Assembly: GCA_963763905.1 (NCBI GenBank)
Contig: CAVXRU010000037.1
Location: forward strand, 9,998 to 73,997
From: an uncultured Acidobacteriaceae bacterium
GTDB lineage: Bacteria; Acidobacteriota; Terriglobia; Terriglobales; Acidobacteriaceae
Reading direction: 5' to 3'
DNA length: 64,000 bases
The translations under genes were made by a program, and so were the position numbers. Shown one piece after another: positions 1 through 64,000 of this stretch. The notes beneath the pieces were generated by a model. It saw nothing but the letters and a program-made list of their open reading frames with translations, ran no database searches and had not been told where the DNA came from. Each line of letters starts with the position of its first letter. The stretch's first letter is position 1.

Positions 1-123
1 CGTCACATGGATGAGCGGGTAATCACGTTCCGCATCCTCAACCACAGTGACAATTGACAGAGCCTGCGTCCATGCATGGGTCCCCCCAAGAAGCGCCATA
101 GCGCAAGCTATCTGGAGCACCAT
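1..123 (-). CDS. partial CDS (first 41 codons, continues past left edge); unknown protein with signal-like N-terminus
   Basis: ATG at 123-121 sits 4 nt after the PadR stop (128-130) and the frame stays open to nt 1. Translation: MVLQIACAMALLGGTHAWTQALSIVTVVEDAERDYPLIHVT. Too short for the ORF track. Confidence 0.3.
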   Translation of the reverse strand, partial: MVLQIACAMALLGGTHAWTQALSIVTVVEDAERDYPLIHVT

Positions 124-127
124 GCGG

Positions 128-505
128 CTATTTCTCTTCAATCAGCTCTCCAAAAAGCTCCCGTACCCGCTGTCTTGCTTTCCTGAGGGCCCGGCGTCCG
201 GAGGCTGTAATGTTGTAAACGCGCCGCACGCTCTTTCCCGATCGTTCCTGGCTGGACCGTAGATAACCGCGCTGCTCGAGTCCATGAAGAATCGGATACA
301 TAGTTCCTGGGCTGATCTTGTATCCATGACGAGCCAATTCTTCGGCCATTCCCGCGCCAAAGATCAGCTCCTTGTCCGCATGGTGCAGAATGTGGAGCCG
401 GATCATCCCGGAATAGAGATCGCGATCATCGTCCATCATTGGCGGTCGTTCTTTAAAAAACCCCATAAACCTAGTTAACCTCGGAGAGGCCCTGGATTTC
501 TTCAC
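128..505 (-). CDS. PadR-family winged-helix transcriptional regulator
   Basis: 125-aa ORF with a PadR-type helix/wing: GYKISPGTMYPILHGLEQRGYLRS...RRVYNITASGRRAL. The true start may be M14 or M23. Confidence 0.85.
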   Translation of the reverse strand: MKKSRASPRLTRFMGFFKERPPMMDDDRDLYSGMIRLHILHHADKELIFGAGMAEELARHGYKISPGTMYPILHGLEQRGYLRSSQERSGKSVRRVYNITASGRRALRKARQRVRELFGELIEEK

Positions 506-649
506 TTTTTTGTCATTGTTGGCCTTCGCACTACTTATCGAATCACGTTATCGGAATACGATATCGTAAGCTGCATTAAGAAAGCGTGAAGACTCCTTCG
601 CCGAACGTGGGCACCGTGAAGAGTTTTAGTCTCTGATCGTTGGCTTGCT

Positions 650-1075
650 ACGCCTAAGGAGGGTGTGAGCACCGGAAAAAGAAACCACAGGTCCCTCCAC
701 TACGCTTCGCTCTGTCGCTGGGGACAAGTTTTTCGCGCTCAAGCTCTTGCGGGCACCACAGAATTGTCATCCCGACCGGAGCGAAGCGCAGCGGAGGGAT
801 CTGCAGTCTTCGCAGCGTAGCCGCTCCTAATTCCGTCCATCCAAGTCGCCGCCCTTTGCGAAAAGTAACCGCCCTTCCCTTGTCATCCCGAGCGGACCCG
901 GAATTCCTACTTCGCAATGCTAGCAACGACCACGTGCGCGGCTCTCCGTAGAGAGAGCCGCATGCCATGGATCAACGCCACCGATCTCTACAGGAAATTC
1001 GGGGGAGCGTAGTGGAGAGCCTGCCCTGAGCGAAGTCGAATGGGGACCTGCGGTTTCCTTTCCGCGTATCACAAG
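650..1075. repeat. cluster of REP-like intergenic repeats (nested inverted copies)
   Basis: GGAAAAAGAAACCACAGGTCCC (674-695) is the inverted partner of GGGGACCTGCGGTTTCCTTTCC (1042-1063). TCCACTACGCTT (695-706) pairs with GAGCGTAGTGGA (1005-1016). GTCATCCCGA(C/G)CGGA occurs twice (766-780, 882-896). The 104-aa ORF here reads through the repeats. Confidence 0.6.
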
Positions 1076-2680
1076 TTACGTGGCGACTACCTCATACGGC
1101 CGCATCATCTCGTTGTCCTCATGCTCCAGGATGTGGCAATGCCACACGTAACGGCCGGTGAAACCTTCGAAGGGGATGATGATGCGCGTGATCACTCCCG
1201 GATCGGCGCGCACCGTATCCTTCCAGCCGCTCTCGCTCGCTGCCGGCGGAATCGCGGGCCCGGTAAAGCGGATGGTCCCCTTGTCCTGGAACTCAAATGT
1301 ATCCAGGGGCCGGCGGTCGAGGATCTGAAACCTGACCAGGTGCAGGTGAATGGGATGCGCATCCTCTGTCAGGTTGACCAGCTCCCAAATCTCCGTGGTG
1401 TTGAGCACCGGCTTCTCGGTAACCGGCATGTGCCACGGAGTATTGTTCAACAGCATGCCCGTCGACTGTTTCACCAGATCCATGCGCTCATCGAGAGTAA
1501 GCCGTCGCGTCCTGACCGCCTGGCTCTCAGGGATCCTGGAAAACGACCGCAGCACCGGCGGCAGAGACGAGGTATCCGGGGCCCCCTTGGCCGCGACCCG
1601 GAACTGCATGATTTCGAACGCATCGCTGCGCAGCAAAATGTTTTCCCCCGCATGCGGGGCAAAATCGAAAACCAAATCAACTCGTTCTGCGGGAGCCATC
1701 ACCACCCTTTGCCCAACTACTGGTGCAGGCAGATACCCCTGCTCGGTGCCGATCTGCTGAAAGCTAAGTAGCTTGCCGAACGAAAAGCGGTAGAAGCGGC
1801 CGTTGGAACCGTTCATCAACCGGAAGCGATATTTGCGCGGTTCCACCTCAAGGGAAGGGAACAGCTTCCCATTCACCAGGATGGCGTTGCCAAACACCTC
1901 GGGAACCCAGGGCGCATCCTTCTTAGGGGAAACGGGATACTCAAGCTGGCCGTCGGGCAAAAGAAAACGGTCGTAGACCAGCAACGGTATCTCGTATTTG
2001 CCTCGGGGAAGTTCGAGTGCGTCTTCCGCTTCGTCACGGATGAAATACATGCCCTGCAGTCCGGCATAGATATTCAGCCGATTAATGCCCATGGTGTGGT
2101 CGTGGTAAAAAAGCGTCGCGGCATCCTGGCGGTTGGGGTAGTGGAAGGTCGCTGACTTCCCCGGGACAGACCAGTGTTCGGGGTAGCCATCGCTGGAAGG
2201 TGGGGTTTTGCCGCCATGCAGGTGAATGACGGTGCGTACCTCAGGCAGGTTCGCTTCTGCGCCGTGCAGAGTGTGGTCGATAGGAAGAAAGTGGCGCTGA
2301 GGCAGTTCGTTCACCCATTCCACAATCAACCCATGGCTGCTACGGGTCTCGAAGGTGGGTCCGGGAGAGCAGGAGCCAAACCCCCACATGCGTGTCGCAG
2401 GCAAATCCCGGTGGATCTTGCATTCCATCTCCCTCATCGCCATGCGGTAGTAGGGAAGTTTGAGTCCCGGATCGTCCGGGCTGGGGCGCATTCCGCTGGG
2501 TTGTGCGATCGGGGGAACAGGAAGTGGATCGACGTAAGGAGTCAGTGTGTCAGGGTCGAGCGTTGTCAGCTGGGGTTCGGCAGACGGCAATTTGCTGACG
2601 GATATCCCGGCAGCGAAGAGTCCGGTTCGCTCCAGGAACCTGCGGCGGGTAATCAATGAAAAGCCTCGCTCAAGCAACAT
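1076..2680 (-). CDS. multicopper oxidase (CotA/bilirubin-oxidase-like laccase), TAT-exported
   Basis: 534 aa. Twin-arginine signal ITRRRFLERTGLFAAG. All four copper-binding motifs are present: HLHGG, HDHTMG, HPIHLHL, WHCHILEHEDNEMM. Confidence 0.92.
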   Translation of the reverse strand: MLLERGFSLITRRRFLERTGLFAAGISVSKLPSAEPQLTTLDPDTLTPYVDPLPVPPIAQPSGMRPSPDDPGLKLPYYRMAMREMECKIHRDLPATRMWGFGSCSPGPTFETRSSHGLIVEWVNELPQRHFLPIDHTLHGAEANLPEVRTVIHLHGGKTPPSSDGYPEHWSVPGKSATFHYPNRQDAATLFYHDHTMGINRLNIYAGLQGMYFIRDEAEDALELPRGKYEIPLLVYDRFLLPDGQLEYPVSPKKDAPWVPEVFGNAILVNGKLFPSLEVEPRKYRFRLMNGSNGRFYRFSFGKLLSFQQIGTEQGYLPAPVVGQRVVMAPAERVDLVFDFAPHAGENILLRSDAFEIMQFRVAAKGAPDTSSLPPVLRSFSRIPESQAVRTRRLTLDERMDLVKQSTGMLLNNTPWHMPVTEKPVLNTTEIWELVNLTEDAHPIHLHLVRFQILDRRPLDTFEFQDKGTIRFTGPAIPPAASESGWKDTVRADPGVITRIIIPFEGFTGRYVWHCHILEHEDNEMMRPYEVVAT

Positions 2681-2689
2681 AAATCAAGA

Positions 2690-2715
2690 GGGCAAAGGGA
2701 CGAAGCCCTTTGCCC
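2690..2715 (-). terminator. hairpin downstream of the phosphoesterase gene (putative intrinsic terminator)
   Basis: GGGCAAAGGG (2690-2699), 6-nt loop, CCCTTTGCCC (2706-2715): a perfect 10-bp stem. It lies between the stop at 2741 and the oxidase start at 2680. On the minus strand it is followed by TCTTGATTTAT. Confidence 0.5.
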
Positions 2716-2740
2716 TGTCAAACAAACAGCAATGTGATGG

Positions 2741-4336
2741 TTATTTCGTAACCAAACCGGTTGAAGTCTCAAGAATGTAGGGCGTGGTGTCGGGGTTCTT
2801 GAACTCAAACATCGAGTTCAAGCGGCCCGCCAGGTTGTCGAAGGAGCCCGTGATCCGTTGGCCGCCCAGCCAGTTGTCCTCGATAAACCGCAGAATCGAG
2901 CTCTGGTCAGTTACCGTGTGATCGACATAGTTTTGCTTGGCGTAGGGTGAGATCACCAGAAGAGGAAGACGTGGACCATACCCGCAACGTCCTTGTGCTT
3001 TTTGGATGGTGACACCCGCAAGGGCGCCTTCTCCAGTCCCGCATTGGCCGGGGGCAGTGAGGGCGTCCATGGCAGTAGCGGATTGGTTCTCGATCGGACC
3101 CATCTGGTGGTCGTACCAGCCGTCAGAGTCATCGTAGGCGATGATCACTGCGGTATTCGCCCAGTCCTTCTGCTGCTGCAGTAGGTTGATGACAGTGACC
3201 ACGAACGTCTGCTCGTCCAGCGGATCGGAGTAGCCGGCGTGGCCATCCTGGTAGCCCGGCGCCTTAAGGAAGCTGACCGCGGGGAAGTTGCCGGCTTTGA
3301 TGGCGTCGTAGAAGTCGTGGATATCGTACTGATGGTTTGCAGGGTCGCCGTTGATGCCAACCGTGCTGGGTGAGGTCGGCCGGGTGTGCTTCGGGTTCTG
3401 GGTGGAGGTGTAGTACTGGAAAGGCTGATGGTGCGGGATGTAGTCGGCCTTGTCGGTCATCGTTACCACGGAAGTGGTGCTCCGCTTGCATCCAGTGGTT
3501 CCGTTAGCATTCTTAATCGTCAGGTCGAATCCGCCCTCGAAGAAGCCCCAGCTGATGCCGGCCGCATTGAGCAGGTCACCGACATTTTGTCCGCTGAGCG
3601 AAACCTGCGCCCCGGTGGTGGTGGAGCAAACGTCTCCGACCGGGTCCGCGTCGCTGACCAAGGTGTATCCGCCGCCGCCGTCTGACACCACGTCCCCAGT
3701 CGCGTTCACCTGGTCACTCACGCCGTTGGTTTGGCCTGAGATCAGGTTGATGGCGCCAGGAGTCGAAGGACCAAAGTTGGTGCCGAAAGAATTGTCACTC
3801 ATGGCAAACCGCTGGGCATAGTTCCAATACGCGGTGACGGTGTTGCCATCGTAGTAGCCCATCACGAGCCCAGTCGTCGGCTGGCCATTGGGCGGGGGAC
3901 CGGGTGTGCCTGTGTATTTGGGAAACGAATCCATCAACCCGCCGTGAAACGCCTGCTGTTCCGGCGTGTAGTCATGGTCCTGATCCGCGGTTGCGGCCTG
4001 GGTACGATCGAGGCGGAAGGGGTTGGTCGCTCCGTCTGCGTTAACCGTGTTCAGGGCATTCGGATTGTTGTAGAGCAACCCGTCGGTATAACCATTCACC
4101 GCGGGCGTTCCGGGCTTAGCTATAAAGCGCGGCTGTCCAGCAGGATTGAAGGCCTTTGGATAGGTGCCGAAATAGTGGTCGAATGAGACATTTTCCTGAT
4201 AAATGACGACGAGGTGCTTGATTGGTGTAGCGGTGCCCGATTGCGCCGCCGCGACGGTTGGATTTACAAGTGTCCCGGCGAACATCAACGAGGCTAACGA
4301 AGTTGCTACGAGCTTCTGCATCAGGGCTCCCTTCAA
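2741..4336 (-). CDS. secreted phosphoesterase-family protein (acid phosphatase AcpA / non-haemolytic phospholipase C type)
   Basis: 531 aa. Signal peptide MQKLVATSLASLMFAGTLVNPTVAAAQ. Family N-terminal signature IKHLVVIYQENVSFDHYFGTYP. The C-terminal part reads GYGPRLPLLVISPYAK. Confidence 0.85.
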   Translation of the reverse strand: MKGALMQKLVATSLASLMFAGTLVNPTVAAAQSGTATPIKHLVVIYQENVSFDHYFGTYPKAFNPAGQPRFIAKPGTPAVNGYTDGLLYNNPNALNTVNADGATNPFRLDRTQAATADQDHDYTPEQQAFHGGLMDSFPKYTGTPGPPPNGQPTTGLVMGYYDGNTVTAYWNYAQRFAMSDNSFGTNFGPSTPGAINLISGQTNGVSDQVNATGDVVSDGGGGYTLVSDADPVGDVCSTTTGAQVSLSGQNVGDLLNAAGISWGFFEGGFDLTIKNANGTTGCKRSTTSVVTMTDKADYIPHHQPFQYYTSTQNPKHTRPTSPSTVGINGDPANHQYDIHDFYDAIKAGNFPAVSFLKAPGYQDGHAGYSDPLDEQTFVVTVINLLQQQKDWANTAVIIAYDDSDGWYDHQMGPIENQSATAMDALTAPGQCGTGEGALAGVTIQKAQGRCGYGPRLPLLVISPYAKQNYVDHTVTDQSSILRFIEDNWLGGQRITGSFDNLAGRLNSMFEFKNPDTTPYILETSTGLVTK

Positions 4337-4526
4337 ATTGACACGGAGTCCAGCATTAATTCTGCTCTGTTAAAAATTAGTGATCAGGGAATAACAAGAT
4401 GTTAAATTCGGACGCCTCGCCCCGTATCGAGCAAGTTACTGTGCCGCGAAAAGATGGTCAGGATAGAAGAGAGGGCGAAGGAGCGCTGAGACGTGTTTTC
4501 ACGATCCGCACTCCGTTATCGGATTT

Positions 4527-5360
4527 TTAGCTCAGGTGGAAGCCTTTGAGTCCGGTTAATTGCAGGAAGGTGAGCCAGGTGAACCTCGGATTGTTCAGCA
4601 GGTAGCGGCGCCACAAGCGGCCGGGCTCCTTCATCAACCGGTACAGCCACTGCAATCCAGCGTTCTTCATCCAATCCGGCGCTTCACTCAGGTTCCCGCT
4701 GAGCAGGTCGAAGGCCGCACCGACACCGACCATCAACTTCACAGGCATACGTTGGCAATAAGCAGCCATAAACCGCTCTTGCTTAGGCGTGCTTAGCCCG
4801 CACCAGAGAACATCTGCCTGACAGGCCTGAAGCTGGCAGCGGAGATCATCCTCTTCCTCCGGGCTCAGCGGACGAAACGGGGGCGTGTAGGTACCGACGA
4901 TTTGCAACCCCGGGAACTTTCGGGTCAGAGCAGCTTGCAATTCCTGAGCCACGCCCGGCTTCCCGCCATAGAGGAAGTGCCGGTATCCCCGGGTCACGGA
5001 ACGTTCGCACACACCAAGCATGTAATCGGGCCCGTACACGCGGCTCATTTGTTTAAAACCCTGCATGCGGCCGAGCCAAACTGTCGGCATGCCGTCCGGC
5101 GTGGTCAGAAAGGAACGATTGAGAATATCGCGGAACCCCTCGTCCGATTGCGCTTCCATGATCCCGTGCACGCCGGTTACGCAGATATAGCCTTGCTTGC
5201 CCCGATCGAGAAGTTGCTCAGTTTCGCGCAGAGCAGTCTCCATGTTCAGAGCACTCACGCCCACCCCGAGAATATTCACCCGCGCGCTTTCAGGAGACGT
5301 CGGGGACAAGATGGGACGCAAATACTGATCTGTTGCTGAACTCACGAGAGAGCCCTCCAA
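4527..5360 (-). CDS. WecB/TagA/CpsF-family glycosyltransferase (GT26)
   Basis: 277 aa with VNILGVGVSALNMETALRETEQLL, TPDGMPTVWLGR, YGGKPGVAQE and VGVGAAFD, typical of the WecG/TagA family. Confidence 0.85.
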   Translation of the reverse strand: MEGSLVSSATDQYLRPILSPTSPESARVNILGVGVSALNMETALRETEQLLDRGKQGYICVTGVHGIMEAQSDEGFRDILNRSFLTTPDGMPTVWLGRMQGFKQMSRVYGPDYMLGVCERSVTRGYRHFLYGGKPGVAQELQAALTRKFPGLQIVGTYTPPFRPLSPEEEDDLRCQLQACQADVLWCGLSTPKQERFMAAYCQRMPVKLMVGVGAAFDLLSGNLSEAPDWMKNAGLQWLYRLMKEPGRLWRRYLLNNPRFTWLTFLQLTGLKGFHLS

Positions 5361-5502
5361 CTGCCTAGATTGAACTCAAAGTATAAGGGTCACTGTACAA
5401 ACGGCGCCGTTTGCCACCCCCAAAAACAAGTCGTTTGGGTAATCCTTTAGAGAGTTCCCAAGGTAACACAGTAACCACATCCAAGTGAAACAATGAACGT
5501 CT

Positions 5503-6420
5503 TCAACGCCTACCATTGATCGGGTCGTCCGCGTTACCGGCAATATCAAAGTCCTGCTTCGCAGGATCAACGTTTGGACTGATTGGGCCGCCGGGACCCA
5601 CCCCGCCGGTAGCTGAAACACTCTGCTTGCCGGATACCGCCATCAACCGAACGGTGTCAACTACTGTCGCCGTGACTGTGTGCGAGCCGCTCGCTAAGCC
5701 TGCGGCCCCGTAATTCATAGTATAAGGCCCAACGCCCACAACCGCAGATACAAATCGTCCGTCAACGCCAAATAATACACCCTGCGTCCCAAATTCGACC
5801 GTTTCTACGGTGGCAGTGGCGGTCAAAAACGCCGCCTGTGTTGGTCACCGGTCCCAAAGAAACGGCCAGCGAGCGCAGGCCTTAGTCACAATTGCCACCG
5901 ATCCGGTTGCGCAGGTAGGCAGTAATGCTCTTACCATTGGAATCACCGAAATACACCGTTTTTGCCCGCGACGGAGTTATGAGGCAGGTGTAATTATCTT
6001 GCATCGAGCCGCCGACCGTACCCCCCGAACGCGTACCCCGCGGTTGGCCATTGAGACATCACCGTGTTGTTGTAAATCTTCATGTCACGGGCGCCAACTT
6101 CGATGCCGATCCCGACGTATTCGTTGTTATTGACTACTCCTTTAAATAGATTGTTATACCAAACTACCCTGCCCATGGGGATAGATGTATAGACGCTACT
6201 TCCTGGTTGTTTGGCTTGTGCAAAAGGTGCGGATAGGCCGAATGTCTTTGCCTCGGGATAGGGGCCACCCGCGTTGACATCGTAATTGTCGCAGACTGAA
6301 AGTTGTCAATCCCGGCGCTGTAGGTTGCGTTGCCACACCCGTTCCGGTATTGATCTCCATAAACATCCGATGCGAATCAGAGAAGTTGCGGTGAATCAAT
6401 ACGTTCTCGGCCTGAAACTG
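5503..6420 (-). pseudogene. frameshifted gene for a parallel-beta-helix protein with C-terminal Ig-like domain
   Basis: ORF pieces 6196-6399, 5994-6176 (open upstream to about 6290) and 5503-5826 lie in three frames but read on as one protein. Pieces: QFQAENVLIHRNFSD / NYDVNAGGPYPEAKTFGLSAPFAQAKQPGSSVYTSIPMGRVVWYNNLFKGVVNNNEYVGIGIEVGARDMKIYNNTV / GSHTVTATVVDTV. Confidence 0.5.
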
Positions 6421-6431
6421 CGTTTACGGCA

Positions 6432-6884
6432 TCAGACAGGTCGATGGTCGCGCCCTGAGCCGCGACCGCCGCCGGCCCTGCGTACTGAGCGAGCTAAATC
6501 CCGAGATCTGTCCGGTGCGCTGGATGCTCGCGGCTTGGTTGGCCGAAGCCGCGCCGCTGCCGGTGACAATTGCATCGATGAACTGCTGCAAATTGCCGTA
6601 TGTGCTGGCTGGTTGAGTGAAGGAATCCAGAACTGCTGTCCCATATTCGTGTTAGCCCGAATAAGAGACGACGACGCGGTCGCCATCCGCTGCGCGAGGT
6701 TGTACGCCACGATGACCTTCTGCGTCGTCTTGAGCGCAGTGGTATAGAGTTGGTCGGCCTGGAGAATCTGTTGTGCCGCATGTACCGATTGGGTGGGGTC
6801 GTAGACGATGCCGGAACCGAACTGCGCATTCGCAGGGACAATGGCGGCAACGGCTAGCATCGTGGTGAGGAACAATCCATTCAT
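6432..6884 (-). pseudogene. frameshifted gene for a secreted protein with TrbJ/VirB5-like N-terminus (tentative)
   Basis: Signal peptide MNGLFLTTMLAVAAIVPANAQ, then FGSGIVYDPTQSVHAAQQILQADQLYTTALKTTQKVIVAYNLAQRM, which resembles the IVFDPSNYAQN...Q start of P-type TrbJ. After about residue 95 the protein-like reading (TYGNLQQFIDAIVTGSGAASANQAASIQRTGQISGF) moves to another frame. Confidence 0.3.
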
Positions 6885-6922
6885 GGTTGGTCTCCTTGTC
6901 GGGTTCTGCGGTGGTTGATGGT

Positions 6923-7471
6923 TCAGACGGCTATGGGACTCGGCGGCTCACTGTTTCTACAAGCCAAGGAGCTTACATCAGGTCGTCCCACCTGACGCAT
7001 GTAGGGCGACAGGGGCCATACCGCGCCGATCGTCGTTACCTCATTGATTGGGCAACTCGTCGAAGACGACAAACCATTACAGGGACCGAGCATGGTCATT
7101 AACGCAATGGCCTGGTTCTCAGTGGCTGGCCCGGGGACAGGAGTACCTCCACTCGCACCCAGAATAAAGCTGCGACGTAGGGGAGGGCATGAGTATGCTT
7201 CTGCAATCCTGAAGTTGCCATTGGTATCCGTCAACACGGGTTGCGTCAAAAGCGCCGACGCAGCAGAAGCTATCCTTTTGGTTCCCAAGGAACAGAGCTG
7301 AATCGTCGCATTCCTTATCTACCACTGCTCGCTTCCGACATGACCCTGAATGGGCACCCCGCTGTCCAAAGCCGCGGTTGTGCCGGTTGGGCCGTCGAAA
7401 GAAGCTGGATCATTAACCGTGAGACCGCAACCAGCCTGCATGAGCAGTAACAGTGACAAAAGAGCGCTCAT
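6923..7471 (-). pseudogene. frameshifted lipoprotein gene, unknown function
   Basis: ATG at 7471 gives MSALLSLLLLMQAGCGL (lipobox), then a stop after 50 aa. The reading continues in the frame of ORF 6923-7288: VLTDTNGNFRIAEAYSCP...INEVTTIGAVWPLSPYM. Confidence 0.4.
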
Positions 7472-7718
7472 GGTAAGTGACTCGCATAAAAACTTGACCC
7501 GGCATTGGCCATACACCAAAGGTGCCCGCGGACCCGTTAGTGAATGCAACCGAACCGCGCGTCCCGCCTCGTCAAGCACAGGCAATGCACGCGGCCGGTA
7601 ACCCAGCGCAGCGATCACCGGAGCGACTGCAATTCCTTGACAGCGAGCGAAAGGTGCGGTGGTGTAGGGCGAGCCATGGGTATCTTCATGCTGGCATGAC
7701 CTGAGGCACACCTGCGTA

Positions 7719-8609
7719 TTGTTCATGAGTCGACCAGGACTCCTCGTGCTCTTGCTGGCGCGGCGTGCTGACCCGGATCGCATCGCCAGGCTGCGAACGA
7801 TAAGCAGTTTCGGTTTTGGCGCGCCGCGCTCGGCTACCTTGCCCGGCTTGAACGCCAAGCTGAGCGAAGTAGGCGCGCTGCTGTGCGAGCTAAAGTTGGC
7901 CGATTACGACTGCATCAGCCGGCACCGTGCCGCATCGCTCGACTACTACCGCGGTCTGTTGCCGGAACTCGAGTTTCAGCAGCGCACACCCGGCATACAG
8001 GCGCACCAGTTCACGCCGGCCCTGCTGCCCGCGTCACATAAAACGAAACGTGCGGCAATCCGTGCGCAATTGGTGGATCGTGGCATCGGCACCGGTGCGT
8101 ACTTCAGCCCTCGTTTGATGGAGCAGCCATACTTCCGCGATCGTTGTGTGGCCGGCCCATTCCCGGCGTGCGCCGAGGTTGCGGCGAGAGTGATTAGTCT
8201 GCCGCTGTTCGACAGCATGACGCACGACGAAGTCGAGTATTACGTATTCGTCGAGTACGACTGTGTCGTGCAATGCTCGATTCAGGAATTTGTCCGCCGC
8301 GCCGCTGCCCAGCGCGCCGATCTGGTGGCGTTGCCCATCGTGCAATCGTTTGACACCAGGCACTGGTGGGCATACGAGAACGACGTCTACCGCCGGGGCG
8401 AAGTCAAACTGGCAGTGCTTAACGTGACTCTGCACTCTGCGGCCGCACTTCGGCTATTACATCAATGCCGGCTCGCTGTGGCAGATGCCTCTTCCTGTGG
8501 CTGGCCCAGCAGTGAAGCGTTTGCGCCGACCGAGACAACGCGGGCAGGCTTGAACTGGTTATCGCTGGCAGACTTCGGCGATGTTCGCGTTGCGACTGGT
8601 TCCCGCTGA
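7719..8609 (+). pseudogene. chimeric ORF: C-terminal part of a DegT/DnrJ/EryC1-type sugar aminotransferase (about 7839-8244) fused to unrelated sequence
   Basis: LPGLNAKLSEVGALL...LVDRGIGTGAYFSPRLMEQPYFRD...AEVAARVISLPLFDSMTHDEV matches only the last third of DegT-family enzymes. The PLP-lysine N-terminal domain is missing. Confidence 0.55.
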
Positions 8610-10449
8610 CAGTGAAGATATCGGAAGGACCGCAGCGCGTTGGATGGAATCGGGCATGTCCACAAGCTGATCAACGCTGGGCATAGAGAAATTGCCGACG
8701 CGGACCACGGAACTCGCAATCGTTGCTCGTTCAGCTGCGGTTTAACAGCTTGGAAGCTACGACAAAGTGAGAACAGAACGGGAATAAGCCTATGGGCCAA
8801 ACAATTCGAAAGATGCTCGCTGCCTGCCACCCTGGACACAAACTGGGATGCGTCGTGGCCAACGCTGCGTCGGGCAAACCGTACTGGCCTGAACCCGCCA
8901 ACAAAATTACGCGAGCTGGTAAACCATGCAGGGACAGCGAATAGGCTAGCCCGGGAAATGAGGCAAAACGCTGTAGGGATTTTTGTAGGGATACTGCTTA
9001 AAAAAAAGCGGGTAGTAGTCGGTAATCCCTACAATTCGACCCAGTGCAATTCCCGGCAAACCGCTGAAACTAAGCAATCATGAGCGATGCTGCTCTGAGC
9101 AAATTTCTATATGTGTCCTATGACCATGACGGGTGACCCCGGCTGGTGCGGCCGTTATTGGTCGCAATGCAGGAGAGAGTTTTCCATGCCGCAGGTAAAA
9201 AACGAGGGTGCGCGGCCGAGCGGATCGTGATAGGTATCGATCGACTGTCTGTCATCGATGTCCGCCCAGCACACTGATACGCTGCGCCAAGCTCCGGGCC
9301 AGACCGCTAGTGGATCCTGGGCCGACACCTCGTGGCGCCTGTTACCCGGGCCTCACAAGATGACAGAGGGGTGGAGGTTCCCTCTGCGGCGTAACGCCCG
9401 CCGCTATTCGCTTGCGTCGTTGGACGAACCCAAGCACTTCATCCCCATCCCGAACCGATGCTGAACAACGACCTGCCAGAGAACAACATTGCGCGCCCAG
9501 TGGAAGAAAGAACTCGGTCGACGGGTATTGGGCGGGACAACATTCTCGGCAGGAAAATTCGACGTGATCTGCCACCGGACCCAGCGGTGCTATCAGTCGC
9601 CAACGAGTGATAGTGGAATTCCCACGGCACCAGAGAATTCTATGCCCGCGGTGCACCAAAGCCGCCGACTAAAGATGGAGCCTTACCATCAGCTTGATCG
9701 GGGCAACGGTTGCCGTAGGTCTCCTCCGGCTCTCGGCTGGCCGGGTGGAACAATTCGGTCTTCGTGGTCTTCAACGACCCGTTTGGGTGACATGAACGCA
9801 CCACAAAGTCGCACTTGGGTTGCTCTTCAGTTGGTTTAGAATCAAATTGTGGGCGAATTGTGAAGGTCGCAACGGAGCTGTTTGTGAGTTGGAGTCGTCG
9901 CCAACGTTTCTCTCACCGGGAAGGCATTTGGTCGTGGCCATGTCCGGTCCTACTGAACAGAAGCTCGGCCATGTCGGGCCCTATTGAACAGCGAATCAGC
10001 GTAATCGTGCCTTTGTGGGTGACCTATTAGGTTTACGAAGGTTTTTCTTGCCAGAGACAGCGTAGATGAGATCATATGTCACAATCAGGGTTCCGTTCTG
10101 TGGCGCGTGAAAACGCCACAAGCGAAACCAGGGCAAGCCAAAGGACAGCACGGCACGCACATTATTGTGCTGCTCCGGGATTCCCCCACGTTATCGGTCA
10201 GAAGTCCTGCTCTGCAATTGCTGTTGGACGGGACAAGGATGCCACTTCTCGTGATTGCGAACTGAAGAGTGAAGATAGTTGCGTTGGCTGGGCTGGAAAT
10301 CGAGCATGACAGTAGTGTACGGAACACAGGGCCAAGACCTTGGGGTCGAATCTACGTCCCCGGATAAATCGGCTTTACCCTCCTGCTTAAATGTCGGCGC
10401 CGGACGGGGTAGTCTCGCGCCGTTGTTTGAAAAGCGCCAATCTCTCGCC

Positions 10450-10680
10450 TTTCTGCCAGAGTCTCTGGCATCGAGCCGAGCGACGCTGCGCCAGATGATG
10501 CTGGAGCGTGGCGTGGGAACGAGCACCTATTTCAGCCCACACTTGGCGGAGCAGCCTTTCTTTGCAAAGCATAGTATCCAGGGACCTTTACCCGTAACGG
10601 AGAGCCTTGGCGCGTGTTGCGGCCGAGTTAGAGAATCAAGAGGTAACGCAGCTCCTCATTGCCGATCGTTCCCAAAGGTC
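10450..10680 (+). pseudogene. second, shorter DegT-family C-terminal relic
   Basis: LRQMMLERGVGTSTYFSPHLAEQPFFAKHSIQGPLPVTESLGA parallels the fragment at 7839-8244. There is no N-terminal domain and the frame breaks near 10615. Confidence 0.45.
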
Positions 10681-10736
10681 CCCTCATCTCTTGGGTTGTT
10701 CATCGACGTTACGCTCATGCGTGGCTGGTTCTCACA

Positions 10737-11657
10737 ATGATGAAATCTCCTGAAGTGACCATCGTCATACCCGTGTATAACGGCGCACGCTATCTCGGGG
10801 AGACGATTCATTCGTTTCTTTCGCAGAGCTTCAAGAATTTCGAATTGCTGGCAATTGACGATGGAAGCACCGATGCTTCAAGCGATATCGTCCGATCATT
10901 TAAGGATGACCGGGTTCGATTGATCCGCCAGAAAAATAGCGGGCTCGTCTATACGTTGAACCGCGGAATCGAGGAAGCAAGCGCACCTTATATTGCTCGT
11001 AGCGATCAGGATGATATTAGTTTTCCGGATCGGCTTGAACGTCAGATCAACACGATAAACAGCCATCCGGATGTGGTCGGGGTGCTCTCCTACTACATCA
11101 AGTTTGGGAGCAGGCATCGTTGGTTGAACTCTGACAAGTTCACCGTTGTCAAATCTCAGGTGACGAAATACGAGCCGCTCAAGGATGGTTGTCTATTAGC
11201 GTCGACGTTATTGGCTAAGACCGGAGCATTGAGATCGATTCACGGATATAGACAGGATTATTATCCTGCCGACGACTTTGACCTCGAGTGCCGTTTAGCG
11301 GAAGCAGGTAAAGTTCTGGTTATGCGGGAGCCATTGGTTGCGTATCGCTTTCACGCTGGGTCGAATACATATCAAGTATTTGCCGATATGCGACAGAAAA
11401 CGAATTGGACACGCGATTCGTATCATCGGCGTTCCCAAAATCTTGAAGAACTTACGTTTGATCAATTCCTGGCTGCCCAGCCACAAAGTATGGTTCGGAA
11501 TCGCGTCGATACAGCCAGACTGCAGATGCGTATCGCGGGCCAACACTATTTAGACGGCCGCTATTTGCGTTCCGCCGGTCACTTACTGGCCGCACTAACA
11601 CTCGATCCAAAAGAAATTTTTGAACGTGTCATGCAAGCTGCAGGGCTCTCTTCCTGA
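10737..11657 (+). CDS. family-2 glycosyltransferase
   Basis: Start chosen at ATGATG (10737). VTIVIPVYNGARYLGETIHSFLSQSFKNFELLAIDDGSTDAS plus a DQDD (DXD-type) motif. Confidence 0.88.
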   Translation: MMKSPEVTIVIPVYNGARYLGETIHSFLSQSFKNFELLAIDDGSTDASSDIVRSFKDDRVRLIRQKNSGLVYTLNRGIEEASAPYIARSDQDDISFPDRLERQINTINSHPDVVGVLSYYIKFGSRHRWLNSDKFTVVKSQVTKYEPLKDGCLLASTLLAKTGALRSIHGYRQDYYPADDFDLECRLAEAGKVLVMREPLVAYRFHAGSNTYQVFADMRQKTNWTRDSYHRRSQNLEELTFDQFLAAQPQSMVRNRVDTARLQMRIAGQHYLDGRYLRSAGHLLAALTLDPKEIFERVMQAAGLSS

Positions 11658-11659
11658 AT

Positions 11660-11902
11660 ATCGGCGAACGCGGGAGCAAGCCATTGGTCGTTGTCGTCGT
11701 TTTTGACGGTGCGGCCGTCGCGTCCGCGATAGCGGACGATGTAGGGCGGGTCGGTCAACACAAAATCAACGCTGTCGGCGCCGAGGCTGCGCATACCCTC
11801 TCGAGGATGACCGAAATCAACCTTCGACCATTTTTGCGGCCACAGCTCGATGTTCTGTTTGTGGCGCTCAACCCGCCGACACAGTCCAACGAGAGAGGCC
11901 AT
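11660..11902 (-). pseudogene. N-terminal relic of an N4/N6 DNA methyltransferase
   Basis: GADSVDFVLTDPPYIVRYRGRDGRTVKNDDNDQWLAPAF carries the DPPY catalytic motif of N6_N4_Mtase enzymes. Only about 80 residues remain before the ORF runs into the 3-prime end of the GT2 gene. Confidence 0.55.
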
Positions 11903-11963
11903 TACTTCTCCGGTCGCGGTTCCCGCTTTTTTCGCCTCTTGTACTTGAGCGGGCTATCGATCT

Positions 11964-12596
11964 GTGCTGCGCTCGGTGGCCCGCGACCATTGGCGATATG
12001 AAAGATGGGCGGCGGTGCCAGGCTGGGTCTCGGACAGAATCTATTTTCTCGTTCTACCTGCCGGGATCGGATTTGCTGGAGCCGGCGCGTTAAAAGGCGA
12101 TGCTGAATCTTGCCACGCCGGCGCTACATACCATCTCCGCTCTGGAGTGCTTCTCCTGCCGGTCCTTGCAAGTGAGCGAATATCGGGTGGAACGCACGCG
12201 ACGAACAGAACAATCAGGCTCTTCCTGTTGCTATGTTTCTCGGCTGCGCCTTTTATCTGGAACTTCTCTGGGGCTTTCGATAGGCAAATCTTCCGCGAGC
12301 CTTATCCAGGCGGATATTTCCGGTACGCTTCCTGGCCACTGCGGTTTGTGGGTCTGCTGCCGACGGCGCAGAGTGCGCAGGTAGTGATCGGAGGCTCTCT
12401 TCGCGCTCTGGAACGGCCGAATCCGATGTTCTGTTCGTCTGCACGTGGTGGAATCTCCGCGGTCGCCCTCGGTGTCCCGCTTGCTTTACATTTCGGGATT
12501 GGAGGAGCACTGCTGGGAATGCTCATCTCCTATGCATTGATGGGAGCTCTGAGGGTGGTATTTCTGGCTCGATTTTCCCGTTGGGAACAGGTGTAA
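11964..12596 (+). pseudogene. probable C-terminal fragment of a Wzx-type polysaccharide flippase
   Basis: The 210-aa ORF is hydrophobic with Gly-rich helices (GFAGAGALK, GVPLALHFGIGGALLGMLISYALMGAL), like the last 4-5 TM segments of MOP flippases. It has no N-terminal half. Confidence 0.35.
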
Positions 12597-12602
12597 GAAG
12601 AA

Positions 12603-12845
12603 GATGAAAATACTGATTTCGGCTTATCACTGCGAACCTTTAAGGGGTCCGAACTTGCAGTGAGATGGAACTGGGTACTGCAACTGGCAAAGTACCACGA
12701 TGTTGTGTTCACTGAAACTGGATGGCGCGAAGCCATTGAGAGGAGCCTGGCCCGGAATCCGATTCCACGGTTGACATTCATCTATATTGAGCTGCCCTCC
12801 TGGGGCGCTCTTTTGGGAGAAAGGCCGCGGTACGGTTGAGAATGC
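12603..12845 (+). pseudogene. N-terminal relic of a GT4 glycosyltransferase (paralog of 25664-26980)
   Basis: MKILISAYHCEP..., then a stop and frameshift, then WNWVLQLAKYHDVVFTETGWREAIERSLARNPIPRLTFIYIELP. This parallels MRILIVGHACAPGLGSEPGSTWNWAWHMSRTHQVWVIAHPEY...RVRFIWV. Confidence 0.55.
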
Positions 12846-12929
12846 TTGGGACCCGACGAGTGATGGTGCACTCACAATTCGCAATGACCCCGCGGCTTCA
12901 CCGATGAGGCAACGCGCCTCCTCGGGTAA

Positions 12930-13395
12930 ACAGGGTGCGGTCTATCCGGACCAGCTCCATCGGGCGCTGCGGCTGTAGGGAAGAGACGCTGAGCGGTCCG
13001 AGCTTTTCGCGCGCTCTCTTCGCACCATCGCGCCGGTGCAGCGTGGTGCGTGCGTCCACAGCTTCCACACGCCGTCTTACGGTGCGTTAGGTGGGGACTG
13101 CTAAAACCCGCTCCGCAAAGCGCCGCTGCTTCGGCGACGTTCTCTGCGCTAAGTCTCGGTTGCTCTGCTAAGGGGACGAATGACTGTTTCCCGCCGCAGA
13201 GCCACACCCCAGGCCCCCCTCGCCATGGGCGCACTGTCGTTCGTGGTGCCCCGCCTGCTGAGCACCTTCCTGATCGAAAGGTGCTCAGCATCAAGCGGTC
13301 AGCAGCCGCGAGCCCGGCAACCGGCTCGGCCAAGGCGCATGACCTGGAGCAAAAAACGCTCATCAGCCTGGCGCTGCGCGACGAAGGCAAATAAG
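12930..13395 (+). mobile_element. degenerate N-terminal relic of an IS66-family transposase (tentative)
   Basis: Across shifting frames: QLHRALRL*GRDAERS (compare the IS66 L-R-R-x-x-F-G-x-x-S-E-R box) and PPRHGRTVVRGAPPAEHLPDRKV (compare HGR-x-PLPxHLPRE). Confidence 0.3.
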
Positions 13396-13485
13396 CAAGA
13401 ATACGAGTGACAATCTAATGACATTTAGAGGTGCCATTATCATCTAACCTAGTCTAGCCGTCCCCCCACGAAAGTACGCCGAAAC

Positions 13486-14053
13486 TTGGTGAACCTCTCC
13501 GCAATTTTGGAGTGTGTGGAGCGGCCGATGTGTCTCCCGCAGCAGTTCGACCGAAACGTGTCCGCCTCTCCGTATGCTTTAGCGATCACTTGTGAAGGGC
13601 AGCGGATCACTTACAACGACCTGAATCGCAGCGCCGAACAGATCGCAGACGGATTGCGTGAAGCGGGTGTAGGGGATGGCTGCCTGGTCGGGGTGCTTCT
13701 CGATCGATCCCCGGAGATGGTTGCTGGGCTGCTAGGCATATGGAAAGCGGGCGGTGCCTACCTCTAGTTCGCTGCTCGGAGCGGAAGGATTTCTCGTGCT
13801 CGCCGTACGCGACTACCAATTGAGGTCTTATCCCGGAAATGCAACACTATTCATCGCCCAGGACGAGCTGCGCTCCGATGCTGAGCCCGAGATAGCATGG
13901 GCAGGCCACATTCTCGGTGTGTGTGAAACGCAAATGATTCCCGGAACGGATCAAACGATGCTCGCCAGGCCACAGGTAATCTCACTCGCCCGGGAGATCA
14001 GGCAGAGTCTGGGGCGCAGTGTGCCGTCAGCCGTTAGCAGCGTTGTGGTTTGA
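13486..14053 (+). pseudogene. NRPS relic: adenylation-domain N-terminus joined to a thioesterase C-terminus
   Basis: 13486-13767: QFDRNVSASPYALAITCEGQRITYNDLNRSAEQIADGLREAGVGDGCLVGVLLDRSPEMVAGLLGIWKAGGAYL (A1/A2 core motifs), then a stop. 13754-14053: YPGNATLFIAQDE...ETQMIPGTDQTMLARPQVISLAREI, like a type-I TE domain tail. Confidence 0.5.
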
Positions 14054-14580
14054 GTACGGAACGGTCTTCCGAGAGAGGCCGTAGTAGCGGTTAAGGAAGA
14101 AAAGAGCCGAATTCGTTTCATCTCCGTAGGTGGCTTGGTCAGCGATCTCCGCGGCGATTGGGGCCATTGCAGCGCGAGGATCGCTCTTTCAGAGCGCCAA
14201 CCCATGCCGGAGATTTAATAAATCAAGCGCGGACCAAGTCAAGCATCCCGAGACGAGAGGGTCAAGTGGGGTACCGCCACCGGCAGCAGTGCCCCCACCA
14301 TAACATGCTAAACAGCTACGAGCTGGCGTTTAATTAAGGAAAACTGTACATAGCAGCAAATATTAAGTGAGACTGTACGTGCCCGCTAGATTGCTTCTCA
14401 TCTCTTTTAATGGAGCTTGCTCGTGGTGGCGGAGCGGAGGTAACAGCCGCGACCCAAGTTCGGTTTTCGCGTTCCGTTTGCAGTGCACATTTGCTGATAA
14501 TAAGATCGATACCTCGAATGAGATCTGAGAAAGCGCCGACGGCCATCGCGCCGCGGGACTGCACAGCAAGGGAGAATGTG

Positions 14581-16335
14581 ATGATACCAACGGAGTTCTC
14601 TGACCGGAGACCAGAATCAGCTCTGCGTTCCGCGGCGCTCAATCGCACCATCGCGGTCATCGCCGCGGCAATCATGTTGTTGCGCGTCGCCCATACGATG
14701 TTTCTGTTCAACAACACAGTCGACGAGCCGTTCCACATAGCATCGGCTGTGGTCATGTACGATGTAGGAAAAGAGAGTTCCGGTGTCGAGCAGCCGCCCC
14801 TGACCCGCATCGTGGCTGGGCTGCCACTCTATCTTCGCGGCGTGCACCTGCCGCCCACCGAAGTTACGACCGCCGTCGTCCCAATGCGCGATACTTATCT
14901 TCAAGGGACGCAAGTTCTCTTCCACAGCAATTTGAGTTATTGGCAGGTGCTGAGAACCGCTCGCCTGAGCATGCTGATTTTCCCGCTGGTCGCATTGCTG
15001 TATCTCTACCTTTTTGCGGCATGGATCGGCAACGAATTCATCGCCGCGATGTCGGTTGTCTTCTTCAGTCTGGACCCGACGTTTATAGGACATTCGGCGT
15101 GGGTCGCCAACGACGTGGCGGCCTGTGCGGGCTACCTCGCTGCAACCTATCACGGACTGCGGTGGGTGATGCTGGGTGGCCTTCGACGCGCGGCCGCAAT
15201 GGGTATCGCTGTCGGTGCGGCGATCGCCGCCAAATTCTCCTGTATCTTCGTCGTTCCTGCGATCATGTTGCTGCTGATGGTCCAGCCGCTGTCGCCGTAC
15301 ATGGGCGAATTGCCGAAAACGTTGCGGGCTTACTTTCGTCGTTGGCCTTCCATCGGGCAGATGGCAGCGGCGGCTCTCGTCGCAGGTGTCACTCTTTGGG
15401 GCACCTATTTCTTCAACGTGGACCGGATGAACAACCAGACCATCTTTAGCGACGTTCGGTCTGCCTTTCTGCACCTTCCCTTGCGCATCCGCAATGCGGA
15501 AGTTCCGATGCCCAGCTTTGAACTGGGCATGATGAAGCTGATCTCGCATAATAAAGCAAACGATGGCTACCTGAACGGCCGGTTCAGTGGGGCTGGATGG
15601 TGGTACTACTTTCCCGAAGCGATTGCGCTCAAAGAGCCAATCGGGCTGCTGGGAGGATTGCTAGCGGCCGGGTTGTTATTGTTCGCGCCGGCACACCGGC
15701 GGGATTGGTGGAGGATTACGGCCATCCTGATCCCTCCCGCCGTCTTGTTGGCTGTGGCGATGACAGCCCATATCGACATCGGAATCCGCCACGTGCTCCC
15801 GGTGTTGCCTTTTCTTTATCTGTTCGCCTGTTTCCAGCTGACCCGCGCCGGAACTAAAGGCTTGGCGTTGCTGGCCGTCCTGATCGCCACAGCCATGATC
15901 GAATCAGCGTGGATCGCGCCCAATTATGCGGAGTTCTACAATGTAATCGCAGGTGGACCAGCTCAAGGCGCGAAGTACCTCATCGACAGCAATATCGACT
16001 GGGGTCAGGACGTAGCCCGGCTTGCCGAATGGCTCCATTCCGATCAAGCTCGAGGGCGGAGCTATTCCCTTCGGCTATACATGTTTCCCGACAAGAGCTT
16101 GTGTCGCACGCTTGGACTGGATCCGGCGGCACTGTTCCGCAGTCCAGATAGCGGTGGGTTACTCGCGATTAGCAAGAATGTTCGGTACGGCTTGGGGGCT
16201 GGGCTGTCAGAAGACTGGCTTGACCAACCCAAGGACGACTACGGCTGGCTCTCGGAATACCCGATTGTCAAGCAAATCGGTTACTCGATAGACGTGTACG
16301 ATTTAGATGCCCCCCTTCGACGCTCTGCCCGATGA
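14581..16335 (+). CDS. GT-C-fold membrane glycosyltransferase (ArnT/PMT, GT39/GT83-like)
   Basis: Start placed at ATG 14581, after GGGAGA. It has more than 10 predicted TM helices. The first-loop acidic motif is NNTVDEPFHIASAVVMYD. The soluble C-terminal domain ends in GYSIDVYDL. Confidence 0.7.
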   Translation: MIPTEFSDRRPESALRSAALNRTIAVIAAAIMLLRVAHTMFLFNNTVDEPFHIASAVVMYDVGKESSGVEQPPLTRIVAGLPLYLRGVHLPPTEVTTAVVPMRDTYLQGTQVLFHSNLSYWQVLRTARLSMLIFPLVALLYLYLFAAWIGNEFIAAMSVVFFSLDPTFIGHSAWVANDVAACAGYLAATYHGLRWVMLGGLRRAAAMGIAVGAAIAAKFSCIFVVPAIMLLLMVQPLSPYMGELPKTLRAYFRRWPSIGQMAAAALVAGVTLWGTYFFNVDRMNNQTIFSDVRSAFLHLPLRIRNAEVPMPSFELGMMKLISHNKANDGYLNGRFSGAGWWYYFPEAIALKEPIGLLGGLLAAGLLLFAPAHRRDWWRITAILIPPAVLLAVAMTAHIDIGIRHVLPVLPFLYLFACFQLTRAGTKGLALLAVLIATAMIESAWIAPNYAEFYNVIAGGPAQGAKYLIDSNIDWGQDVARLAEWLHSDQARGRSYSLRLYMFPDKSLCRTLGLDPAALFRSPDSGGLLAISKNVRYGLGAGLSEDWLDQPKDDYGWLSEYPIVKQIGYSIDVYDLDAPLRRSAR

Positions 16336-16442
16336 TTTCCAATCAGCCCCCAAAGCGGCGGCTGAAATAACCGAGGATGCAGTCCTAACTAAGCTAGGTA
16401 TTCTCGTCCATTCTCCAAACCCTTACCGCGTCTCGGGCAACC

Positions 16443-16455
16443 TTCAGCCGTCCCT
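16443..16455. repeat. copy of short REP core AGGGACGGCTGAA (inverted here)
   Basis: TTCAGCCGTCCCT at 16443-16455. The same core occurs at 43049-43061 and 52296-52307, embedded in longer REP-like sequence. Confidence 0.5.
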
Positions 16456-16681
16456 GCCACCCATGCTGGTTAAGCCCTGAGGTACGTTTTTGAGGGCACG
16501 GGCTTTACAGACCGCGGGAAAAGGCCCGAGACGAAGGGCACGGCTTCAGACATCAAAGTTCATCAAGGTACCTAATCGCTCGCGAAAAAGGGAGACCCGA
16601 AACCAGGACAGTTGTTTCGAGTGCGATACCTCCCTGCCATCCTGCTGTTCTATCTCGACGGAGAACTGCAAGCTTCCTTGT

Positions 16682-16994
16682 CTATGGTATCTTTTTGCGC
16701 AGGTGGGTCGGGCTCAGCCTCATCTTCAAAATGCGATTAGCAGGCTGTTCAAGGATCTTGAACAGCATAGAGGAGAAGGAAACTACAAAAAGCAGGTAGC
16801 AGACCGTCCAGGCAACACCAGACGGTTTAAGCGCGAAGAGTCTCTCAGTGATTGTGTTCATCCAGAATAACAATGGGACGTGCATAATTTACATTGCGTA
16901 GCTTGCATTTCCCAGGAAAACCAGCGGTGGAAAGCAACCGGCTGAAAGCCCCACCCCCTAGGGCAAATCCCAAAATGATAAGCGAGTGAAGCAT
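16682..16994 (-). pseudogene. C-terminal relic of an acyltransferase-3 family O-acyltransferase
   Basis: The minus strand reads GNASYAM*IMHVPLLFWMNTITERLF...LLFVVSFSSMLFKILEQPANRIL. This is the LGxxSYxxYLxHxP box with an in-frame TAA. The N-terminal roughly 250 aa are absent. Confidence 0.5.
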
Positions 16995-16999
16995 TGTCT

Positions 17000-17448
17000 G
17001 CCTGCAGTTACATCCTGAGTTGTGCCATCGCTCAGATGTGCCATGGCTTTCAGAGCTGCCGACCGCCTACCTGTACGGATGAAGGAGTTGCTGTGACCGT
17101 GAGGGAATCCAAACTCTGGGACTAGGGATTACTACATCCTGCTAACAAAATTAACAAACCACACAGGAGCCCGGAACACACTCGTGGCGTGGGGGATACG
17201 CATTGATTGCCTCGTCAAGTGGAAATTCGAAGCATCGCGGCCTCGGGAAAGAAGGCTATTTCAAAGGCGCGAACAGGCTGTCGCATCCTTGAGATACGTC
17301 GTGCCGCCGGCGAAATTTGCTGGCCTATTGGTGCTATTATCCGCGCGCGGGGGGCACGGCAATCACACCGATGAGGTATTACGTAAGTTTGTAAACCAAT
17401 GATTATAAATGAGTTGAGGTTGACGTTTTTGCTCGGCAACCGAGTATC
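17000..17448 (-). repeat. inverted partial duplicate of 33016-33469 (upstream leader plus first about 68 codons of the giant lipoprotein gene), decayed
   Basis: The reverse complement aligns by eye: GAGCAAAAAC..TTTATAATCA..TTTACAAACTTACGTAATACCT.ATCGGTGTGATTGCC...ATGCGTAT...GGATTCCCTCACGGTCACAGCAAC...GATGTAACTGCAGGCA. The coding part (ATG at 17203) has stops and frameshifts. Confidence 0.7.
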
Positions 17449-17848
17449 TCGGGGTCTTGTTGTGCCGAATTTCTACATGTGTGGGAGCTGCAGAGGGGTT
17501 AGTGGGCTGATGTTGTTAACGGCACTTACGGATCGCAAATAAGCGAAAGGAAAGTACGCTTTAGCGCGTGTAACATTCGTTGAGCTGCTTAGGGTGACTA
17601 CCGTCAGTGCGAACAGAAAGATGTCGATATTTTCTGCCTCTATATAGGTTAACTTGAAATGCTCTGATATCCCACCAAAGGGTTAATGATTGCTGGAGAC
17701 GTGACTTACGAGGTTAGGTTCAATCGTCCATGCGCGCAGTGTGTATCCATAGTTTTCGCGGTATGCTAGATCGTGTGTTCGACGGAATGACCAAGGTCTC
17801 ACCTCGAACCTGAGCAGGATCGCACAGGAACTTTATGCACCGGAGGTA

Positions 17849-18697
17849 GTGTCAATGGGTAAGGAACTTCGACGAAAGGTACAGTTAACCTTCGGTCGTG
17901 TTGTCAACAGCGCGAAGGCTCGAACACCGAAGCTGGTATATCGATGTGTCAGGTTCGGGTGGCATCAACTGACGTCAACGCTTGATCGATTCGGATTCCG
18001 CAGACTAGCTTGGCGATGGCGCCTCCCTACGGAAGTTGGTCATTGGGACATTTGGCTGAGCACCCGTGGGATGAGCGATCCAGCAGATTTTGCTCGCCGC
18101 ATCGCACATGATCAGCCTCTCCAGGAGCATCTCAAGAAGCTGCTCCCGCAGTCTGATGTACGAGCCTATCGAATCCTCGATATCGGCGCTGGACCTCTCA
18201 CGACGGTTGGGAAGGTGTGTGATGGCCGTAAGCTAGACTTAGTTTGCATCGATCCTTTGGCGTCAGTGTACGATGTACTGCTTGAGAAGAATGGGATAAC
18301 ACCGCCTGTGCGGACCAAATTCGGAGAAGCCGAACAAGTCGGCCAGATGTTCGAGGAGAGTTCGTTCGACTTGGTCCATGCGGCCAACTCTCTCGATCAC
18401 GCGCATGATCCGGTTGCAGCGATCAAAGCAGCTGCTCGCCTCGTTAGGCCCGGCGGGCACGTATTTCTTGAGCACATCCTTAACGAAGGCGATCGAGAGC
18501 ACTATGGCGGCCTTCACCAGTGGAACTTTGGAGTAGAGGGTGATTCGTTTACGATCGCATCCAGTGCCGGACAGACGACAAACATGGCGAAAGAGCTCGC
18601 TGGCCTAGGTTGGGTCAGGCACTCGATTTACGAAATTGAAGACCCACGGACCGGGCGTACATTGGCCATCCTGACCGTACAGATTCGGCGGATTTAA
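17849..18697 (+). CDS. class I SAM-dependent methyltransferase
   Basis: 282 aa. Motif I ILDIGAGPLTTVGK; post-I/II FDLVHAANSLDHAHDP; LVRPGGHVFLEH. Confidence 0.75.
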   Translation: MSMGKELRRKVQLTFGRVVNSAKARTPKLVYRCVRFGWHQLTSTLDRFGFRRLAWRWRLPTEVGHWDIWLSTRGMSDPADFARRIAHDQPLQEHLKKLLPQSDVRAYRILDIGAGPLTTVGKVCDGRKLDLVCIDPLASVYDVLLEKNGITPPVRTKFGEAEQVGQMFEESSFDLVHAANSLDHAHDPVAAIKAAARLVRPGGHVFLEHILNEGDREHYGGLHQWNFGVEGDSFTIASSAGQTTNMAKELAGLGWVRHSIYEIEDPRTGRTLAILTVQIRRI

Positions 18698-18806
18698 TTA
18701 GATGTGCACAACCCACATTCTTGGGAATATTCCTTGCTCCTCTACTCGCCGCAGCCGTGAGAATTTTCCGTTCTGTTAGTGTTGCTATCCGCGCCAGTCG
18801 GACCCT

Positions 18807-19783
18807 GTGACAATCACACCGATTGGGTATTATGCAAGATTTAAGATCCTAATTTTAAAGACGTTGCACGTGCTCCGGCTCCGAGCAGCACGCTGGGCGG
18901 CGCTGGTGAAGACGCAAAAAGAGGTCACCTCGCTCTCTCTGTTCGGTTCGCAGGTGATTGGCTCTACAGCAGTTGCCCTCTTTGGCCGCCTCGCGGATTT
19001 GGTGCGGCCCTATCTGGCCGCACGGCGAATCACTCTTTCCGTGAGTTCGCAGACTGCAGTCTACACGTTAGAGCAGATGTTCGATATGGGGACAACTGGG
19101 TTGATCTTTTCCATAGCTTTGCTGCTGGCACCGGACCGCGCAACGTTGCCGCACCACGATGCTCTGCAACATACGGCATTGGGCGCACTGGCTGTCACGG
19201 TCGCGCTGATCATCTTCGCCGTCAGCGTACGCGCCTGGGGCGGAGCGATCGCCAGCCGGGCAGAAAAAAACCTGGGCCTACTTTCGACTGCGGTCGGCCA
19301 TTCAGCGCGGGTCAGAATCCTGGCCTTTCGAGATGGTCTTCATTCGATTGCTAAGTTCGGTGACCTGCTCCGATCCTTCGGGCTGTCGTTCCTCTTGTGG
19401 TGCTTGATGATCGCGGCTTACCTTGAGATCCCCCACGCTTTCGTGCTTTCGCCGGAGCTGTCTTCGATGACGCTCGCACGTTGTATGGTCTTAATGGCTG
19501 CGGGCATGGTCGGATCGGTCGTCCGACTGCCGGTACTTGCGTACTTGGGTGGTTCACCCAAATTGTTGTCACCACAGGCGTCATGCAGAATTCCTTCCAT
19601 GTGCAATTCGAGCCTGCGCTTGCCTGCGGCACGATGCTGCTGATTGTGACCTTTATGAGCGTCATACCGCTGGGACTGATCTGGGCCCGTGTCGAGCATG
19701 TTTCACTGAAGAAGGTATCCGAACAGTCGGAGCATTTTGGCTCGGCCGAGGTGGACCCGGACCCTGCGGTCAACGAAGCATAA
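18807..19783 (+). pseudogene. frameshifted LPG_synthase_TM / UPF0104 flippase-like membrane protein gene
   Basis: ORF 18807-19643 holds multiple TM helices (FGRLADLVRPYLAAR, as in the family). Near 19550 the hydrophobic reading moves to the frame of ORF 19481-19783 (VMQNSFHVQFEPALACGTMLLIVTFMSVIPLGLIWA). Confidence 0.45.
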
Positions 19784-20033
19784 AAACGGAAGCCGCTATC
19801 CTTGAAGCGTTGAGCCCCTCGCCATCCGCCATCCTCTAGCGATCAGTCGAGCTCGGTAGCTCCAAATGGGCTTCGCTAAAGCTGGATGATCAAGGCTCCG
19901 GATCCTGTGTTCAGGTGTTCAGGCTCTCGAATGGGTCGAATGCCTTCGACCGGCCTTGCACGATGTATCGCGCTGGATTTCTGCGGGTATCACTTCTGGA
20001 ACTTTCAATCGGCCCGCAAGCAATGACACACTA

Positions 20034-21096
20034 GTGTAGTGCGTCATTCAGATTGGCGATTATGAAGGGCGGCACGGGCACGCTTGACCTTCTCCAGGAT
20101 GTCGGCGGCTTTGGCGGTCCAGATGAATGGTTTGGGGATTTCATTGTGATGATCGATGTACTCGCCGATGGCCTGGATCAGGTCCTCGACACTGCGGAAG
20201 ACGCCGCGGCGAAGCCGGTTCTCGGTAAGGTCGCGGAAGAAGCGTTCCACCATATTGAGCCACGAACAGCCGGTGGGCGTGAAGTGCATATGGAAGCGGG
20301 GATGGCGGCCGAGCGAGCGCTGGACATTGGGATGCTTGTGGGTGGCATAGTTGTCCACGATCAGGTGGATCTGTTTTTGAGACGGAACGATATCGTCGAT
20401 GACGCGCAGAAACTTCAGCCACTCCTGATGGCGGTGCCGGTCATCGCACATCGAAATCACTTCGCCCTCCAGGGCATTGAGGGCCGCGAACAGAGTCGCT
20501 GTGCCGTTACGTTTGTAGTCGTGGGTCATGGTCCCGCAGCGACCCCTCTTCAGAGGCAGGCCCGGCTGTGTACGGTCCAGCGCTTGAATCTGGCTCTTGT
20601 CGTCGGCGCACAGGACGATGGCATGCTCAGGCGGATTCAGATACAGGCCCACGATGTCCTGGAGCTTGGCAGCGAACTCGGGGTCGCGGCTGAACTTGAA
20701 GGTCCGCACCAGGTGCGGCTTCAATCCGTGGGCGCGCCTGTGCCATGGTGCGCGTCGACCAGTGGGTGGCGTGGGCCGGCTTCTGACGCAGCGTCATCTC
20801 CACCACCTTCTTCACCTGGCGATCGGTGATCGTACGCGGCTTGCCCGCTTGCCCGGCCGCGGTGCGTCCTTCTGAAGAGCGGCTATGCCGCCCTCCAGAA
20901 ATCGCTCCCGCCACCGCGCCGCTTTCTCCGGCGTGATGTTCAACCGCGCGCTTATTTGTTTGTTTTCCAGACCGTCGGCGGCCAGCAGCACAATCCCCGC
21001 CCGTTCCACCAAGCGCGCCGGCAGCGAGCACTGCCGCGCCAGTCGTTCCAAGGCAACTCTCTGTTCCGGGTTCAGCAGGACAGCGACGCACTACAC
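20034..21096 (-). mobile_element. IS630-family insertion sequence, copy A (degenerate)
   Basis: Terminal inverted repeats GTGTAGTGCGTC (20034-20045) and GACGCACTACAC (21085-21096). TA at 20032-20033, CA at 21097-21098. The HTH part (21051-20812) and DDE part (20724-20044) are separated by frame breaks, including a deletion that removes the segment before [11 protein letters not shown]. Confidence 0.85.
20044..20724 (-). CDS. IS630-family transposase, DDE catalytic portion only
   Basis: 226 aa with [25 protein letters not shown] and [11 protein letters not shown] (DDE_3 type). It lacks its own HTH domain because of upstream frameshifts. Confidence 0.8.
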
Positions 21097-22039
21097 CAGC
21101 CCTAGAGTACTCTTCACATCTTCCTGTCACCTCCTTTCGGCATCGATTACGTTCCCGTCTGGTCACCGCCTTTCAGACGCCGGCTTCGGACGCAGATCGA
21201 GAGCATGATCAACCACCCCCTTGAGCTGCAAATCGATAGACTCGACGACACAGGCCTTCCTCTCGCCGAATGAGTCAGCCGCTCAACATCACAAAGCCTC
21301 GACCCAACTGACTTGAGGACCAATTCCATTCGGAGTTTGCTCTTCCACAATTACCCGGTCCTTCGGTCCTTCCAGGTCACCCCGAAAGGATAATGCCAGG
21401 CTAAATTCATGGCCTTAAATCTTCGATTTCGATAATGCTCCGAGAGTGCCGGAATTAGATCCAACCTAGGCAGTTGATCACTTTGTGAGTTCTGAGGCGG
21501 ATCCGAGCAAGAAATTCCGAAGCGTCGGAAGGGACCAGTGGTAGAGTTATGCTCTACGATTTCCACCACCTGTACTACAATCTGCGGTCGAGAGCACAGA
21601 TGGCGGCAATCACACCGAGAATGATCATGACCGGTGGAAGGCAGAACGCGATGGCGCTCTCAATCTTTTCAGAGGGTTCTCTCACGTGGCCCTCCCAGAG
21701 TCTATCTTCAGAAGAATAAAATTGGCCAGGACGAGAGTTTTTTGAGCAGGCAAACAATCCACTTCGCTGCCTCCTTCTTCCAGACTTCTTCAGCTCAGGA
21801 CGTGCACGATGGAGGCGCGGGATGGCATTAAACATTGAACTCCCAATCAAGGCTTTGCAGACCTTCCCCTTTTCCTTTCGAGTTGCGCCCTTTGTGGGGC
21901 TAATCTAATGACGAACGGGCCGCAAGTTGGGAAGCCCTATTTCCCGGTGCTCGACTCTGGGTAACCAGTAGCCGGGTACTCAAGTCCTTAACGAATGTCG
22001 AGGACGAATTCATCGTAGCCGCGTCTTGAGGAGGACGAG

Positions 22040-23719
22040 TTGATCGTGAGACAGGGCAGATTATTGGAGTTACTAACGACGAAGGCGGCGACCTGCAGTA
22101 GCCCCGCAACCATCAACCAGGTCGTCATCCCGTGCACTAGAGGACTGGCGCTATTCCTGCTGGCGATCTGCCCACTCGCCGGTGCAACCACGCACAGGGT
22201 GCATGCTGGACAGGGTAGTTCAGCGATTCAAAGGGTGATAAGCGGAGCCTCGTTCGGAGATACTGTGTCCTTCGACGCTGGGACGTACACCATCAGTTCG
22301 ACCCTCGCACTTAAGTGCGGCCTCACTTACACCGGTCCGGTGACCACCCCAGCCACGGCCGAAATCACTACGAGCACAGCAAACATATCGTTGACTGCGA
22401 TGACAGGAGGCTGCAGATCAGGAACAACAACTATTGAGTACCTCAATTTTAACGGAGCTGGCCCCATTTATTTTGATGCTAATAATTACTCGAACATCAT
22501 CTTTGAGCATAATCAAATCACAGCCATGCCGTACTCTTCAAGCTGTAGCGGCCCGTGCTCGTCGGTATTTTTTGACGGAAACAACAACAATACCGACTCT
22601 AACATTACAATTGAATACAACACCTTTGGGGATGCCAACACTTGCACAGCCGGTTTAAGCATTGACGAAGGTGGTTGTGCCGGTATCGTATCCAACATAG
22701 TCGGCTATGTAATCAATCTGACAATAGAGTATAACTCCTTCATTCACCTCAACGAAGGAATGCATTTTGCGAATACCAATTATTGTACAGGTTGCTATAA
22801 CTCTGTCTGTCAAAACTGTCTTATCGAATACAACTACTTTAGCCAGATCAATCGCATCCCATTAGAAAATCAGATTAGCGTCCAATATAGTCCGACAATC
22901 ATGTCCAACAATGTGATTGCCACCAATAACACGTCTGGGACGCCTTACGCTACCATAGCAGTGTCTGCTGCGTGCTGCTACAGTGGAAGAATTGCTTCTG
23001 TCCTCACCGACCAGAGTCCGGCTGATTATATACAGAACAATCTTATCTTCCAGGCGGTAGGTACTCTTACTACTCTTGCGGCCCCGTTGGGACTAGAGGG
23101 TTTCGGGGGAAACCCTCAAATCACTAACAATATGGTTCAGGGTTACTATTGTTATGGGGCCTCATGGTCATCGTACAAAACCAGCACTGTTACTAGTGGA
23201 ATTATTGCGTATAACACATTCCAGTCGCCAATTATGGCAGCAGGGGCTGGAAATTCACAATGCAACGGAGGTAATGGTGCTTATATAGTAAGCGAATGCG
23301 GTAGCGGTTGCGGTGTACCGCCGACTCAAACAGGGAACGTTGAAGGCTCTACTCCTTCTGCAATAGTTTCAGTAGCTCCGACGATTTCTCCATCTGGAGG
23401 CTCGCAGACGTATCCTTTGACGGTTACCCTTACCAATCCCGGGTACACCGGTTCTACTACTCCATACCCGTTAGGCAATACAGGTATCTGGTACACCACG
23501 GATGGCTCTACGCCAGTTCCGGGATCGGGGACAGCGCAATATCTTGCAAGTGGCGGCACTTTTGTTTTACCCGCTCCTGCCACAGTAAAGGCAGTCGGCA
23601 TGTGGGGCACGCCGCCCCAGCCAACCAGCTATCCGGCGGGCTATGGTTTCGTGCCCAGCGCGGTGAAGAGCGCGCACTACACCAGTGGGGTGGCGAGTCA
23701 ACAACGACGGCCCCGGTAA
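22040..23719 (+). CDS. secreted right-handed beta-helix protein with chitobiase/hexosaminidase-C-like (CHB_HEX_C) tail; paralog of the middle of 33262-37185
   Basis: GAGGAGGA (22028-22035) precedes TTG 22040 and GTG 22046. PbH1-like repeats IEYNTFGDAN, IEYNSFIHLNEGMHF, LIEYNYFSQINRIPLENQ. C-terminal GIWYTTDGSTPVPGSGTAQY...ATVKAVG. Confidence 0.8.
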   Translation: MIVRQGRLLELLTTKAATCSSPATINQVVIPCTRGLALFLLAICPLAGATTHRVHAGQGSSAIQRVISGASFGDTVSFDAGTYTISSTLALKCGLTYTGPVTTPATAEITTSTANISLTAMTGGCRSGTTTIEYLNFNGAGPIYFDANNYSNIIFEHNQITAMPYSSSCSGPCSSVFFDGNNNNTDSNITIEYNTFGDANTCTAGLSIDEGGCAGIVSNIVGYVINLTIEYNSFIHLNEGMHFANTNYCTGCYNSVCQNCLIEYNYFSQINRIPLENQISVQYSPTIMSNNVIATNNTSGTPYATIAVSAACCYSGRIASVLTDQSPADYIQNNLIFQAVGTLTTLAAPLGLEGFGGNPQITNNMVQGYYCYGASWSSYKTSTVTSGIIAYNTFQSPIMAAGAGNSQCNGGNGAYIVSECGSGCGVPPTQTGNVEGSTPSAIVSVAPTISPSGGSQTYPLTVTLTNPGYTGSTTPYPLGNTGIWYTTDGSTPVPGSGTAQYLASGGTFVLPAPATVKAVGMWGTPPQPTSYPAGYGFVPSAVKSAHYTSGVASQQRRPR

Positions 23720-24052
23720 TTCCCAATATATTCCGGATTTATCGAAGTCCTTCCCGGCGGTCCTGTCGTGATCTGCAATTTCCCGTACTGGCGGTTCGCA
23801 CGCAGCGGGATCGCCGGACGTAATTCTATACAGGTGACGGGTACCCAGTAGCAGTAACACTCGCGACGAAAGTTGGCGCATTCGCTGCAGCCTAAACAGA
23901 GCAAAGCGCTGAGCTGCTGGCAAGCCAAGCGCGCCGCGGCAGTTGTGTCGGTCAAGTTCAGCAAAAAGGTGTAGGTCAGTTGGACTTTAAGCGGGATGGG
24001 GGCGCAGGGGAAGAGACGGCGTCTGAGTCCCTTCCCCTGCCATCGCCTTCAG

Positions 24053-25248
24053 TCAGGCACTGCCGCCATTCTTAGCCGTTTTTTCTTTTGTTCCTCCAGA
24101 GGTTTCATATTCAGATAGCGTATGGCCTCGATCCAGTTCTCGTGGATCTCCACGGCCAAGGCCCGCACCAAGCGCGGGGCAGCTTTCGTCGTTGGGAAAA
24201 ATGCGTACCAGCGTCCGCCGCTTTAGCTCTTCCATCAACCGCTCCTGCATGTTGGTCGATGCAGATGCTTGTGGTGTTCTCGCGGTAGCCGGTAAAAGCT
24301 CAACGTCGAATCGATGTTCTCCTCAACCCGCAGGCACAGCTTGGGGCGGCGGGGTCCATTTCCCAGCCACGCCGCCAGATCCGCCCCGCCCCCTCCAGAT
24401 CCCGCAGGTCGTAGGTCGGACAACCAGCGCAGCTCCATCAAACAGTCATCGTCACCCTTGCGCGGCAGGTAATCCATTGCTCAGGAAATGTACGTAACAC
24501 CTCTGCCACGTTGCTTCCGGCAGTACCTCCGCAATCGCCCGCCGCAACCCCGCATGATCGTCGCTGACCACGAACTCCACCCCCGCAGGCCCCGCTGGCG
24601 CAACCCCTGAAGCAGCTCCTTCCAGCTGGTTGTGCTCTCCCGACTGGCCAACTCCACTCCCAGCACACACCGCCGGCGCTCGCGGTTGATCCCAATCGCC
24701 ACCAGCACCGCCTGGCTTCGCACCGTTCCACTCTCCCGCACCTTCTCGTAGCGCGCGTCCAGAATCAAATACAGATATCCTTCTCCCAGCTGCCGATGCG
24801 CAAATGCCTCCAGCTCCGCATCCAGCTTCTGCACCATTTCGCTTACCGTCCAAGCACTGAACTCGTGCTCGCACAGCTCCTCGGTAATCGCCTTGACCTT
24901 ACGCGTCGGCACACCCTGGATGTACATCCCTATCACCGCGTGCACCAGCGCCTTCTCGCTGCCCTGATACCGCGCAAACGCCTCGGCGCGGAAACGACCC
25001 TGACGATCTTGCGGCACCCGCAACTCCAGCTTCCCAATCCGCTTGATCAAACTCCGACCGTAATAGCCAGACCCGTACCCTAGCCGGGCTTCGCTGCGCT
25101 CGCCCTTGCCCGCTCCCAGCGCCTCCGATATCTCTCCTTCCGGAACCTGCTCCAGCGTTTCCTTCATCAATCCGCGCAACAAATCCTGGTCTTCCAGCAA
25201 CAACTCCTTCAGCTTGCTCCTCCCTGCGGTATTATTCCTAGGGGTCAT
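24053..25248 (-). mobile_element. IS256-family transposase gene, multiply frameshifted (pseudogene)
   Basis: The pieces 25248-24481, 24874-24452, 24477-24235 and 24250-24053 read on as one Transposase_mut protein: GYYGRSLIKRIGKLELRVPQDRQGRF...YLILDARYEKVRE...FVVSDDHAGLRRAI...WQRCYVHF...TLSFYRLPREHHKHL...ERLMEELKRRT. Confidence 0.8.
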
Positions 25249-25663
25249 CTGCCCTTTCCTTTCTAACCCGTCGCCTAAGCGGATAGTGAAAGGTCTAACA
25301 TGACCCCCTTTTGCTGAACCTACAGATCATAACCGCCGCGGCGCTCGCTCGGGCTTCCTGAAACTGTTGACAGTGGCCGTGGGCCGGATATACTGTCGAG
25401 GCTAGTGAGGGGGAGGCTCTGTCCGCCCACCTACCGACAACTCTGTTCCCCCTGCAGAGGTTGCCCAAGGCGTGTTTCACAGAGTCATTCCCTTCAGGAG
25501 GTCATAAAAAAGGCCAAGTTTGGCTCGGTCACAACCTTGATGCGTCCTGAACAAGCAGTCGCGAAATCCCCGCATCACAACAGACCTGACAACCGTAAAG
25601 GAGACAACGCCAAGCTTTGCCGGATGGGTTTTAGTCGAAGACCGGGGAGCAAATATCCGCCTT

Positions 25664-26980
25664 ATGAGAATTCTCATCGTTGGCCATGCGTGCGCTCCAG
25701 GTTTAGGGTCGGAGCCCGGATCTACTTGGAACTGGGCTTGGCACATGTCTCGTACACATCAAGTTTGGGTGATTGCTCACCCCGAATACAAAGATCTTGT
25801 CGATAGTTTTCTCGCGTCGCACCCGAATGACCGTGTCCGATTCATTTGGGTGGTGCCTAAAAGCCACTTCGACTATTGGACCCCGGGGTCCAATCAGGAA
25901 CGAGGCATTCGTCTCCACTATTGGCTTTGGATGAAAGAGGCTTATGAGGAAGCTGCTATCCTTTACGAGCAAGTGCACTTCGACCTCGTGCATCATGTTA
26001 GCTGGTCCACGATTGCCGTCCCGCCACCGTTTTGGAAACTCCCTGTGCCGGCTGTTTGGGGGCCGGTTGGCGGGGGGCAATCCTTCCCGCCGACCTTCAT
26101 CTCACATCTTCGCGATAAACGGATCAAGGAGTTTTTAAGGAGCCTGAACTTGCTTCTGCTGCCATTCTCGCCTACTTTGCGACGAAGCTTGGCAAGCACC
26201 CGCTTAGTATTGGCCACAAATCTTGAAACCAAGAATTTGCTCGAACGGGCCGGTGCAAAGAGCGTCGATATGTTTCTGGACTGCGGGGTGGACGGGCGCG
26301 TTGCCCCACCATGTCCGCGAGCTGCCGGGGAACGGCTCACGCTCCTCTGGGCGGGAAGATTCGAGCCTCAAAAGGGCTTGTCCATTGCTTTACGCGCACT
26401 GGCGGTATGTAAATACCGCCAGATTTGTTTGTTGGTGGCAGGCTCCGGAAGTGAACAGGCTCAAATGGAAAGCCTTACGCGGTCACTCGGGTTGACGAAT
26501 CGCGTAGAGTTCCTCGGGCGAGTTCCCCATGAAACCATGGAGGCGTTTTTTCAGAATTGCGACGCACTTGTATTCACTTCCTTACGTGACAGTTTCGGAT
26601 CCGTTGTCTTGGAAGCCATGTCGAATGGACTTCCAGTCGTCGCTCTTAACCATCAGGGAATTCGAGCGTTTGTTCCCGATGACGCCTCTATCAAAGTCCC
26701 CGTGAATTCCCCGCAACAAGTAATCAGGGACTTGGCGCATGCATTTGATGTTCTAGGATCGAACCCTGAATTACGGCTGACGATGTCCAGAGCGGCGCTT
26801 GCCTTTGCGGAAAAGCAGACCTGGCAATGTCGCGCCGAGTCGATGAACAAACTGTATGCTGATACGATGAAGGGTACGGAGGCTAATGTCGTTCCTACTC
26901 ATCGGTCGGCGCGAGGACTCGATAACGGTGCTGACGATGCGGCTGGAAAGACGCCCTCTTCCTCCATGCCAGCCGGGTAA
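25664..26980 (+). CDS. family-4 glycosyltransferase
   Basis: 438 aa. N-terminal MRILIVGHACAPGLGSEPG. C-terminal GT1/GT4 EX7E region FTSLRDSFGSVVLEAMSNGLPVVA. Confidence 0.85.
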   Translation: MRILIVGHACAPGLGSEPGSTWNWAWHMSRTHQVWVIAHPEYKDLVDSFLASHPNDRVRFIWVVPKSHFDYWTPGSNQERGIRLHYWLWMKEAYEEAAILYEQVHFDLVHHVSWSTIAVPPPFWKLPVPAVWGPVGGGQSFPPTFISHLRDKRIKEFLRSLNLLLLPFSPTLRRSLASTRLVLATNLETKNLLERAGAKSVDMFLDCGVDGRVAPPCPRAAGERLTLLWAGRFEPQKGLSIALRALAVCKYRQICLLVAGSGSEQAQMESLTRSLGLTNRVEFLGRVPHETMEAFFQNCDALVFTSLRDSFGSVVLEAMSNGLPVVALNHQGIRAFVPDDASIKVPVNSPQQVIRDLAHAFDVLGSNPELRLTMSRAALAFAEKQTWQCRAESMNKLYADTMKGTEANVVPTHRSARGLDNGADDAAGKTPSSSMPAG

Positions 26981-27099
26981 ATCAGCCAATCTTGAGCATC
27001 GAGACGGTCGTCCGGTCGGTCTGACGCTTGGCTGGCAGTTTCGGGGGACGAATTTGGGTGTGATCTGCCTCCTAAATCCGTTCAGGTGAAGGTATAAAT

Positions 27100-27297
27100 C
27101 TAACCCGCAGCCCGGGCTGCGGGAAAGTGGGAAACGCCAGAGGCGGTTGCCAAGTGGGCAAATCCCTCGTCTTTCCCATAGCTGCTTACCCCTAACGTCT
27201 GGGCAAACTCGGTCGGTGTTCGGTAACTGAGACTGCTATGAGGCCGTGGTTCGTTATAGTGCTCGGCGTACTCTGAGGCAATGGAGGTGTAGGTCGT
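27100..27297 (-). pseudogene. C-terminal relic of an IS3-family (rve integrase) transposase
   Basis: The minus strand reads TSIASEYAEHYNEPRPHSSLSYRTPTEFAQTLG, the conserved rve tail YNxxRPHSSLxYxTPxEF. Nothing recognisable lies upstream. Confidence 0.5.
27104..27123. terminator. perfect 20-bp palindrome between convergent genes (possible bidirectional terminator)
   Basis: CCCGCAGCCCGGGCTGCGGG at 27104-27123, between the GT4 stop (26980) and the rmlC stop (27395). No clear U-tract. Confidence 0.3.
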
Positions 27298-27394
27298 TTA
27301 TGCTGGGAATTTACAATCAGATGGGGCATTCACCGCCTTTAAGGCCATGATTATAAATCGGTTACAGTCCGCATCCATGGTGCGAACAACGCTT

Positions 27395-28015
27395 TTACGC
27401 AGACGGCTGACGAAGGATTTTAGAATGAAGCCCTTGCGCCCCTCCGGGCGGCCCCGCTGGGTATATGTCCGTTGGTTCATAAATTGGCGCTTGTTCCAGG
27501 GTCAATCCAGCTAAGTCCTTCGTGGATAAAACAGCCCGATTCATGTGCGGCCATTCAACGCCGATGGCGGTGTCACTCCATAAGACGACTCGCTCATGCT
27601 GGGGAGCGTAAAAGTCGGTGGCTTTATATAGCACCTCTGCAGTTTGGGACAGTACCATGAAGCCATGGGCGAACCCCTGGGGTATCCAGAGCATACGTCG
27701 ATTGCTGCTGCTCAGCCTCTCCGCCACCCAGTGGCAGAAGGTGGGCGAGTTTCGACGAAGATCGACCGCGACATCAAAAATTTCCCCGCTTAGACAACGA
27801 ATCAGCTTCCCCTGAGGTTGTTGAATCTGATAATGAAGACCACGTACAACGTCCCGGCGGGAGAAGGATTGATTGTCCTGAACGAATGGGCCGTTGATGC
27901 CGAGTTCGCCCAAAACTCGTTCATTGTAGCTTTCGAAAAAAGATCCCCGGCTATCTTCAAAGACCTTAGGTTCAATAATCAGGACGTCTGCAATTTTGGT
28001 CCCTAATGCGTGCAT
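27395..28015 (-). CDS. rmlC: dTDP-4-dehydrorhamnose 3,5-epimerase
   Basis: Start placed at M10 of the ORF (ATG 28015). IIEPKVFEDSRGSFFESYN, RGLHYQ, KLIRCLSGEIFDVAVDLR, LWIPQGFAHGF. The C-terminal tail is about 25 aa longer than typical. Confidence 0.9.
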   Translation of the reverse strand: MHALGTKIADVLIIEPKVFEDSRGSFFESYNERVLGELGINGPFVQDNQSFSRRDVVRGLHYQIQQPQGKLIRCLSGEIFDVAVDLRRNSPTFCHWVAERLSSSNRRMLWIPQGFAHGFMVLSQTAEVLYKATDFYAPQHERVVLWSDTAIGVEWPHMNRAVLSTKDLAGLTLEQAPIYEPTDIYPAGPPGGAQGLHSKILRQPSA

Positions 28016-28487
28016 CCACACCCCCATTGCTACTGCAGGCACCGCCTGTTTTCATCAGAAAGGCTAAGTTTGCAACGCGAGCCAGTCCAGTACGAAGTTC
28101 GACCCAAGAAAAGGAGCCCCGCCAGGGACGAGGATCGGCGACAGCTGGGTTGGCATGAGCTACCTCAATGCATGGGACCTTTCTCCTGGATTGTAATAGA
28201 GCTTGTACGGGACAAGTCATGCCCGAAAGGGGGGACGAAGGCTCGGCGAAACCTTAGGATAGTTGAACGCCTGGCCTGTCGCCTCAGCGATCACGCGCGG
28301 AGTGCGAATGACACCGGTCCCATCGTCGGGCGATGATCGAAACTCGGACCTGAGGCAGGGTTCTGTCTATGCCATATCGGTACACTTCCGTTGTTCTAAT
28401 CCACCTTTGGGTTACAGCGAACGCGAAAATTCTCGTCTAGTCTATCGTTTACGTCTAGTCTATTCTTGATAGATAAGGATTATCCAC

Positions 28488-30002
28488 ATGAATACCATTG
28501 GGAATCAACGTGTTCTGATATTCATCGTCGCCTACCATGCTGAAACCACCATCGTGGATGTGGTTCGGCGTATACCTGCTGAACTTCTGGGCCAGTATGA
28601 CTTCGAACTGCTTATCATCGATGACTCCTCCAAGGATAAGACTTTTGAACGCAGCCATGAACTCAGCCTGCGGGCCGATATCCCATTTAGAATTACCGTA
28701 CTCTTCAATCCCCTGAACCAGGGCTATGGCGGCAATCAGAAGCTTGGTTACCACTGGGCGATCGCTAATGGGTTCGATTTCGTCGCGTTACTGCACGGAG
28801 ATGGCCAGTATGCCCCCGAATGCATGCCTGAGCTTTTGAAGCCGCTGGCGCAGGGTCACGCTGCGGCGGTATTTGGCTCGCGCCTGATGACACCAATGGG
28901 AGCCCTAAAGGGTGGCATGCCGCTCTACAAATTTGTCGGCAATCGAATTCTTACGATTACGCAGAATTTATTGCTGCGGACCAATTTATCTGAATTCCAT
29001 TCGGGGTACCGGATCTACGCCGTCGACGCGCTACGATCCATACCGTTCGAGCGCAATTCCAATGGCTTCCATTTCGATACCGAAATCATTATTCAGCTGG
29101 TGGTTGCGAAATTACCCATCGTCGAGTTGCCAATTCCGACTTACTACGGTAACGAAATTTGTCGCGTAAACGGTATCCCCTACGCGATGAACGTCATACT
29201 TGCCACCCTCAAGGCGCGGCTGCAAGAGTGGAGTTTGTTCTATGACCGCCGATATGATTGCGCTCCGGTCACTACTAACTATCAGCCAAAACTCGCTTTT
29301 GAAAGTTCGCAATCGTTTGCTTTCACTGCGATTCCGCCAAACTCCAGAGTCTTAGATCTGGGTTGCGGCACCAGCTACATGGCATATGCATTGAAGGACA
29401 ACAAAAACTGCTACGTGGTCGGTGTGGACAAGTTTCAGCTCGACGAAGCAGGTCTCGACGGTTTCTACCGTCGTGATCTAGACGATGGCCTAGCCGGCCT
29501 GCCGATTGAATCCAGTGATTACGTGCTGATGCTCGATATCGTCGAGCATGTCGTCTCTCCCGAGGATTTCTTAGACGAATTGCGTAGCAGGTTGACGCAC
29601 GGAGAGCTCATTATCAGTACTGGAAATGTCGCATTTCTTGTTACTCGTCTCATGTTGATGATTGGTCAATTTAACTATGGAAGACGCGGCATCCTTGATC
29701 TGACGCACGCGCGCCTGTTTACCTTCTCGTCCTTATCGAGGTTGCTTGAGCAATCGGGTTTCGTGATCCTCGAAAAGAAAGCGATGCCGGCCCCTTTCCC
29801 GCTGGCAATCGGCAACGGCTTTTGGGGTCGTCTCCTTCTGAAGCTAAATTCACTTCTAAATAAGATAAGTCCCAGTCTCTTTGGGTATCAGGTAATCGTG
29901 CGTGCCAAAGCGCTGCCGACTGTGAAATCGTTGTTGGAGGACGCCCGTCAGACCTCCGGCAACAAAGCGCGGTTGCTCGATGAAGAACGGGTCTCTCACT
30001 AG
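28488..30002 (+). CDS. bifunctional GT2 glycosyltransferase / class I SAM methyltransferase fusion
   Basis: 504 aa. GT2 half: IFIVAYHAETTIVDVVRRIP, LLIIDDSSKDKT, GYGGNQKLGY, LHGDGQYAPE. Methyltransferase half: VLDLGCGTSYMAYAL, MLDIVEHV. The TAG stop (30000-30002) overlaps the IS630 junction. Confidence 0.85.
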   Translation: MNTIGNQRVLIFIVAYHAETTIVDVVRRIPAELLGQYDFELLIIDDSSKDKTFERSHELSLRADIPFRITVLFNPLNQGYGGNQKLGYHWAIANGFDFVALLHGDGQYAPECMPELLKPLAQGHAAAVFGSRLMTPMGALKGGMPLYKFVGNRILTITQNLLLRTNLSEFHSGYRIYAVDALRSIPFERNSNGFHFDTEIIIQLVVAKLPIVELPIPTYYGNEICRVNGIPYAMNVILATLKARLQEWSLFYDRRYDCAPVTTNYQPKLAFESSQSFAFTAIPPNSRVLDLGCGTSYMAYALKDNKNCYVVGVDKFQLDEAGLDGFYRRDLDDGLAGLPIESSDYVLMLDIVEHVVSPEDFLDELRSRLTHGELIISTGNVAFLVTRLMLMIGQFNYGRRGILDLTHARLFTFSSLSRLLEQSGFVILEKKAMPAPFPLAIGNGFWGRLLLKLNSLLNKISPSLFGYQVIVRAKALPTVKSLLEDARQTSGNKARLLDEERVSH

Positions 30003-31168
30003 AGTAGTGCGTCTGAAGTAATAACGATTATGAATATCGTGCGTCCATACAATGGGAGGACGACACGATGCGAGTTGCGCGGCCGGTCGAACTGAATTCG
30101 GAAGTACGAAAGGCTGTGGAGCGGCTTGCGCGAGGCCGTTCCCTGCGGGCCCGGGTGGTGGAGCGTGCGCGCATTGTGTTGCGGGCCGCCGACGGCCTGC
30201 AGGACAAAGAGATCGCGCAGGAACTTGGCGTTACCCCGGAGAAGGTGGCGCGTTGGCGTAACCGATTGCTCGATTGCTCGATGGTGGAATCGCCGCATTG
30301 CAGAAAGACGCCTCGCGTCCGGGCAGGACGCGCACGATTACCGACGACCAAGTGAAGCGTGTGGTGGACATGACGATTGGCCACAAGCCTGCCAATGCCA
30401 CGCACTGGAGCACGCGTACGATGGCCGCAGCAGCAGGCATCAGCGAGGCCAGCGTGCGGCGCATCTGGCATGCCCATGGTCTCAAGCCGCATCTGGTCCG
30501 GACGTTCAAGCTCAGCAGGGATATCCGCTTCGCCGAAAAACTGGAAACCATCTGGGCCTGTATCTGAATCCACCCGAGCGCGCCATCGTGCTGTGCGCCG
30601 ATGAAAAGAGTCAGATTCAGGCCCTCGACCGGACACAGCCGGGTCTGCCTCTGAAGAAAGGCCGCTGCGGAACAATGACTCACGATTACAAACGCAACGG
30701 GACGGCTACGCTGTTCGCCGCTCTGGACGCTCTCGACGGTCAGGTAATCTCCATGTGCGACGACCGGCACCGTCATCAGGAATGGCTGAAGTTCCTCCGC
30801 GTGATCGACCATGTGACCCCGACGGAGAAACAGATCCACATGATTGTGGACAATTACTCCACCCACAAACACGCTAAAGTGCAACTGTGGCTCAGCCGTC
30901 ATCCCCGATTCCACGTACATTTCACCCCCCCGGCTGTTCTTGGCTCAACATGGTCGAGCGCTTCTTTCGCGATCTTACTCAGAACCGTTTACGCAGGGGC
31001 GTCTTCCACGATATCGAAGAACTGATTATGGCAATCGGCGACTATATCGACAAACACAATGACAACCCCAAACCATTTATCTAGACTGCTAAGGCCGCCG
31101 ATATCCTCGAAAAGGTCAAACGGCCCGCGCTTCTCTGAATAATCGGCTATCTGTATGACGCACTACAC
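30002..31168 (+). mobile_element. IS630-family insertion sequence, copy B (transposase frameshifted)
   Basis: TIRs GAGTAGTGCGTC (30002-30013) and GACGCACTACAC (31157-31168), flanked by TA (30000-30001) and TA (31169-31170). The transposase is split over at least 4 frames. There is an 8-bp tandem duplication GATTGCTC (30264-30271 and 30272-30279), plus indels near 30545 and 30935. Confidence 0.88.
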
Positions 31169-31186
31169 TAGGAGGATCATTACGAA

Positions 31187-32302
31187 ATGAGAATTTGGCA
31201 CTCGCGAGCCTTCTGGAGTCCAAACAAAGTCGATGGCGTCAATTCGCTCATCTATTCAGTAGCAAGAGAACAGGTTGAGTTGGGCCATGATGTCTTTCTG
31301 GTGATCGATAACTCACCGGATGAAGCTGCGCAGCGTTTCGCCCGAGAAACGGGAGTCCGATTTCTCCAATTGCCTGGCGGCTGGCTGAGTCAGATTAGCA
31401 AACTGTCCAAAGCCCTTCGAGAAGGACCGCCCGACATAGTTCATATGCATTCTGTCTTCATTCCCCACCAAGCCATATTCTGCAGGATGCTCAGGAGTCG
31501 TTCCATTCCCTTTGTTATCACGCCAAGTGGTGGTCTGTCGCCTTACATTTTAGCTCGCTCCCGTTGGAAGAAAGTCCCATATTGCAGGTTCATAGAGCGC
31601 CCCCGATTTCATAAGGCCGCTGGTATTTCAGTCGTTACTTCAAGGGAAACGGACGAGGTGCTTTCATTCGTCCCGGGCTTCGAGAGGCCTATACGTTGTA
31701 TTCCCAACGCTGTCGAACTCGGTCCTTCAGAAGGATACGATTGGTGTCCGCCAACTTTGCCGAAGGTAACTTATCTAGGTCGTTTCGACATCGTCCACAA
31801 GGGGCTTGACCTTCTGCTCGAACTTGCGCGCAGGTCTCCACATATAGAGTTCCATCTATACGGGCCAGACGATCAAGCCTCGAGAAACGTCTCAGGTGAG
31901 CTGGCGAAGTCCAGTTCTTCAAATGTTTCCTTCCATTCCCCGGTATACGGAGCAGAGAAGGCCAAGGTGTTGGCCAACTCGACTCTCTATATTCAAATGT
32001 CACGCTGGGAGGCATTCGGCATCTCCATTGCCGAAGCGATGTATCTCGGCCTGCCATGTGCGGTTGCGTCTAGCGCCCACATATCTTCCCTGTTGGATGA
32101 ACACGGCCTCGGCCTGGTGCTGCCACCTGACCTCGCAGCTGCTACTGAAGCACTACATAATGCCATTTCAGATCTGGCTCAACTAGAGATGTGGTCGTCG
32201 AAGGCCAAGCAGTTTGCCCATTCCAACTTCCACCCGCGAGCCGTTGCCCTGGGATTCGTAGAGTTTTACCAGGAGTGCATCTCACATCAACAAAAGGCGT
32301 AG
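31187..32302 (+). CDS. family-4 glycosyltransferase
   Basis: 371 aa. DIVHMHSVF; EX7E region SRWEAFGISIAEAMYLGLPCAV. The Shine-Dalgarno GGAGGA (31171-31176) abuts the IS630 end. Confidence 0.85.
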   Translation: MRIWHSRAFWSPNKVDGVNSLIYSVAREQVELGHDVFLVIDNSPDEAAQRFARETGVRFLQLPGGWLSQISKLSKALREGPPDIVHMHSVFIPHQAIFCRMLRSRSIPFVITPSGGLSPYILARSRWKKVPYCRFIERPRFHKAAGISVVTSRETDEVLSFVPGFERPIRCIPNAVELGPSEGYDWCPPTLPKVTYLGRFDIVHKGLDLLLELARRSPHIEFHLYGPDDQASRNVSGELAKSSSSNVSFHSPVYGAEKAKVLANSTLYIQMSRWEAFGISIAEAMYLGLPCAVASSAHISSLLDEHGLGLVLPPDLAAATEALHNAISDLAQLEMWSSKAKQFAHSNFHPRAVALGFVEFYQECISHQQKA

Positions 32303-32499
32303 CGAAGGAGCGATCCTACCGGTTAAGATTCACGGATGGTCAATTAACGTATGCTCTTCCTTGCATCGCTTACTTCCTAGTACCTAGGTTAAAGGCTTTC
32401 ATGCTGAGTTCGAATGTTGATTCCCAGTGAAATGACCCTGATGGAAACGCATCTGTATACCAGGACTGATGTGCTTCCATTAGGGTCACTGCACTCTGT

Positions 32500-32880
32500 C
32501 AAGTAATAGTGTCGAAATCCCTCGAATCAGTTCCCTGAACGCAAGCTATAACAACTTTTCGTATTCGGCCGTTCTGGTCCTCACTCAGTGAGGCTCGCTT
32601 GAGGGGACGAAGACAAATCACCCTTGATATGGCCGGAACGATGAAATAGAGGAATCGATCTCCAAAAAGGTCACAGCTGACCCGAGAGACCATCATTCCA
32701 ATACTAGTCGAATCAAGATTAAAAGATTAAAAAGGCCTCACGCCCTCAGCCTGCGGCACTCGGGCTACAGTCATCCCTGGCGCTAACGTGAGTTCAACAA
32801 TCCGCCGCTTCTCCGCTACCGTCCGATGCACCCGCCCTGCGTTCGACTCCATGACAACAGCTTCCAACCAGAGTTCAGGC
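32500..32880 (-). mobile_element. relic of IS accessory genes (HTH_Tnp_1 OrfA; possible IS66 TnpB piece)
   Basis: The minus strand reads RTVAEKRRIVELTLAPGMTVARVPQAEGV (compare RRxYSxEEKxxIVxExxxPGxSVxxVARxxGV). Downstream, DLFGDRFLYF...CLRPLKRA weakly resembles the TnpB box DPFSGxLFVF...KRLE. Confidence 0.3.
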
Positions 32881-33015
32881 CCGTGTCCAGAGGGGCTTAG
32901 TGGACGCTTACGAGAAAACCAACGCTTACCTCCTATCTATTTTCCCTACTAACCCCCGCATCAGACGTGCGCTCATCCAAAGCCCGCAAAAATTTCACAC
33001 TGCTGTGGCCCAAAA

Positions 33016-33261
33016 TACCCGATTTTCGAGCAAAAACTTCACCTTCAACCCTTTTATAATCAATTATTTACAAACTTACGTAATACCTAATCGGTGTGAT
33101 TGCCGCAACCCCGGACACCGCGGATAGTAGCACCAATAGGACAGCAAAATTTCGCCGGCGGCACCAACGTATCTCAAAGATGCGAAAGCCCGTTCGCGCC
33201 TTTGAAATGGGCTCTTTCCCCAGGCCGCGATGATTCGAATTTTCAACTGACGAGGCATTCA
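33016..33261 (+). promoter_or_regulatory. conserved upstream leader of the beta-helix lipoprotein gene (duplicated at 17204-17448)
   Basis: About 245 nt of non-coding sequence is conserved between the two copies, including TTTATAATCA and TTTACAAACTTACGTAATACCT. No convincing -35/-10 spacing could be assigned. Confidence 0.3.
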
Positions 33262-36200
33262 ATGCGTATTTCCCCCACGCTACAGGTGTGTTCCGGGCTC
33301 CTGTGCAGTTTTTTGATGTTGATAGCAGGATGTGGTAACCCCTCGTCCCAGACCCTCGATTCTCTGACGGTCACAGCAACGCCTTCAACCTTGCCCGTAG
33401 GTGGCGCCGCAATTCTGAAAGCGGTAGCCCATCTGAGCGACGGTACAACGCAGGATGTAACTGCAGGCACGCAATGGACCTCGTCCAACACTGCTCTCGC
33501 GACGATTAGCAATGGATCCGTTACCGCGAAAGCGTCAGGTACGGTGACCGTGCAGGCTGCATATGTTGAAGTCGCGCCGGCCGGCACATCTCCATCGGCT
33601 GCAACGACGTCGCCTCAGAATCTGAGCGCATCGACACAGATCACCATTACCGCGGCGGGTACGAGCAACGTTCCCACTATCAGCTGGAATGCGCCGGCGG
33701 CAATCTCATACGGCACAGCATTGAGCAGCACGCAATTGAACGCCACGGCCAGCGTGCCCGGAACCTTCGCCTACACGCCGGCAGCCGGGACTGTACTCAA
33801 AGCGGGACCGCAGACCCTTGCGGTCACCTTCACGCCGAGTGATACAAAGACGTATTCTGCGGCCACGGCTTCTACGAAGCTAACGGTCAACCAAGCGGCG
33901 CCAGCGATTACCTGGGCGGCGCCCGCCTCCATTGCGACGGGGACCGCCCTGAGCGCGACGCAACTGGATGCAACGGCAAATGTTCCCGGCACCTTCATGT
34001 ACAACCCAGCGGTGGGTACGGTTCTGTCCGCGGGGACCCAGCAACTGACGGCGGTATTCTCGCCCTCCGACAACACCGATTATTCCTCTGCCACCGCCCA
34101 CACCTCGGTGGTGGTTGGTGCGCCATCCTCCGGGCCGACACCGCCTCCGCCGTCGAATCCAACGCCGCCGACAGGATGCGGAGGGCCGACCATTAACCTG
34201 AACAGCGGCATGAGCGCAAGCACATTACAGAGCACAATCTCCGGCGCTCCCAACTGTGCACTGATAGTCTTTGCGGCTGGAACGTACAACATCAGCAGCG
34301 CGCTCAATATTCCATGCAATAGCCTGACCATCACCGGTCCCATGACCACCCCAGCCACGGCGAAAATTACCACAAGCACAGCCAACATATCTTTGATGGC
34401 TATGACAGGAGGGTGTTCGTCGGGAACAACAACGATTGAGTATCTTGATTTCAATGGAGCTGGCCCACTTTATTTTGATGCGAGTGATTATTCGAACATT
34501 GTCATTGAACATAATCAAGTTACATCCCTGCCTTACTCTACATGCGGTGGCGGTACCTGCATGTCAGTGTTTTTCAATGGGAATAATGCGAATACTCTCA
34601 CTAACGTTACGATTGAATACAACACCTTTGGTGATGCCAACTCTTGCACGGCTAGTCTACACATTGATGAAGGTGGTTGTGCCGGTCTTTCGTTCGCCAT
34701 AGTTGGCGTCATAACCAATTTAACAATCGAGTACAACACCTTCTTTCACGTAGACGAAGGAATGCATTTCGAGAATACTAATTATGTTGCAGGGGGCGTG
34801 AACTCCGTCTGCGACAATTGTCTTATAGAATACAACTACTTTAGCCAGATCAATCGCATCCCATTAGAAAATCAGATTAGCGTCCAATTCCATCCGACAA
34901 TCATGTCCAACAACGTGATTGCCACTAATAACGTTAGTGGAACACCTTACGCGACGATAGGAATTTCTGCCGCGTGCTGCTTTAGTGGAAGACATGACTC
35001 TATAATCAGTGATCAAAACCCCACTGATTACATACAAAATAATCTTATTTTTCAAGCAACAGGTAATCTCACTACCCTTGCTGCCCCATTGGCGATTGAA
35101 ACACAAGGAATAAATCCACAGCAGACTAACAACCTGGTCCAAGGCTACTATTGTTATGGAATTATTTGGTCGTGGGGTGGTACCACTGGTGGGTTGATTG
35201 CAAATAATACACTGCAGTCACCGATTATGGCGGCTGGATCTGGGAATTCACAATGCAATGGGGGCCGTGGGGAACCTATAGGGGCCGAATGCGGTAGCAG
35301 TTGTGGTACAGCTCCGACTCAATCAGGGAATGTTGAAGGAGCCACTCCCTCTGCCGTTACCAGTGTAGCCCCGACTATTTCTCCAGCGTCTGGGTCGCAA
35401 GGCTTTCCACTCACCGTGACACTGACCGATCCTGGTTACACGAGCGGCGCAGTCCCGCTAGGCAATACCGGCATCTGGTACACCACAGACGGCTCTACGC
35501 CAGTTCCGGGATCGGGGACGGCGCAATATCTTGCAAGTGGCGGTACTTTTGTTTTACCCGCTGCTGCCACAGTAAAGGCAGTCGGCATGTGGGGCACGCC
35601 GCCCCAGCCAACCAGCTATCCGGCGGGCTATGGTTTCGTGCCCTCCGGCGTGGTGACAGCAGCCTACTCTGTCAGTGGCGCGATAAAGCGGCCTGCAGGT
35701 ACGGCTAGCTCTTCCAATAGCCCAACCGGAAAACTGGCCGCCGCCGTCGGTGCGACAGCCGAATTGCCGGCGGGGGCCGCCAGCGCGGCGTTGGCATCGG
35801 TAGCGATCAATCCATCGCAGCCTGTGGTGGCCATCGGGAGCACAACCCAGTTGAAGGCGATCGCGACCTTTGACGATGGTTCGGTCAAAGACGTCACCGC
35901 AGACTTTGGCTGGCAGTCTTCGGATGGGCGCATCATGACGGCTAATGGGTCCGGCGCGCTAGCGGGAGTCGCCAGTGGCAAGGCGACCATCTCGGGTAGC
36001 TACCAGGGACTCCAGGCCTCGGTCTCGGCTAACAGCACCATCGGCGAAGTCGTGTGGAGCGATCCGATCGTCATTACCGAAGGCGGCACTTACTCCGGGA
36101 ACTGGCAGAGCACAGATGCCAAGACCCCAGCGGTCACAGTGGCGACAACGGCGCCTGTGATCATAGAGAACGCACACATTCGCAGCGGGGGAAGCCTGAT

Positions 36201-37185
36201 CAAGACCACTCTCGCGGGCAGCAATTTGACCGTGCGGAATAGTCTGGGTGTGGCTGCGAATGCGGCCGTCAAAGGTCAGCCGAACGGGGTCTTCCTGGAG
36301 GTCGCCTCTCCTACACGTCTGGATGTAGAGAATAACTACATCGAGAACACGCAGGGTGGGGTCATCGTGCACGGGTATGCGGGCAACCGGGACGGGGGAC
36401 AAACCATCGTCATCCGCGCCAACCGGGCCCGCAACCTGAATGGTATGCTGAGCGACGGAAACGGTGGCTACTTGCCGGCAGAAGGCACCAACCGTGCCCC
36501 GGCGCGCTTTATCCAGTTCGATAGCGTGCAAGCTGTGCCCGGCATCGATGTGGGTTGGAATGAGGTGATCAATTATCCCGGGCAAAGCCTTGTCGATGAT
36601 AACATCGACCTCTACCGATCAGGTGGAACGCCGAACCAGCCGCTCGAAATCCATGACACCTATATCCAGGGTGCGTATCCTTACAAGGCCGCGCAGGATG
36701 CTTATACAGGTGGCGGGATCAAGACCGATGCCAAGGCCGGTGACAATGCGCAAGAGGTTCCTGCCTTCAACAGCATTCACGATAACCAGGTGGTGGGAAC
36801 GGTGAACTACGGGATTGCGTTCACTGCCGGCCACGATAACGTAGCGGCCAACAATCGTGTCGTCTCCAGCGGCCTGCTGGCGGATGGGACCAGGATTGCA
36901 GCCCAACATGTGGGCATGGCGAACAGCGATGCCACCGCCGGCGCCAACGGCAGCATGTACAACAACACCATGCGCGACAACCTCATCGGCTGGACGTGCT
37001 GGCAATCGTCATGCGCACTGGAGGGCTACCGCAAGGATCAATTCTTCCCTGCGGCGCCCGCAGACTATTCCACCAACTCTGTCGTAGCAGCGCGACAGAT
37101 CACGCTTGACATGGAGAACAATGAGTACCAAGTGTGGCTGAACAAGATGGCCTCGGTCGGCGTTGCCGTAGGTCCTAGTTTTTGA
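33262..37185 (+). CDS. 1307-aa surface lipoprotein: Ig-like (Big_2) domain, two tandem 75-aa repeats, beta-helix module 1 with CHB_HEX_C, second Big_2, beta-helix module 2 (putative polysaccharide depolymerase/modifying enzyme)
   Basis: ATG 33262 gives MRISPTLQVCSGLLCSFLMLIAGCGN (lipobox). The ORF-track start at 33100 lies in the duplicated leader. PbH1-like repeats occur in both halves. GIWYTTDGSTP domain; Pro-rich linker PTPPPPSNPTPPTG. Confidence 0.85.
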   Translation: MRISPTLQVCSGLLCSFLMLIAGCGNPSSQTLDSLTVTATPSTLPVGGAAILKAVAHLSDGTTQDVTAGTQWTSSNTALATISNGSVTAKASGTVTVQAAYVEVAPAGTSPSAATTSPQNLSASTQITITAAGTSNVPTISWNAPAAISYGTALSSTQLNATASVPGTFAYTPAAGTVLKAGPQTLAVTFTPSDTKTYSAATASTKLTVNQAAPAITWAAPASIATGTALSATQLDATANVPGTFMYNPAVGTVLSAGTQQLTAVFSPSDNTDYSSATAHTSVVVGAPSSGPTPPPPSNPTPPTGCGGPTINLNSGMSASTLQSTISGAPNCALIVFAAGTYNISSALNIPCNSLTITGPMTTPATAKITTSTANISLMAMTGGCSSGTTTIEYLDFNGAGPLYFDASDYSNIVIEHNQVTSLPYSTCGGGTCMSVFFNGNNANTLTNVTIEYNTFGDANSCTASLHIDEGGCAGLSFAIVGVITNLTIEYNTFFHVDEGMHFENTNYVAGGVNSVCDNCLIEYNYFSQINRIPLENQISVQFHPTIMSNNVIATNNVSGTPYATIGISAACCFSGRHDSIISDQNPTDYIQNNLIFQATGNLTTLAAPLAIETQGINPQQTNNLVQGYYCYGIIWSWGGTTGGLIANNTLQSPIMAAGSGNSQCNGGRGEPIGAECGSSCGTAPTQSGNVEGATPSAVTSVAPTISPASGSQGFPLTVTLTDPGYTSGAVPLGNTGIWYTTDGSTPVPGSGTAQYLASGGTFVLPAAATVKAVGMWGTPPQPTSYPAGYGFVPSGVVTAAYSVSGAIKRPAGTASSSNSPTGKLAAAVGATAELPAGAASAALASVAINPSQPVVAIGSTTQLKAIATFDDGSVKDVTADFGWQSSDGRIMTANGSGALAGVASGKATISGSYQGLQASVSANSTIGEVVWSDPIVITEGGTYSGNWQSTDAKTPAVTVATTAPVIIENAHIRSGGSLIKTTLAGSNLTVRNSLGVAANAAVKGQPNGVFLEVASPTRLDVENNYIENTQGGVIVHGYAGNRDGGQTIVIRANRARNLNGMLSDGNGGYLPAEGTNRAPARFIQFDSVQAVPGIDVGWNEVINYPGQSLVDDNIDLYRSGGTPNQPLEIHDTYIQGAYPYKAAQDAYTGGGIKTDAKAGDNAQEVPAFNSIHDNQVVGTVNYGIAFTAGHDNVAANNRVVSSGLLADGTRIAAQHVGMANSDATAGANGSMYNNTMRDNLIGWTCWQSSCALEGYRKDQFFPAAPADYSTNSVVAARQITLDMENNEYQVWLNKMASVGVAVGPSF
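33673..34122 (+). repeat. in-frame tandem duplication (two units of about 75 codons) inside the lipoprotein gene
   Basis: PTISWNAPAAISYGTALSSTQLNATASVPGTFAYTPAAGTVLKAGPQTLAVTFTPSDTKTYSAATAST versus PAITWAAPASIATGTALSATQLDATANVPGTFMYNPAVGTVLSAGTQQLTAVFSPSDNTDYSSATAHT. Confidence 0.85.
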
Positions 37186-37266
37186 TCAGCCACATTAAAG
37201 GAGAAGGGCCCGAGGAGAGCATCATTCGAGTTGCTGCAAGCTGAACGTTGCTCTCGAAGCAGACGG

Positions 37267-37295
37267 TTCCCCGGCAGGCGAAGCATGCCGGGGAA
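37267..37295 (+). terminator. GC-rich hairpin 80 nt after the lipoprotein stop
   Basis: TTCCCCGGCA (37267-37276), 9-nt loop, TGCCGGGGAA (37286-37295). There is no U-tract, so function is uncertain. Confidence 0.3.
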
Positions 37296-37548
37296 ACCCG
37301 AGGCAGCTGAATCGAAGTTGTCGAGGAGGTGCTACCCAAGATTGCGAAGCCTGCTCAAACGCGGTTCAAAGTCTCGCGCCGACACCTATATTATATTCGG
37401 GAGTAGGTTCTTTTGTTTGAGGGCAAGGGGCAACGCAGGCGTGGCCCAGATCGCAAATAGTGCAGGGCCACCATAGCCACTGTGCTGCGTGGTTGGTCTG
37501 AAAGGTCGTAGCATCCGAAAAGGTGCGGCGGAAGGAGCTGCTTAAACG

Positions 37549-38364
37549 GTGTTATCTCCGGGCACGGGCAAGACCGAAAACCGGTCCGATTCTGGACCTA
37601 TGTGCGCGCCCGCCCGGCGGGCGATGAGGCGCCTCCAGCCGTGTGGTTCACCTATTCGCCGGATCGCAAGGGCGAGCATCCACAGCGCTTCTGGCCAAGT
37701 TCCGCGGCATCCTGCAGGCCGATGCCTACGCCGGCTTCAACAAGCTCCACCAAGACGGGTTCGTCCAGGAAGCGCCCTGCATGGCGCACATCCGGCGCAA
37801 ATTCTATGACCTGATGGAAACGCACCACTCGCCGGTTGCCACGGAAGCCGTGGAACGCATCGCAGCTCTGTACCAGATCGAGAAGGAGATCCGGGGCCGG
37901 CCGTCGGAGGAACGCCGCGAGGCACGCAACGCCCGCGCTCGGCCGCTGCTGGAGTCGATGCGCGAGTGGCTCAAAGCATCCCTGTTACAACTCCACGGCA
38001 AGTCGGAGACCACCGCGGCTATCCACTATGCGCTCGACCGCTGGGACGCGCTGGCGCGTTATCTCGACGACGCCGCATCGAGCTGGATAACTCGGCGGCG
38101 GAGCGGGCGCTGCGCGCTGTCGGGGTGGGCTGGAAAAATTATTTGTTCGCCGGCTCCGATTCCGGAGGCGAGCGAGCAGCTGTCATCTATAGTCTGATCG
38201 GGTTGGCGAAATTCAGCGCTCTCGATCCCGAGGCGTATCTGCGCCATGTGCTCAGCCGCATCGCCGATCACCCCATCGCTCGCATCGAGGAGTTGCTGCC
38301 ATGGAACGTCGCCGCAAGCCTGCAATCCGCAAGGCCCAGCCCGCTGGCGAGAACGCTTCTGTAA
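37549..38364 (+). mobile_element. IS66-family transposase, C-terminal two-thirds, frameshifted (pseudogene)
   Basis: PAVWFTYSPDRKGEHPQRF / LAKFRGILQADAYAGFNKL...APCMAHIRRKFYDL...YQIEKEIRG... / RIELDNSAAERALRAVGVGWKNYLFAGSDSGGERAA...DPEAYLRHVLSRIADHP, spread over three frames. The N-terminal part is absent. Confidence 0.85.
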
Positions 38365-38574
38365 CGCTCCCTTGCCGCGTATCGCGGAGTTCATCGACTA
38401 CGGGCAGGTCACCCTCGGCGACATGGACCCGATCGGCGGCGTCGCTATAACCAACGACGGTCACAACACCCTGGCGACGCTCGTATGCAAGGAAGGCGAG
38501 ACCTTTGCGCAGTTGCTGATCCGCCTCGACCAGGTCATCGCAAAAAGCACTCGATGAGGACATCTTCACTGAGC

Positions 38575-39891
38575 TTAAATCACCTCAACAACATCAATAG
38601 GCGCGGCCAATTCGCTATACTCGGCACGTTTCTCCAGCTCCAACTGGAGGAACATAGGACCGATGCAGAGGCCCAACAGAAGATAGAAATCGATGCCGGC
38701 TGGTGTCTCGAGAAAATTGCCGAAAAATGCACCGGCGAATGAGTAGACAAAATACGCCAGACCAAATATCTGTCCGGTGACCATGTAAACTCGATAAAGA
38801 AGACGAATGAGGCAAATCTCCAACCAAAAGAATATGACAACTCCGACCACACCCGAATAGGCCAGCGTGAAGTAAAAGATACTGTGGGGAGAGCGGGTAC
38901 CCTGGTGTTCGACGTCCTTGCCCGCGAGATGGGCGAGCGGATAACCGTAGCCCATGCCAAAGGTCAGCGTCAGGGGATCCTTGGAAACCTCCTCTCGAAT
39001 CGCGGCCCACCAATGTTTCCTCCAAATGACGGTCCCGTAGTACATCGCAGCGTCACCACGACTGCCGGAGACCTCCGCGGCCAAGTCTGGACTGAACGAG
39101 CCGGCCATGCGCCCGAGCGTTCCGCGAGCTGAAAGCTCTCCACCGCGTCCCGCAAGAGGCGGAAGCTTGAGATCAATGAGGGCCGCGATCAGCAGGATCG
39201 CTGCCAAAACACCCAACACAGAAAAAACGCGGCCCATTCTCTTCGACAATTTACCCCAGAGCATCAGGGCCAACCCGAGCCCGAGCCAGTCAGCCCGTTC
39301 CTGGTTAGCGATCGTCAAACCAGTCAGCACCAGGACGGGTACCCAGAACTTAAGCAAATTCGGCTCATATGCAAGTAAGCCGAGCAGCAATATCGACCCT
39401 GAACCAGGGTTCCCGAGTATCGCATAGCCGCTGTCTGAATCACCCGTGGCTATGCTCAGCTTACTCAGAAACAGAAAATAAAGAGGTGTATAAATCACAG
39501 CATACCAGGCCATGTACCTGATATATGCCCGGACCATTCCCGGATGGCGGAAGCCAACCCAGATGCCGAGAAACAGGTAAACAGGACAGATATTGAATAA
39601 GAGAATCTGGAATGCTGTTAGCACCGAATAGCCCAGGAGTATGCCGTAGATCAACTGACCGAAACCGTAGATCAGCGAGATCAGCAGGGGCCAACCGATT
39701 TCGCTTAATCCGTCCTGTCGCCGGGTCAGGGCGTTGTACCAACGGTCCCAGAGGAGGCGGGGGCTAAGGAGCAGCAAACCGCCGAAGGCAAGCGCGACGT
39801 AGGCGGAAGACTTCCCCAGAAACATAGAACCAAAAAGTAAAAACAACGCTACTTTGGTCCAGGCGTCGAGGCCCCACAACTTTCTTAACAT
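38575..39891 (-). CDS. O-antigen ligase / Wzy-type polysaccharide polymerase family membrane protein
   Basis: 438 aa with about 10-12 TM helices. The periplasmic-loop motif TIANQERADWLGLGLALMLWG resembles the Wzy_C (SRGAWLAL) region. Confidence 0.7.
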   Translation of the reverse strand: MLRKLWGLDAWTKVALFLLFGSMFLGKSSAYVALAFGGLLLLSPRLLWDRWYNALTRRQDGLSEIGWPLLISLIYGFGQLIYGILLGYSVLTAFQILLFNICPVYLFLGIWVGFRHPGMVRAYIRYMAWYAVIYTPLYFLFLSKLSIATGDSDSGYAILGNPGSGSILLLGLLAYEPNLLKFWVPVLVLTGLTIANQERADWLGLGLALMLWGKLSKRMGRVFSVLGVLAAILLIAALIDLKLPPLAGRGGELSARGTLGRMAGSFSPDLAAEVSGSRGDAAMYYGTVIWRKHWWAAIREEVSKDPLTLTFGMGYGYPLAHLAGKDVEHQGTRSPHSIFYFTLAYSGVVGVVIFFWLEICLIRLLYRVYMVTGQIFGLAYFVYSFAGAFFGNFLETPAGIDFYLLLGLCIGPMFLQLELEKRAEYSELAAPIDVVEVI

Positions 39892-39905
39892 TGGTTTGTC
39901 CCTGA

Positions 39906-40124
39906 TCAGGACTTGGAAGCGGATCGGGGCCGAATGAGTTGCCGGGTCCGACCGCTCCGAAAGCCCCGGGTCATTTGTCGAGAAACCGGTTCTTCGAGCA
40001 TCAAATGCACCTTGCTTTCTAAAGTCTGGCTAGCAAGATCCAAGACTAATTCTACCGTAGGCAGCGCTTTTGCCCGCACGACCACCTGGTAACCAAAAAG
40101 GCTCGGGCTGAGTTTGATTAGCTT
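39906..40124 (-). pseudogene. relic of the last about 70 codons of a paralog of the GT2-methyltransferase gene (28488-30002)
   Basis: KLIKLSPSLFGYQVVVRAKALPTVELVLDLASQT versus LNKISPSLFGYQVIVRAKALPTVKSLLEDARQT. The rest of ORF 39906-40424 is unrelated. Confidence 0.6.
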
Positions 40125-40532
40125 CCGACCGGAATTCATCTCACGACCCCTTACTCTTGGCACAATAAACCACTCTTCTTTGGGATGCTGTAACCCAAAC
40201 GGGGCGGATGAAACGGAAGTGTATTCATTTTGCACTACGGTGATGGGTTCTCCCACATTTTCCGCACCCTTCTGCGTTGATGTGAGGATTGACCACTCCG
40301 GGCGCCGGTTTTGTCGACGATTTTGTGCCCGTTTAGTGTTCGGAACTGCAACTGTTTCCACCTTTGGTCTCTCCCAAGTAACGAGTCCCCTCGCGGCTTC
40401 CCCCATGAAAAAGCCACCCTTCACGGCGCTTGACAGTATTCAGTAGAAGTTAAAATGCACTAGCAGAAGACAACAAGGTAGATCGGTGTGGGCAGGATCT
40501 GATGACCACTGTCGCCGTCGGACCTGTCGAGT

Positions 40533-42590
40533 TTGAGCTTTGAAATTGAGGCGCAATCATCTATGAATTCTTTCCTCCTGGCATTTGCGGTAGGCATTGG
40601 GATTATCGTCTCTTTCGCTGGATGGGGCTGGCTCGTCGTCAGGGTGTTGCGGATTCGCTTTGCAACCGGATTTGGTTCGAAAGCCGTCGTGGGCTTGGCA
40701 CTCACCAGCCCGGTTGGCGGCGTTCTCAATTGGTTTGGTCTAATCTCGCCTGGGATCGTACGGGCTTACGTTTTGGCAGGGATCCTGATTGCGGCTTTTT
40801 CCGCCGCTATAAGTGCGTTGTATTTGCGCGATTCCGTGGTTTCAGCCTGGGCCTATTTCAGGCCACGCAAGCTGATGACGTTCGCGCTCCTGTTGCTGGT
40901 CTCGATAACGATTTCGAAGTTTGCAACGGTCGTATCGCCGGGCAGGTTTCACCTTCAGGACGACTATCACGCGTACTTTGTTTTCCCCGCCAAAATGTTG
41001 CAAACCGGCCAGCTGGGCCAGGATCCGTTCAGTGAACGCCGCATTATCTCCTCTCTGGGTGACAAGTATTTCCTCGATACCTTCGTCATGAGCTTTACCG
41101 GCAGATTTGGAAACATGCACCTGATCGATTCGGGAGTAGGCTACGTGATTCTGCTCTTGCTGCTGGCGGAGATGATGCACCGCAAGGGCATTCCGGGTCA
41201 CTGGGCAATGATGGCGGTGTTCGCTGCCTGTATCTATCCCGCCCCGGTTTCGAACATTACTGCCATCTACCTCGGCGTGGTTGTTCTGGTCATGTTGTTT
41301 GACCTTCTCGATAGAACGGCAGCCCGGCCTGCGCTGAATAGTACAGCGCTGATGGCAATCCTGCTTGCCGGGCTCTGCTCCCTCAAGACCACTTCCGTGC
41401 CGACGGCCGGGATTTTCTTTCTGGGTTTTTTCCTCTATCAACTGTTCCGCTTGCCGGACAAGGGGAAAACGCTTGCACGAGCCGGGTTCTGCCTGACGTT
41501 GATTGTGATTCTATTGTCACCCTGGATGCTGTATTCCTATCGCGCATCGGGCACCTTCTTCTATCCCTTATTCGGCAAAGGCTACCATGGCTCGGTCTAC
41601 GGCATTTACCTGCTGCCCACGTCCCATACGGGGCTTCGCAACTTCCTGGCTTTTCTTGACGGCCTGAGCTACACGATCGGTGCGGTTCTGGCCATACAGG
41701 TTGGTCTGGTCCTCGTGGCCTTCCGGCGAAACGGGGATGACAGGCTGATCGACTTTATCGTGGTCATTAACCTGCTGATCGATTTTGTGATTATCGGCAT
41801 CGCTATCGGCGGAGTGCAGACGTACCGGTACAGTTTTTTCATTCTTTTCGCGATTGCGCTGTTCCTGTTGGTGCAGGAACTGGGTGTTTTTGCGCAGCGT
41901 TCTTCTTCCGGCAAGCCTTTAGGTTTCCCCGACAGCTTTGCCGCCGTCCTCCTGCTGGGCATGTTGTTGGGTACCGGCTACCAGGACTTCCTGCTGGAGC
42001 AGAGAGACTGGCGGCTGGGGGCACTGGAGTTTTCCCTGAGCGGGCGAGATATAGACACTCCCGCAGAGGTTTCCGCCTATCGGGACCTTCAGCTCGCAGT
42101 GCCGCCAGGACAAAAGATTCTGGTTCGAATGGACAAGAATTTTCTGTTTGATTTCCGGCGGAATCCAATCTATGTTAATGACCTGCCCGGTGGGGCTAGC
42201 TTGCCTCCGGGTATACCCATTTTTAAAGGTCCGGAAGCGTTGGCCGATTACCTTGTCCAACATGGAATTCGCTACCTCGCCTACTCGTATGGAGATGAGG
42301 CTACGTTCAGCCGGGCGCTGTTCAGTGATCGCCTGGAGCCTCAAGTGAATATCTGGATTCGCAGGGGAGCACAGATTGCCTTTGACTTCCAGGACAACGC
42401 CTTGGCCCTGGGGAAAAGCCGAAAGAAGCTTTACGACAACGGCAGCATGTTCGTTCTCGACCTGGAAACCCCGGCCGCCGGCAATCCAGCCGTGACCACC
42501 AGTCGTCAGCAGTCCGGCACGGCCGTCATAACGTTCGCGTCCTATTCACCGGATCCCGCTCCGCCCGATGGCGCTCCGGTGGAATGCTGA
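40533..42590 (+). CDS. 685-aa polytopic membrane protein with soluble C-terminal domain; GT-C-like candidate glycosyltransferase/polymerase, family not recognised
   Basis: At least 12 hydrophobic helices. Acidic loop motif GRFHLQDDYHAYFVFPAKM after TM3-4. C-terminal roughly 190 aa are hydrophilic. An alternative start is ATG 40563. Confidence 0.6.
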   Translation: MSFEIEAQSSMNSFLLAFAVGIGIIVSFAGWGWLVVRVLRIRFATGFGSKAVVGLALTSPVGGVLNWFGLISPGIVRAYVLAGILIAAFSAAISALYLRDSVVSAWAYFRPRKLMTFALLLLVSITISKFATVVSPGRFHLQDDYHAYFVFPAKMLQTGQLGQDPFSERRIISSLGDKYFLDTFVMSFTGRFGNMHLIDSGVGYVILLLLLAEMMHRKGIPGHWAMMAVFAACIYPAPVSNITAIYLGVVVLVMLFDLLDRTAARPALNSTALMAILLAGLCSLKTTSVPTAGIFFLGFFLYQLFRLPDKGKTLARAGFCLTLIVILLSPWMLYSYRASGTFFYPLFGKGYHGSVYGIYLLPTSHTGLRNFLAFLDGLSYTIGAVLAIQVGLVLVAFRRNGDDRLIDFIVVINLLIDFVIIGIAIGGVQTYRYSFFILFAIALFLLVQELGVFAQRSSSGKPLGFPDSFAAVLLLGMLLGTGYQDFLLEQRDWRLGALEFSLSGRDIDTPAEVSAYRDLQLAVPPGQKILVRMDKNFLFDFRRNPIYVNDLPGGASLPPGIPIFKGPEALADYLVQHGIRYLAYSYGDEATFSRALFSDRLEPQVNIWIRRGAQIAFDFQDNALALGKSRKKLYDNGSMFVLDLETPAAGNPAVTTSRQQSGTAVITFASYSPDPAPPDGAPVEC

Positions 42591-42938
42591 ATCAGCCGCT
42601 GGAGATTCACGACATCTATATCCAGGGGGCCTATCCTTGCAAGGCGCAAGATGCTTTTAGCGGAGGCGGCATCAAGACCAACGCCAAGGCCGGCGACAGC
42701 GCGCAAGAGGTTCCTGCGTTCAACAGCATGCACGACAACCTTATCGGTTGGAACTGGCTGGCCTCCTGTGCATCGAAGGCTATCGCCGGAATGAGTACTC
42801 CCCGCGTCGCCTGCCGACTACTCGACCAATTCTGTCGTTCCGGCTCGACAGATCACCCTCGACAAGGGGAACAAGGAGTACGATGTCTGAGTTAACAAGA
42901 TGACCACTGCTGGTGTTGCAGTAGGTCCGTCATTTTAA
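42570..42938 (+). pseudogene. relic of the 3-prime end of a third beta-helix paralog (compare 36630-37185), with internal deletion and frameshifts
   Basis: NQPLEIHDIYIQGAYPCKAQDAFSGGGIKTNAKAGDSAQEVPAFNSMHDN versus NQPLEIHDTYIQGAYPYKAAQDAYTGGGIKTDAKAGDNAQEVPAFNSIHDN. The tail TAGVAVGPSF* matches SVGVAVGPSF*. Confidence 0.7.
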
Positions 42939-43039
42939 TCGTCCCCGTTCCTTAGTAGAGTGCCTTACAACCGGCGCGGCTTCTCCTCTCTGGAAAACCC
43001 TGAGATTACCGAGGACGTCAGTCCTGGGTAGGAACCATC

Positions 43040-43062
43040 CAGTCCCGTAGGGACGGCTGAAG
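43040..43062. repeat. REP-like element CAGTCCCGTAGGGACGGCTGAAG
   Basis: Near-identical to CAGTCCCGAAGGGACGGCTGAAC at 52286-52308. The core also occurs inverted at 16443-16455. Confidence 0.55.
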
Positions 43063-43178
43063 ATTACCAGGATTCCTGCCTGGGCGTCCCCTGACTTTAG
43101 AAATGGGGTTCTCACACACCCTCGGGAAGCCCCTCGATAGATTTTGTCAGTACTCGCCTCTCTAAAGGAAATTCTCCC

Positions 43179-43546
43179 TCGCGCATCGCCATCTTCGACT
43201 ACAAAATAACGCGCAATAATCCACTCGGGAGCTGTCATCTGGCCATGCTTCGCGCTCTCGCGAAGGAGCATGACTTTACCGTCTTCGCGGTCGAGTTCGA
43301 AAATCCCTGTTCCCACAAGATACGGTTTGTCCGTGTACCTGCGCCGATGCGCCCTCTGGCCCTGCTTTTTGTGGTTTATCAATTCATCGCGCCCCTCTGT
43401 TATCTGCTCTACCGGCTTCGGGACGGCGCAAAGGCTGATCTCGTTCAAGCGCTCGAGAGCAACCACGTATTCGGCGACCTTCTCTACTCGCACTTTTGCC
43501 ATGGCATGTACCTGAAGCATCATTGCCGCAAGTCCGGCGCAAAAGG
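43179..43546 (+). pseudogene. 5-prime relic (about 122 codons) of a paralog of the GT4 gene 61611-62756
   Basis: RIAIFDYKITRNNPLGSCHLAMLRALAKEHDFTVFAVEFENP...LYSHFCHGMYLKHH..SGAKG tracks MRIVIFDYKISRNNPIGSCHLAMLRALAAEHEFTVFAVEFDNP... The TTG start of the intact copy corresponds to TCG (43179-43181). Homology ends near 43546. Confidence 0.7.
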
Positions 43547-43671
43547 TCACTTCTGCTTCTTTCGCCAAAAAAGGTTGCCCAACATTGTGCGCTTTGCGCG
43601 ATGCCGGGCAACCATAAGGGTTTATATACCTCGTCGTATTGCAGCGGAGACAACCGATAGCCGCGTCAAGG

Positions 43672-44064
43672 CTAGTTAAGCACAGGTACAGTGATTTGCT
43701 GGCCGACCTGGATTTTGTTCGGATCAGAAATGTTGCTTGCCGCGGCGATGTTGGAATAATGATTGGGCGACCCATAGAAGCGGTTGCTGATCTTAGACAG
43801 GTTGTCCCCGCTCTTGACACTGTAGGTTTGATTGGGTCCGCCGGTGGTAGCGATTTCGTGGTGCAAGTCGGCGTATTGAGGGTCGACTTGCTTGATTACA
43901 TCCCACACGCGATTAGCGACCACTTGTGAGGGTACGGAACCCTTCAGGTATAGTTTGTCGCCATCCAGACTTACCGAGTCCACTTTCGCGCCTAAATCGC
44001 CAAAGCCCTCAATCGTCTGGATCACGGGCGAATATTTCTGCTTCAACTGATCAAGATCTGCCAT
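43672..44064 (-). CDS. BON-LysM protein (Kbp/YgaU-like)
   Basis: 130 aa. N-terminal BON-like LDGDKLYLKGSVPSQ. C-terminal LysM YSVKSGDNLSKISNRFYGSPNHYSNIAAASNISDPNKIQVGQQITVP. Confidence 0.8.
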   Translation of the reverse strand: MADLDQLKQKYSPVIQTIEGFGDLGAKVDSVSLDGDKLYLKGSVPSQVVANRVWDVIKQVDPQYADLHHEIATTGGPNQTYSVKSGDNLSKISNRFYGSPNHYSNIAAASNISDPNKIQVGQQITVPVLN

Positions 44065-44126
44065 AGCGTTTTCTCCTTCTTTTCGAGCGTTGATCTATTT
44101 CTCCGACACACAGTCGATGGAAAACC

Positions 44127-44654
44127 CTACGCGGCGTGAGAGTCCGCGATCTTCTTCATGGCAATCGCCAAGGCAGCCGCGCCCAGACTTTTGACAAGCA
44201 CCGGATGCTGGGCATAGATTGCGCTTACGCGATCGATGATAGAAGGGTCTTGATTTTGGGCGTGAGAGGTAAGAGCTTCCACATCCGCAGGGCTGACGCT
44301 GGCTGCCTGCGCGGGCGTAACTGACCCGGATTGCAGCAGCGCCGCCAGCGGCGAGTTGGGAGCGCTGCCGGCAAATTTGGAAATCACGGCCGGTCCAAGG
44401 GCGGCCACGAGACTCTTCAACACGCCCGCCTGCTGCTGATTATTCCCGTTGGCGAAGAGCTGAGCCGCCATTTGCGGAAATGGCGCAGTCTGTCCAGAGC
44501 GAAATGCTTCGGCCAAGCCGCTCGCGAGCGTAGACGAGGGCACCGCCTGGGCTACTTGGTCGAAGTGCTGTTCTACAGCTGGGCTGTCACTTGGAGTTGC
44601 GCTGCTGGCCGAATATTGCTTAAGCAGACTACCGATTCCTGAGAGAAAGCTCAT
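44127..44654 (-). CDS. hypothetical protein (Ala/Ser/Gln-rich, no family recognised)
   Basis: 175-aa ORF, co-oriented 62 nt upstream of the BON-LysM gene. The composition is coding-like and there are no competing ORFs. Confidence 0.5.
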   Translation of the reverse strand: MSFLSGIGSLLKQYSASSATPSDSPAVEQHFDQVAQAVPSSTLASGLAEAFRSGQTAPFPQMAAQLFANGNNQQQAGVLKSLVAALGPAVISKFAGSAPNSPLAALLQSGSVTPAQAASVSPADVEALTSHAQNQDPSIIDRVSAIYAQHPVLVKSLGAAALAIAMKKIADSHAA

Positions 44655-45860
44655 AGGTTCTCTTTCCTTTTACCGTGACGTTCATTTAAGAGCAGAGCCG
44701 GGAATCGTGCAAAACTTCACTCTGGCTTGTTCGCTGGTGGCCTAAGGGTAAAGGGTTTCGACGGGCAGCACGCCCGCGTGCTGGAGCGATTGATATTTGA
44801 ATGAGTGAAACGGCTTCAAAATTTTAGCCGAACGGTTCGATGAATGTCTCACGGAGGCGTTGCCGATGTCTACGGCACGGGGAATAAAAAGTTATTGCCC
44901 ACCGCCAATTTTTTGAGGGTGCACACAAAAGAGCGCGAACCTGGCGACCGATCCAATGGCACACAGTTACCCAGCGTGGGTAACCACTGCTCTGCGCACG
45001 GAACCTGGAACCACGCTAGTGATCGGCGTTCTAAAACACACCACTGGAAAGACGGCCTACTTCCGTCGCCATAGCTCTCTCAGGATGCATAAATGGCTCG
45101 CTCAACTCAAGTTCCTTTTCGCTTTGCCCCGACCACCACCCGGGCCGGGGCTAGTGAGGCACCGGCGGACGAAAGGGCCGGCAAACAGATAGGCTGCACC
45201 TAAACAACCGCGCCACATCTCGACTCTACCCCGCTGTTTCTCTTCCAGTTCTCACACACCCTCTTTAGCCCCCAAAGGCCCTATTGCACGTAAAAGGTAT
45301 TGCATCATGCAAGCATTGACGCTGAGATCTGGATCAAGAGCCCTGCCCTTCGGTCGCGATCGGCTGAATTCTCCGGTCGAGGCCCAGCTGGACTAATATT
45401 TCTCAGTCAAGTGCAGGCCTCCGGTGCAGTTGAAGCTCTGTGTAAAATTTTCCTGGTGCTTGCCACTGGTAACACGTATTGGATTCATTTGCGGCGATTT
45501 CTATTGTTGACACTGCGGACGGGTACGGCTAAATTACGTGGTGTAGGTACTGCAAGACCAGCGACCGACGAGGCTTCAACCCCGAATCTGTCGAACAGCC
45601 GTTACCCCCCTAGTGGCCGGTCTTAAGTCTGGAAAATGACAATTGCCTTAATCACAAGGTTTGGTCACTGTGACTGAGATGGGTGAAGCTTCGAAATGGT
45701 TACCTTGGGCACCGAAATTGAAGTTACCTGAGTTCAGTCTGGTCACCAATCCAGGCGTGTCGCAAGTTGACGCGGGCTTAGATCGCCGATTTTATTGACA
45801 CTTGCCCAAGTCTATAGGACGATTTTAATTGGGTAGATTGTAGTGCAGAGCAGCAAGAAA

Positions 45861-45876
45861 TTTAGTTGCAACTAAA
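45861..45876. promoter_or_regulatory. perfect 16-bp palindrome in the leader of the EPS operon (candidate operator)
   Basis: TTTAGTTGCAACTAAA at 45861-45876 is followed directly by the small hairpin CTGTC-ATA-GACAG (45877-45889) and TTTTT. It lies about 200 nt upstream of the NusG-like gene. Confidence 0.35.
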
Positions 45877-46072
45877 CTGTCATAGACAGTTTTTCCCCGG
45901 CGAAAGCCTGGATTCAGGTCCTGTAACCCAGATGGCGGAAGCTTGTCCGGGTGGGTACAGGTTCAGTCTTAGTTAGACAAAAAAACTAGTTTCGCATCGT
46001 TCCCCCTCGAAGCGAAGTGAGATCCCATCGGGATTTGCAGCAAGCAAGCTCACTCTTGTTACGGAGATACTC

Positions 46073-46624
46073 ATGTATCGCGATCCAGGGTCAAACGAGT
46101 CTAACGAATGGTTTGCCTTCCGCGTCCGGCCGAGACACGAGAAGCAGGTTTCGATTGTTTTGCGGGAGAAGGGGTTTGCTGAGTTTTTGCCCCTTTACAA
46201 GTCCAAACGGCAGTGGGCGGATCGAACGAAAGTCGTCGAGATGCCGCTTTTCCCTGGCTACATTTTTTGCTCCACCCGACGATCATCGATCGTGCGTGTT
46301 TTGATGACGAGCGGTGTGATCGACGTGGTTCGGGCGGGCACCAATCCATTGCCCGCAGACAAAGCGGAAATTGAGGCGCTACAGCAGACCATCAGTGTAG
46401 ATGTGCCGCTTGAAGCGTGGCCGTACACCGAGGTCGGCGAAGCGGGTTCTTTTTCCATTCTGCGTGGTCCCTTGGCAGGCTTGACCGGTATTCTGGTCGA
46501 GGTCCGGCGTTCGCAGCGGTTGATTCTATCGGTCAATCTTCTCCGGCGTTCGGTGCTGGTCGAAGTAGATCCAGAATGGGTGACCCCCTATGCTCCGGAG
46601 GCTGTGGAGCGCAAGATGGCGTAG
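46073..46624 (+). CDS. NusG-paralog transcription antiterminator (UpxY/RfaH-like)
   Basis: 183 aa. NGN domain WFAFRVRPRHEKQVSIVLREKGFAEFLPLY...VEMPLFPGYIF. KOW-like ILRGPLAGLTGILVEV. It is the first gene of the polysaccharide operon. RBS GGAGA. Confidence 0.8.
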   Translation: MYRDPGSNESNEWFAFRVRPRHEKQVSIVLREKGFAEFLPLYKSKRQWADRTKVVEMPLFPGYIFCSTRRSSIVRVLMTSGVIDVVRAGTNPLPADKAEIEALQQTISVDVPLEAWPYTEVGEAGSFSILRGPLAGLTGILVEVRRSQRLILSVNLLRRSVLVEVDPEWVTPYAPEAVERKMA

Positions 46625-46857
46625 TTTTAACCTTGCAGCACTTTCATGTTTTCTGTCTATCCCGTGGTTGGTTCTTCCGTGGTAAGGTACGGCCGGTGTT
46701 TTATAGTGCTGGCTTCGTACACCCTCTTGCCGTGCGTTAACGCCTTCCCCCCGAGTTGTTATAGCGATTCGTGTCCCTAAGACGCTCTTTTCAGAGCACG
46801 TCCCCGCCGGAGGCATTTTTCGGCGGAAATCCTAGCCCACAAATGGTGAGTGAATTT

Positions 46858-47898
46858 ATGCATAAGTCTCCAGTCAAAACGATTCTGTTTTCTCTTTGCT
46901 TCCAGGGCTTGATGCTCGTTCCGGCGATAGCCCAGGTAGCAGCTCCAGATGGTCGTGTGGGTACTCCGCTGGCCGGCCCTGTAGTCTCCGCGGCATCCTA
47001 CGTGCCAACTACGCCATCGGCAGAGCCATCCAATTCGACCAGCTACGTACTCGGGCCGGAAGATCAGATCACTGTTCGTGTATTTGCCGCGGACGATATT
47101 CCCGACAAGCCGATACAGATCGACAATGACGGCACGGTTGCACTGCCCATGATCGGGCAGGTCCATGCTGCTGGCTTGACCGTGGAACAGTTCCAGGCCA
47201 ACCTGGTGACCGCCTACAAGAAGTATTTCAAGGATCCGCAAGTCACTGTGCAGGTGAACGATTTCCGCAGCCAACCGGTTTCCGTGGCGGGTAACGTAAA
47301 TACCCCGGGCGTGGTGCAACTGAAGGGAAATCGCAACTTGATGGAAGTGATCGGGCAGGCCGGCGGTTTGCGCGCCGATGCTGGCGATAGCGTGCTGATC
47401 ACCCGCAACCTGAGCGAAGGACCCATCCCGGTGCCCGGTGCGTTCACCGATCCTTCAGGCAAGTTTTCGGTCGCTCACATCGACATACGCGCAGTGATGA
47501 GTGGCAAGGATCCACAGGGCAACATCCTGATCAAGCCGCACGACGTCGTTACCGTGCCCCGGGCGCGCATGATCTACGTGCTGGGCAACGTCGGCAGGCC
47601 GGGCGGTTATGTCCTGACCGATAACGAGACCATGTCGATTACCCAGGCAATTGCCTTGGCCGGGGGATGGGACAAAACCGCAGCCCTTAGCGCGGCAAGA
47701 GTTCTGCGCGCCGATGGCGGCGCCCAGCGGGAACAGATCCCCGCAAATCTGAAAAAGATCATGGAAAACAAATCGCCTGACTTGCAGATGCGCCCCGACG
47801 ACATCCTTTATGTTCCCAACAGTTTGGGGAAACAAGTAAGCGCCCGTGGGCTTGAAGCAGCCATTGGAGTCGGGACTGGCATTCTCATCTGGAAATAG
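46858..47898 (+). CDS. wza: polysaccharide export outer-membrane protein (Wza family)
   Basis: Start at ATG 46858 (signal peptide MHKSPVKTILFSLCFQGLMLVPAIAQ). Poly_export region IDNDGTVALPMIGQVHAAGLTVEQFQANLVTAYKKYFKDPQVTV, followed by SLBB-like repeats. Confidence 0.88.
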   Translation: MHKSPVKTILFSLCFQGLMLVPAIAQVAAPDGRVGTPLAGPVVSAASYVPTTPSAEPSNSTSYVLGPEDQITVRVFAADDIPDKPIQIDNDGTVALPMIGQVHAAGLTVEQFQANLVTAYKKYFKDPQVTVQVNDFRSQPVSVAGNVNTPGVVQLKGNRNLMEVIGQAGGLRADAGDSVLITRNLSEGPIPVPGAFTDPSGKFSVAHIDIRAVMSGKDPQGNILIKPHDVVTVPRARMIYVLGNVGRPGGYVLTDNETMSITQAIALAGGWDKTAALSAARVLRADGGAQREQIPANLKKIMENKSPDLQMRPDDILYVPNSLGKQVSARGLEAAIGVGTGILIWK

Positions 47899-48043
47899 AG
47901 CATTTTTGCTTCAGCTCAAATTCTTGGGACTGGCCCCATGCGGGACCCCCGAATCAAGGGGGGCCGTACTTTGTCAAAGCGAACTACACCGTGAATGAGA
48001 TCGGTTCCATCGAACGCGATCAAATCCGAAAGGACTATAAAAG

Positions 48044-50359
48044 ATGACTCCGACCCACCAAATCATTCCTGGACCTCGCTCGCCCGAAGGCCGGAACGCC
48101 GGCCGCGGCACTTCGATAGAACTGTCGCGTCCGATGGGGGTCAATCGGCCCCAACCAGAAGCCTCTGTGAATTACTCAGCGCTACTTCGTCGCCATCGCA
48201 ACGCGATCGCCGTCATCATTGGCGGCACGCTTTTGCTGAGCGTCGCGTATACGTTGGTCGCGCACAAGGTTTATAAGTCGGAAGTGATTCTGGAAGTCAC
48301 CGGGTTCAACGCGGACTTCATGAATTCCAAAGACGTCGATCCAACCTCCAACCAGATCACGGGCGACGAATACATCGAGACCCAAGCTAAGCTCTTGAAG
48401 AGCCCACCGGTGATCCAACGGACCGCGGTAGCTATGGCTCCAAAGGTCCCTGGCGCCATCGCGGCCAAGCAGGGCCTCTTCGGCACCATTCGCGAATGGC
48501 TCGGTGACGTCCATGCAGCCACCCCGGCGGAAGGTGAGGCCGTGGTGTTCAACATGCTGGGGGATGCCAAAGTCAAGGTGGATGGAACTTCGGATCTGAT
48601 CACCGTGACGGTTGTCGGTCCCGAGCCGCAGCTGACCGCGGACACCGCGAATACATTGATTGATCAGTTTATTGAACAAAGTCAGGAGGCCCGCGGCTAC
48701 GCCTCGGGGAACACCAATAAGTTCCTGGCCTCGCAGCTCACCGACGCCCGCAAAAAACTGCAGGATTCTGAAAACGCCCTACAAGAATATGCGCGCCAGA
48801 CCGGTATCGTTATCCCTAGCGACACCCAGGAGAGCGTTGCGGCAGACAAATTGCGGCAGATTCAAACCGATCTGGCCAAGGCCGAAGCAGACGAGGCTGA
48901 TACCAAGGCCCAGGTAGACACTTCGAAAAACTCTCCGGCCGAGTCGATGCCCCAGGTTCTGGACGACCCCACCATGAGGGACAACCGGGCCCGGCTGTCT
49001 GACCTTCGCCGCCAGCTTTCCGATTTGAGCGTCACGCTCACGCCGCAAAACTACAAGATTCAGCAGTTAAACGCCCAGATCGCTGATCTGGAACAACAGA
49101 CTGCGCAACATCGCGCTAACATCATTCGCCGCCTTGGAGTGCAGAACTCTCAAACTGCACGCCGCAAGCAGTTGTTGAGCCAAGCCTATCAGCAACAGTT
49201 AGGCGTGGTCTCCGACCAGTCGGTGAAAGAGGTTCGTTACAACATCCTGAAGAAGGACGTGGATGCCAACCGCGACATTTATCAATCCATGTTGCAACGC
49301 GTGAAGCAGGCGAGCATCGTGGCTGCGTTGAAATCGAGCGATGTCCGCGTGGACAGCCCCGCAACGCCGGGAACATCACCGTACCGGCCGAGCTTGCCTC
49401 TTAACCTGGCATTAGGCCTGCTGCTTGGGATCGTCTTCGCCGGTTGCTACATCCTGCTGCGCGAGCGCAACGATGCCAGCCTGCGGGCGCCTGGTCAGAG
49501 CGTCAAGCACCTCAACGTGCCTGAACTGGCTGTGATTCCTTCCGCGCGCATCGGCAACAGCGAGCGCATCCCGCTCACGCTGCGCAACCTGAATGGGGCC
49601 AACAGCGCCGCACTCGAGTCCAAGAACGGCCCGCTGTCCACCACCTCCGCGGCGGTCGACAAGGAGATGGTGCAGTGGTGTCAGGATGAAACCATGATGG
49701 CGGATGCTTACCGATCCGCAATCACATCTATCCTACTTAGCCGTGTGAACGGAGTCAGTCCCCGGGTGATCCTGGTGACCAGCCCGCGTCCCAAGGCAGG
49801 GAAAACCACCACGGTAGCAAATCTTGGCATCAGCCTGGCGGAAATCGGACGGCGCGTGTTGCTGATCGACGGTGATCTCAGAAGGCCTCGCCTGGGCAAG
49901 CTCTTCGGCTTGCAATTCGCGACCGGCTTGAGCGATGCGCTGCTCGACGAAGGCCGTGGAGCCACCACGCTTGACTCTGTCATTCGCCCTAGCACTGTCC
50001 CGGGACTGTACGTGTTGCCCGGTGGCTCGGAGCCGGCGAATATCTCCAGGCTGCTCCATTCCACGCATCTGGATAGCCTGATCGAGATGGCGAGAGCGGA
50101 GTATGACTTCGTACTCATCGACTCTCCGCCGATGATGGGTATGGCCGATGCGCGGCTTCTGAGCCGCAACGCCGATGGTGTCATTCTGATCAGTCGCGCC
50201 GGAGAGACCAGCCCGGAGCAATTGAGCGAAGCCAGAGAGCGGCTGGACGATGATGGCACTCCGGTCATTGGCACCATCCTGAATGGCTGCGATCTTCGTA
50301 TCGAAGATCCATCATACGTTAGCCACTACAACAGCTACGCCGGCGTGTCACGCGGCTAG
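48044..50359 (+). CDS. wzc: polysaccharide co-polymerase / tyrosine autokinase (Wzc/GumC-EpsG type)
   Basis: 771 aa. Wzz-like N-terminal TM plus a long coiled coil. Walker A SPRPKAGKTTTVANLG, A-prime LLIDGDLRRP, Walker B VLIDSPPM. Tyr-containing tail SYVSHYNSYAG. Confidence 0.88.
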   Translation: MTPTHQIIPGPRSPEGRNAGRGTSIELSRPMGVNRPQPEASVNYSALLRRHRNAIAVIIGGTLLLSVAYTLVAHKVYKSEVILEVTGFNADFMNSKDVDPTSNQITGDEYIETQAKLLKSPPVIQRTAVAMAPKVPGAIAAKQGLFGTIREWLGDVHAATPAEGEAVVFNMLGDAKVKVDGTSDLITVTVVGPEPQLTADTANTLIDQFIEQSQEARGYASGNTNKFLASQLTDARKKLQDSENALQEYARQTGIVIPSDTQESVAADKLRQIQTDLAKAEADEADTKAQVDTSKNSPAESMPQVLDDPTMRDNRARLSDLRRQLSDLSVTLTPQNYKIQQLNAQIADLEQQTAQHRANIIRRLGVQNSQTARRKQLLSQAYQQQLGVVSDQSVKEVRYNILKKDVDANRDIYQSMLQRVKQASIVAALKSSDVRVDSPATPGTSPYRPSLPLNLALGLLLGIVFAGCYILLRERNDASLRAPGQSVKHLNVPELAVIPSARIGNSERIPLTLRNLNGANSAALESKNGPLSTTSAAVDKEMVQWCQDETMMADAYRSAITSILLSRVNGVSPRVILVTSPRPKAGKTTTVANLGISLAEIGRRVLLIDGDLRRPRLGKLFGLQFATGLSDALLDEGRGATTLDSVIRPSTVPGLYVLPGGSEPANISRLLHSTHLDSLIEMARAEYDFVLIDSPPMMGMADARLLSRNADGVILISRAGETSPEQLSEARERLDDDGTPVIGTILNGCDLRIEDPSYVSHYNSYAGVSRG

Positions 50360-50746
50360 ACGATAAAAACCACGGCTCACGATTTTTGTGAGGACGCAGT
50401 AATTTGGAAACTGGTTTAGTACCTTAAAGTTGGCTTACGAGTACTTTCGTAAGCAGTCCGCGCGCACGGATTCCCCCGCCGCGCTGCATCGGCTGCATAG
50501 ACCAACTGCAAACTGCAAGGGAACAAAGACACCGGCGAAAGTTCACCAGGGATTGGCTGTCAATTCACTACCCGGTCGAGCTTTCGTGAATCTAAAGAGC
50601 GTCTGCATGAACCAATGTTCCCTCTTCTATCGCCTTTCTCCTGCGACGGTGGCTGCAAGGGGCCCCGGTGGATCTGTTCCCACGGCCAGGAAAAGGCTTG
50701 TCTGCTTTCGTAAAAGGAACGCTTCCCGCGCAATCTGCGGGGGGCT

Positions 50747-52201
50747 ATGGGGAGAATCGCTGTCATGCATGTCCGTAATCTGCGCTTTTATCAGACTATG
50801 CAATTCGTACTGGATCTACTCGCGGTGACAGTTGCCTGGAGCTGCACCATCCAGATGCGAGTGCTACTGAATCCCTTGGCTACGCAACGAGTCAGCTGGA
50901 CCTATGCTTCGATCTGGGCGCCCTCCTTGATGATGGTCCTGGTGTTGTGGATCGTCATCGCGTGGCGGCTCGGGTTCTATCGCGTTGAAGGCCGTATCCG
51001 TCTGTGGAACAGCATCATTAATGCGGCCGAAGGCGCGCTGATAGCCAGCTGCATCATCGTCATCGTCACTTTCTTTTCCCGCGAACTTGGCACTGACGTT
51101 TCGCGCGCATTCTTCATCATCTTCGCGCCTCTCAGCTTTTTTAGCTTGGGCGTGGCGAGGTGCGTCAGCGTGGTCGCAGCTATGGTGGCCGAACGGCATT
51201 GGCCGTCGCCGATCCGGGCGGCGCTCCTGGGAGACGGTCCTCACGCGGGGCGCCTGGTCGCGCTCATGAACACAGCCAATGTGGCCAACGTAATCAAGGG
51301 CGTAATTCTCCCCGAAGGCCACACTGCGGAGGGCTTGTCACTGCCGATGCCGATTCTGGGATCGACTGGACAGCTGGCCGAAGTCATCAATCGCGAACAC
51401 CTCAATCGCATCATTCTTCTCAATGGCTCGATCTCACGGGACGAACTGGACGAATGCAATAAGGTGTTCAAGCGAATGGGTGTCATCGTCAATTGCACGG
51501 TTGACTTTGCCCCGGAACCAGGCCGAATCAATGTGGTGAACCAATACGGTTTGCCGCTGGTCGAGCTGCGGCCCTTGGCGTTTACCAAAGGTCAGGAGTT
51601 TGTCAAGCGGGCCTTTGACATCGTAGCCTCAGCGCTTGCGCTCATCTTTCTCGGCCCCACCTTCTTGGTGATAGCGATGTTGGTGAAGTTCACGTCAGAG
51701 GGACCCATTCTTTATAAGGCGCCGCGGGTGGGTAGAGGTGGCCGTCACTTCATGTTCCTCAAGTTTCGCTCCATGTATACCAACATGGATCGCACGCATG
51801 TGGCACACGCCAATGAAAAGCAGGGTCATATTTTCAAGATGAAACAGGATCCTCGCGTCACCCCGATTGGGCGTTTCATTCGGCGCTATAGCCTGGATGA
51901 ATTGCCACAGCTGATCAATGTGCTGCGCGGAGAGATGAGCCTGGTAGGTCCGAGGCCATTGCCTGCGGGTGACATGGGGCCGGATGGGATGAGCCGCGAA
52001 TTCGCCGATTGGTCCGAGGGACGGGCTGCCGTGTATCCCGGCATTACCGGCCTGTGGCAGGTGAACGGCCGCAGCGAACTCCCGTTTGAAGAGATGGTGC
52101 GGCTCGACCTGCAATACATTCGTGAATGGTCGCTGCTACTGGATATCAAAATCATTCTGGCGACGCCCGGCCTGGTCGTGAAGGGTGTAGGAGCCTACTG
52201 A
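50747..52201 (+). CDS. polyprenyl-phosphate sugar-1-phosphate transferase (WbaP/EpsB-type priming enzyme)
   Basis: 484 aa. Four N-terminal TM helices, then the Bac_transf domain KRAFDIVASALALIFLGPTFLVIAMLVKFTSEGPILYKAPRVG...DELPQLINVLRGEMSLVGPRP. Confidence 0.88.
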   Translation: MGRIAVMHVRNLRFYQTMQFVLDLLAVTVAWSCTIQMRVLLNPLATQRVSWTYASIWAPSLMMVLVLWIVIAWRLGFYRVEGRIRLWNSIINAAEGALIASCIIVIVTFFSRELGTDVSRAFFIIFAPLSFFSLGVARCVSVVAAMVAERHWPSPIRAALLGDGPHAGRLVALMNTANVANVIKGVILPEGHTAEGLSLPMPILGSTGQLAEVINREHLNRIILLNGSISRDELDECNKVFKRMGVIVNCTVDFAPEPGRINVVNQYGLPLVELRPLAFTKGQEFVKRAFDIVASALALIFLGPTFLVIAMLVKFTSEGPILYKAPRVGRGGRHFMFLKFRSMYTNMDRTHVAHANEKQGHIFKMKQDPRVTPIGRFIRRYSLDELPQLINVLRGEMSLVGPRPLPAGDMGPDGMSREFADWSEGRAAVYPGITGLWQVNGRSELPFEEMVRLDLQYIREWSLLLDIKIILATPGLVVKGVGAY

Positions 52202-52225
52202 AACCGGTCTCGACCACCGGTTTCA
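52200..52225 (+). terminator. hairpin overlapping the priming-transferase stop codon
   Basis: GAAACCGG (52200-52207), about 10-nt loop, CCGGTTTC (52218-52225), followed by ATTCC. It is a weak terminator or attenuator candidate, and a REP-like element follows at 52286-52308. Confidence 0.3.
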
Positions 52226-52285
52226 TTCCCTGCAACGGACAACCTGCATTCATCGTAAGTTCCGGGCTACCACACACTATCATAA

Positions 52286-52308
52286 CAGTCCCGAAGGGAC
52301 GGCTGAAC
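52286..52308. repeat. REP-like element CAGTCCCGAAGGGACGGCTGAAC
   Basis: See 43040-43062. It is intergenic, between the priming transferase and the first GT2. Confidence 0.55.
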
Positions 52309-52362
52309 ACATGTTTCCTCCTGTAACTCTTTTGACCCGGAGCGACCATCCTGAGCTTTCTA

Positions 52363-53442
52363 ATGCCTACTGTGGAACGAAAAACCGAACTGCATCCCAT
52401 CGAGCTTCGCGCTTTATCGGCAAAACCACTGGTTTCGATTCTGGTCTCGAATTACAACTACGCTCGCTACATAGGGGAAACAATTGAAAGCGCGCTCAAC
52501 CAGACGTATTCCAATATTGAACTGATCATCTGCGACGACGGTTCGACGGATGACTCGGTCCGCATCATCGAGGAATATCAACGCAAAGATCCGCGTTTAC
52601 AGTTGATCCGCAAAGCGAATGGAGGGCAGGCTTCAGGTTTCAATGCCGCATTTGCTGCCAGCCAGGGTGAACTTCTCGCGCTGCTCGACTCCGACGATTG
52701 TTTCCTGCCCCACAAGATCGAGAGGATTGTCGCGGATTTTCAAGCGCATCCTAATGCTGGTTTTGGCCTTCATCGCGTGATCCGCATGAGCGCGGATCGC
52801 CGCCGCCAGGGAGTGTGGCCCATGTCTGCCCCCTTACCTTGCGGGTGGTATGGTTCCAGCCTTCTACAGAATGGCGGCATAGTGCCCTACGTGCCTCCGA
52901 CTTCGGGTTTAAGTTTCCATCGCGATGTAGCTGAGCGGATGTTCCCGCTTCCCCTCGAGCCCACACTGGTAAGCTGTCCCGATCAACTGATTACCCGCCT
53001 GGCTCCGTTGCTCACCAGCATAACGCGTGAAGACGAAGCCTTGTCGGAGTACCGTCTGCACGGCGGAAACAACTACGGACCGGACCGCGTGTCCGCGGCC
53101 TCGTTCAAGCGCGAACTGGACTATTGTGAGGTCCTCTGGCGTGCCCAAAAGCGCTTTCTTGCGACCATCGCCCCCGAACTGGAGGCGGATCTTCAGCCGC
53201 TCAACGTCAATGGGTACATTGCCTTCGCAAGTTATATCCACGCACGTTTGGCCAGAGATCCTGATCAGCGCCAACATTATGACCGATATCTGGAACGCCT
53301 TAACGGGCCAGGCGCCAAGCATGTTTGGTTTTGGAAAATTTCAATCTACTTGCCGTACCCGGTATTCGAGTTCGCCGTCAATCTGTTAATACGGCAAAGT
53401 TGGATCAAACAATTCATTTCACGCTTAAAAAAGATGTCCTGA
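52363..53442 (+). CDS. family-2 glycosyltransferase (paralog of 62809-63891)
   Basis: 359 aa. VSILVSNYNYARYIGETIESALNQTYSNIELIICDDGSTDDS; LDSDD. The C-terminal domain is colinear with the 360-aa GT2 at 62.8 kb. Confidence 0.88.
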   Translation: MPTVERKTELHPIELRALSAKPLVSILVSNYNYARYIGETIESALNQTYSNIELIICDDGSTDDSVRIIEEYQRKDPRLQLIRKANGGQASGFNAAFAASQGELLALLDSDDCFLPHKIERIVADFQAHPNAGFGLHRVIRMSADRRRQGVWPMSAPLPCGWYGSSLLQNGGIVPYVPPTSGLSFHRDVAERMFPLPLEPTLVSCPDQLITRLAPLLTSITREDEALSEYRLHGGNNYGPDRVSAASFKRELDYCEVLWRAQKRFLATIAPELEADLQPLNVNGYIAFASYIHARLARDPDQRQHYDRYLERLNGPGAKHVWFWKISIYLPYPVFEFAVNLLIRQSWIKQFISRLKKMS

Positions 53443-53532
53443 GTTAGATCGCGTGACAACTTGTTACATTTGCATTTCTTCCTTTCCTCGGCAGCTCCGC
53501 TGCCAAAGAATTCCAGATTGGAGCAATCACGA

Positions 53533-54627
53533 ATGAGTACTAAGCCTCTCGTCAGTATCGGACTCTTTCTCTATAACGGAGAGCGATTCCTCGAAGCCGC
53601 TATCGAATCCATACTCAATCAAACCTTTAGGGATTTCGAACTCATCATTTCTGATAACTGCTCCACCGATAGCAGTGATGAGATTTGCCGGCGCTATGCA
53701 GCTCAGGATCCCCGCATTCGCTATTACCGCAACCAGCGCAATATGGGCGCGGGTTGGAACCTCAGACGGGTCTACGAACTGGCCACCGGGAAATACTTCA
53801 AGCAGGCCGCACACGACGACATGATTCAGCCGGACTACCTTCGCCAGTGCGTGGACGCATTGGAGGCCGATGAGTCGCTCGTTCTTGCCCATAGCCTGAC
53901 CCGGGTGGTCGACGAGAACGGCCAGGTCATCGAGAACTACGATGACGGAAGGTTCGAGGACGGGAAAAGAGATGTCGAAGCACGCTCCCGTGTCGGTCAC
54001 CGGTTAACGAGCATGCGCACCAGTTCGCTCGACCCGGTCGTACGCGCACGAGACCTTCTTCTCATAGGCCACAGATGCTATTCCATCTTTGGCCTCATTC
54101 GCCTCGACGCCCTGCACAAGCTACCGCCCCAAGGCTGCTATGCACACAGTGACCGTGTGCTTCTGTTGCAACTTGGCTTGCTCGGACGGTACTACGAGGT
54201 CCCGGAGTATTTGTTTATCAGCACCCGGCATTCGGGTCAGTCGGTCAGGACCTCCCCAGAAAGAACCAAGGCCAAGGGATTTCGCCTGACTCGGCGCGTT
54301 GGTACGTTGCCGGCGATGGAGTGGTGGGATCCCACCAAGGCCCGCAAGATCCTGTTCCCAGAGTGGAAAGCGGCTAAGGAGTTTTTCCTCTCCGTTGTTC
54401 ATGCGCCACTGACGCCGTGGCAAAAGATGAGATGCTACGGCCTGGTTGGACGGTGGCTGTTGAAATATCACCGCCGCATGGCTAAGGATGTTCTGCTAGC
54501 CGCCGATCAAGTGCTGTTCAATTTCCAAAACAGGGATGCTATGGCAGCCAAGCCCCCCCAAACTGCCGATGCATCCTCCAAAATAGTCTCCCTCGATCCA
54601 AATACCAGTGGAGGTGAATCTTTATGA
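53533..54627 (+). CDS. family-2 glycosyltransferase
   Basis: Start at ATG 53533, after GGAG. VSIGLFLYNGERFLEAAIESILNQTFRDFELIISDNCSTDSS. The stop overlaps the next start (ATGA at 54624-54627). Confidence 0.85.
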   Translation: MSTKPLVSIGLFLYNGERFLEAAIESILNQTFRDFELIISDNCSTDSSDEICRRYAAQDPRIRYYRNQRNMGAGWNLRRVYELATGKYFKQAAHDDMIQPDYLRQCVDALEADESLVLAHSLTRVVDENGQVIENYDDGRFEDGKRDVEARSRVGHRLTSMRTSSLDPVVRARDLLLIGHRCYSIFGLIRLDALHKLPPQGCYAHSDRVLLLQLGLLGRYYEVPEYLFISTRHSGQSVRTSPERTKAKGFRLTRRVGTLPAMEWWDPTKARKILFPEWKAAKEFFLSVVHAPLTPWQKMRCYGLVGRWLLKYHRRMAKDVLLAADQVLFNFQNRDAMAAKPPQTADASSKIVSLDPNTSGGESL

Positions 54628-55475
54628 AGGTTGCAATTCTTGCAGGGGGGTTGGGCTCGCGGCTAGCCGAAGAAACTGAAGTCAAGCCGAAGCCCATGGT
54701 CGAGATTGGCGGTAAGCCAATTCTCTGGCACATCATGATGCACTATGCGCACTATGGCTTCAGTGAATTCGCGATCGCCCTGGGCTATAAGGGTGAAGTG
54801 ATCAAGAAGTACATGCTTGACTATTGCTCGCTGAATCGCGATTTGAGTGTCTCGCTTAAAACCGGCAAAGTCAAAATGAATGGCGGAATCGTGCCCGACT
54901 GGACCGTAGACCTGGTCGATACCGGTATGAAGACGCAGACCGGCGGCCGCATCAAGCGGTTGGCTCCGTATATGGGTAACGAGACATTCATGCTCACCTG
55001 GGGCGACGGCGTCTCCGACATCAACCTGCACGATCTGCTCGCGTTCCATCGCTCGCATGGAAAGCTGGCCACGCTCACTGCTGTCAGACCGACGGCGCGC
55101 TTTGGCCACCTCGAGATGGATGGCAATCTGGTCACCGAGTTTTCTGAGAAGCCACAAACGAAGGAAGGCTGGATCAACGGTGCGTTCTTTGTCCTGGAAC
55201 CCGAGATCTTTGACTTCATCGACGGCGATGACACCCACTTCGAGAAGGAGCCGCTCGAGCGGCTGGCCAGCGAAGGACAACTGACGGCGTATCGGCACAC
55301 CGCCTTCTGGCAGTGTATGGATACCATCCGCGAGAAAAAGATCCTGGAGACGTACTGGGAAAGCGGCAACGCACCATGGAAAACTTGGGAGGAATCGAAT
55401 GCGAGTATTAATAACGGGCCACGCGGGGTACATCGGAACGGTTTTGGTACCAATGTTGTTGCAGGCCGGGCATGA
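54624..55475 (+). CDS. rfbF: glucose-1-phosphate cytidylyltransferase
   Basis: [57 protein letters not shown]...[11 protein letters not shown] is near-canonical RfbF. The 3-prime end overlaps the next gene by 77 nt. Confidence 0.92.
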
Positions 55476-56466
55476 AGTAGTTGGGCTCGATACCGATCTT
55501 TTCGAGCGCAGCACCTTCAGCGACGGGATCGCAGAGATCCCCGAGATCCGCAAGGACGTTCGCGATGTAACCCTGTCTGATGTCGAGGGCTTCGAGGCCA
55601 TTCTGCATCTCGCCGGGCTTTCGAACGATCCCTTGGGCGACCTGAATCCAGGTCTGACCTTTGAGATCAACCACCAGGCATCCGTCAAGCTGGCCAAGTT
55701 GGCCAAGCAGGCCGGGGTGGAGAGATTTATCTTCTCTTCTTCCTGCAGCAACTACGGCGCCGGTGGCGACGATCTGCTGGATGAGCATTCGGCCTTTAAC
55801 CCCGTTACCCCGTATGGCACCTCCAAAGTCATGGTGGAGCGGGACGTGGCCAAGCTGGCCGACCATCGCTTCAGCCCCACTTTCCTGCGCAATGCTACCG
55901 CCTTCGGTGTTTCACCCCGGTTGCGGTTTGACCTGGTACTGAACAACCTGGTGGCCTGGGCTTATGCCACCGGCCGGGTCTACATCAAGAGCGATGGAAC
56001 TCCGTGGAGACCCATCGTGCACATCGCCGACATCTCGCGTGCCTTCATTGCTGCGATGCACGCACCGATTGACCTGGTGCACAACGAAGCATTCAACGTT
56101 GGCCGCAACGAGGACAACTACCGGATTTACGAGCTGGCCGACATCGTTAAGGAGACGGTGCCCAACACGGTGATCGAGTATGCAGCCGATGCCGGCCCCG
56201 ACAAGCGCTGCTACCGCGTGGATTGCAGCAAAATTCGCAAGGTTCTGCCCGAGTTTCAGCCCGTCTGGGACGCCCGCAAGGGTGCGGTCGAACTGCACGA
56301 AACCTACAAGAAGATCGGCCTGGTTCTCGAAGACTTCGAGGGGCCGCGCTTTAAGCGGATCGCACATATTCGGAAGTTGATCGAGGATGGTCTTCTCGAC
56401 TCCTCTCTCCGTTGGACCAACCAGGAAGCGCCGGCTGCCGTTGCCGCGGGGGCTGCGAAGGCATGA
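55399..56466 (+). CDS. NAD-dependent nucleotide-sugar epimerase/dehydratase (extended SDR)
   Basis: 355 aa. Rossmann [14 protein letters not shown]; catalytic SSSCSNYG...YGTSK. It is not obviously the canonical CDP-glucose 4,6-dehydratase RfbG. Confidence 0.85.
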
Positions 56467-57692
56467 CCAATTCAACCTTTCACTGCCGCGCATGCAATTC
56501 TGCGCAGTGCGTTCCGATCCTTTCTTTCGGAACCACTCCGCTTGCCGATGCACTGCTCTCAGCCGACCAGCTTGGATCGCCGGAAGTCACGGCGCCCCTC
56601 GACCTGGTCTTCTGCCCCGAGTGCTCGCTGGTGCAGATCACCGAAACGGTTCCGCCGGAAATTCTCTTTTGCCGGAACTATCCTTACTTTTCTTCCGTGT
56701 CGAAGAGCCTGCTGGAGCATTTCGCGAAAAGTGCTGAAGCCATCGTTCATTCGCGCGGTCTCAATGCCGGCAGCCTGGTCATCGAAGCAGCGTCCAACGA
56801 CGGTTACATGTTGCGCAACTTCGTAAAGCACGGCATACCGGTCCTCGGTATCGATCCTGCCGAAGAGCAGGTACGCACTGCCAACGAGCGCGGCGTGACC
56901 AGTATCAACACCTTTTTCACAAAGGATCTGGCTGAAAAGCTGGCCTCCGAGGGCAAGAAGGCCGACGTCTTCCTGGCCAACAATGTGCTTGCTCATGTGG
57001 CAGACCTCAACGGCTTCGTCGACGGCATCGCCGCCTTATTGAAGCCCACCGGCGTCGCAGTGATCGAGGCGCCTTACATTGTCGACCTGATCCAGAAGTG
57101 CGAGTTCGACACCATTTACCACCAGCATCTCTGCTATTTCTCGGTGACAGCGCTATCCAGGCTGTTCCGTGATCATGGCCTTCACCTGAACGACGTGGAG
57201 CGCACGAGGATCCATGGCGGATCCCTCCGGCTGTTCGTCGAGCCGGTGGAAACTCCCACCGCACGCCTGAGAGCGATCCTCGCGGACGAAAAAAACGCAG
57301 GTGTCTCAACCATCGAGTACTACAAGGGCTTTGCTGATCGCGTGCATGCCGTGCGCGACCAGCTCACCACCCTGTTGAAGGATTTGAAGGGCAAAGGCAA
57401 GTCGATTGCCGGCTATGCAGCAGCGGCCAAGGCCACCACTCTGCTCGCCTTCTGCAATATCGATAAGAAACTGCTCGATTACGTAGTCGACCTGAATGAG
57501 TTCAAGCAGGGCCGGTTCATGCCCGGTAATCACCTGCCGATTCTTTCCCCGCAGAAACTGCTGGATACAAAGCCCGATTATGTTCTCGTGCTGGCGTGGA
57601 ATTTTGCCGGCGAAATTATGGAACAACAACATGCCTATAAGGCGCGTGGCGGAAAATTCATTATTCCGATTCCGACGCCTGCAGTTGTCTAA
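56463..57692 (+). CDS. NDP-hexose C-methyltransferase-family enzyme (TylC3/EryBIII-like architecture)
   Basis: ATGA overlap with the SDR stop. N-terminal Zn-ribbon CRACNS...CPECSLVQ; SAM domain [13 protein letters not shown]; C-terminal C-methyltransferase-type domain [14 protein letters not shown]...YVLVLAWNF. Confidence 0.8.
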
Positions 57693-57706
57693 AGGAGATT
57701 TGCTTC

Positions 57707-58636
57707 ATGAATAGCATCTACGTAGATTCCAGGTTTAACGACGAGAAGCGCCGTCAGCTCTTGTATGAGGGGCAGCTTTTTGTTTACTCGCCCCGGCCCA
57801 CGGCTCTGGCCTTCACCGATTTCGCTGCGGAAATGATCAAGGATGCTTTCGGCAAAGACGACCCGACCACAGCCCAGTACGACATGCCGGTAGAAGAGTT
57901 TGTTCGTATCTTCGCTCCTCTCAAGCCCGCTTTTATTCATCACCCGGAGACCAAGCGGCTGATCCAGGCCATGCTCAAGGACTTCGGTTGCGACATGGAG
58001 ACGACTTACCTCGATGTGCCGCGCCTGCGCGCCGTCACCTCCGATGCTTATCTGACTTCGGGTGTGGGATACGCACACCATCTCCACCGCGATACCTGGT
58101 ACTCGGCTCCGATGTGCCAGCTCAACTGGTGGCTGCCCATCTTCGAGATGTCTTCGGAGAGCTCGATGGCTTTTCATCCGCGGTATTGGAGTGAGGCGGT
58201 CAAGAACGGGTCCAGCAAGTTCAACTACTACGCCTGGAACAGCACCGGCCGGGCAGACGCGGCCAAGCACATCAAGTCCGACACCCGCGAGCAGCCAAAG
58301 CCCGAGCAGCCCATGGAGTTGGACCCACAGGTGCGGGTCATCTCTGAGCCCGGTGGAGCGCTGGTCTTTTCCGCCGCCAACATGCACTCAACCGTGCCCA
58401 ACACCTCCGGCAAGACCCGCTTCAGCATCGACTTCCGCACCGTCAGCCTGATCGATGTGAAGGCGAAGAATGGAGCGCCCAATCTCGATTCACACCCGAT
58501 TGGAACCTCCCTGCGTGACTTCATGAAGGGATCCGATCTGAGCCCCATGCCGGAAGAAATCGCGGCTGCGTATGACAGCCCTGAAGCAGCCGACGGAGTT
58601 AAAGTATTCCGCCCGGAAGTGGTAGGAGCCCGCTAG
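57707..58636 (+). CDS. cupin-fold non-haem Fe(II)/2-oxoglutarate oxygenase-like protein, family not recognised
   Basis: 309 aa. RBS AAGGAG. Putative facial triad HRD in GYAHHLHRDTWY plus distal H in AANMHSTVPN. Putative 2OG-binding Arg in KTRFSIDFR. Confidence 0.55.
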   Translation: MNSIYVDSRFNDEKRRQLLYEGQLFVYSPRPTALAFTDFAAEMIKDAFGKDDPTTAQYDMPVEEFVRIFAPLKPAFIHHPETKRLIQAMLKDFGCDMETTYLDVPRLRAVTSDAYLTSGVGYAHHLHRDTWYSAPMCQLNWWLPIFEMSSESSMAFHPRYWSEAVKNGSSKFNYYAWNSTGRADAAKHIKSDTREQPKPEQPMELDPQVRVISEPGGALVFSAANMHSTVPNTSGKTRFSIDFRTVSLIDVKAKNGAPNLDSHPIGTSLRDFMKGSDLSPMPEEIAAAYDSPEAADGVKVFRPEVVGAR

Positions 58637-58647
58637 CTATAGGACAT

Positions 58648-58697
58648 GAGTGGGTGGCCCAGGTCTCGCTTTTAAGGCCTGGGTTTTCCCCGAAGGA
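58648..58697. repeat. REP-like element (copy 1)
   Basis: GAGTGGGTGGCCCAGGTCTCGCTTTTAAGGCCTGGGTTTTCCCCGAAGGA, about 85 percent identical by eye to 61420-61470. The related palindrome CACCCACCCACTC-TGT-GAGTGGGGTGGC lies at 58833-58860. Confidence 0.6.
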
Positions 58698-58899
58698 ACT
58701 TTGCCGGAGAAACCGCGCAGTCTCGATGGGCCCGGGCAAGGATTGATCGCGATGAGCCGTAGAGCTCAAGCGAAATGTTTAGACAATTTCTGCCGCTATC
58801 TGAGCTTCGTCGATACCCTCGACCATTCCTTGCACCCACCCACTCTGTGAGTGGGGTGGCAGGAATCTGCCGTCATCATACTTTTACGGGGATCAAGAA

Positions 58900-60084
58900 A
58901 TGCCTGAGATTAAAACCTGCCCAAACTGTTTGAAGGGCGACATGAGTGTCTTCTACCAGGTTCCACGGGTGCCGGTGCACAGCGTGCTGCTGATGCCCAC
59001 GCGCGAAGTTGCCGTGAACTTTCCCAAAGGCGATATTGCGCTGGGTCATTGCTCCCACTGCGGATTTATCGCCAACACTGTCTTCGATCCAACCGTCCAC
59101 AACTACTCTGCGCAGTACGAGGAGACGCAGGGCTTTTCCGGGACCTTCCAGGCCTTCCATCGCCGCCTGGCTGCCGAAATGATCGAAAAATACGACCTGC
59201 ACAACAAGAAGATGATCGAGATTGGCTGTGGTAAGGGCGAGTTTCTCTCGCTGTTATGCGAGATGGGCAACAACAGTGGCGTGGGTTTCGATCCTGCATT
59301 TGTCAGCGAACGGAACCCTTGTGCTGGAGACGCCAAAGTTGAATTCGTGGCTGACTTCTACGGCGAAAAATATGCCCACGTGCAAGGCGATTTCGTGTGC
59401 TGCAAAATGACGCTGGAACACATACCCGATACGGCAAACTTCGTGAAGACCGTGCGCCGCTCCGTGGGGGATCGCTACGACACCGTGATCTTCTTCCAGG
59501 TGCCCGATATGACCCGCGTGCTGCGCGATCTGGCCTTCTGGGATATTTACTACGAGCATTGTTCCTATTTCAGCGCAGAATCGCTCTCTCTGTTATTTCG
59601 TGAGTCGGGATTTGACGTGCTCGATGTCTGGACCGACTACGACGACCAATATCTGATGATCACGGCGAAGCCCTCGCGCACCACCGCATCTCTGGTTGAG
59701 AAACCCGATCCGGCTCAGCTGAACAAAGATATTCAGTTCTTTACCGAACACCAGGCGGCAAGAATGGCTTCGTGGAGGAACAAGCTCGAGGAAACACGGA
59801 ACAGCGGTAAAAAGGCCGTGGTGTGGGGTTCCGGATCAAAGGGCGTTGCCTTCCTCACGGCGCTCAACATGCATACACCCGATTGCGAAATCGAATACGT
59901 GGTCGACATCAATCCCTTCCGCGAAGGCAAATACATGGCCGGCACCGGGCAGGAGATTGTCTCGCCGGCCTTTCTCAAGCGGTACAAACCAGACCTGGCC
60001 ATTGCCATGAACCCCATCTACCAACCAGAGATCAAGGCGGATCTCGAGAAAATGGGCCTGTCTACTGAGGTTGTCTCCGTTTGA
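58900..60084 (+). CDS. second C-methyltransferase-family enzyme (Zn-ribbon, class I SAM and C-terminal domains)
   Basis: 394 aa. CPNCLKG...CSHCGFI; MIEIGCGKGEFL; C-terminal AVVWGSGSKGVAFL...PDLAIAMNP. It has the same three-domain layout as 56463-57692 but is clearly divergent. Confidence 0.78.
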   Translation: MPEIKTCPNCLKGDMSVFYQVPRVPVHSVLLMPTREVAVNFPKGDIALGHCSHCGFIANTVFDPTVHNYSAQYEETQGFSGTFQAFHRRLAAEMIEKYDLHNKKMIEIGCGKGEFLSLLCEMGNNSGVGFDPAFVSERNPCAGDAKVEFVADFYGEKYAHVQGDFVCCKMTLEHIPDTANFVKTVRRSVGDRYDTVIFFQVPDMTRVLRDLAFWDIYYEHCSYFSAESLSLLFRESGFDVLDVWTDYDDQYLMITAKPSRTTASLVEKPDPAQLNKDIQFFTEHQAARMASWRNKLEETRNSGKKAVVWGSGSKGVAFLTALNMHTPDCEIEYVVDINPFREGKYMAGTGQEIVSPAFLKRYKPDLAIAMNPIYQPEIKADLEKMGLSTEVVSV

Positions 60085-60132
60085 TTCCAAATCCAGCCCT
60101 GCTCACGTGCAGAGGCTTCTAAAAGGCAATCT

Positions 60133-61347
60133 ATGTATGATTTCGCAATAATTGGTGGAGGGATTGTTGGACTGGCGACCGGGGCTGCTCTCGGCCGCCG
60201 TTATCCCTTTGCGCGAATTCTTTTGGTGGAAAAGGAAGTAGGCTTTGCCCAGCATCAGACTGGCCGCAACAGCGGCGTCATTCATTCCGGTATCTACTAC
60301 AAGCCAGGCAGTCTAAAAGCAGAACTGGCCCAGGCAGGGAACCAGTCCCTGCGGGCTTTTTGTTACGAATACGGTGTCCCTTTCGATATTTGCGGCAAGC
60401 TGATTGTCGCGACCAAAACGGAAGAACTCCCGCAACTGGAAAGTATCTACGAACGCTCTTTACAGAACGGCGTGCCGGCCATGCGGCTTCGCCCGGAAGA
60501 AGCACAAGAAGTGGAACCGCACGTTTCCTGTGTCGCTGCCATTCGCGTGCCCACCACCGGCATCGTCGATTATCGCCAGGTATGTCATGCACTGGTGCAT
60601 GAAATCCAGCAGCAGGGCGGAGAGCTCAAGGTGGGCACAGAGGTCCTCCATGTCGTGCCTACCCCGCTCGGTCATTTGCTGGAAACATCCTGGGGCTCGC
60701 TCGAAACTCGCTTCCTGATTAACTGCGCTGGCTTGCAGAGCGATCGTGTGGCCAAACTGGGCGGTATGGAACCAAAAGCCATGATCGTGCCTTTCCGTGG
60801 AGAATACTTTGAGTTAAGGCCTGAGCGGCGCCACCTGGTGCGTCATCTCATCTACCCTGTTCCCAACCCGGCCTTTCCTTTCCTCGGAGTGCACTTCACC
60901 CGCATGATGGATGGAAGCATCCACGCCGGCCCCAACGCTGTTCTGAGCATGAAACGCGAAGGCTACAACAAAACAGACTTTAGCTGGCGTGACCTTTCTG
61001 AAGTTTTGCTCTACCCTGGTTTCTGGAAGCTTTCTTCCAAGTATTTTCGCGAAGGCGCCCAGGAGATGTACCGTTCCCTAAGCAAAGCCGCCTTTACCAA
61101 GAGCCTGCAGCGCCTGGTGCCCGAGGTACAAGCAGACGATCTGATTCCCAGCAAGAGCGGCGTGCGCGCCCAGGCGCTTCTGCGCGATGGAAGCATGGTC
61201 GACGACTTCCTCATGCTGGAAGGCAAGAACTCGCTTCATGTCTGCAACGCTCCGTCGCCGGCAGCCACTGCCTCGCTCGAGATAGCCAAAAGGATCGTCA
61301 GCAAGGTGCCTCGTCCCGGTCGCCTCTCCCTGGTCAAAATGGCGTAA
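60133..61347 (+). CDS. lhgO: L-2-hydroxyglutarate oxidase-type FAD-dependent oxidoreductase
   Basis: 404 aa. DFAIIGGGIVGLATG; HQTGRNSGVIHSGIYYKPGSLKA; the length and C-terminal NAPSPAATASL are typical of LhgO/YgaF. Confidence 0.8.
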   Translation: MYDFAIIGGGIVGLATGAALGRRYPFARILLVEKEVGFAQHQTGRNSGVIHSGIYYKPGSLKAELAQAGNQSLRAFCYEYGVPFDICGKLIVATKTEELPQLESIYERSLQNGVPAMRLRPEEAQEVEPHVSCVAAIRVPTTGIVDYRQVCHALVHEIQQQGGELKVGTEVLHVVPTPLGHLLETSWGSLETRFLINCAGLQSDRVAKLGGMEPKAMIVPFRGEYFELRPERRHLVRHLIYPVPNPAFPFLGVHFTRMMDGSIHAGPNAVLSMKREGYNKTDFSWRDLSEVLLYPGFWKLSSKYFREGAQEMYRSLSKAAFTKSLQRLVPEVQADDLIPSKSGVRAQALLRDGSMVDDFLMLEGKNSLHVCNAPSPAATASLEIAKRIVSKVPRPGRLSLVKMA

Positions 61348-61419
61348 ACGGAACACCAAGAATCTCGGTCGACACCCGATGGATGGCATTCTGACCGGTA
61401 GAATCCTGCCTATGAACAT

Positions 61420-61470
61420 TGAGTGGGTGGCCCACGTCTCGCTTTTGAGACCTGGGTGTTCCGGGCGAGG
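61420..61470. repeat. REP-like element (copy 2)
   Basis: GAGTGGGTGGCCCACGTCTCGCTTTTGAGACCTGGGTGTTCCGGGCGAGGA, in direct orientation relative to copy 1. Confidence 0.6.
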
Positions 61471-61610
61471 ACAGTTTCGCAATTGGTGTAGACCCAAGCG
61501 GCAGACCTCGTCGTGGTTTTCTCTCAAGGAAAACCACTCCTCGCGATCTTTGCCAGATAACAGTAATTGCGAAACTGCTCTGGGACCCATTTGCGGGGAG
61601 AAACGCTCGC

Positions 61611-62756
61611 TTGCGCATCGTCATCTTTGACTACAAAATCTCCCGCAACAACCCCATTGGAAGCTGTCACCTGGCGATGTTGCGCGCGCTGGCTGCGGAG
61701 CACGAGTTTACCGTTTTCGCCGTTGAGTTCGACAATCCGAGTCCGGAGAAGATCCGGTTTATCCGCGTACCGTCTCCTACGCGCCCCCTGGCCCTGCTCT
61801 TCGTCGTCTACCATTTCATGGCCCCCCTCTGTTATTGGCTTTACCGGCTACGCGGTGGACCAAAACCGGATCTTGTTCAGGCTTTGGAGAGCAATCTCGC
61901 CTTCGGCGATCTCCTGTACTCCCACTTTTGCCATGGCATGTACCTCAAGCATCACTGGAGCAAATCCGGCGCCAAAGGCCTGCGCGGGTGGTTTCGCTGG
62001 CTCGATCATCAACTGCACGCCTGGATGGAACGCTTTACCTATCCCCGCGCCAAACAGGTCGTGGTGCCGTCCCGAGGCTTGGCCAGGGAGCTTAGAGAGG
62101 AATTCCCGTACATCGAAAACAAGCTTACGGTTGTGCCGAATCCCATCAGCCTTGATCGCTTGCAAATGCCGGCTGATTTCGATCGCCAGGCATTTCGTCA
62201 CAGCCTGGGTATCGATGACCAGGACCTGGTCTGTCTCTTTGTGGCGTTGGGACAATTCGAGCGCAAAGGCTTACCCCTGCTCATGCAGGCCTTGGGAACC
62301 CCAGGCCTGGAGCGCTTCAAGCTCATCGTCGTGGGTGGTGAATCCGATCTGATCGCGCGCTTCGGCGCGAACTATCAGCTCGGGGATCGGGTCAAATTTG
62401 TCGGTATGCAGTCTGATGTCCGCCCGTACCTCTGGAGCTCGGACGTCTTCGTCTTTCCATCGCTGTACGAGACTTTTTCTTTAGTTACTTACGAAGCCGC
62501 GGCCTCCGGTCTTCCCGTCGTGGTCTCCCACCTGTATGGAGTGGAAGACTTGCTGGTAGACGGAGAGAACGGCTTCCTGATTGAAACCAGCGTCGCCGGC
62601 GTCAGGACGGGCCTGGGGCGCATTCTCAGCCTCGGCCCGGACGAACGCCATGCCATGGGTCAACGGGCCCGGCTGGCGGCCTCTGCCTGCTCTGAGGAAC
62701 ATTTCGTCGACGCCTGGCGTGCCTTTTATCTTGGTTTGTCATCTCAGAGTAATTGA
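61611..62756 (+). CDS. family-4 glycosyltransferase
   Basis: TTG start. 381 aa. EX7E region PSLYETFSLVTYEAAASGLPVVVS. The N-terminal third is duplicated as a relic at 43179-43546. Confidence 0.85.
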   Translation: MRIVIFDYKISRNNPIGSCHLAMLRALAAEHEFTVFAVEFDNPSPEKIRFIRVPSPTRPLALLFVVYHFMAPLCYWLYRLRGGPKPDLVQALESNLAFGDLLYSHFCHGMYLKHHWSKSGAKGLRGWFRWLDHQLHAWMERFTYPRAKQVVVPSRGLARELREEFPYIENKLTVVPNPISLDRLQMPADFDRQAFRHSLGIDDQDLVCLFVALGQFERKGLPLLMQALGTPGLERFKLIVVGGESDLIARFGANYQLGDRVKFVGMQSDVRPYLWSSDVFVFPSLYETFSLVTYEAAASGLPVVVSHLYGVEDLLVDGENGFLIETSVAGVRTGLGRILSLGPDERHAMGQRARLAASACSEEHFVDAWRAFYLGLSSQSN

Positions 62757-62808
62757 GCGCGGGAAAGCGATCTGAGAGGATGTATCGTGGGGGGGGTGAG
62801 TTGAAAGC

Positions 62809-63891
62809 ATGAGAGTTGAATCGGCAACGAGCAAGTTCACTCCCATCGCATTGAAGAGTCTTGCGCCCAGGCCCACCGTTTCCGTACTCATCACCTGCTT
62901 CAACTATGGAGCCTACGTTGGCCAGGCGATCGACAGTGCGCTTGAGCAAACCTACGCGCCAACAGAAATCATCGTCAGCGACGATGCCTCCCAGGACAAC
63001 TCCTGCGAGGTAGTCGAATCCTATGTCACCCGGAACCCCGGCATTCGCCTGCTGCGTAATCCTCATGGAGGCATGGCGGCCAACCTCAATTCCGCCTATC
63101 GCAACTGTTCTGGAGAAGTAATCTGCCTGCTCGATGCGGATGATGCCTTCCTGCCGGGAAAAATCGAGGCGGTGGTGAATGCTTTTCTTGCCCATCCGCG
63201 GGCAGGCTCTGCGATCCATCGGGCCAGCTTGGTCGACTATCAGAAGCGGGCGCATGGTGTCTATCCTTCGTTGAGCGCCCTCCCCTCGGGGGACTGTGCG
63301 CAGATTACCTATAACAATTCCGGAATATTGATGGGCCTACCCCCCACCACCAACCTTTCGCTTCGCCGCGAAGTCGCTGACCGCATCTTCCCCATACCCG
63401 TGGAATACACCGGTTACGCAGAGCAGATCATTCACGGCCTGGCGCCGCTGATGACCGAACTCTGTGCCGTCGACGCGCCGCTTGCGATCTGGCGATTGCA
63501 CAACTCAAACGACCAGAACTCAACCCTTATCACGACGCGTCGCATGGAACGGGAGCTCAAGATCATGGACTCGCTGTGGCTGGAACAGAAACACTACCTC
63601 GAAGGCGTCGATGTGGCCCTCGCCCTGTCCTTTCCCCCGGTCGATCGCAATCCGCTTTATCTCAAGATGAACTACATACGGCATCGACTGAACAATGATC
63701 CAGCGATCCGTCAGGCATACAATGATCTTTGCCGTTACGGCCTGAGGGCGAATTCGAAGATGGATCGGTTCTGGCGATACTCCAATCGTCTTCCCCGTCC
63801 GCTCTTTAAGCGAGCAGTTGATCTGCTTCTGACCCAGAGTGTATGGAGACAGATGGTCACCCGCGCTATCCGCGCCAAGCACTCCGTTTGA
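62809..63891 (+). CDS. family-2 glycosyltransferase
   Basis: 360 aa. VSVLITCFNYGAYVGQAIDSALEQTYAPTEIIVSDDASQDNS; LDADD. Confidence 0.88.
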   Translation: MRVESATSKFTPIALKSLAPRPTVSVLITCFNYGAYVGQAIDSALEQTYAPTEIIVSDDASQDNSCEVVESYVTRNPGIRLLRNPHGGMAANLNSAYRNCSGEVICLLDADDAFLPGKIEAVVNAFLAHPRAGSAIHRASLVDYQKRAHGVYPSLSALPSGDCAQITYNNSGILMGLPPTTNLSLRREVADRIFPIPVEYTGYAEQIIHGLAPLMTELCAVDAPLAIWRLHNSNDQNSTLITTRRMERELKIMDSLWLEQKHYLEGVDVALALSFPPVDRNPLYLKMNYIRHRLNNDPAIRQAYNDLCRYGLRANSKMDRFWRYSNRLPRPLFKRAVDLLLTQSVWRQMVTRAIRAKHSV

Positions 63892-63895
63892 TGAG

Positions 63896-64000
63896 ATGAA
63901 GATTCTCTCCGTGCACAACTCGTACCAGAAGCCTGGTGGTGAGGATCAGGTCTTTGCCCAGGAGGCCGATCTTCTGCGTTCGCACGGGCACCAGGTGCTT
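63896..64000 (+). CDS. partial CDS (first 35 codons): GT4-type glycosyltransferase N-terminus
   Basis: ATG 63896, 4 nt after the previous stop. MKILSVHNSYQKPGGEDQVFAQEADLLRSHGHQVL is a classic GT4 N-terminal start. It runs off the right edge. Confidence 0.7.
   Translation, partial: MKILSVHNSYQKPGGEDQVFAQEADLLRSHGHQVL

Follow-up and report, generated by a model that had tools for sequence, protein, structure and literature searches.

The six-gene set inside the exopolysaccharide operon most likely converts CDP-glucose into a methyl-branched sugar. We propose with moderate confidence that the cassette makes a CDP-hexose with a C-methyl branch and a retained 6-hydroxyl, and that the oxidation runs on a 2-oxoglutarate/L-2-hydroxyglutarate hydride shuttle. 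The genes encode, in order, RfbF, an SDR, a methyltransferase (MT1), an oxygenase, a second methyltransferase (MT2) and LhgO. Neither a description of the cassette nor a matching route was found in the literature, in keeping with the first-pass annotation, which could map the combination to no described pathway.

Organization of the locus

The six ORFs called in the first-pass annotation are present at the same coordinates on the + strand of the 64-kb window (i.e. the whole stretch of DNA analysed), and the family assignments are borne out by Pfam, TIGR and NCBIfam profiles and by Foldseek (Table 1). The GT2 stop and the rfbF start overlap in ATGA, the 28-aa C-terminal tail of RfbF reaches 77 nt into the SDR gene, the SDR/MT1 junction is a further ATGA overlap, and the oxygenase gene follows MT1 after 14 nt. 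The overlaps and the 14-nt gap are as described when the block was called tightly packed, but the gaps of 263 nt before MT2 and 48 nt between MT2 and LhgO went unmentioned. Tight packing is confined to the first four genes. The gap before MT2 differs in length among close relatives, and searches of it for consensus terminators and promoters gave none. The gap 3′ of LhgO, likewise unmentioned, is also 263 nt.

The cassette belongs to a polysaccharide operon, because a Wza-type exporter, a Wzc-type kinase and a priming transferase lie upstream on the same strand; the operon head as a whole occupies 46073..52201 (+). Glycosyltransferase genes flank the block as noted previously, with a GT2 upstream and a GT4 and a GT2 downstream by Pfam. 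An orthologue of the upstream GT2 is found in 37 of 80 related loci, at 30-84% identity and mostly immediately 5′ of rfbF, and this protein is a candidate transferase for the CDP-sugar. The GT4 is kept downstream in acidobacterial loci.

Table 1. Features of the operon head, the cassette and the flanking genes, with the basis of each assignment.
Feature	Position	Strand	Basis
NusG-like protein (operon head)	46073-46624	+	Pfam NusG
Wza-type exporter (operon head)	46771-47898	+	Pfam Poly_export/SLBB
Wzc-type tyrosine kinase (operon head)	48044-50359	+	Pfam Wzz/GNVR/AAA_31
Bac_transf priming transferase (operon head)	50747-52201	+	Pfam Bac_transf
GT2 glycosyltransferase	53461..54627	+	Pfam Glycos_transf_2, 89.7 bits; overlaps rfbF start
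rfbF, glucose-1-phosphate cytidylyltransferase	54624..55475	+	TIGR02623 equivalog, 357.6 bits, residues 1-255
Extended SDR	55399..56466	+	Pfam Epimerase, 140 bits
MT1, SAM-dependent NDP-4-keto-hexose C-methyltransferase (predicted)	56463..57692	+	Methyltransf_13, _23, _14
Fe(II)/2-oxoglutarate dioxygenase (putative), PhyH-like fold, 309 aa	57707..58636	+	HxD...H...R motif and Foldseek
Intergenic gap oxygenase-MT2	58637..58899	.	263 nt; earliest possible ORF start 58900
MT2, divergent paralogue in the same three-domain C-methyltransferase family	58900..60084	+	Methyltransf_23 78 bits, Methyltransf_14 43 bits
LhgO/L2HGDH, L-2-hydroxyglutarate dehydrogenase/oxidase (predicted)	60133..61347	+	NF008726 equivalog, 582 bits
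GT4 glycosyltransferase, 3′ of cassette	61611..62756	+	Pfam Glycos_transf_1 and Glyco_transf_4
GT2 glycosyltransferase, downstream	62809..63891	+	Pfam Glycos_transf_2, 106.7 bits

A widespread core with optional modules

Gene neighbourhoods were surveyed in 80 species-level genomes or loci, the co-occurrence counts being uncorrected for shared ancestry. RfbF, the SDR and MT1 are encoded in the same order and on the same strand in approximately 75 of the 80, spanning at least eight phyla. Among the loci examined, SDR genes with rfbF and MT1 as neighbours come from cyanobacteria, Acidobacteriota, Bacteroidota, Chloroflexota and further groups, and rhizobial and roseobacter plasmids likewise carry the SDR cassette. 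The SDR is carried by at least 595 species-level genomes, and the view that such CDP pathways are rare and mostly enterobacterial does not hold. MT2 is present in 59 loci, at times in two copies, and the oxygenase gene in only 15, inserted between those for MT1 and MT2 in a restricted set of lineages. The survey thus does not sustain the treatment of the six genes as one cassette; they comprise an RfbF-SDR-MT1 core with optional MT2-LhgO and oxygenase modules.

RfbF and the SDR

The match of RfbF to the curated glucose-1-phosphate cytidylyltransferase model lies above the cut-off (300 bits for TIGR02623), so its product should be CDP-D-glucose. The rfbF gene adjoins that of the SDR in 78 of 80 loci, and it is from this adjacency that we infer CDP-glucose to be the substrate of the SDR.

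The best solved relative of the SDR is Cj1427 (6vo6/6vo8; E 1.5e-33), with 119 bits against 76 for the runner-up. Chains of Cj1427 take ranks 1-6 in Foldseek, but the model is mediocre (pLDDT 68) and 4-epimerases trail by only a modest margin. The GxxGxxG motif, S115, Y139 and K143 are invariant. C116-S117 lies at the position of the dehydratase Asp-Glu, and the score against TIGR02622 is 27.9 bits (cut-off 278). The protein is 67-80% identical between phyla, and has a conserved C-terminal extension of ~45 aa that is absent from Cj1427. We note that the identity to Cj1427 is only 35%, which counts against our preferred reading.

We propose by analogy that the SDR is a Cj1427-type CDP-glucose C4-dehydrogenase, from which 4,6-dehydration is not expected. 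Cj1427 is a C4-dehydrogenase with a ping-pong mechanism, in which the bound NAD+ is regenerated via 2-oxoglutarate to give L-2-hydroxyglutarate (PMC10680097). No second PF01370-type SDR was found in the 64-kb window, so RfbG is absent from it, and this supports the earlier argument that the SDR must supply the 4-keto group. That the keto sugar would be made 'in some other way' was right in that RfbG is not used, but this other way has a precedent in Cj1427.

The methyltransferases

MT1 aligns over its full length with MtmC (4rv9, E 1.1e-90), KijD1 (2e-79) and TcaB9 (~1e-77), and all its solved relatives with E <= 1e-70 are sugar 3-C-methyltransferases. Its start is taken as the ATG at 56463; an upstream TTG at 56412 is likewise open. 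Y73/Y75, H178, Y219 and H222 do not vary among 70 orthologues. Residue 221 is Gln in 68 of the 70, where MtmC, KijD1 and TcaB9 have Glu, a difference that counts against the preferred reading. Because of the strong homology with these enzymes and a natural SDR-MT1 fusion (one 780-aa ORF in two species of Leisingera), MT1 most likely acts at C3.

MT2 carries a 4-Cys ribbon, and its alignment to MtmC spans residues 4-378 (E 3.5e-18); its similarity to characterised C-methyltransferases is distant (69 bits). Of 66 orthologues, 64-66 retain C7, C10, C51, C54, Y73, EIGC(G/S)KG, H174, E219 and H220. It would perform a putative second methylation. The Zn ribbon is retained in both proteins, as are catalytic residues of the TcaB9/MtmC type in a Tyr/His/Tyr-x-(E/Q)-His arrangement. 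The original suggestion of a CDP-activated, C-methyl-branched hexose made without RfbG, E1 or E3 is supported, and the matches to Methyltransf_13, _14 and _23 and the solved relatives of MT1 uphold the assignment of the methyltransferases.

It is improbable that the SDR is a mere epimerase or 4-ketoreductase and that the methyltransferases are O-methyltransferases or act on another substrate, giving an O-methylated or epimerised CDP-hexose. After Cj1427, the SDR is structurally closest to 4-epimerases, and the Glu to Gln change in MT1 and the remoteness of MT2 would fit such a scheme; but the close solved relatives of MT1 all belong to the sugar 3-C-methyltransferases, which use a 4-keto substrate, and the catalytic His and Tyr are invariant in both methyltransferase families. 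The SDR-MT1 fusion suggests that a reactive intermediate is handed over, and the linkage to an L2HGDH described below would be left unexplained.

The dioxygenase and LhgO

All 23 oxygenase homologues compared share H127-x-D129, H227 and R238. Matches to 2OG-FeII_Oxy_5/PhyH are weak, and every Pfam and NCBIfam match falls under its cut-off. Foldseek with the AF2 model (pLDDT 73.5) gave 270 PDB matches with E<=1e-3, at TM scores of only 0.35-0.45; the best 50 of the 270 are all Fe/2OG enzymes, e.g. SptF, PtlH, FtmOx1, EvdO1 and SnoN.

LhgO far exceeds the NF008726 cut-off of 299 bits, and matches Drosophila L2HGDH (8w75) over its full length (E 9e-96). S47, H51, Y241, L251, H254 and R345 correspond to the 2-OG-binding residues S88, H92, Y289, L299, H302 and R393, which contact the C1-carboxyl, C2-oxo and C5-carboxyl of 2-OG, and all six are invariant in 25 of 25 cassette-linked copies. 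On this evidence LhgO is predicted to be a true L-2-hydroxyglutarate dehydrogenase orthologue, best read as a 2-oxoglutarate recycler and not as a sugar-tailoring enzyme. The implicit view of the first-pass annotation, a tailoring oxidase acting on the sugar itself or a hydroxy-acid substituent, draws on the position of the gene within a sugar cassette, 48 nt 3′ of MT2; set against the equivalog score, the Drosophila match and the binding residues it is very improbable.

LhgO is found in 26 of the 80 loci, in three phyla and <7 kb from the SDR in each. It lies directly 3′ of MT2 in most, ~3 kb or less from it in all 26, and it occurs only with MT2 (26/26; hypergeometric P = 5e-5, uncorrected for phylogeny). 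We note that this linkage is tightest with MT2 and not with the SDR, contrary to what the preferred reading would favour. Sixteen of the 26 lack the oxygenase, and five loci have the oxygenase without LhgO.

We give almost no credence to a CsiD-LhgO-type pair, in which the oxygenase would convert glutarate to L-2-hydroxyglutarate for LhgO to oxidise, or to a housekeeping metabolite-repair lhgO that landed here by chance. The two genes do share one cassette, as csiD and lhgO adjoin in E. coli, but the Pfam profile search gave the oxygenase no CsiD-family match and the two are frequently found apart. We estimate the chance of a single-copy gene falling in a 20-kb window of a ~5-Mb genome as ~0.4%; the placement of LhgO 3′ of MT2 recurs in Acidobacteriota, in many families of cyanobacteria and in one planctomycete, which is far from chance. 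Because 16 LhgO loci have no oxygenase, the SDR would there be the sole remaining dehydrogenase source of L-2-hydroxyglutarate. We link the SDR and LhgO because reoxidation of NADH in Cj1427 yields this compound.

A proposed pathway

RfbF would provide CDP-D-glucose. The SDR, with tightly bound NAD+, would oxidise C4 and free CDP-4-keto-glucose without 4,6-dehydration, in the manner of Cj1427, and its bound NADH would be passed to 2-oxoglutarate, giving L-2-hydroxyglutarate. MT1 would form a C3 enolate by means of the 4-keto group and take a methyl from SAM. Where present, MT2 may add a second methyl, most obviously at C5 as the other alpha-carbon, and in Acidobacteriota, as in a few lineages besides, the putative Fe(II)/2OG dioxygenase may hydroxylate or epimerise the intermediate. 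LhgO would return L-2-hydroxyglutarate to 2-oxoglutarate, with electrons passing to quinone or O2, thereby drawing the unfavourable C4 oxidation forward and stopping L-2-hydroxyglutarate from accumulating. No dedicated 4-ketoreductase is conserved across the 80 loci, and the neighbourhoods contain no recurring second SDR or reductase family. The final reduction would therefore fall to the SDR in its NADH form, or to a methyltransferase in the manner of MtmC, which also has ketoreductase activity. The co-conserved upstream GT2 would then add the sugar to the exopolysaccharide.

LhgO is absent from 54 of the 80 loci, including all those of Bacteroidota, Chloroflexota and Ignavibacteriota, and the core pathway therefore works without a cassette-encoded copy. 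This, the missing ketoreductase and the restriction of LhgO to MT2-bearing loci would also suit a redox-neutral loop, in which MT1 methylates the sugar oxidised at C4 by the SDR, and that SDR then gives its hydride back to the methylated 4-keto sugar with no net oxidant. LhgO would then only clear L-2-hydroxyglutarate arising from off-cycle rescue of NADH-loaded SDR, or from an MT2 product that cannot be re-reduced. We regard such a loop as possible but rather unlikely; it requires release and rebinding of the keto sugar by an enzyme that holds its cofactor tightly, and leaves a dedicated L2HGDH in three phyla unexplained if L-2-hydroxyglutarate is a minor by-product.

Comparison with known systems

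The proposed hydride shuttle pathway resembles the Cj1427/Cj1430/Cj1428 GDP-heptose pathway of the C. jejuni capsule, where C4 oxidation by an SDR without dehydration feeds later enzymes (PMC10680097). The substrate there is GDP-manno-heptose, whereas CDP-glucose is expected here from the adjacency of rfbF; cupin epimerases and an NADPH reductase act downstream in place of C-methyltransferases, and PMC10680097 names no L2HGDH encoded in the cluster as a partner of Cj1427. The CDP-3,6-dideoxyhexose pathway of Salmonella and Yersinia O-antigens (RfbF, RfbG, E1/E3) likewise starts from CDP-glucose through an RfbF orthologue, but RfbG, E1 and E3 are absent here and the sole SDR lacks the dehydratase Asp-Glu.

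The 3-C-methyltransferases TylC3, EryBIII, TcaB9, KijD1 and MtmC act on dTDP-4-keto-hexoses, and share with MT1 and MT2 the Zn ribbon, SAM domain, Methyltransf_14 domain and catalytic Tyr/His. They belong to antibiotic deoxysugar pathways, where a 4,6-dehydratase supplies their dTDP-2,6-dideoxy or 3-amino-4-keto substrates. In the present cassette CDP is the carrier, there is no dehydratase and the 6-OH should remain; moreover MT1 has Gln for Glu, and MT2 is a deep-branching paralogue.

Sinorhizobium meliloti pSymB carries the core cassette in the same order (SDR 62% and MT1 55% identical), together with two MT2-like genes and an orthologue of the upstream GT2, but neither LhgO nor the oxygenase within 9 kb; rfbF of strain 1021 appears frameshifted. 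From gene order in an unannotated record, the 62%-identical SDR gene would be SMb21417. If so, its label 'ddhB 4,6-dehydratase' is probably wrong, because this is a gene of the Cj1427-like family.

Both the SerA/D-2-hydroxyglutarate dehydrogenase couple and WbpB/WlbA recycle NAD+ with 2-oxoglutarate, which in SerA and WbpB takes up the hydride from an unfavourable alcohol oxidation. CsiD-LhgO of E. coli similarly pairs a 2-hydroxyglutarate dehydrogenase with an enzyme producing 2-hydroxyglutarate. In contrast to these systems, a CDP-sugar SDR is proposed here as the producer, the product is the L isomer and the genes are linked in a polysaccharide operon.

Organization of the cassette and its surroundings

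All six reading frames of the putative CDP-hexose tailoring cassette described in the first-pass annotation are present, and all lie on the + strand (table). The close packing it reported is seen in the first part of the cassette. The stop codon of the upstream GT2 gene and the start codon of rfbF share an ATGA (54624-54627), rfbF and the SDR gene overlap by 77 nt, the SDR stop codon overlaps the ATG of the first methyltransferase gene (MT1) at 56463, and 14 nt separate MT1 from the gene of the 309-aa protein. Tight packing extends only as far as this gene, however; three larger gaps, around the second methyltransferase gene (MT2) and LhgO, had been omitted. Scanning these gaps revealed neither a consensus terminator nor a consensus promoter.

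The cassette is surrounded by a polysaccharide operon of the Wzx/Wzy type. On its upstream side, in the same orientation, are genes for a NusG-like protein, a Wza-type exporter, a Wzc-type kinase, a Bac_transf priming transferase and two GT2 enzymes, while one GT4 and one GT2 gene lie downstream. The NusG-family paralogue is at the head of the operon, directly upstream of the exporter gene, and probably serves this operon as a dedicated antiterminator, such as long polysaccharide operons employ. Transposase remnants (DDE_3, IS66) are found within the polysaccharide region of the window, and in a near-identical strain an inserted DDE_3 transposase separates the GT2 genes from that of the priming transferase; the GT2 and rfbF gene calls of that strain are shortened. 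In a single reading frame of 504 aa a GT2 domain is joined to a class I methyltransferase domain (Methyltransf_23/MetW); the protein may be a glycosyltransferase capable of methylating its product as well. A lone gene for an RmlC-type dTDP-4-dehydrorhamnose 3,5-epimerase (231 bits) is located 27 kb from the cassette on the opposite strand, with rmlA, rmlB and rmlD absent from the window. Since such cupin epimerases take 4-keto NDP-sugars, the enzyme could in principle act on a CDP-4-keto intermediate.

Features of the cassette, its surroundings and the comparison loci. The last two columns give the number of the 80 SDR-relative loci in which the gene lies beside the SDR gene, and the tblastn identity threshold applied.
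Feature	Positions	Strand	Gap (nt)	Loci of 80	Threshold
Window
RmlC-type epimerase	27395-28042	-
504-aa GT2-methyltransferase ORF	28488-30002	+
Transposase remnant	30126-31025
Transposase remnant	37643-38197
NusG-family paralogue	46073-46624	+
Upstream GT2	53461-54627	+		37	30%
rfbF	54624-55475	+		78	60%
RfbF tail within SDR gene	55399-55475	+
SDR	55399-56466	+
MT1	56463-57692	+		75	50%
309-aa oxygenase	57707-58636	+		15	50%
Gap before MT2	58637-58899		263
MT2	58900-60084	+		59 (sometimes duplicated)	38%
Gap before LhgO			48
LhgO	60133-61347	+		26	45%
Gap after LhgO			263
Comparison loci
DDE_3 transposase, near-identical strain (L001; ENA ERZ25039470 contig_13468)	3551-4090
Divergent oxygenase, Acidobacteriaceae (L005)	12309-13238
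S. meliloti pSymB locus (L082)	8227-12541, 15691-17973
SDR-MT1 fusion, L. aquaemixtae plasmid (L083; NZ_CP081054.1)	9001-11343
SDR-MT1 fusion, L. caerulea plasmid (L084; NZ_CP081076.1)	6001-8343

The cytidylyltransferase and the two methyltransferases

RfbF reaches 357.6 bits on TIGR02623, an equivalog model with a cut-off of 300.25, covering model positions 1-255 of 255, and is thus predicted to be a glucose-1-phosphate cytidylyltransferase. Its last 28 codons lie beyond the family model and extend, in a different frame, into the SDR gene. Roughly half of the related loci also align over this tail, probably owing to the strong conservation of the DNA that encodes the N-terminus of the SDR.

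Profile searches bear out the assignment of two C-methyltransferase-family enzymes. MT1 has all three domains of the TylC3/TcaB9/MtmC NDP-4-keto-hexose C-methyltransferases, with Methyltransf_13 (71 bits), the SAM domain (Methyltransf_23, 65.5 bits) and Methyltransf_14 (197.7 bits) all above cut-off, and it aligns over its full length with the solved relatives MtmC (E = 1e-90), KijD1 (2e-79) and TcaB9 (about 1e-77). The catalytic residues of TcaB9 are Tyr...His...Tyr-x-Glu-His. The corresponding Tyr, His and Tyr-x-x-His positions of MT1 are invariant, with Gln221 in place of Glu in 68 of 70 orthologues. MT2, which scores 69 bits against MtmC, is a more distantly related paralogue, in which Pfam called Methyltransf_23 (78 bits) and Methyltransf_14 (43 bits) and did not call Methyltransf_13. 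Nevertheless its cysteines 7, 10, 51 and 54 align with the MtmC ribbon, and the ribbon cysteines, the SAM motif, Y73, H174, E219 and H220 (Tyr/His/Tyr-x-Glu-His) are kept in 64-66 of 66 orthologues, so that MT2 has both the layout and the catalytic residues of this family.

The SDR resembles Cj1427 rather than a 4,6-dehydratase

The SDR belongs to the extended class and matched no curated equivalog. Its NAD-binding motif G7-x-x-G10-x-x-G13 (residues 7-13, GHAGYIG) is invariant, as are S115, Y139 and K143 of the Ser/Thr-Tyr-Lys triad. The closest solved structures are 6vo6/6vo8 (E = 1.5e-33, 119 bits, 35% identity), 43 bits ahead of the second, MoeE5 (76 bits). In a Foldseek search with an AlphaFold model of moderate quality (pLDDT 68) the first six ranks were taken by the six chains of 6vo6/6vo8, named there as Cj1427 of Campylobacter jejuni.

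In 4,6-dehydratases an Asp-Glu pair lies just after the catalytic Ser/Thr. This acid/base pair is lacking in the SDR, where S115-C116-S117 is aligned to T-N-S of Cj1427, which lacks it as well. The first-pass annotation found no CDP-glucose 4,6-dehydratase (RfbG), and this stands: the SDR scores 27.9 bits on TIGR02622 against a cut-off of 278, and the window contains no other PF01370 protein at E<=1e-5.

Cj1427 oxidises C4 of a GDP-heptose while holding NADH tightly, and is re-oxidised in a ping-pong mechanism by 2-oxoglutarate, which turns into L-2-hydroxyglutarate (PMC10680097). We propose that the SDR may share this re-oxidation of bound NADH by 2-oxoglutarate, a suggestion supported only indirectly, by its linkage to an L2HGDH gene. 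There are no heptose genes beside the SDR in the 80 loci, and in 78 of them the neighbour is rfbF, the source of CDP-glucose. We therefore infer that the SDR probably works like Cj1427, yet is not its orthologue in substrate.

The oxygenase and the L-2-hydroxyglutarate enzyme

The oxygenase-like protein with an HxD...H pattern noted at first pass is an Fe(II)/2-oxoglutarate dioxygenase, PhyH-like, to judge from its predicted fold. Across 23 sequences H127-x-D129, H227 and R238 do not vary, giving a facial triad together with an Arg for the 2-oxoglutarate C5-carboxylate. The protein falls below the curated cut-offs (2OG-FeII_Oxy_5 20.5 against 27, PhyH 18.2 against 22, TIGR04324 24 against 150); a single-sequence search of the PDB gave one weak match (CytC3, E = 0.038), and a profile search of the PDB nothing meaningful. 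Fold comparison alone placed it among solved structures and fills this gap. A model of moderate quality (pLDDT 73.5) gave 270 PDB fold matches at E<=1e-3, and the best 50 of these were all Fe(II)/2-oxoglutarate dioxygenases, among them EvdO1 and SnoN, which modify sugars, at low TM scores (0.35-0.45). In another Acidobacteriaceae locus (L005) the oxygenase is 64% identical to the window copy, against 92-95% for the neighbouring cassette genes, which suggests replacement by a divergent allele.

LhgO far exceeds the cut-off of the L-2-hydroxyglutarate oxidase equivalog (582 bits against 299) and aligns over its full length with Drosophila L2HGDH (E = 9e-96). The residues that bind 2-oxoglutarate in the latter are S88, H92, Y289, L299, H302 and R393 (PMC10726252). 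These align with S47, H51, Y241, L251, H254 and R345 of LhgO, and all six are invariant in 25 of 25 cassette-linked copies. By its sequence LhgO is predicted to be a true L2HGDH. The flavoenzyme family given in the first-pass annotation is therefore correct, but a role as sugar oxidase conflicts with the intact L-2-hydroxyglutarate site. LhgO can also be rejected as the maker of the 4-keto sugar, both on account of this site and since the core of RfbF, SDR and MT1 occurs without it in 54 of the 80 loci.

Distribution of the cassette

When one genome per species was scanned, close relatives of the SDR turned up in at least 595 genomes. The 80 loci taken for the survey of gene neighbourhoods, which the first-pass annotation had called for across Acidobacteriota, are the best matches among these and thus the closest relatives rather than a random sample; the co-occurrence statistics ignore kinship among them. 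In about 75 of the 80 loci RfbF, SDR and MT1 are constant in order and strand. The core occurs in Acidobacteriota, Cyanobacteriota, Bacteroidota, Ignavibacteriota, Verrucomicrobiota, Chloroflexota, Planctomycetota and Thermodesulfobacteriota, and in a Schekmanbacteria genome. In the 80 neighbourhoods no further SDR and no family of reductases or dehydratases is recurrent.

LhgO is present in 8 of 12 loci of Acidobacteriota, 17 of 42 of Cyanobacteriota and one planctomycete. It directly follows MT2 in most of these and lies within about 3 kb of it in all, even where MT2 and the SDR are 8 kb apart, and is never found without MT2 among the 80 loci; it thus tracks MT2 more closely than the SDR. 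Such a pattern conflicts with chance adjacency of LhgO, and equally with a partnership with the oxygenase of the CsiD-LhgO kind. The latter is rejected, as the 309-aa protein has no CsiD-family Pfam match and 16 loci have LhgO without the oxygenase.

The core is also found on plasmids. On pSymB of Sinorhizobium meliloti 1021 (NC_003078.1, ~692.7-702.4 kb) it is accompanied by two MT2-like genes and an orthologue of the upstream GT2, the SDR and MT1 being 62% and 55% identical to those of the window. Here rfbF appears to be frameshifted, since it is matched as two tblastn segments in different frames. If SMb21417, labelled 'ddhB 4,6-dehydratase', is the SDR gene, as gene order suggests, the label looks wrong. 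Plasmids of Leisingera aquaemixtae and L. caerulea encode the SDR and MT1 in one uninterrupted reading frame of 780 aa, followed by two MT2-like genes. The linker of about 30 aa differs in sequence between the species while the frame is kept. Fusions of the six cassette families were confined to these plasmids, with none in the 80 genome loci. In the gene table of L. caerulea only the methyltransferase part is listed as a CDS.

Other genes recur beside the cassette. A protein of ~520 aa with an N-terminal VanZ and a LamG/concanavalin-like domain is encoded in 12 mostly cyanobacterial loci (L011-L014, L021, L025, L034, L037, L045, L060, L061 and L071), and a pair of GT4 and PIG-L deacetylase genes in nine. 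The heterocyst envelope polysaccharide (HEP) island of Anabaena PCC 7120 (alr2825-alr2829) is annotated as a cytidylyltransferase, a hypothetical protein, an epimerase/dehydratase and two unknowns, which is compatible with the same cassette; the Nostocales locus examined (L080) is not the HEP island.

A proposed pathway

TcaB9/MtmC-type enzymes require a 4-keto group adjacent to the methylated carbon. A keto sugar is thus required by MT1, and the universal three-gene core has no redox enzyme other than the SDR; on these grounds the SDR would oxidise CDP-glucose at C4 to CDP-4-keto-glucose with no dehydration. The Leisingera fusion suggests that the SDR and MT1 act sequentially. A reading of the pair as an epimerase and an O-methyltransferase is improbable; it conflicts with the methyltransferase homology and leaves LhgO unexplained.

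With the SDR as a C4 oxidase, LhgO would recycle the L-2-hydroxyglutarate that the SDR makes, given that LhgO has the sequence of a true L2HGDH and that the SDR is the sole candidate producer in the 16 loci with LhgO and no oxygenase. MtmC has ketoreductase activity. The final reduction at C4 may be performed by the NADH form of the SDR, or by a methyltransferase acting like MtmC. The strongest rival explanation, which we nonetheless consider rather unlikely, is that the pathway runs as a redox-neutral loop, with LhgO serving just as a safety valve. On one reading, LhgO tracks MT2 more closely than the SDR because the product of MT2 is perhaps unable to take the hydride back, so that 2-oxoglutarate would become a stoichiometric sink.

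Tentatively, and at somewhat less than an even chance, we favour a widespread dehydratase-free module in which 2-oxoglutarate would serve as hydride acceptor for the C4 oxidation of CDP-glucose, and the L2HGDH of the operon would pass the electrons to the respiratory chain in aerobic lineages. The products would be hexoses with one or two C-methyl groups and an intact 6-OH, hydroxylated in Acidobacteriota, and hundreds of species would encode the module, among them many cyanobacteria and S. meliloti.

If this is correct, there is a second path to a 4-keto NDP-hexose without 6-deoxygenation, bringing C-methyl branching to ordinary hexoses, and a first Cj1427-type 2-oxoglutarate/L-2-hydroxyglutarate shuttle completed by its own recycling enzyme; bacterial L2HGDH would gain a biosynthetic role beyond metabolite repair. 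The core would be carried by at least 595 species-level genomes and by rhizobial megaplasmids, and given this wide distribution an unrecognised sugar may be common in the exopolysaccharides of soil, peat and cyanobacterial mats. Hexoses with a C-methyl group but no deoxy position have hardly ever been reported from polysaccharides. Non-deoxy 3-C-methyl hexoses are described as rare, the sole natural occurrence cited in the literature searched being 3-C-methyl-D-mannose in an atypical Helicobacter pylori O-antigen.

Comparison with known systems

Every protein of the cassette is a member of a known family, and nothing is categorically new. The first-pass annotation could not map the combination to a described route, and the literature searched likewise contained no description of the cassette. 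What appear to be undescribed are an operon-encoded L2HGDH completing a 2-oxoglutarate shuttle, and the combination of CDP-glucose with a C4 oxidation that needs no dehydratase and with one to three methyltransferases of the TylC3 family. Measured against the TylC3-family C-methyltransferases, MT2 keeps the catalytic Glu whereas MT1 almost always has Gln. The SDR probably differs from Cj1427 in its substrate, which its adjacency to rfbF suggests to be CDP-glucose in place of the GDP-heptose of Cj1427.
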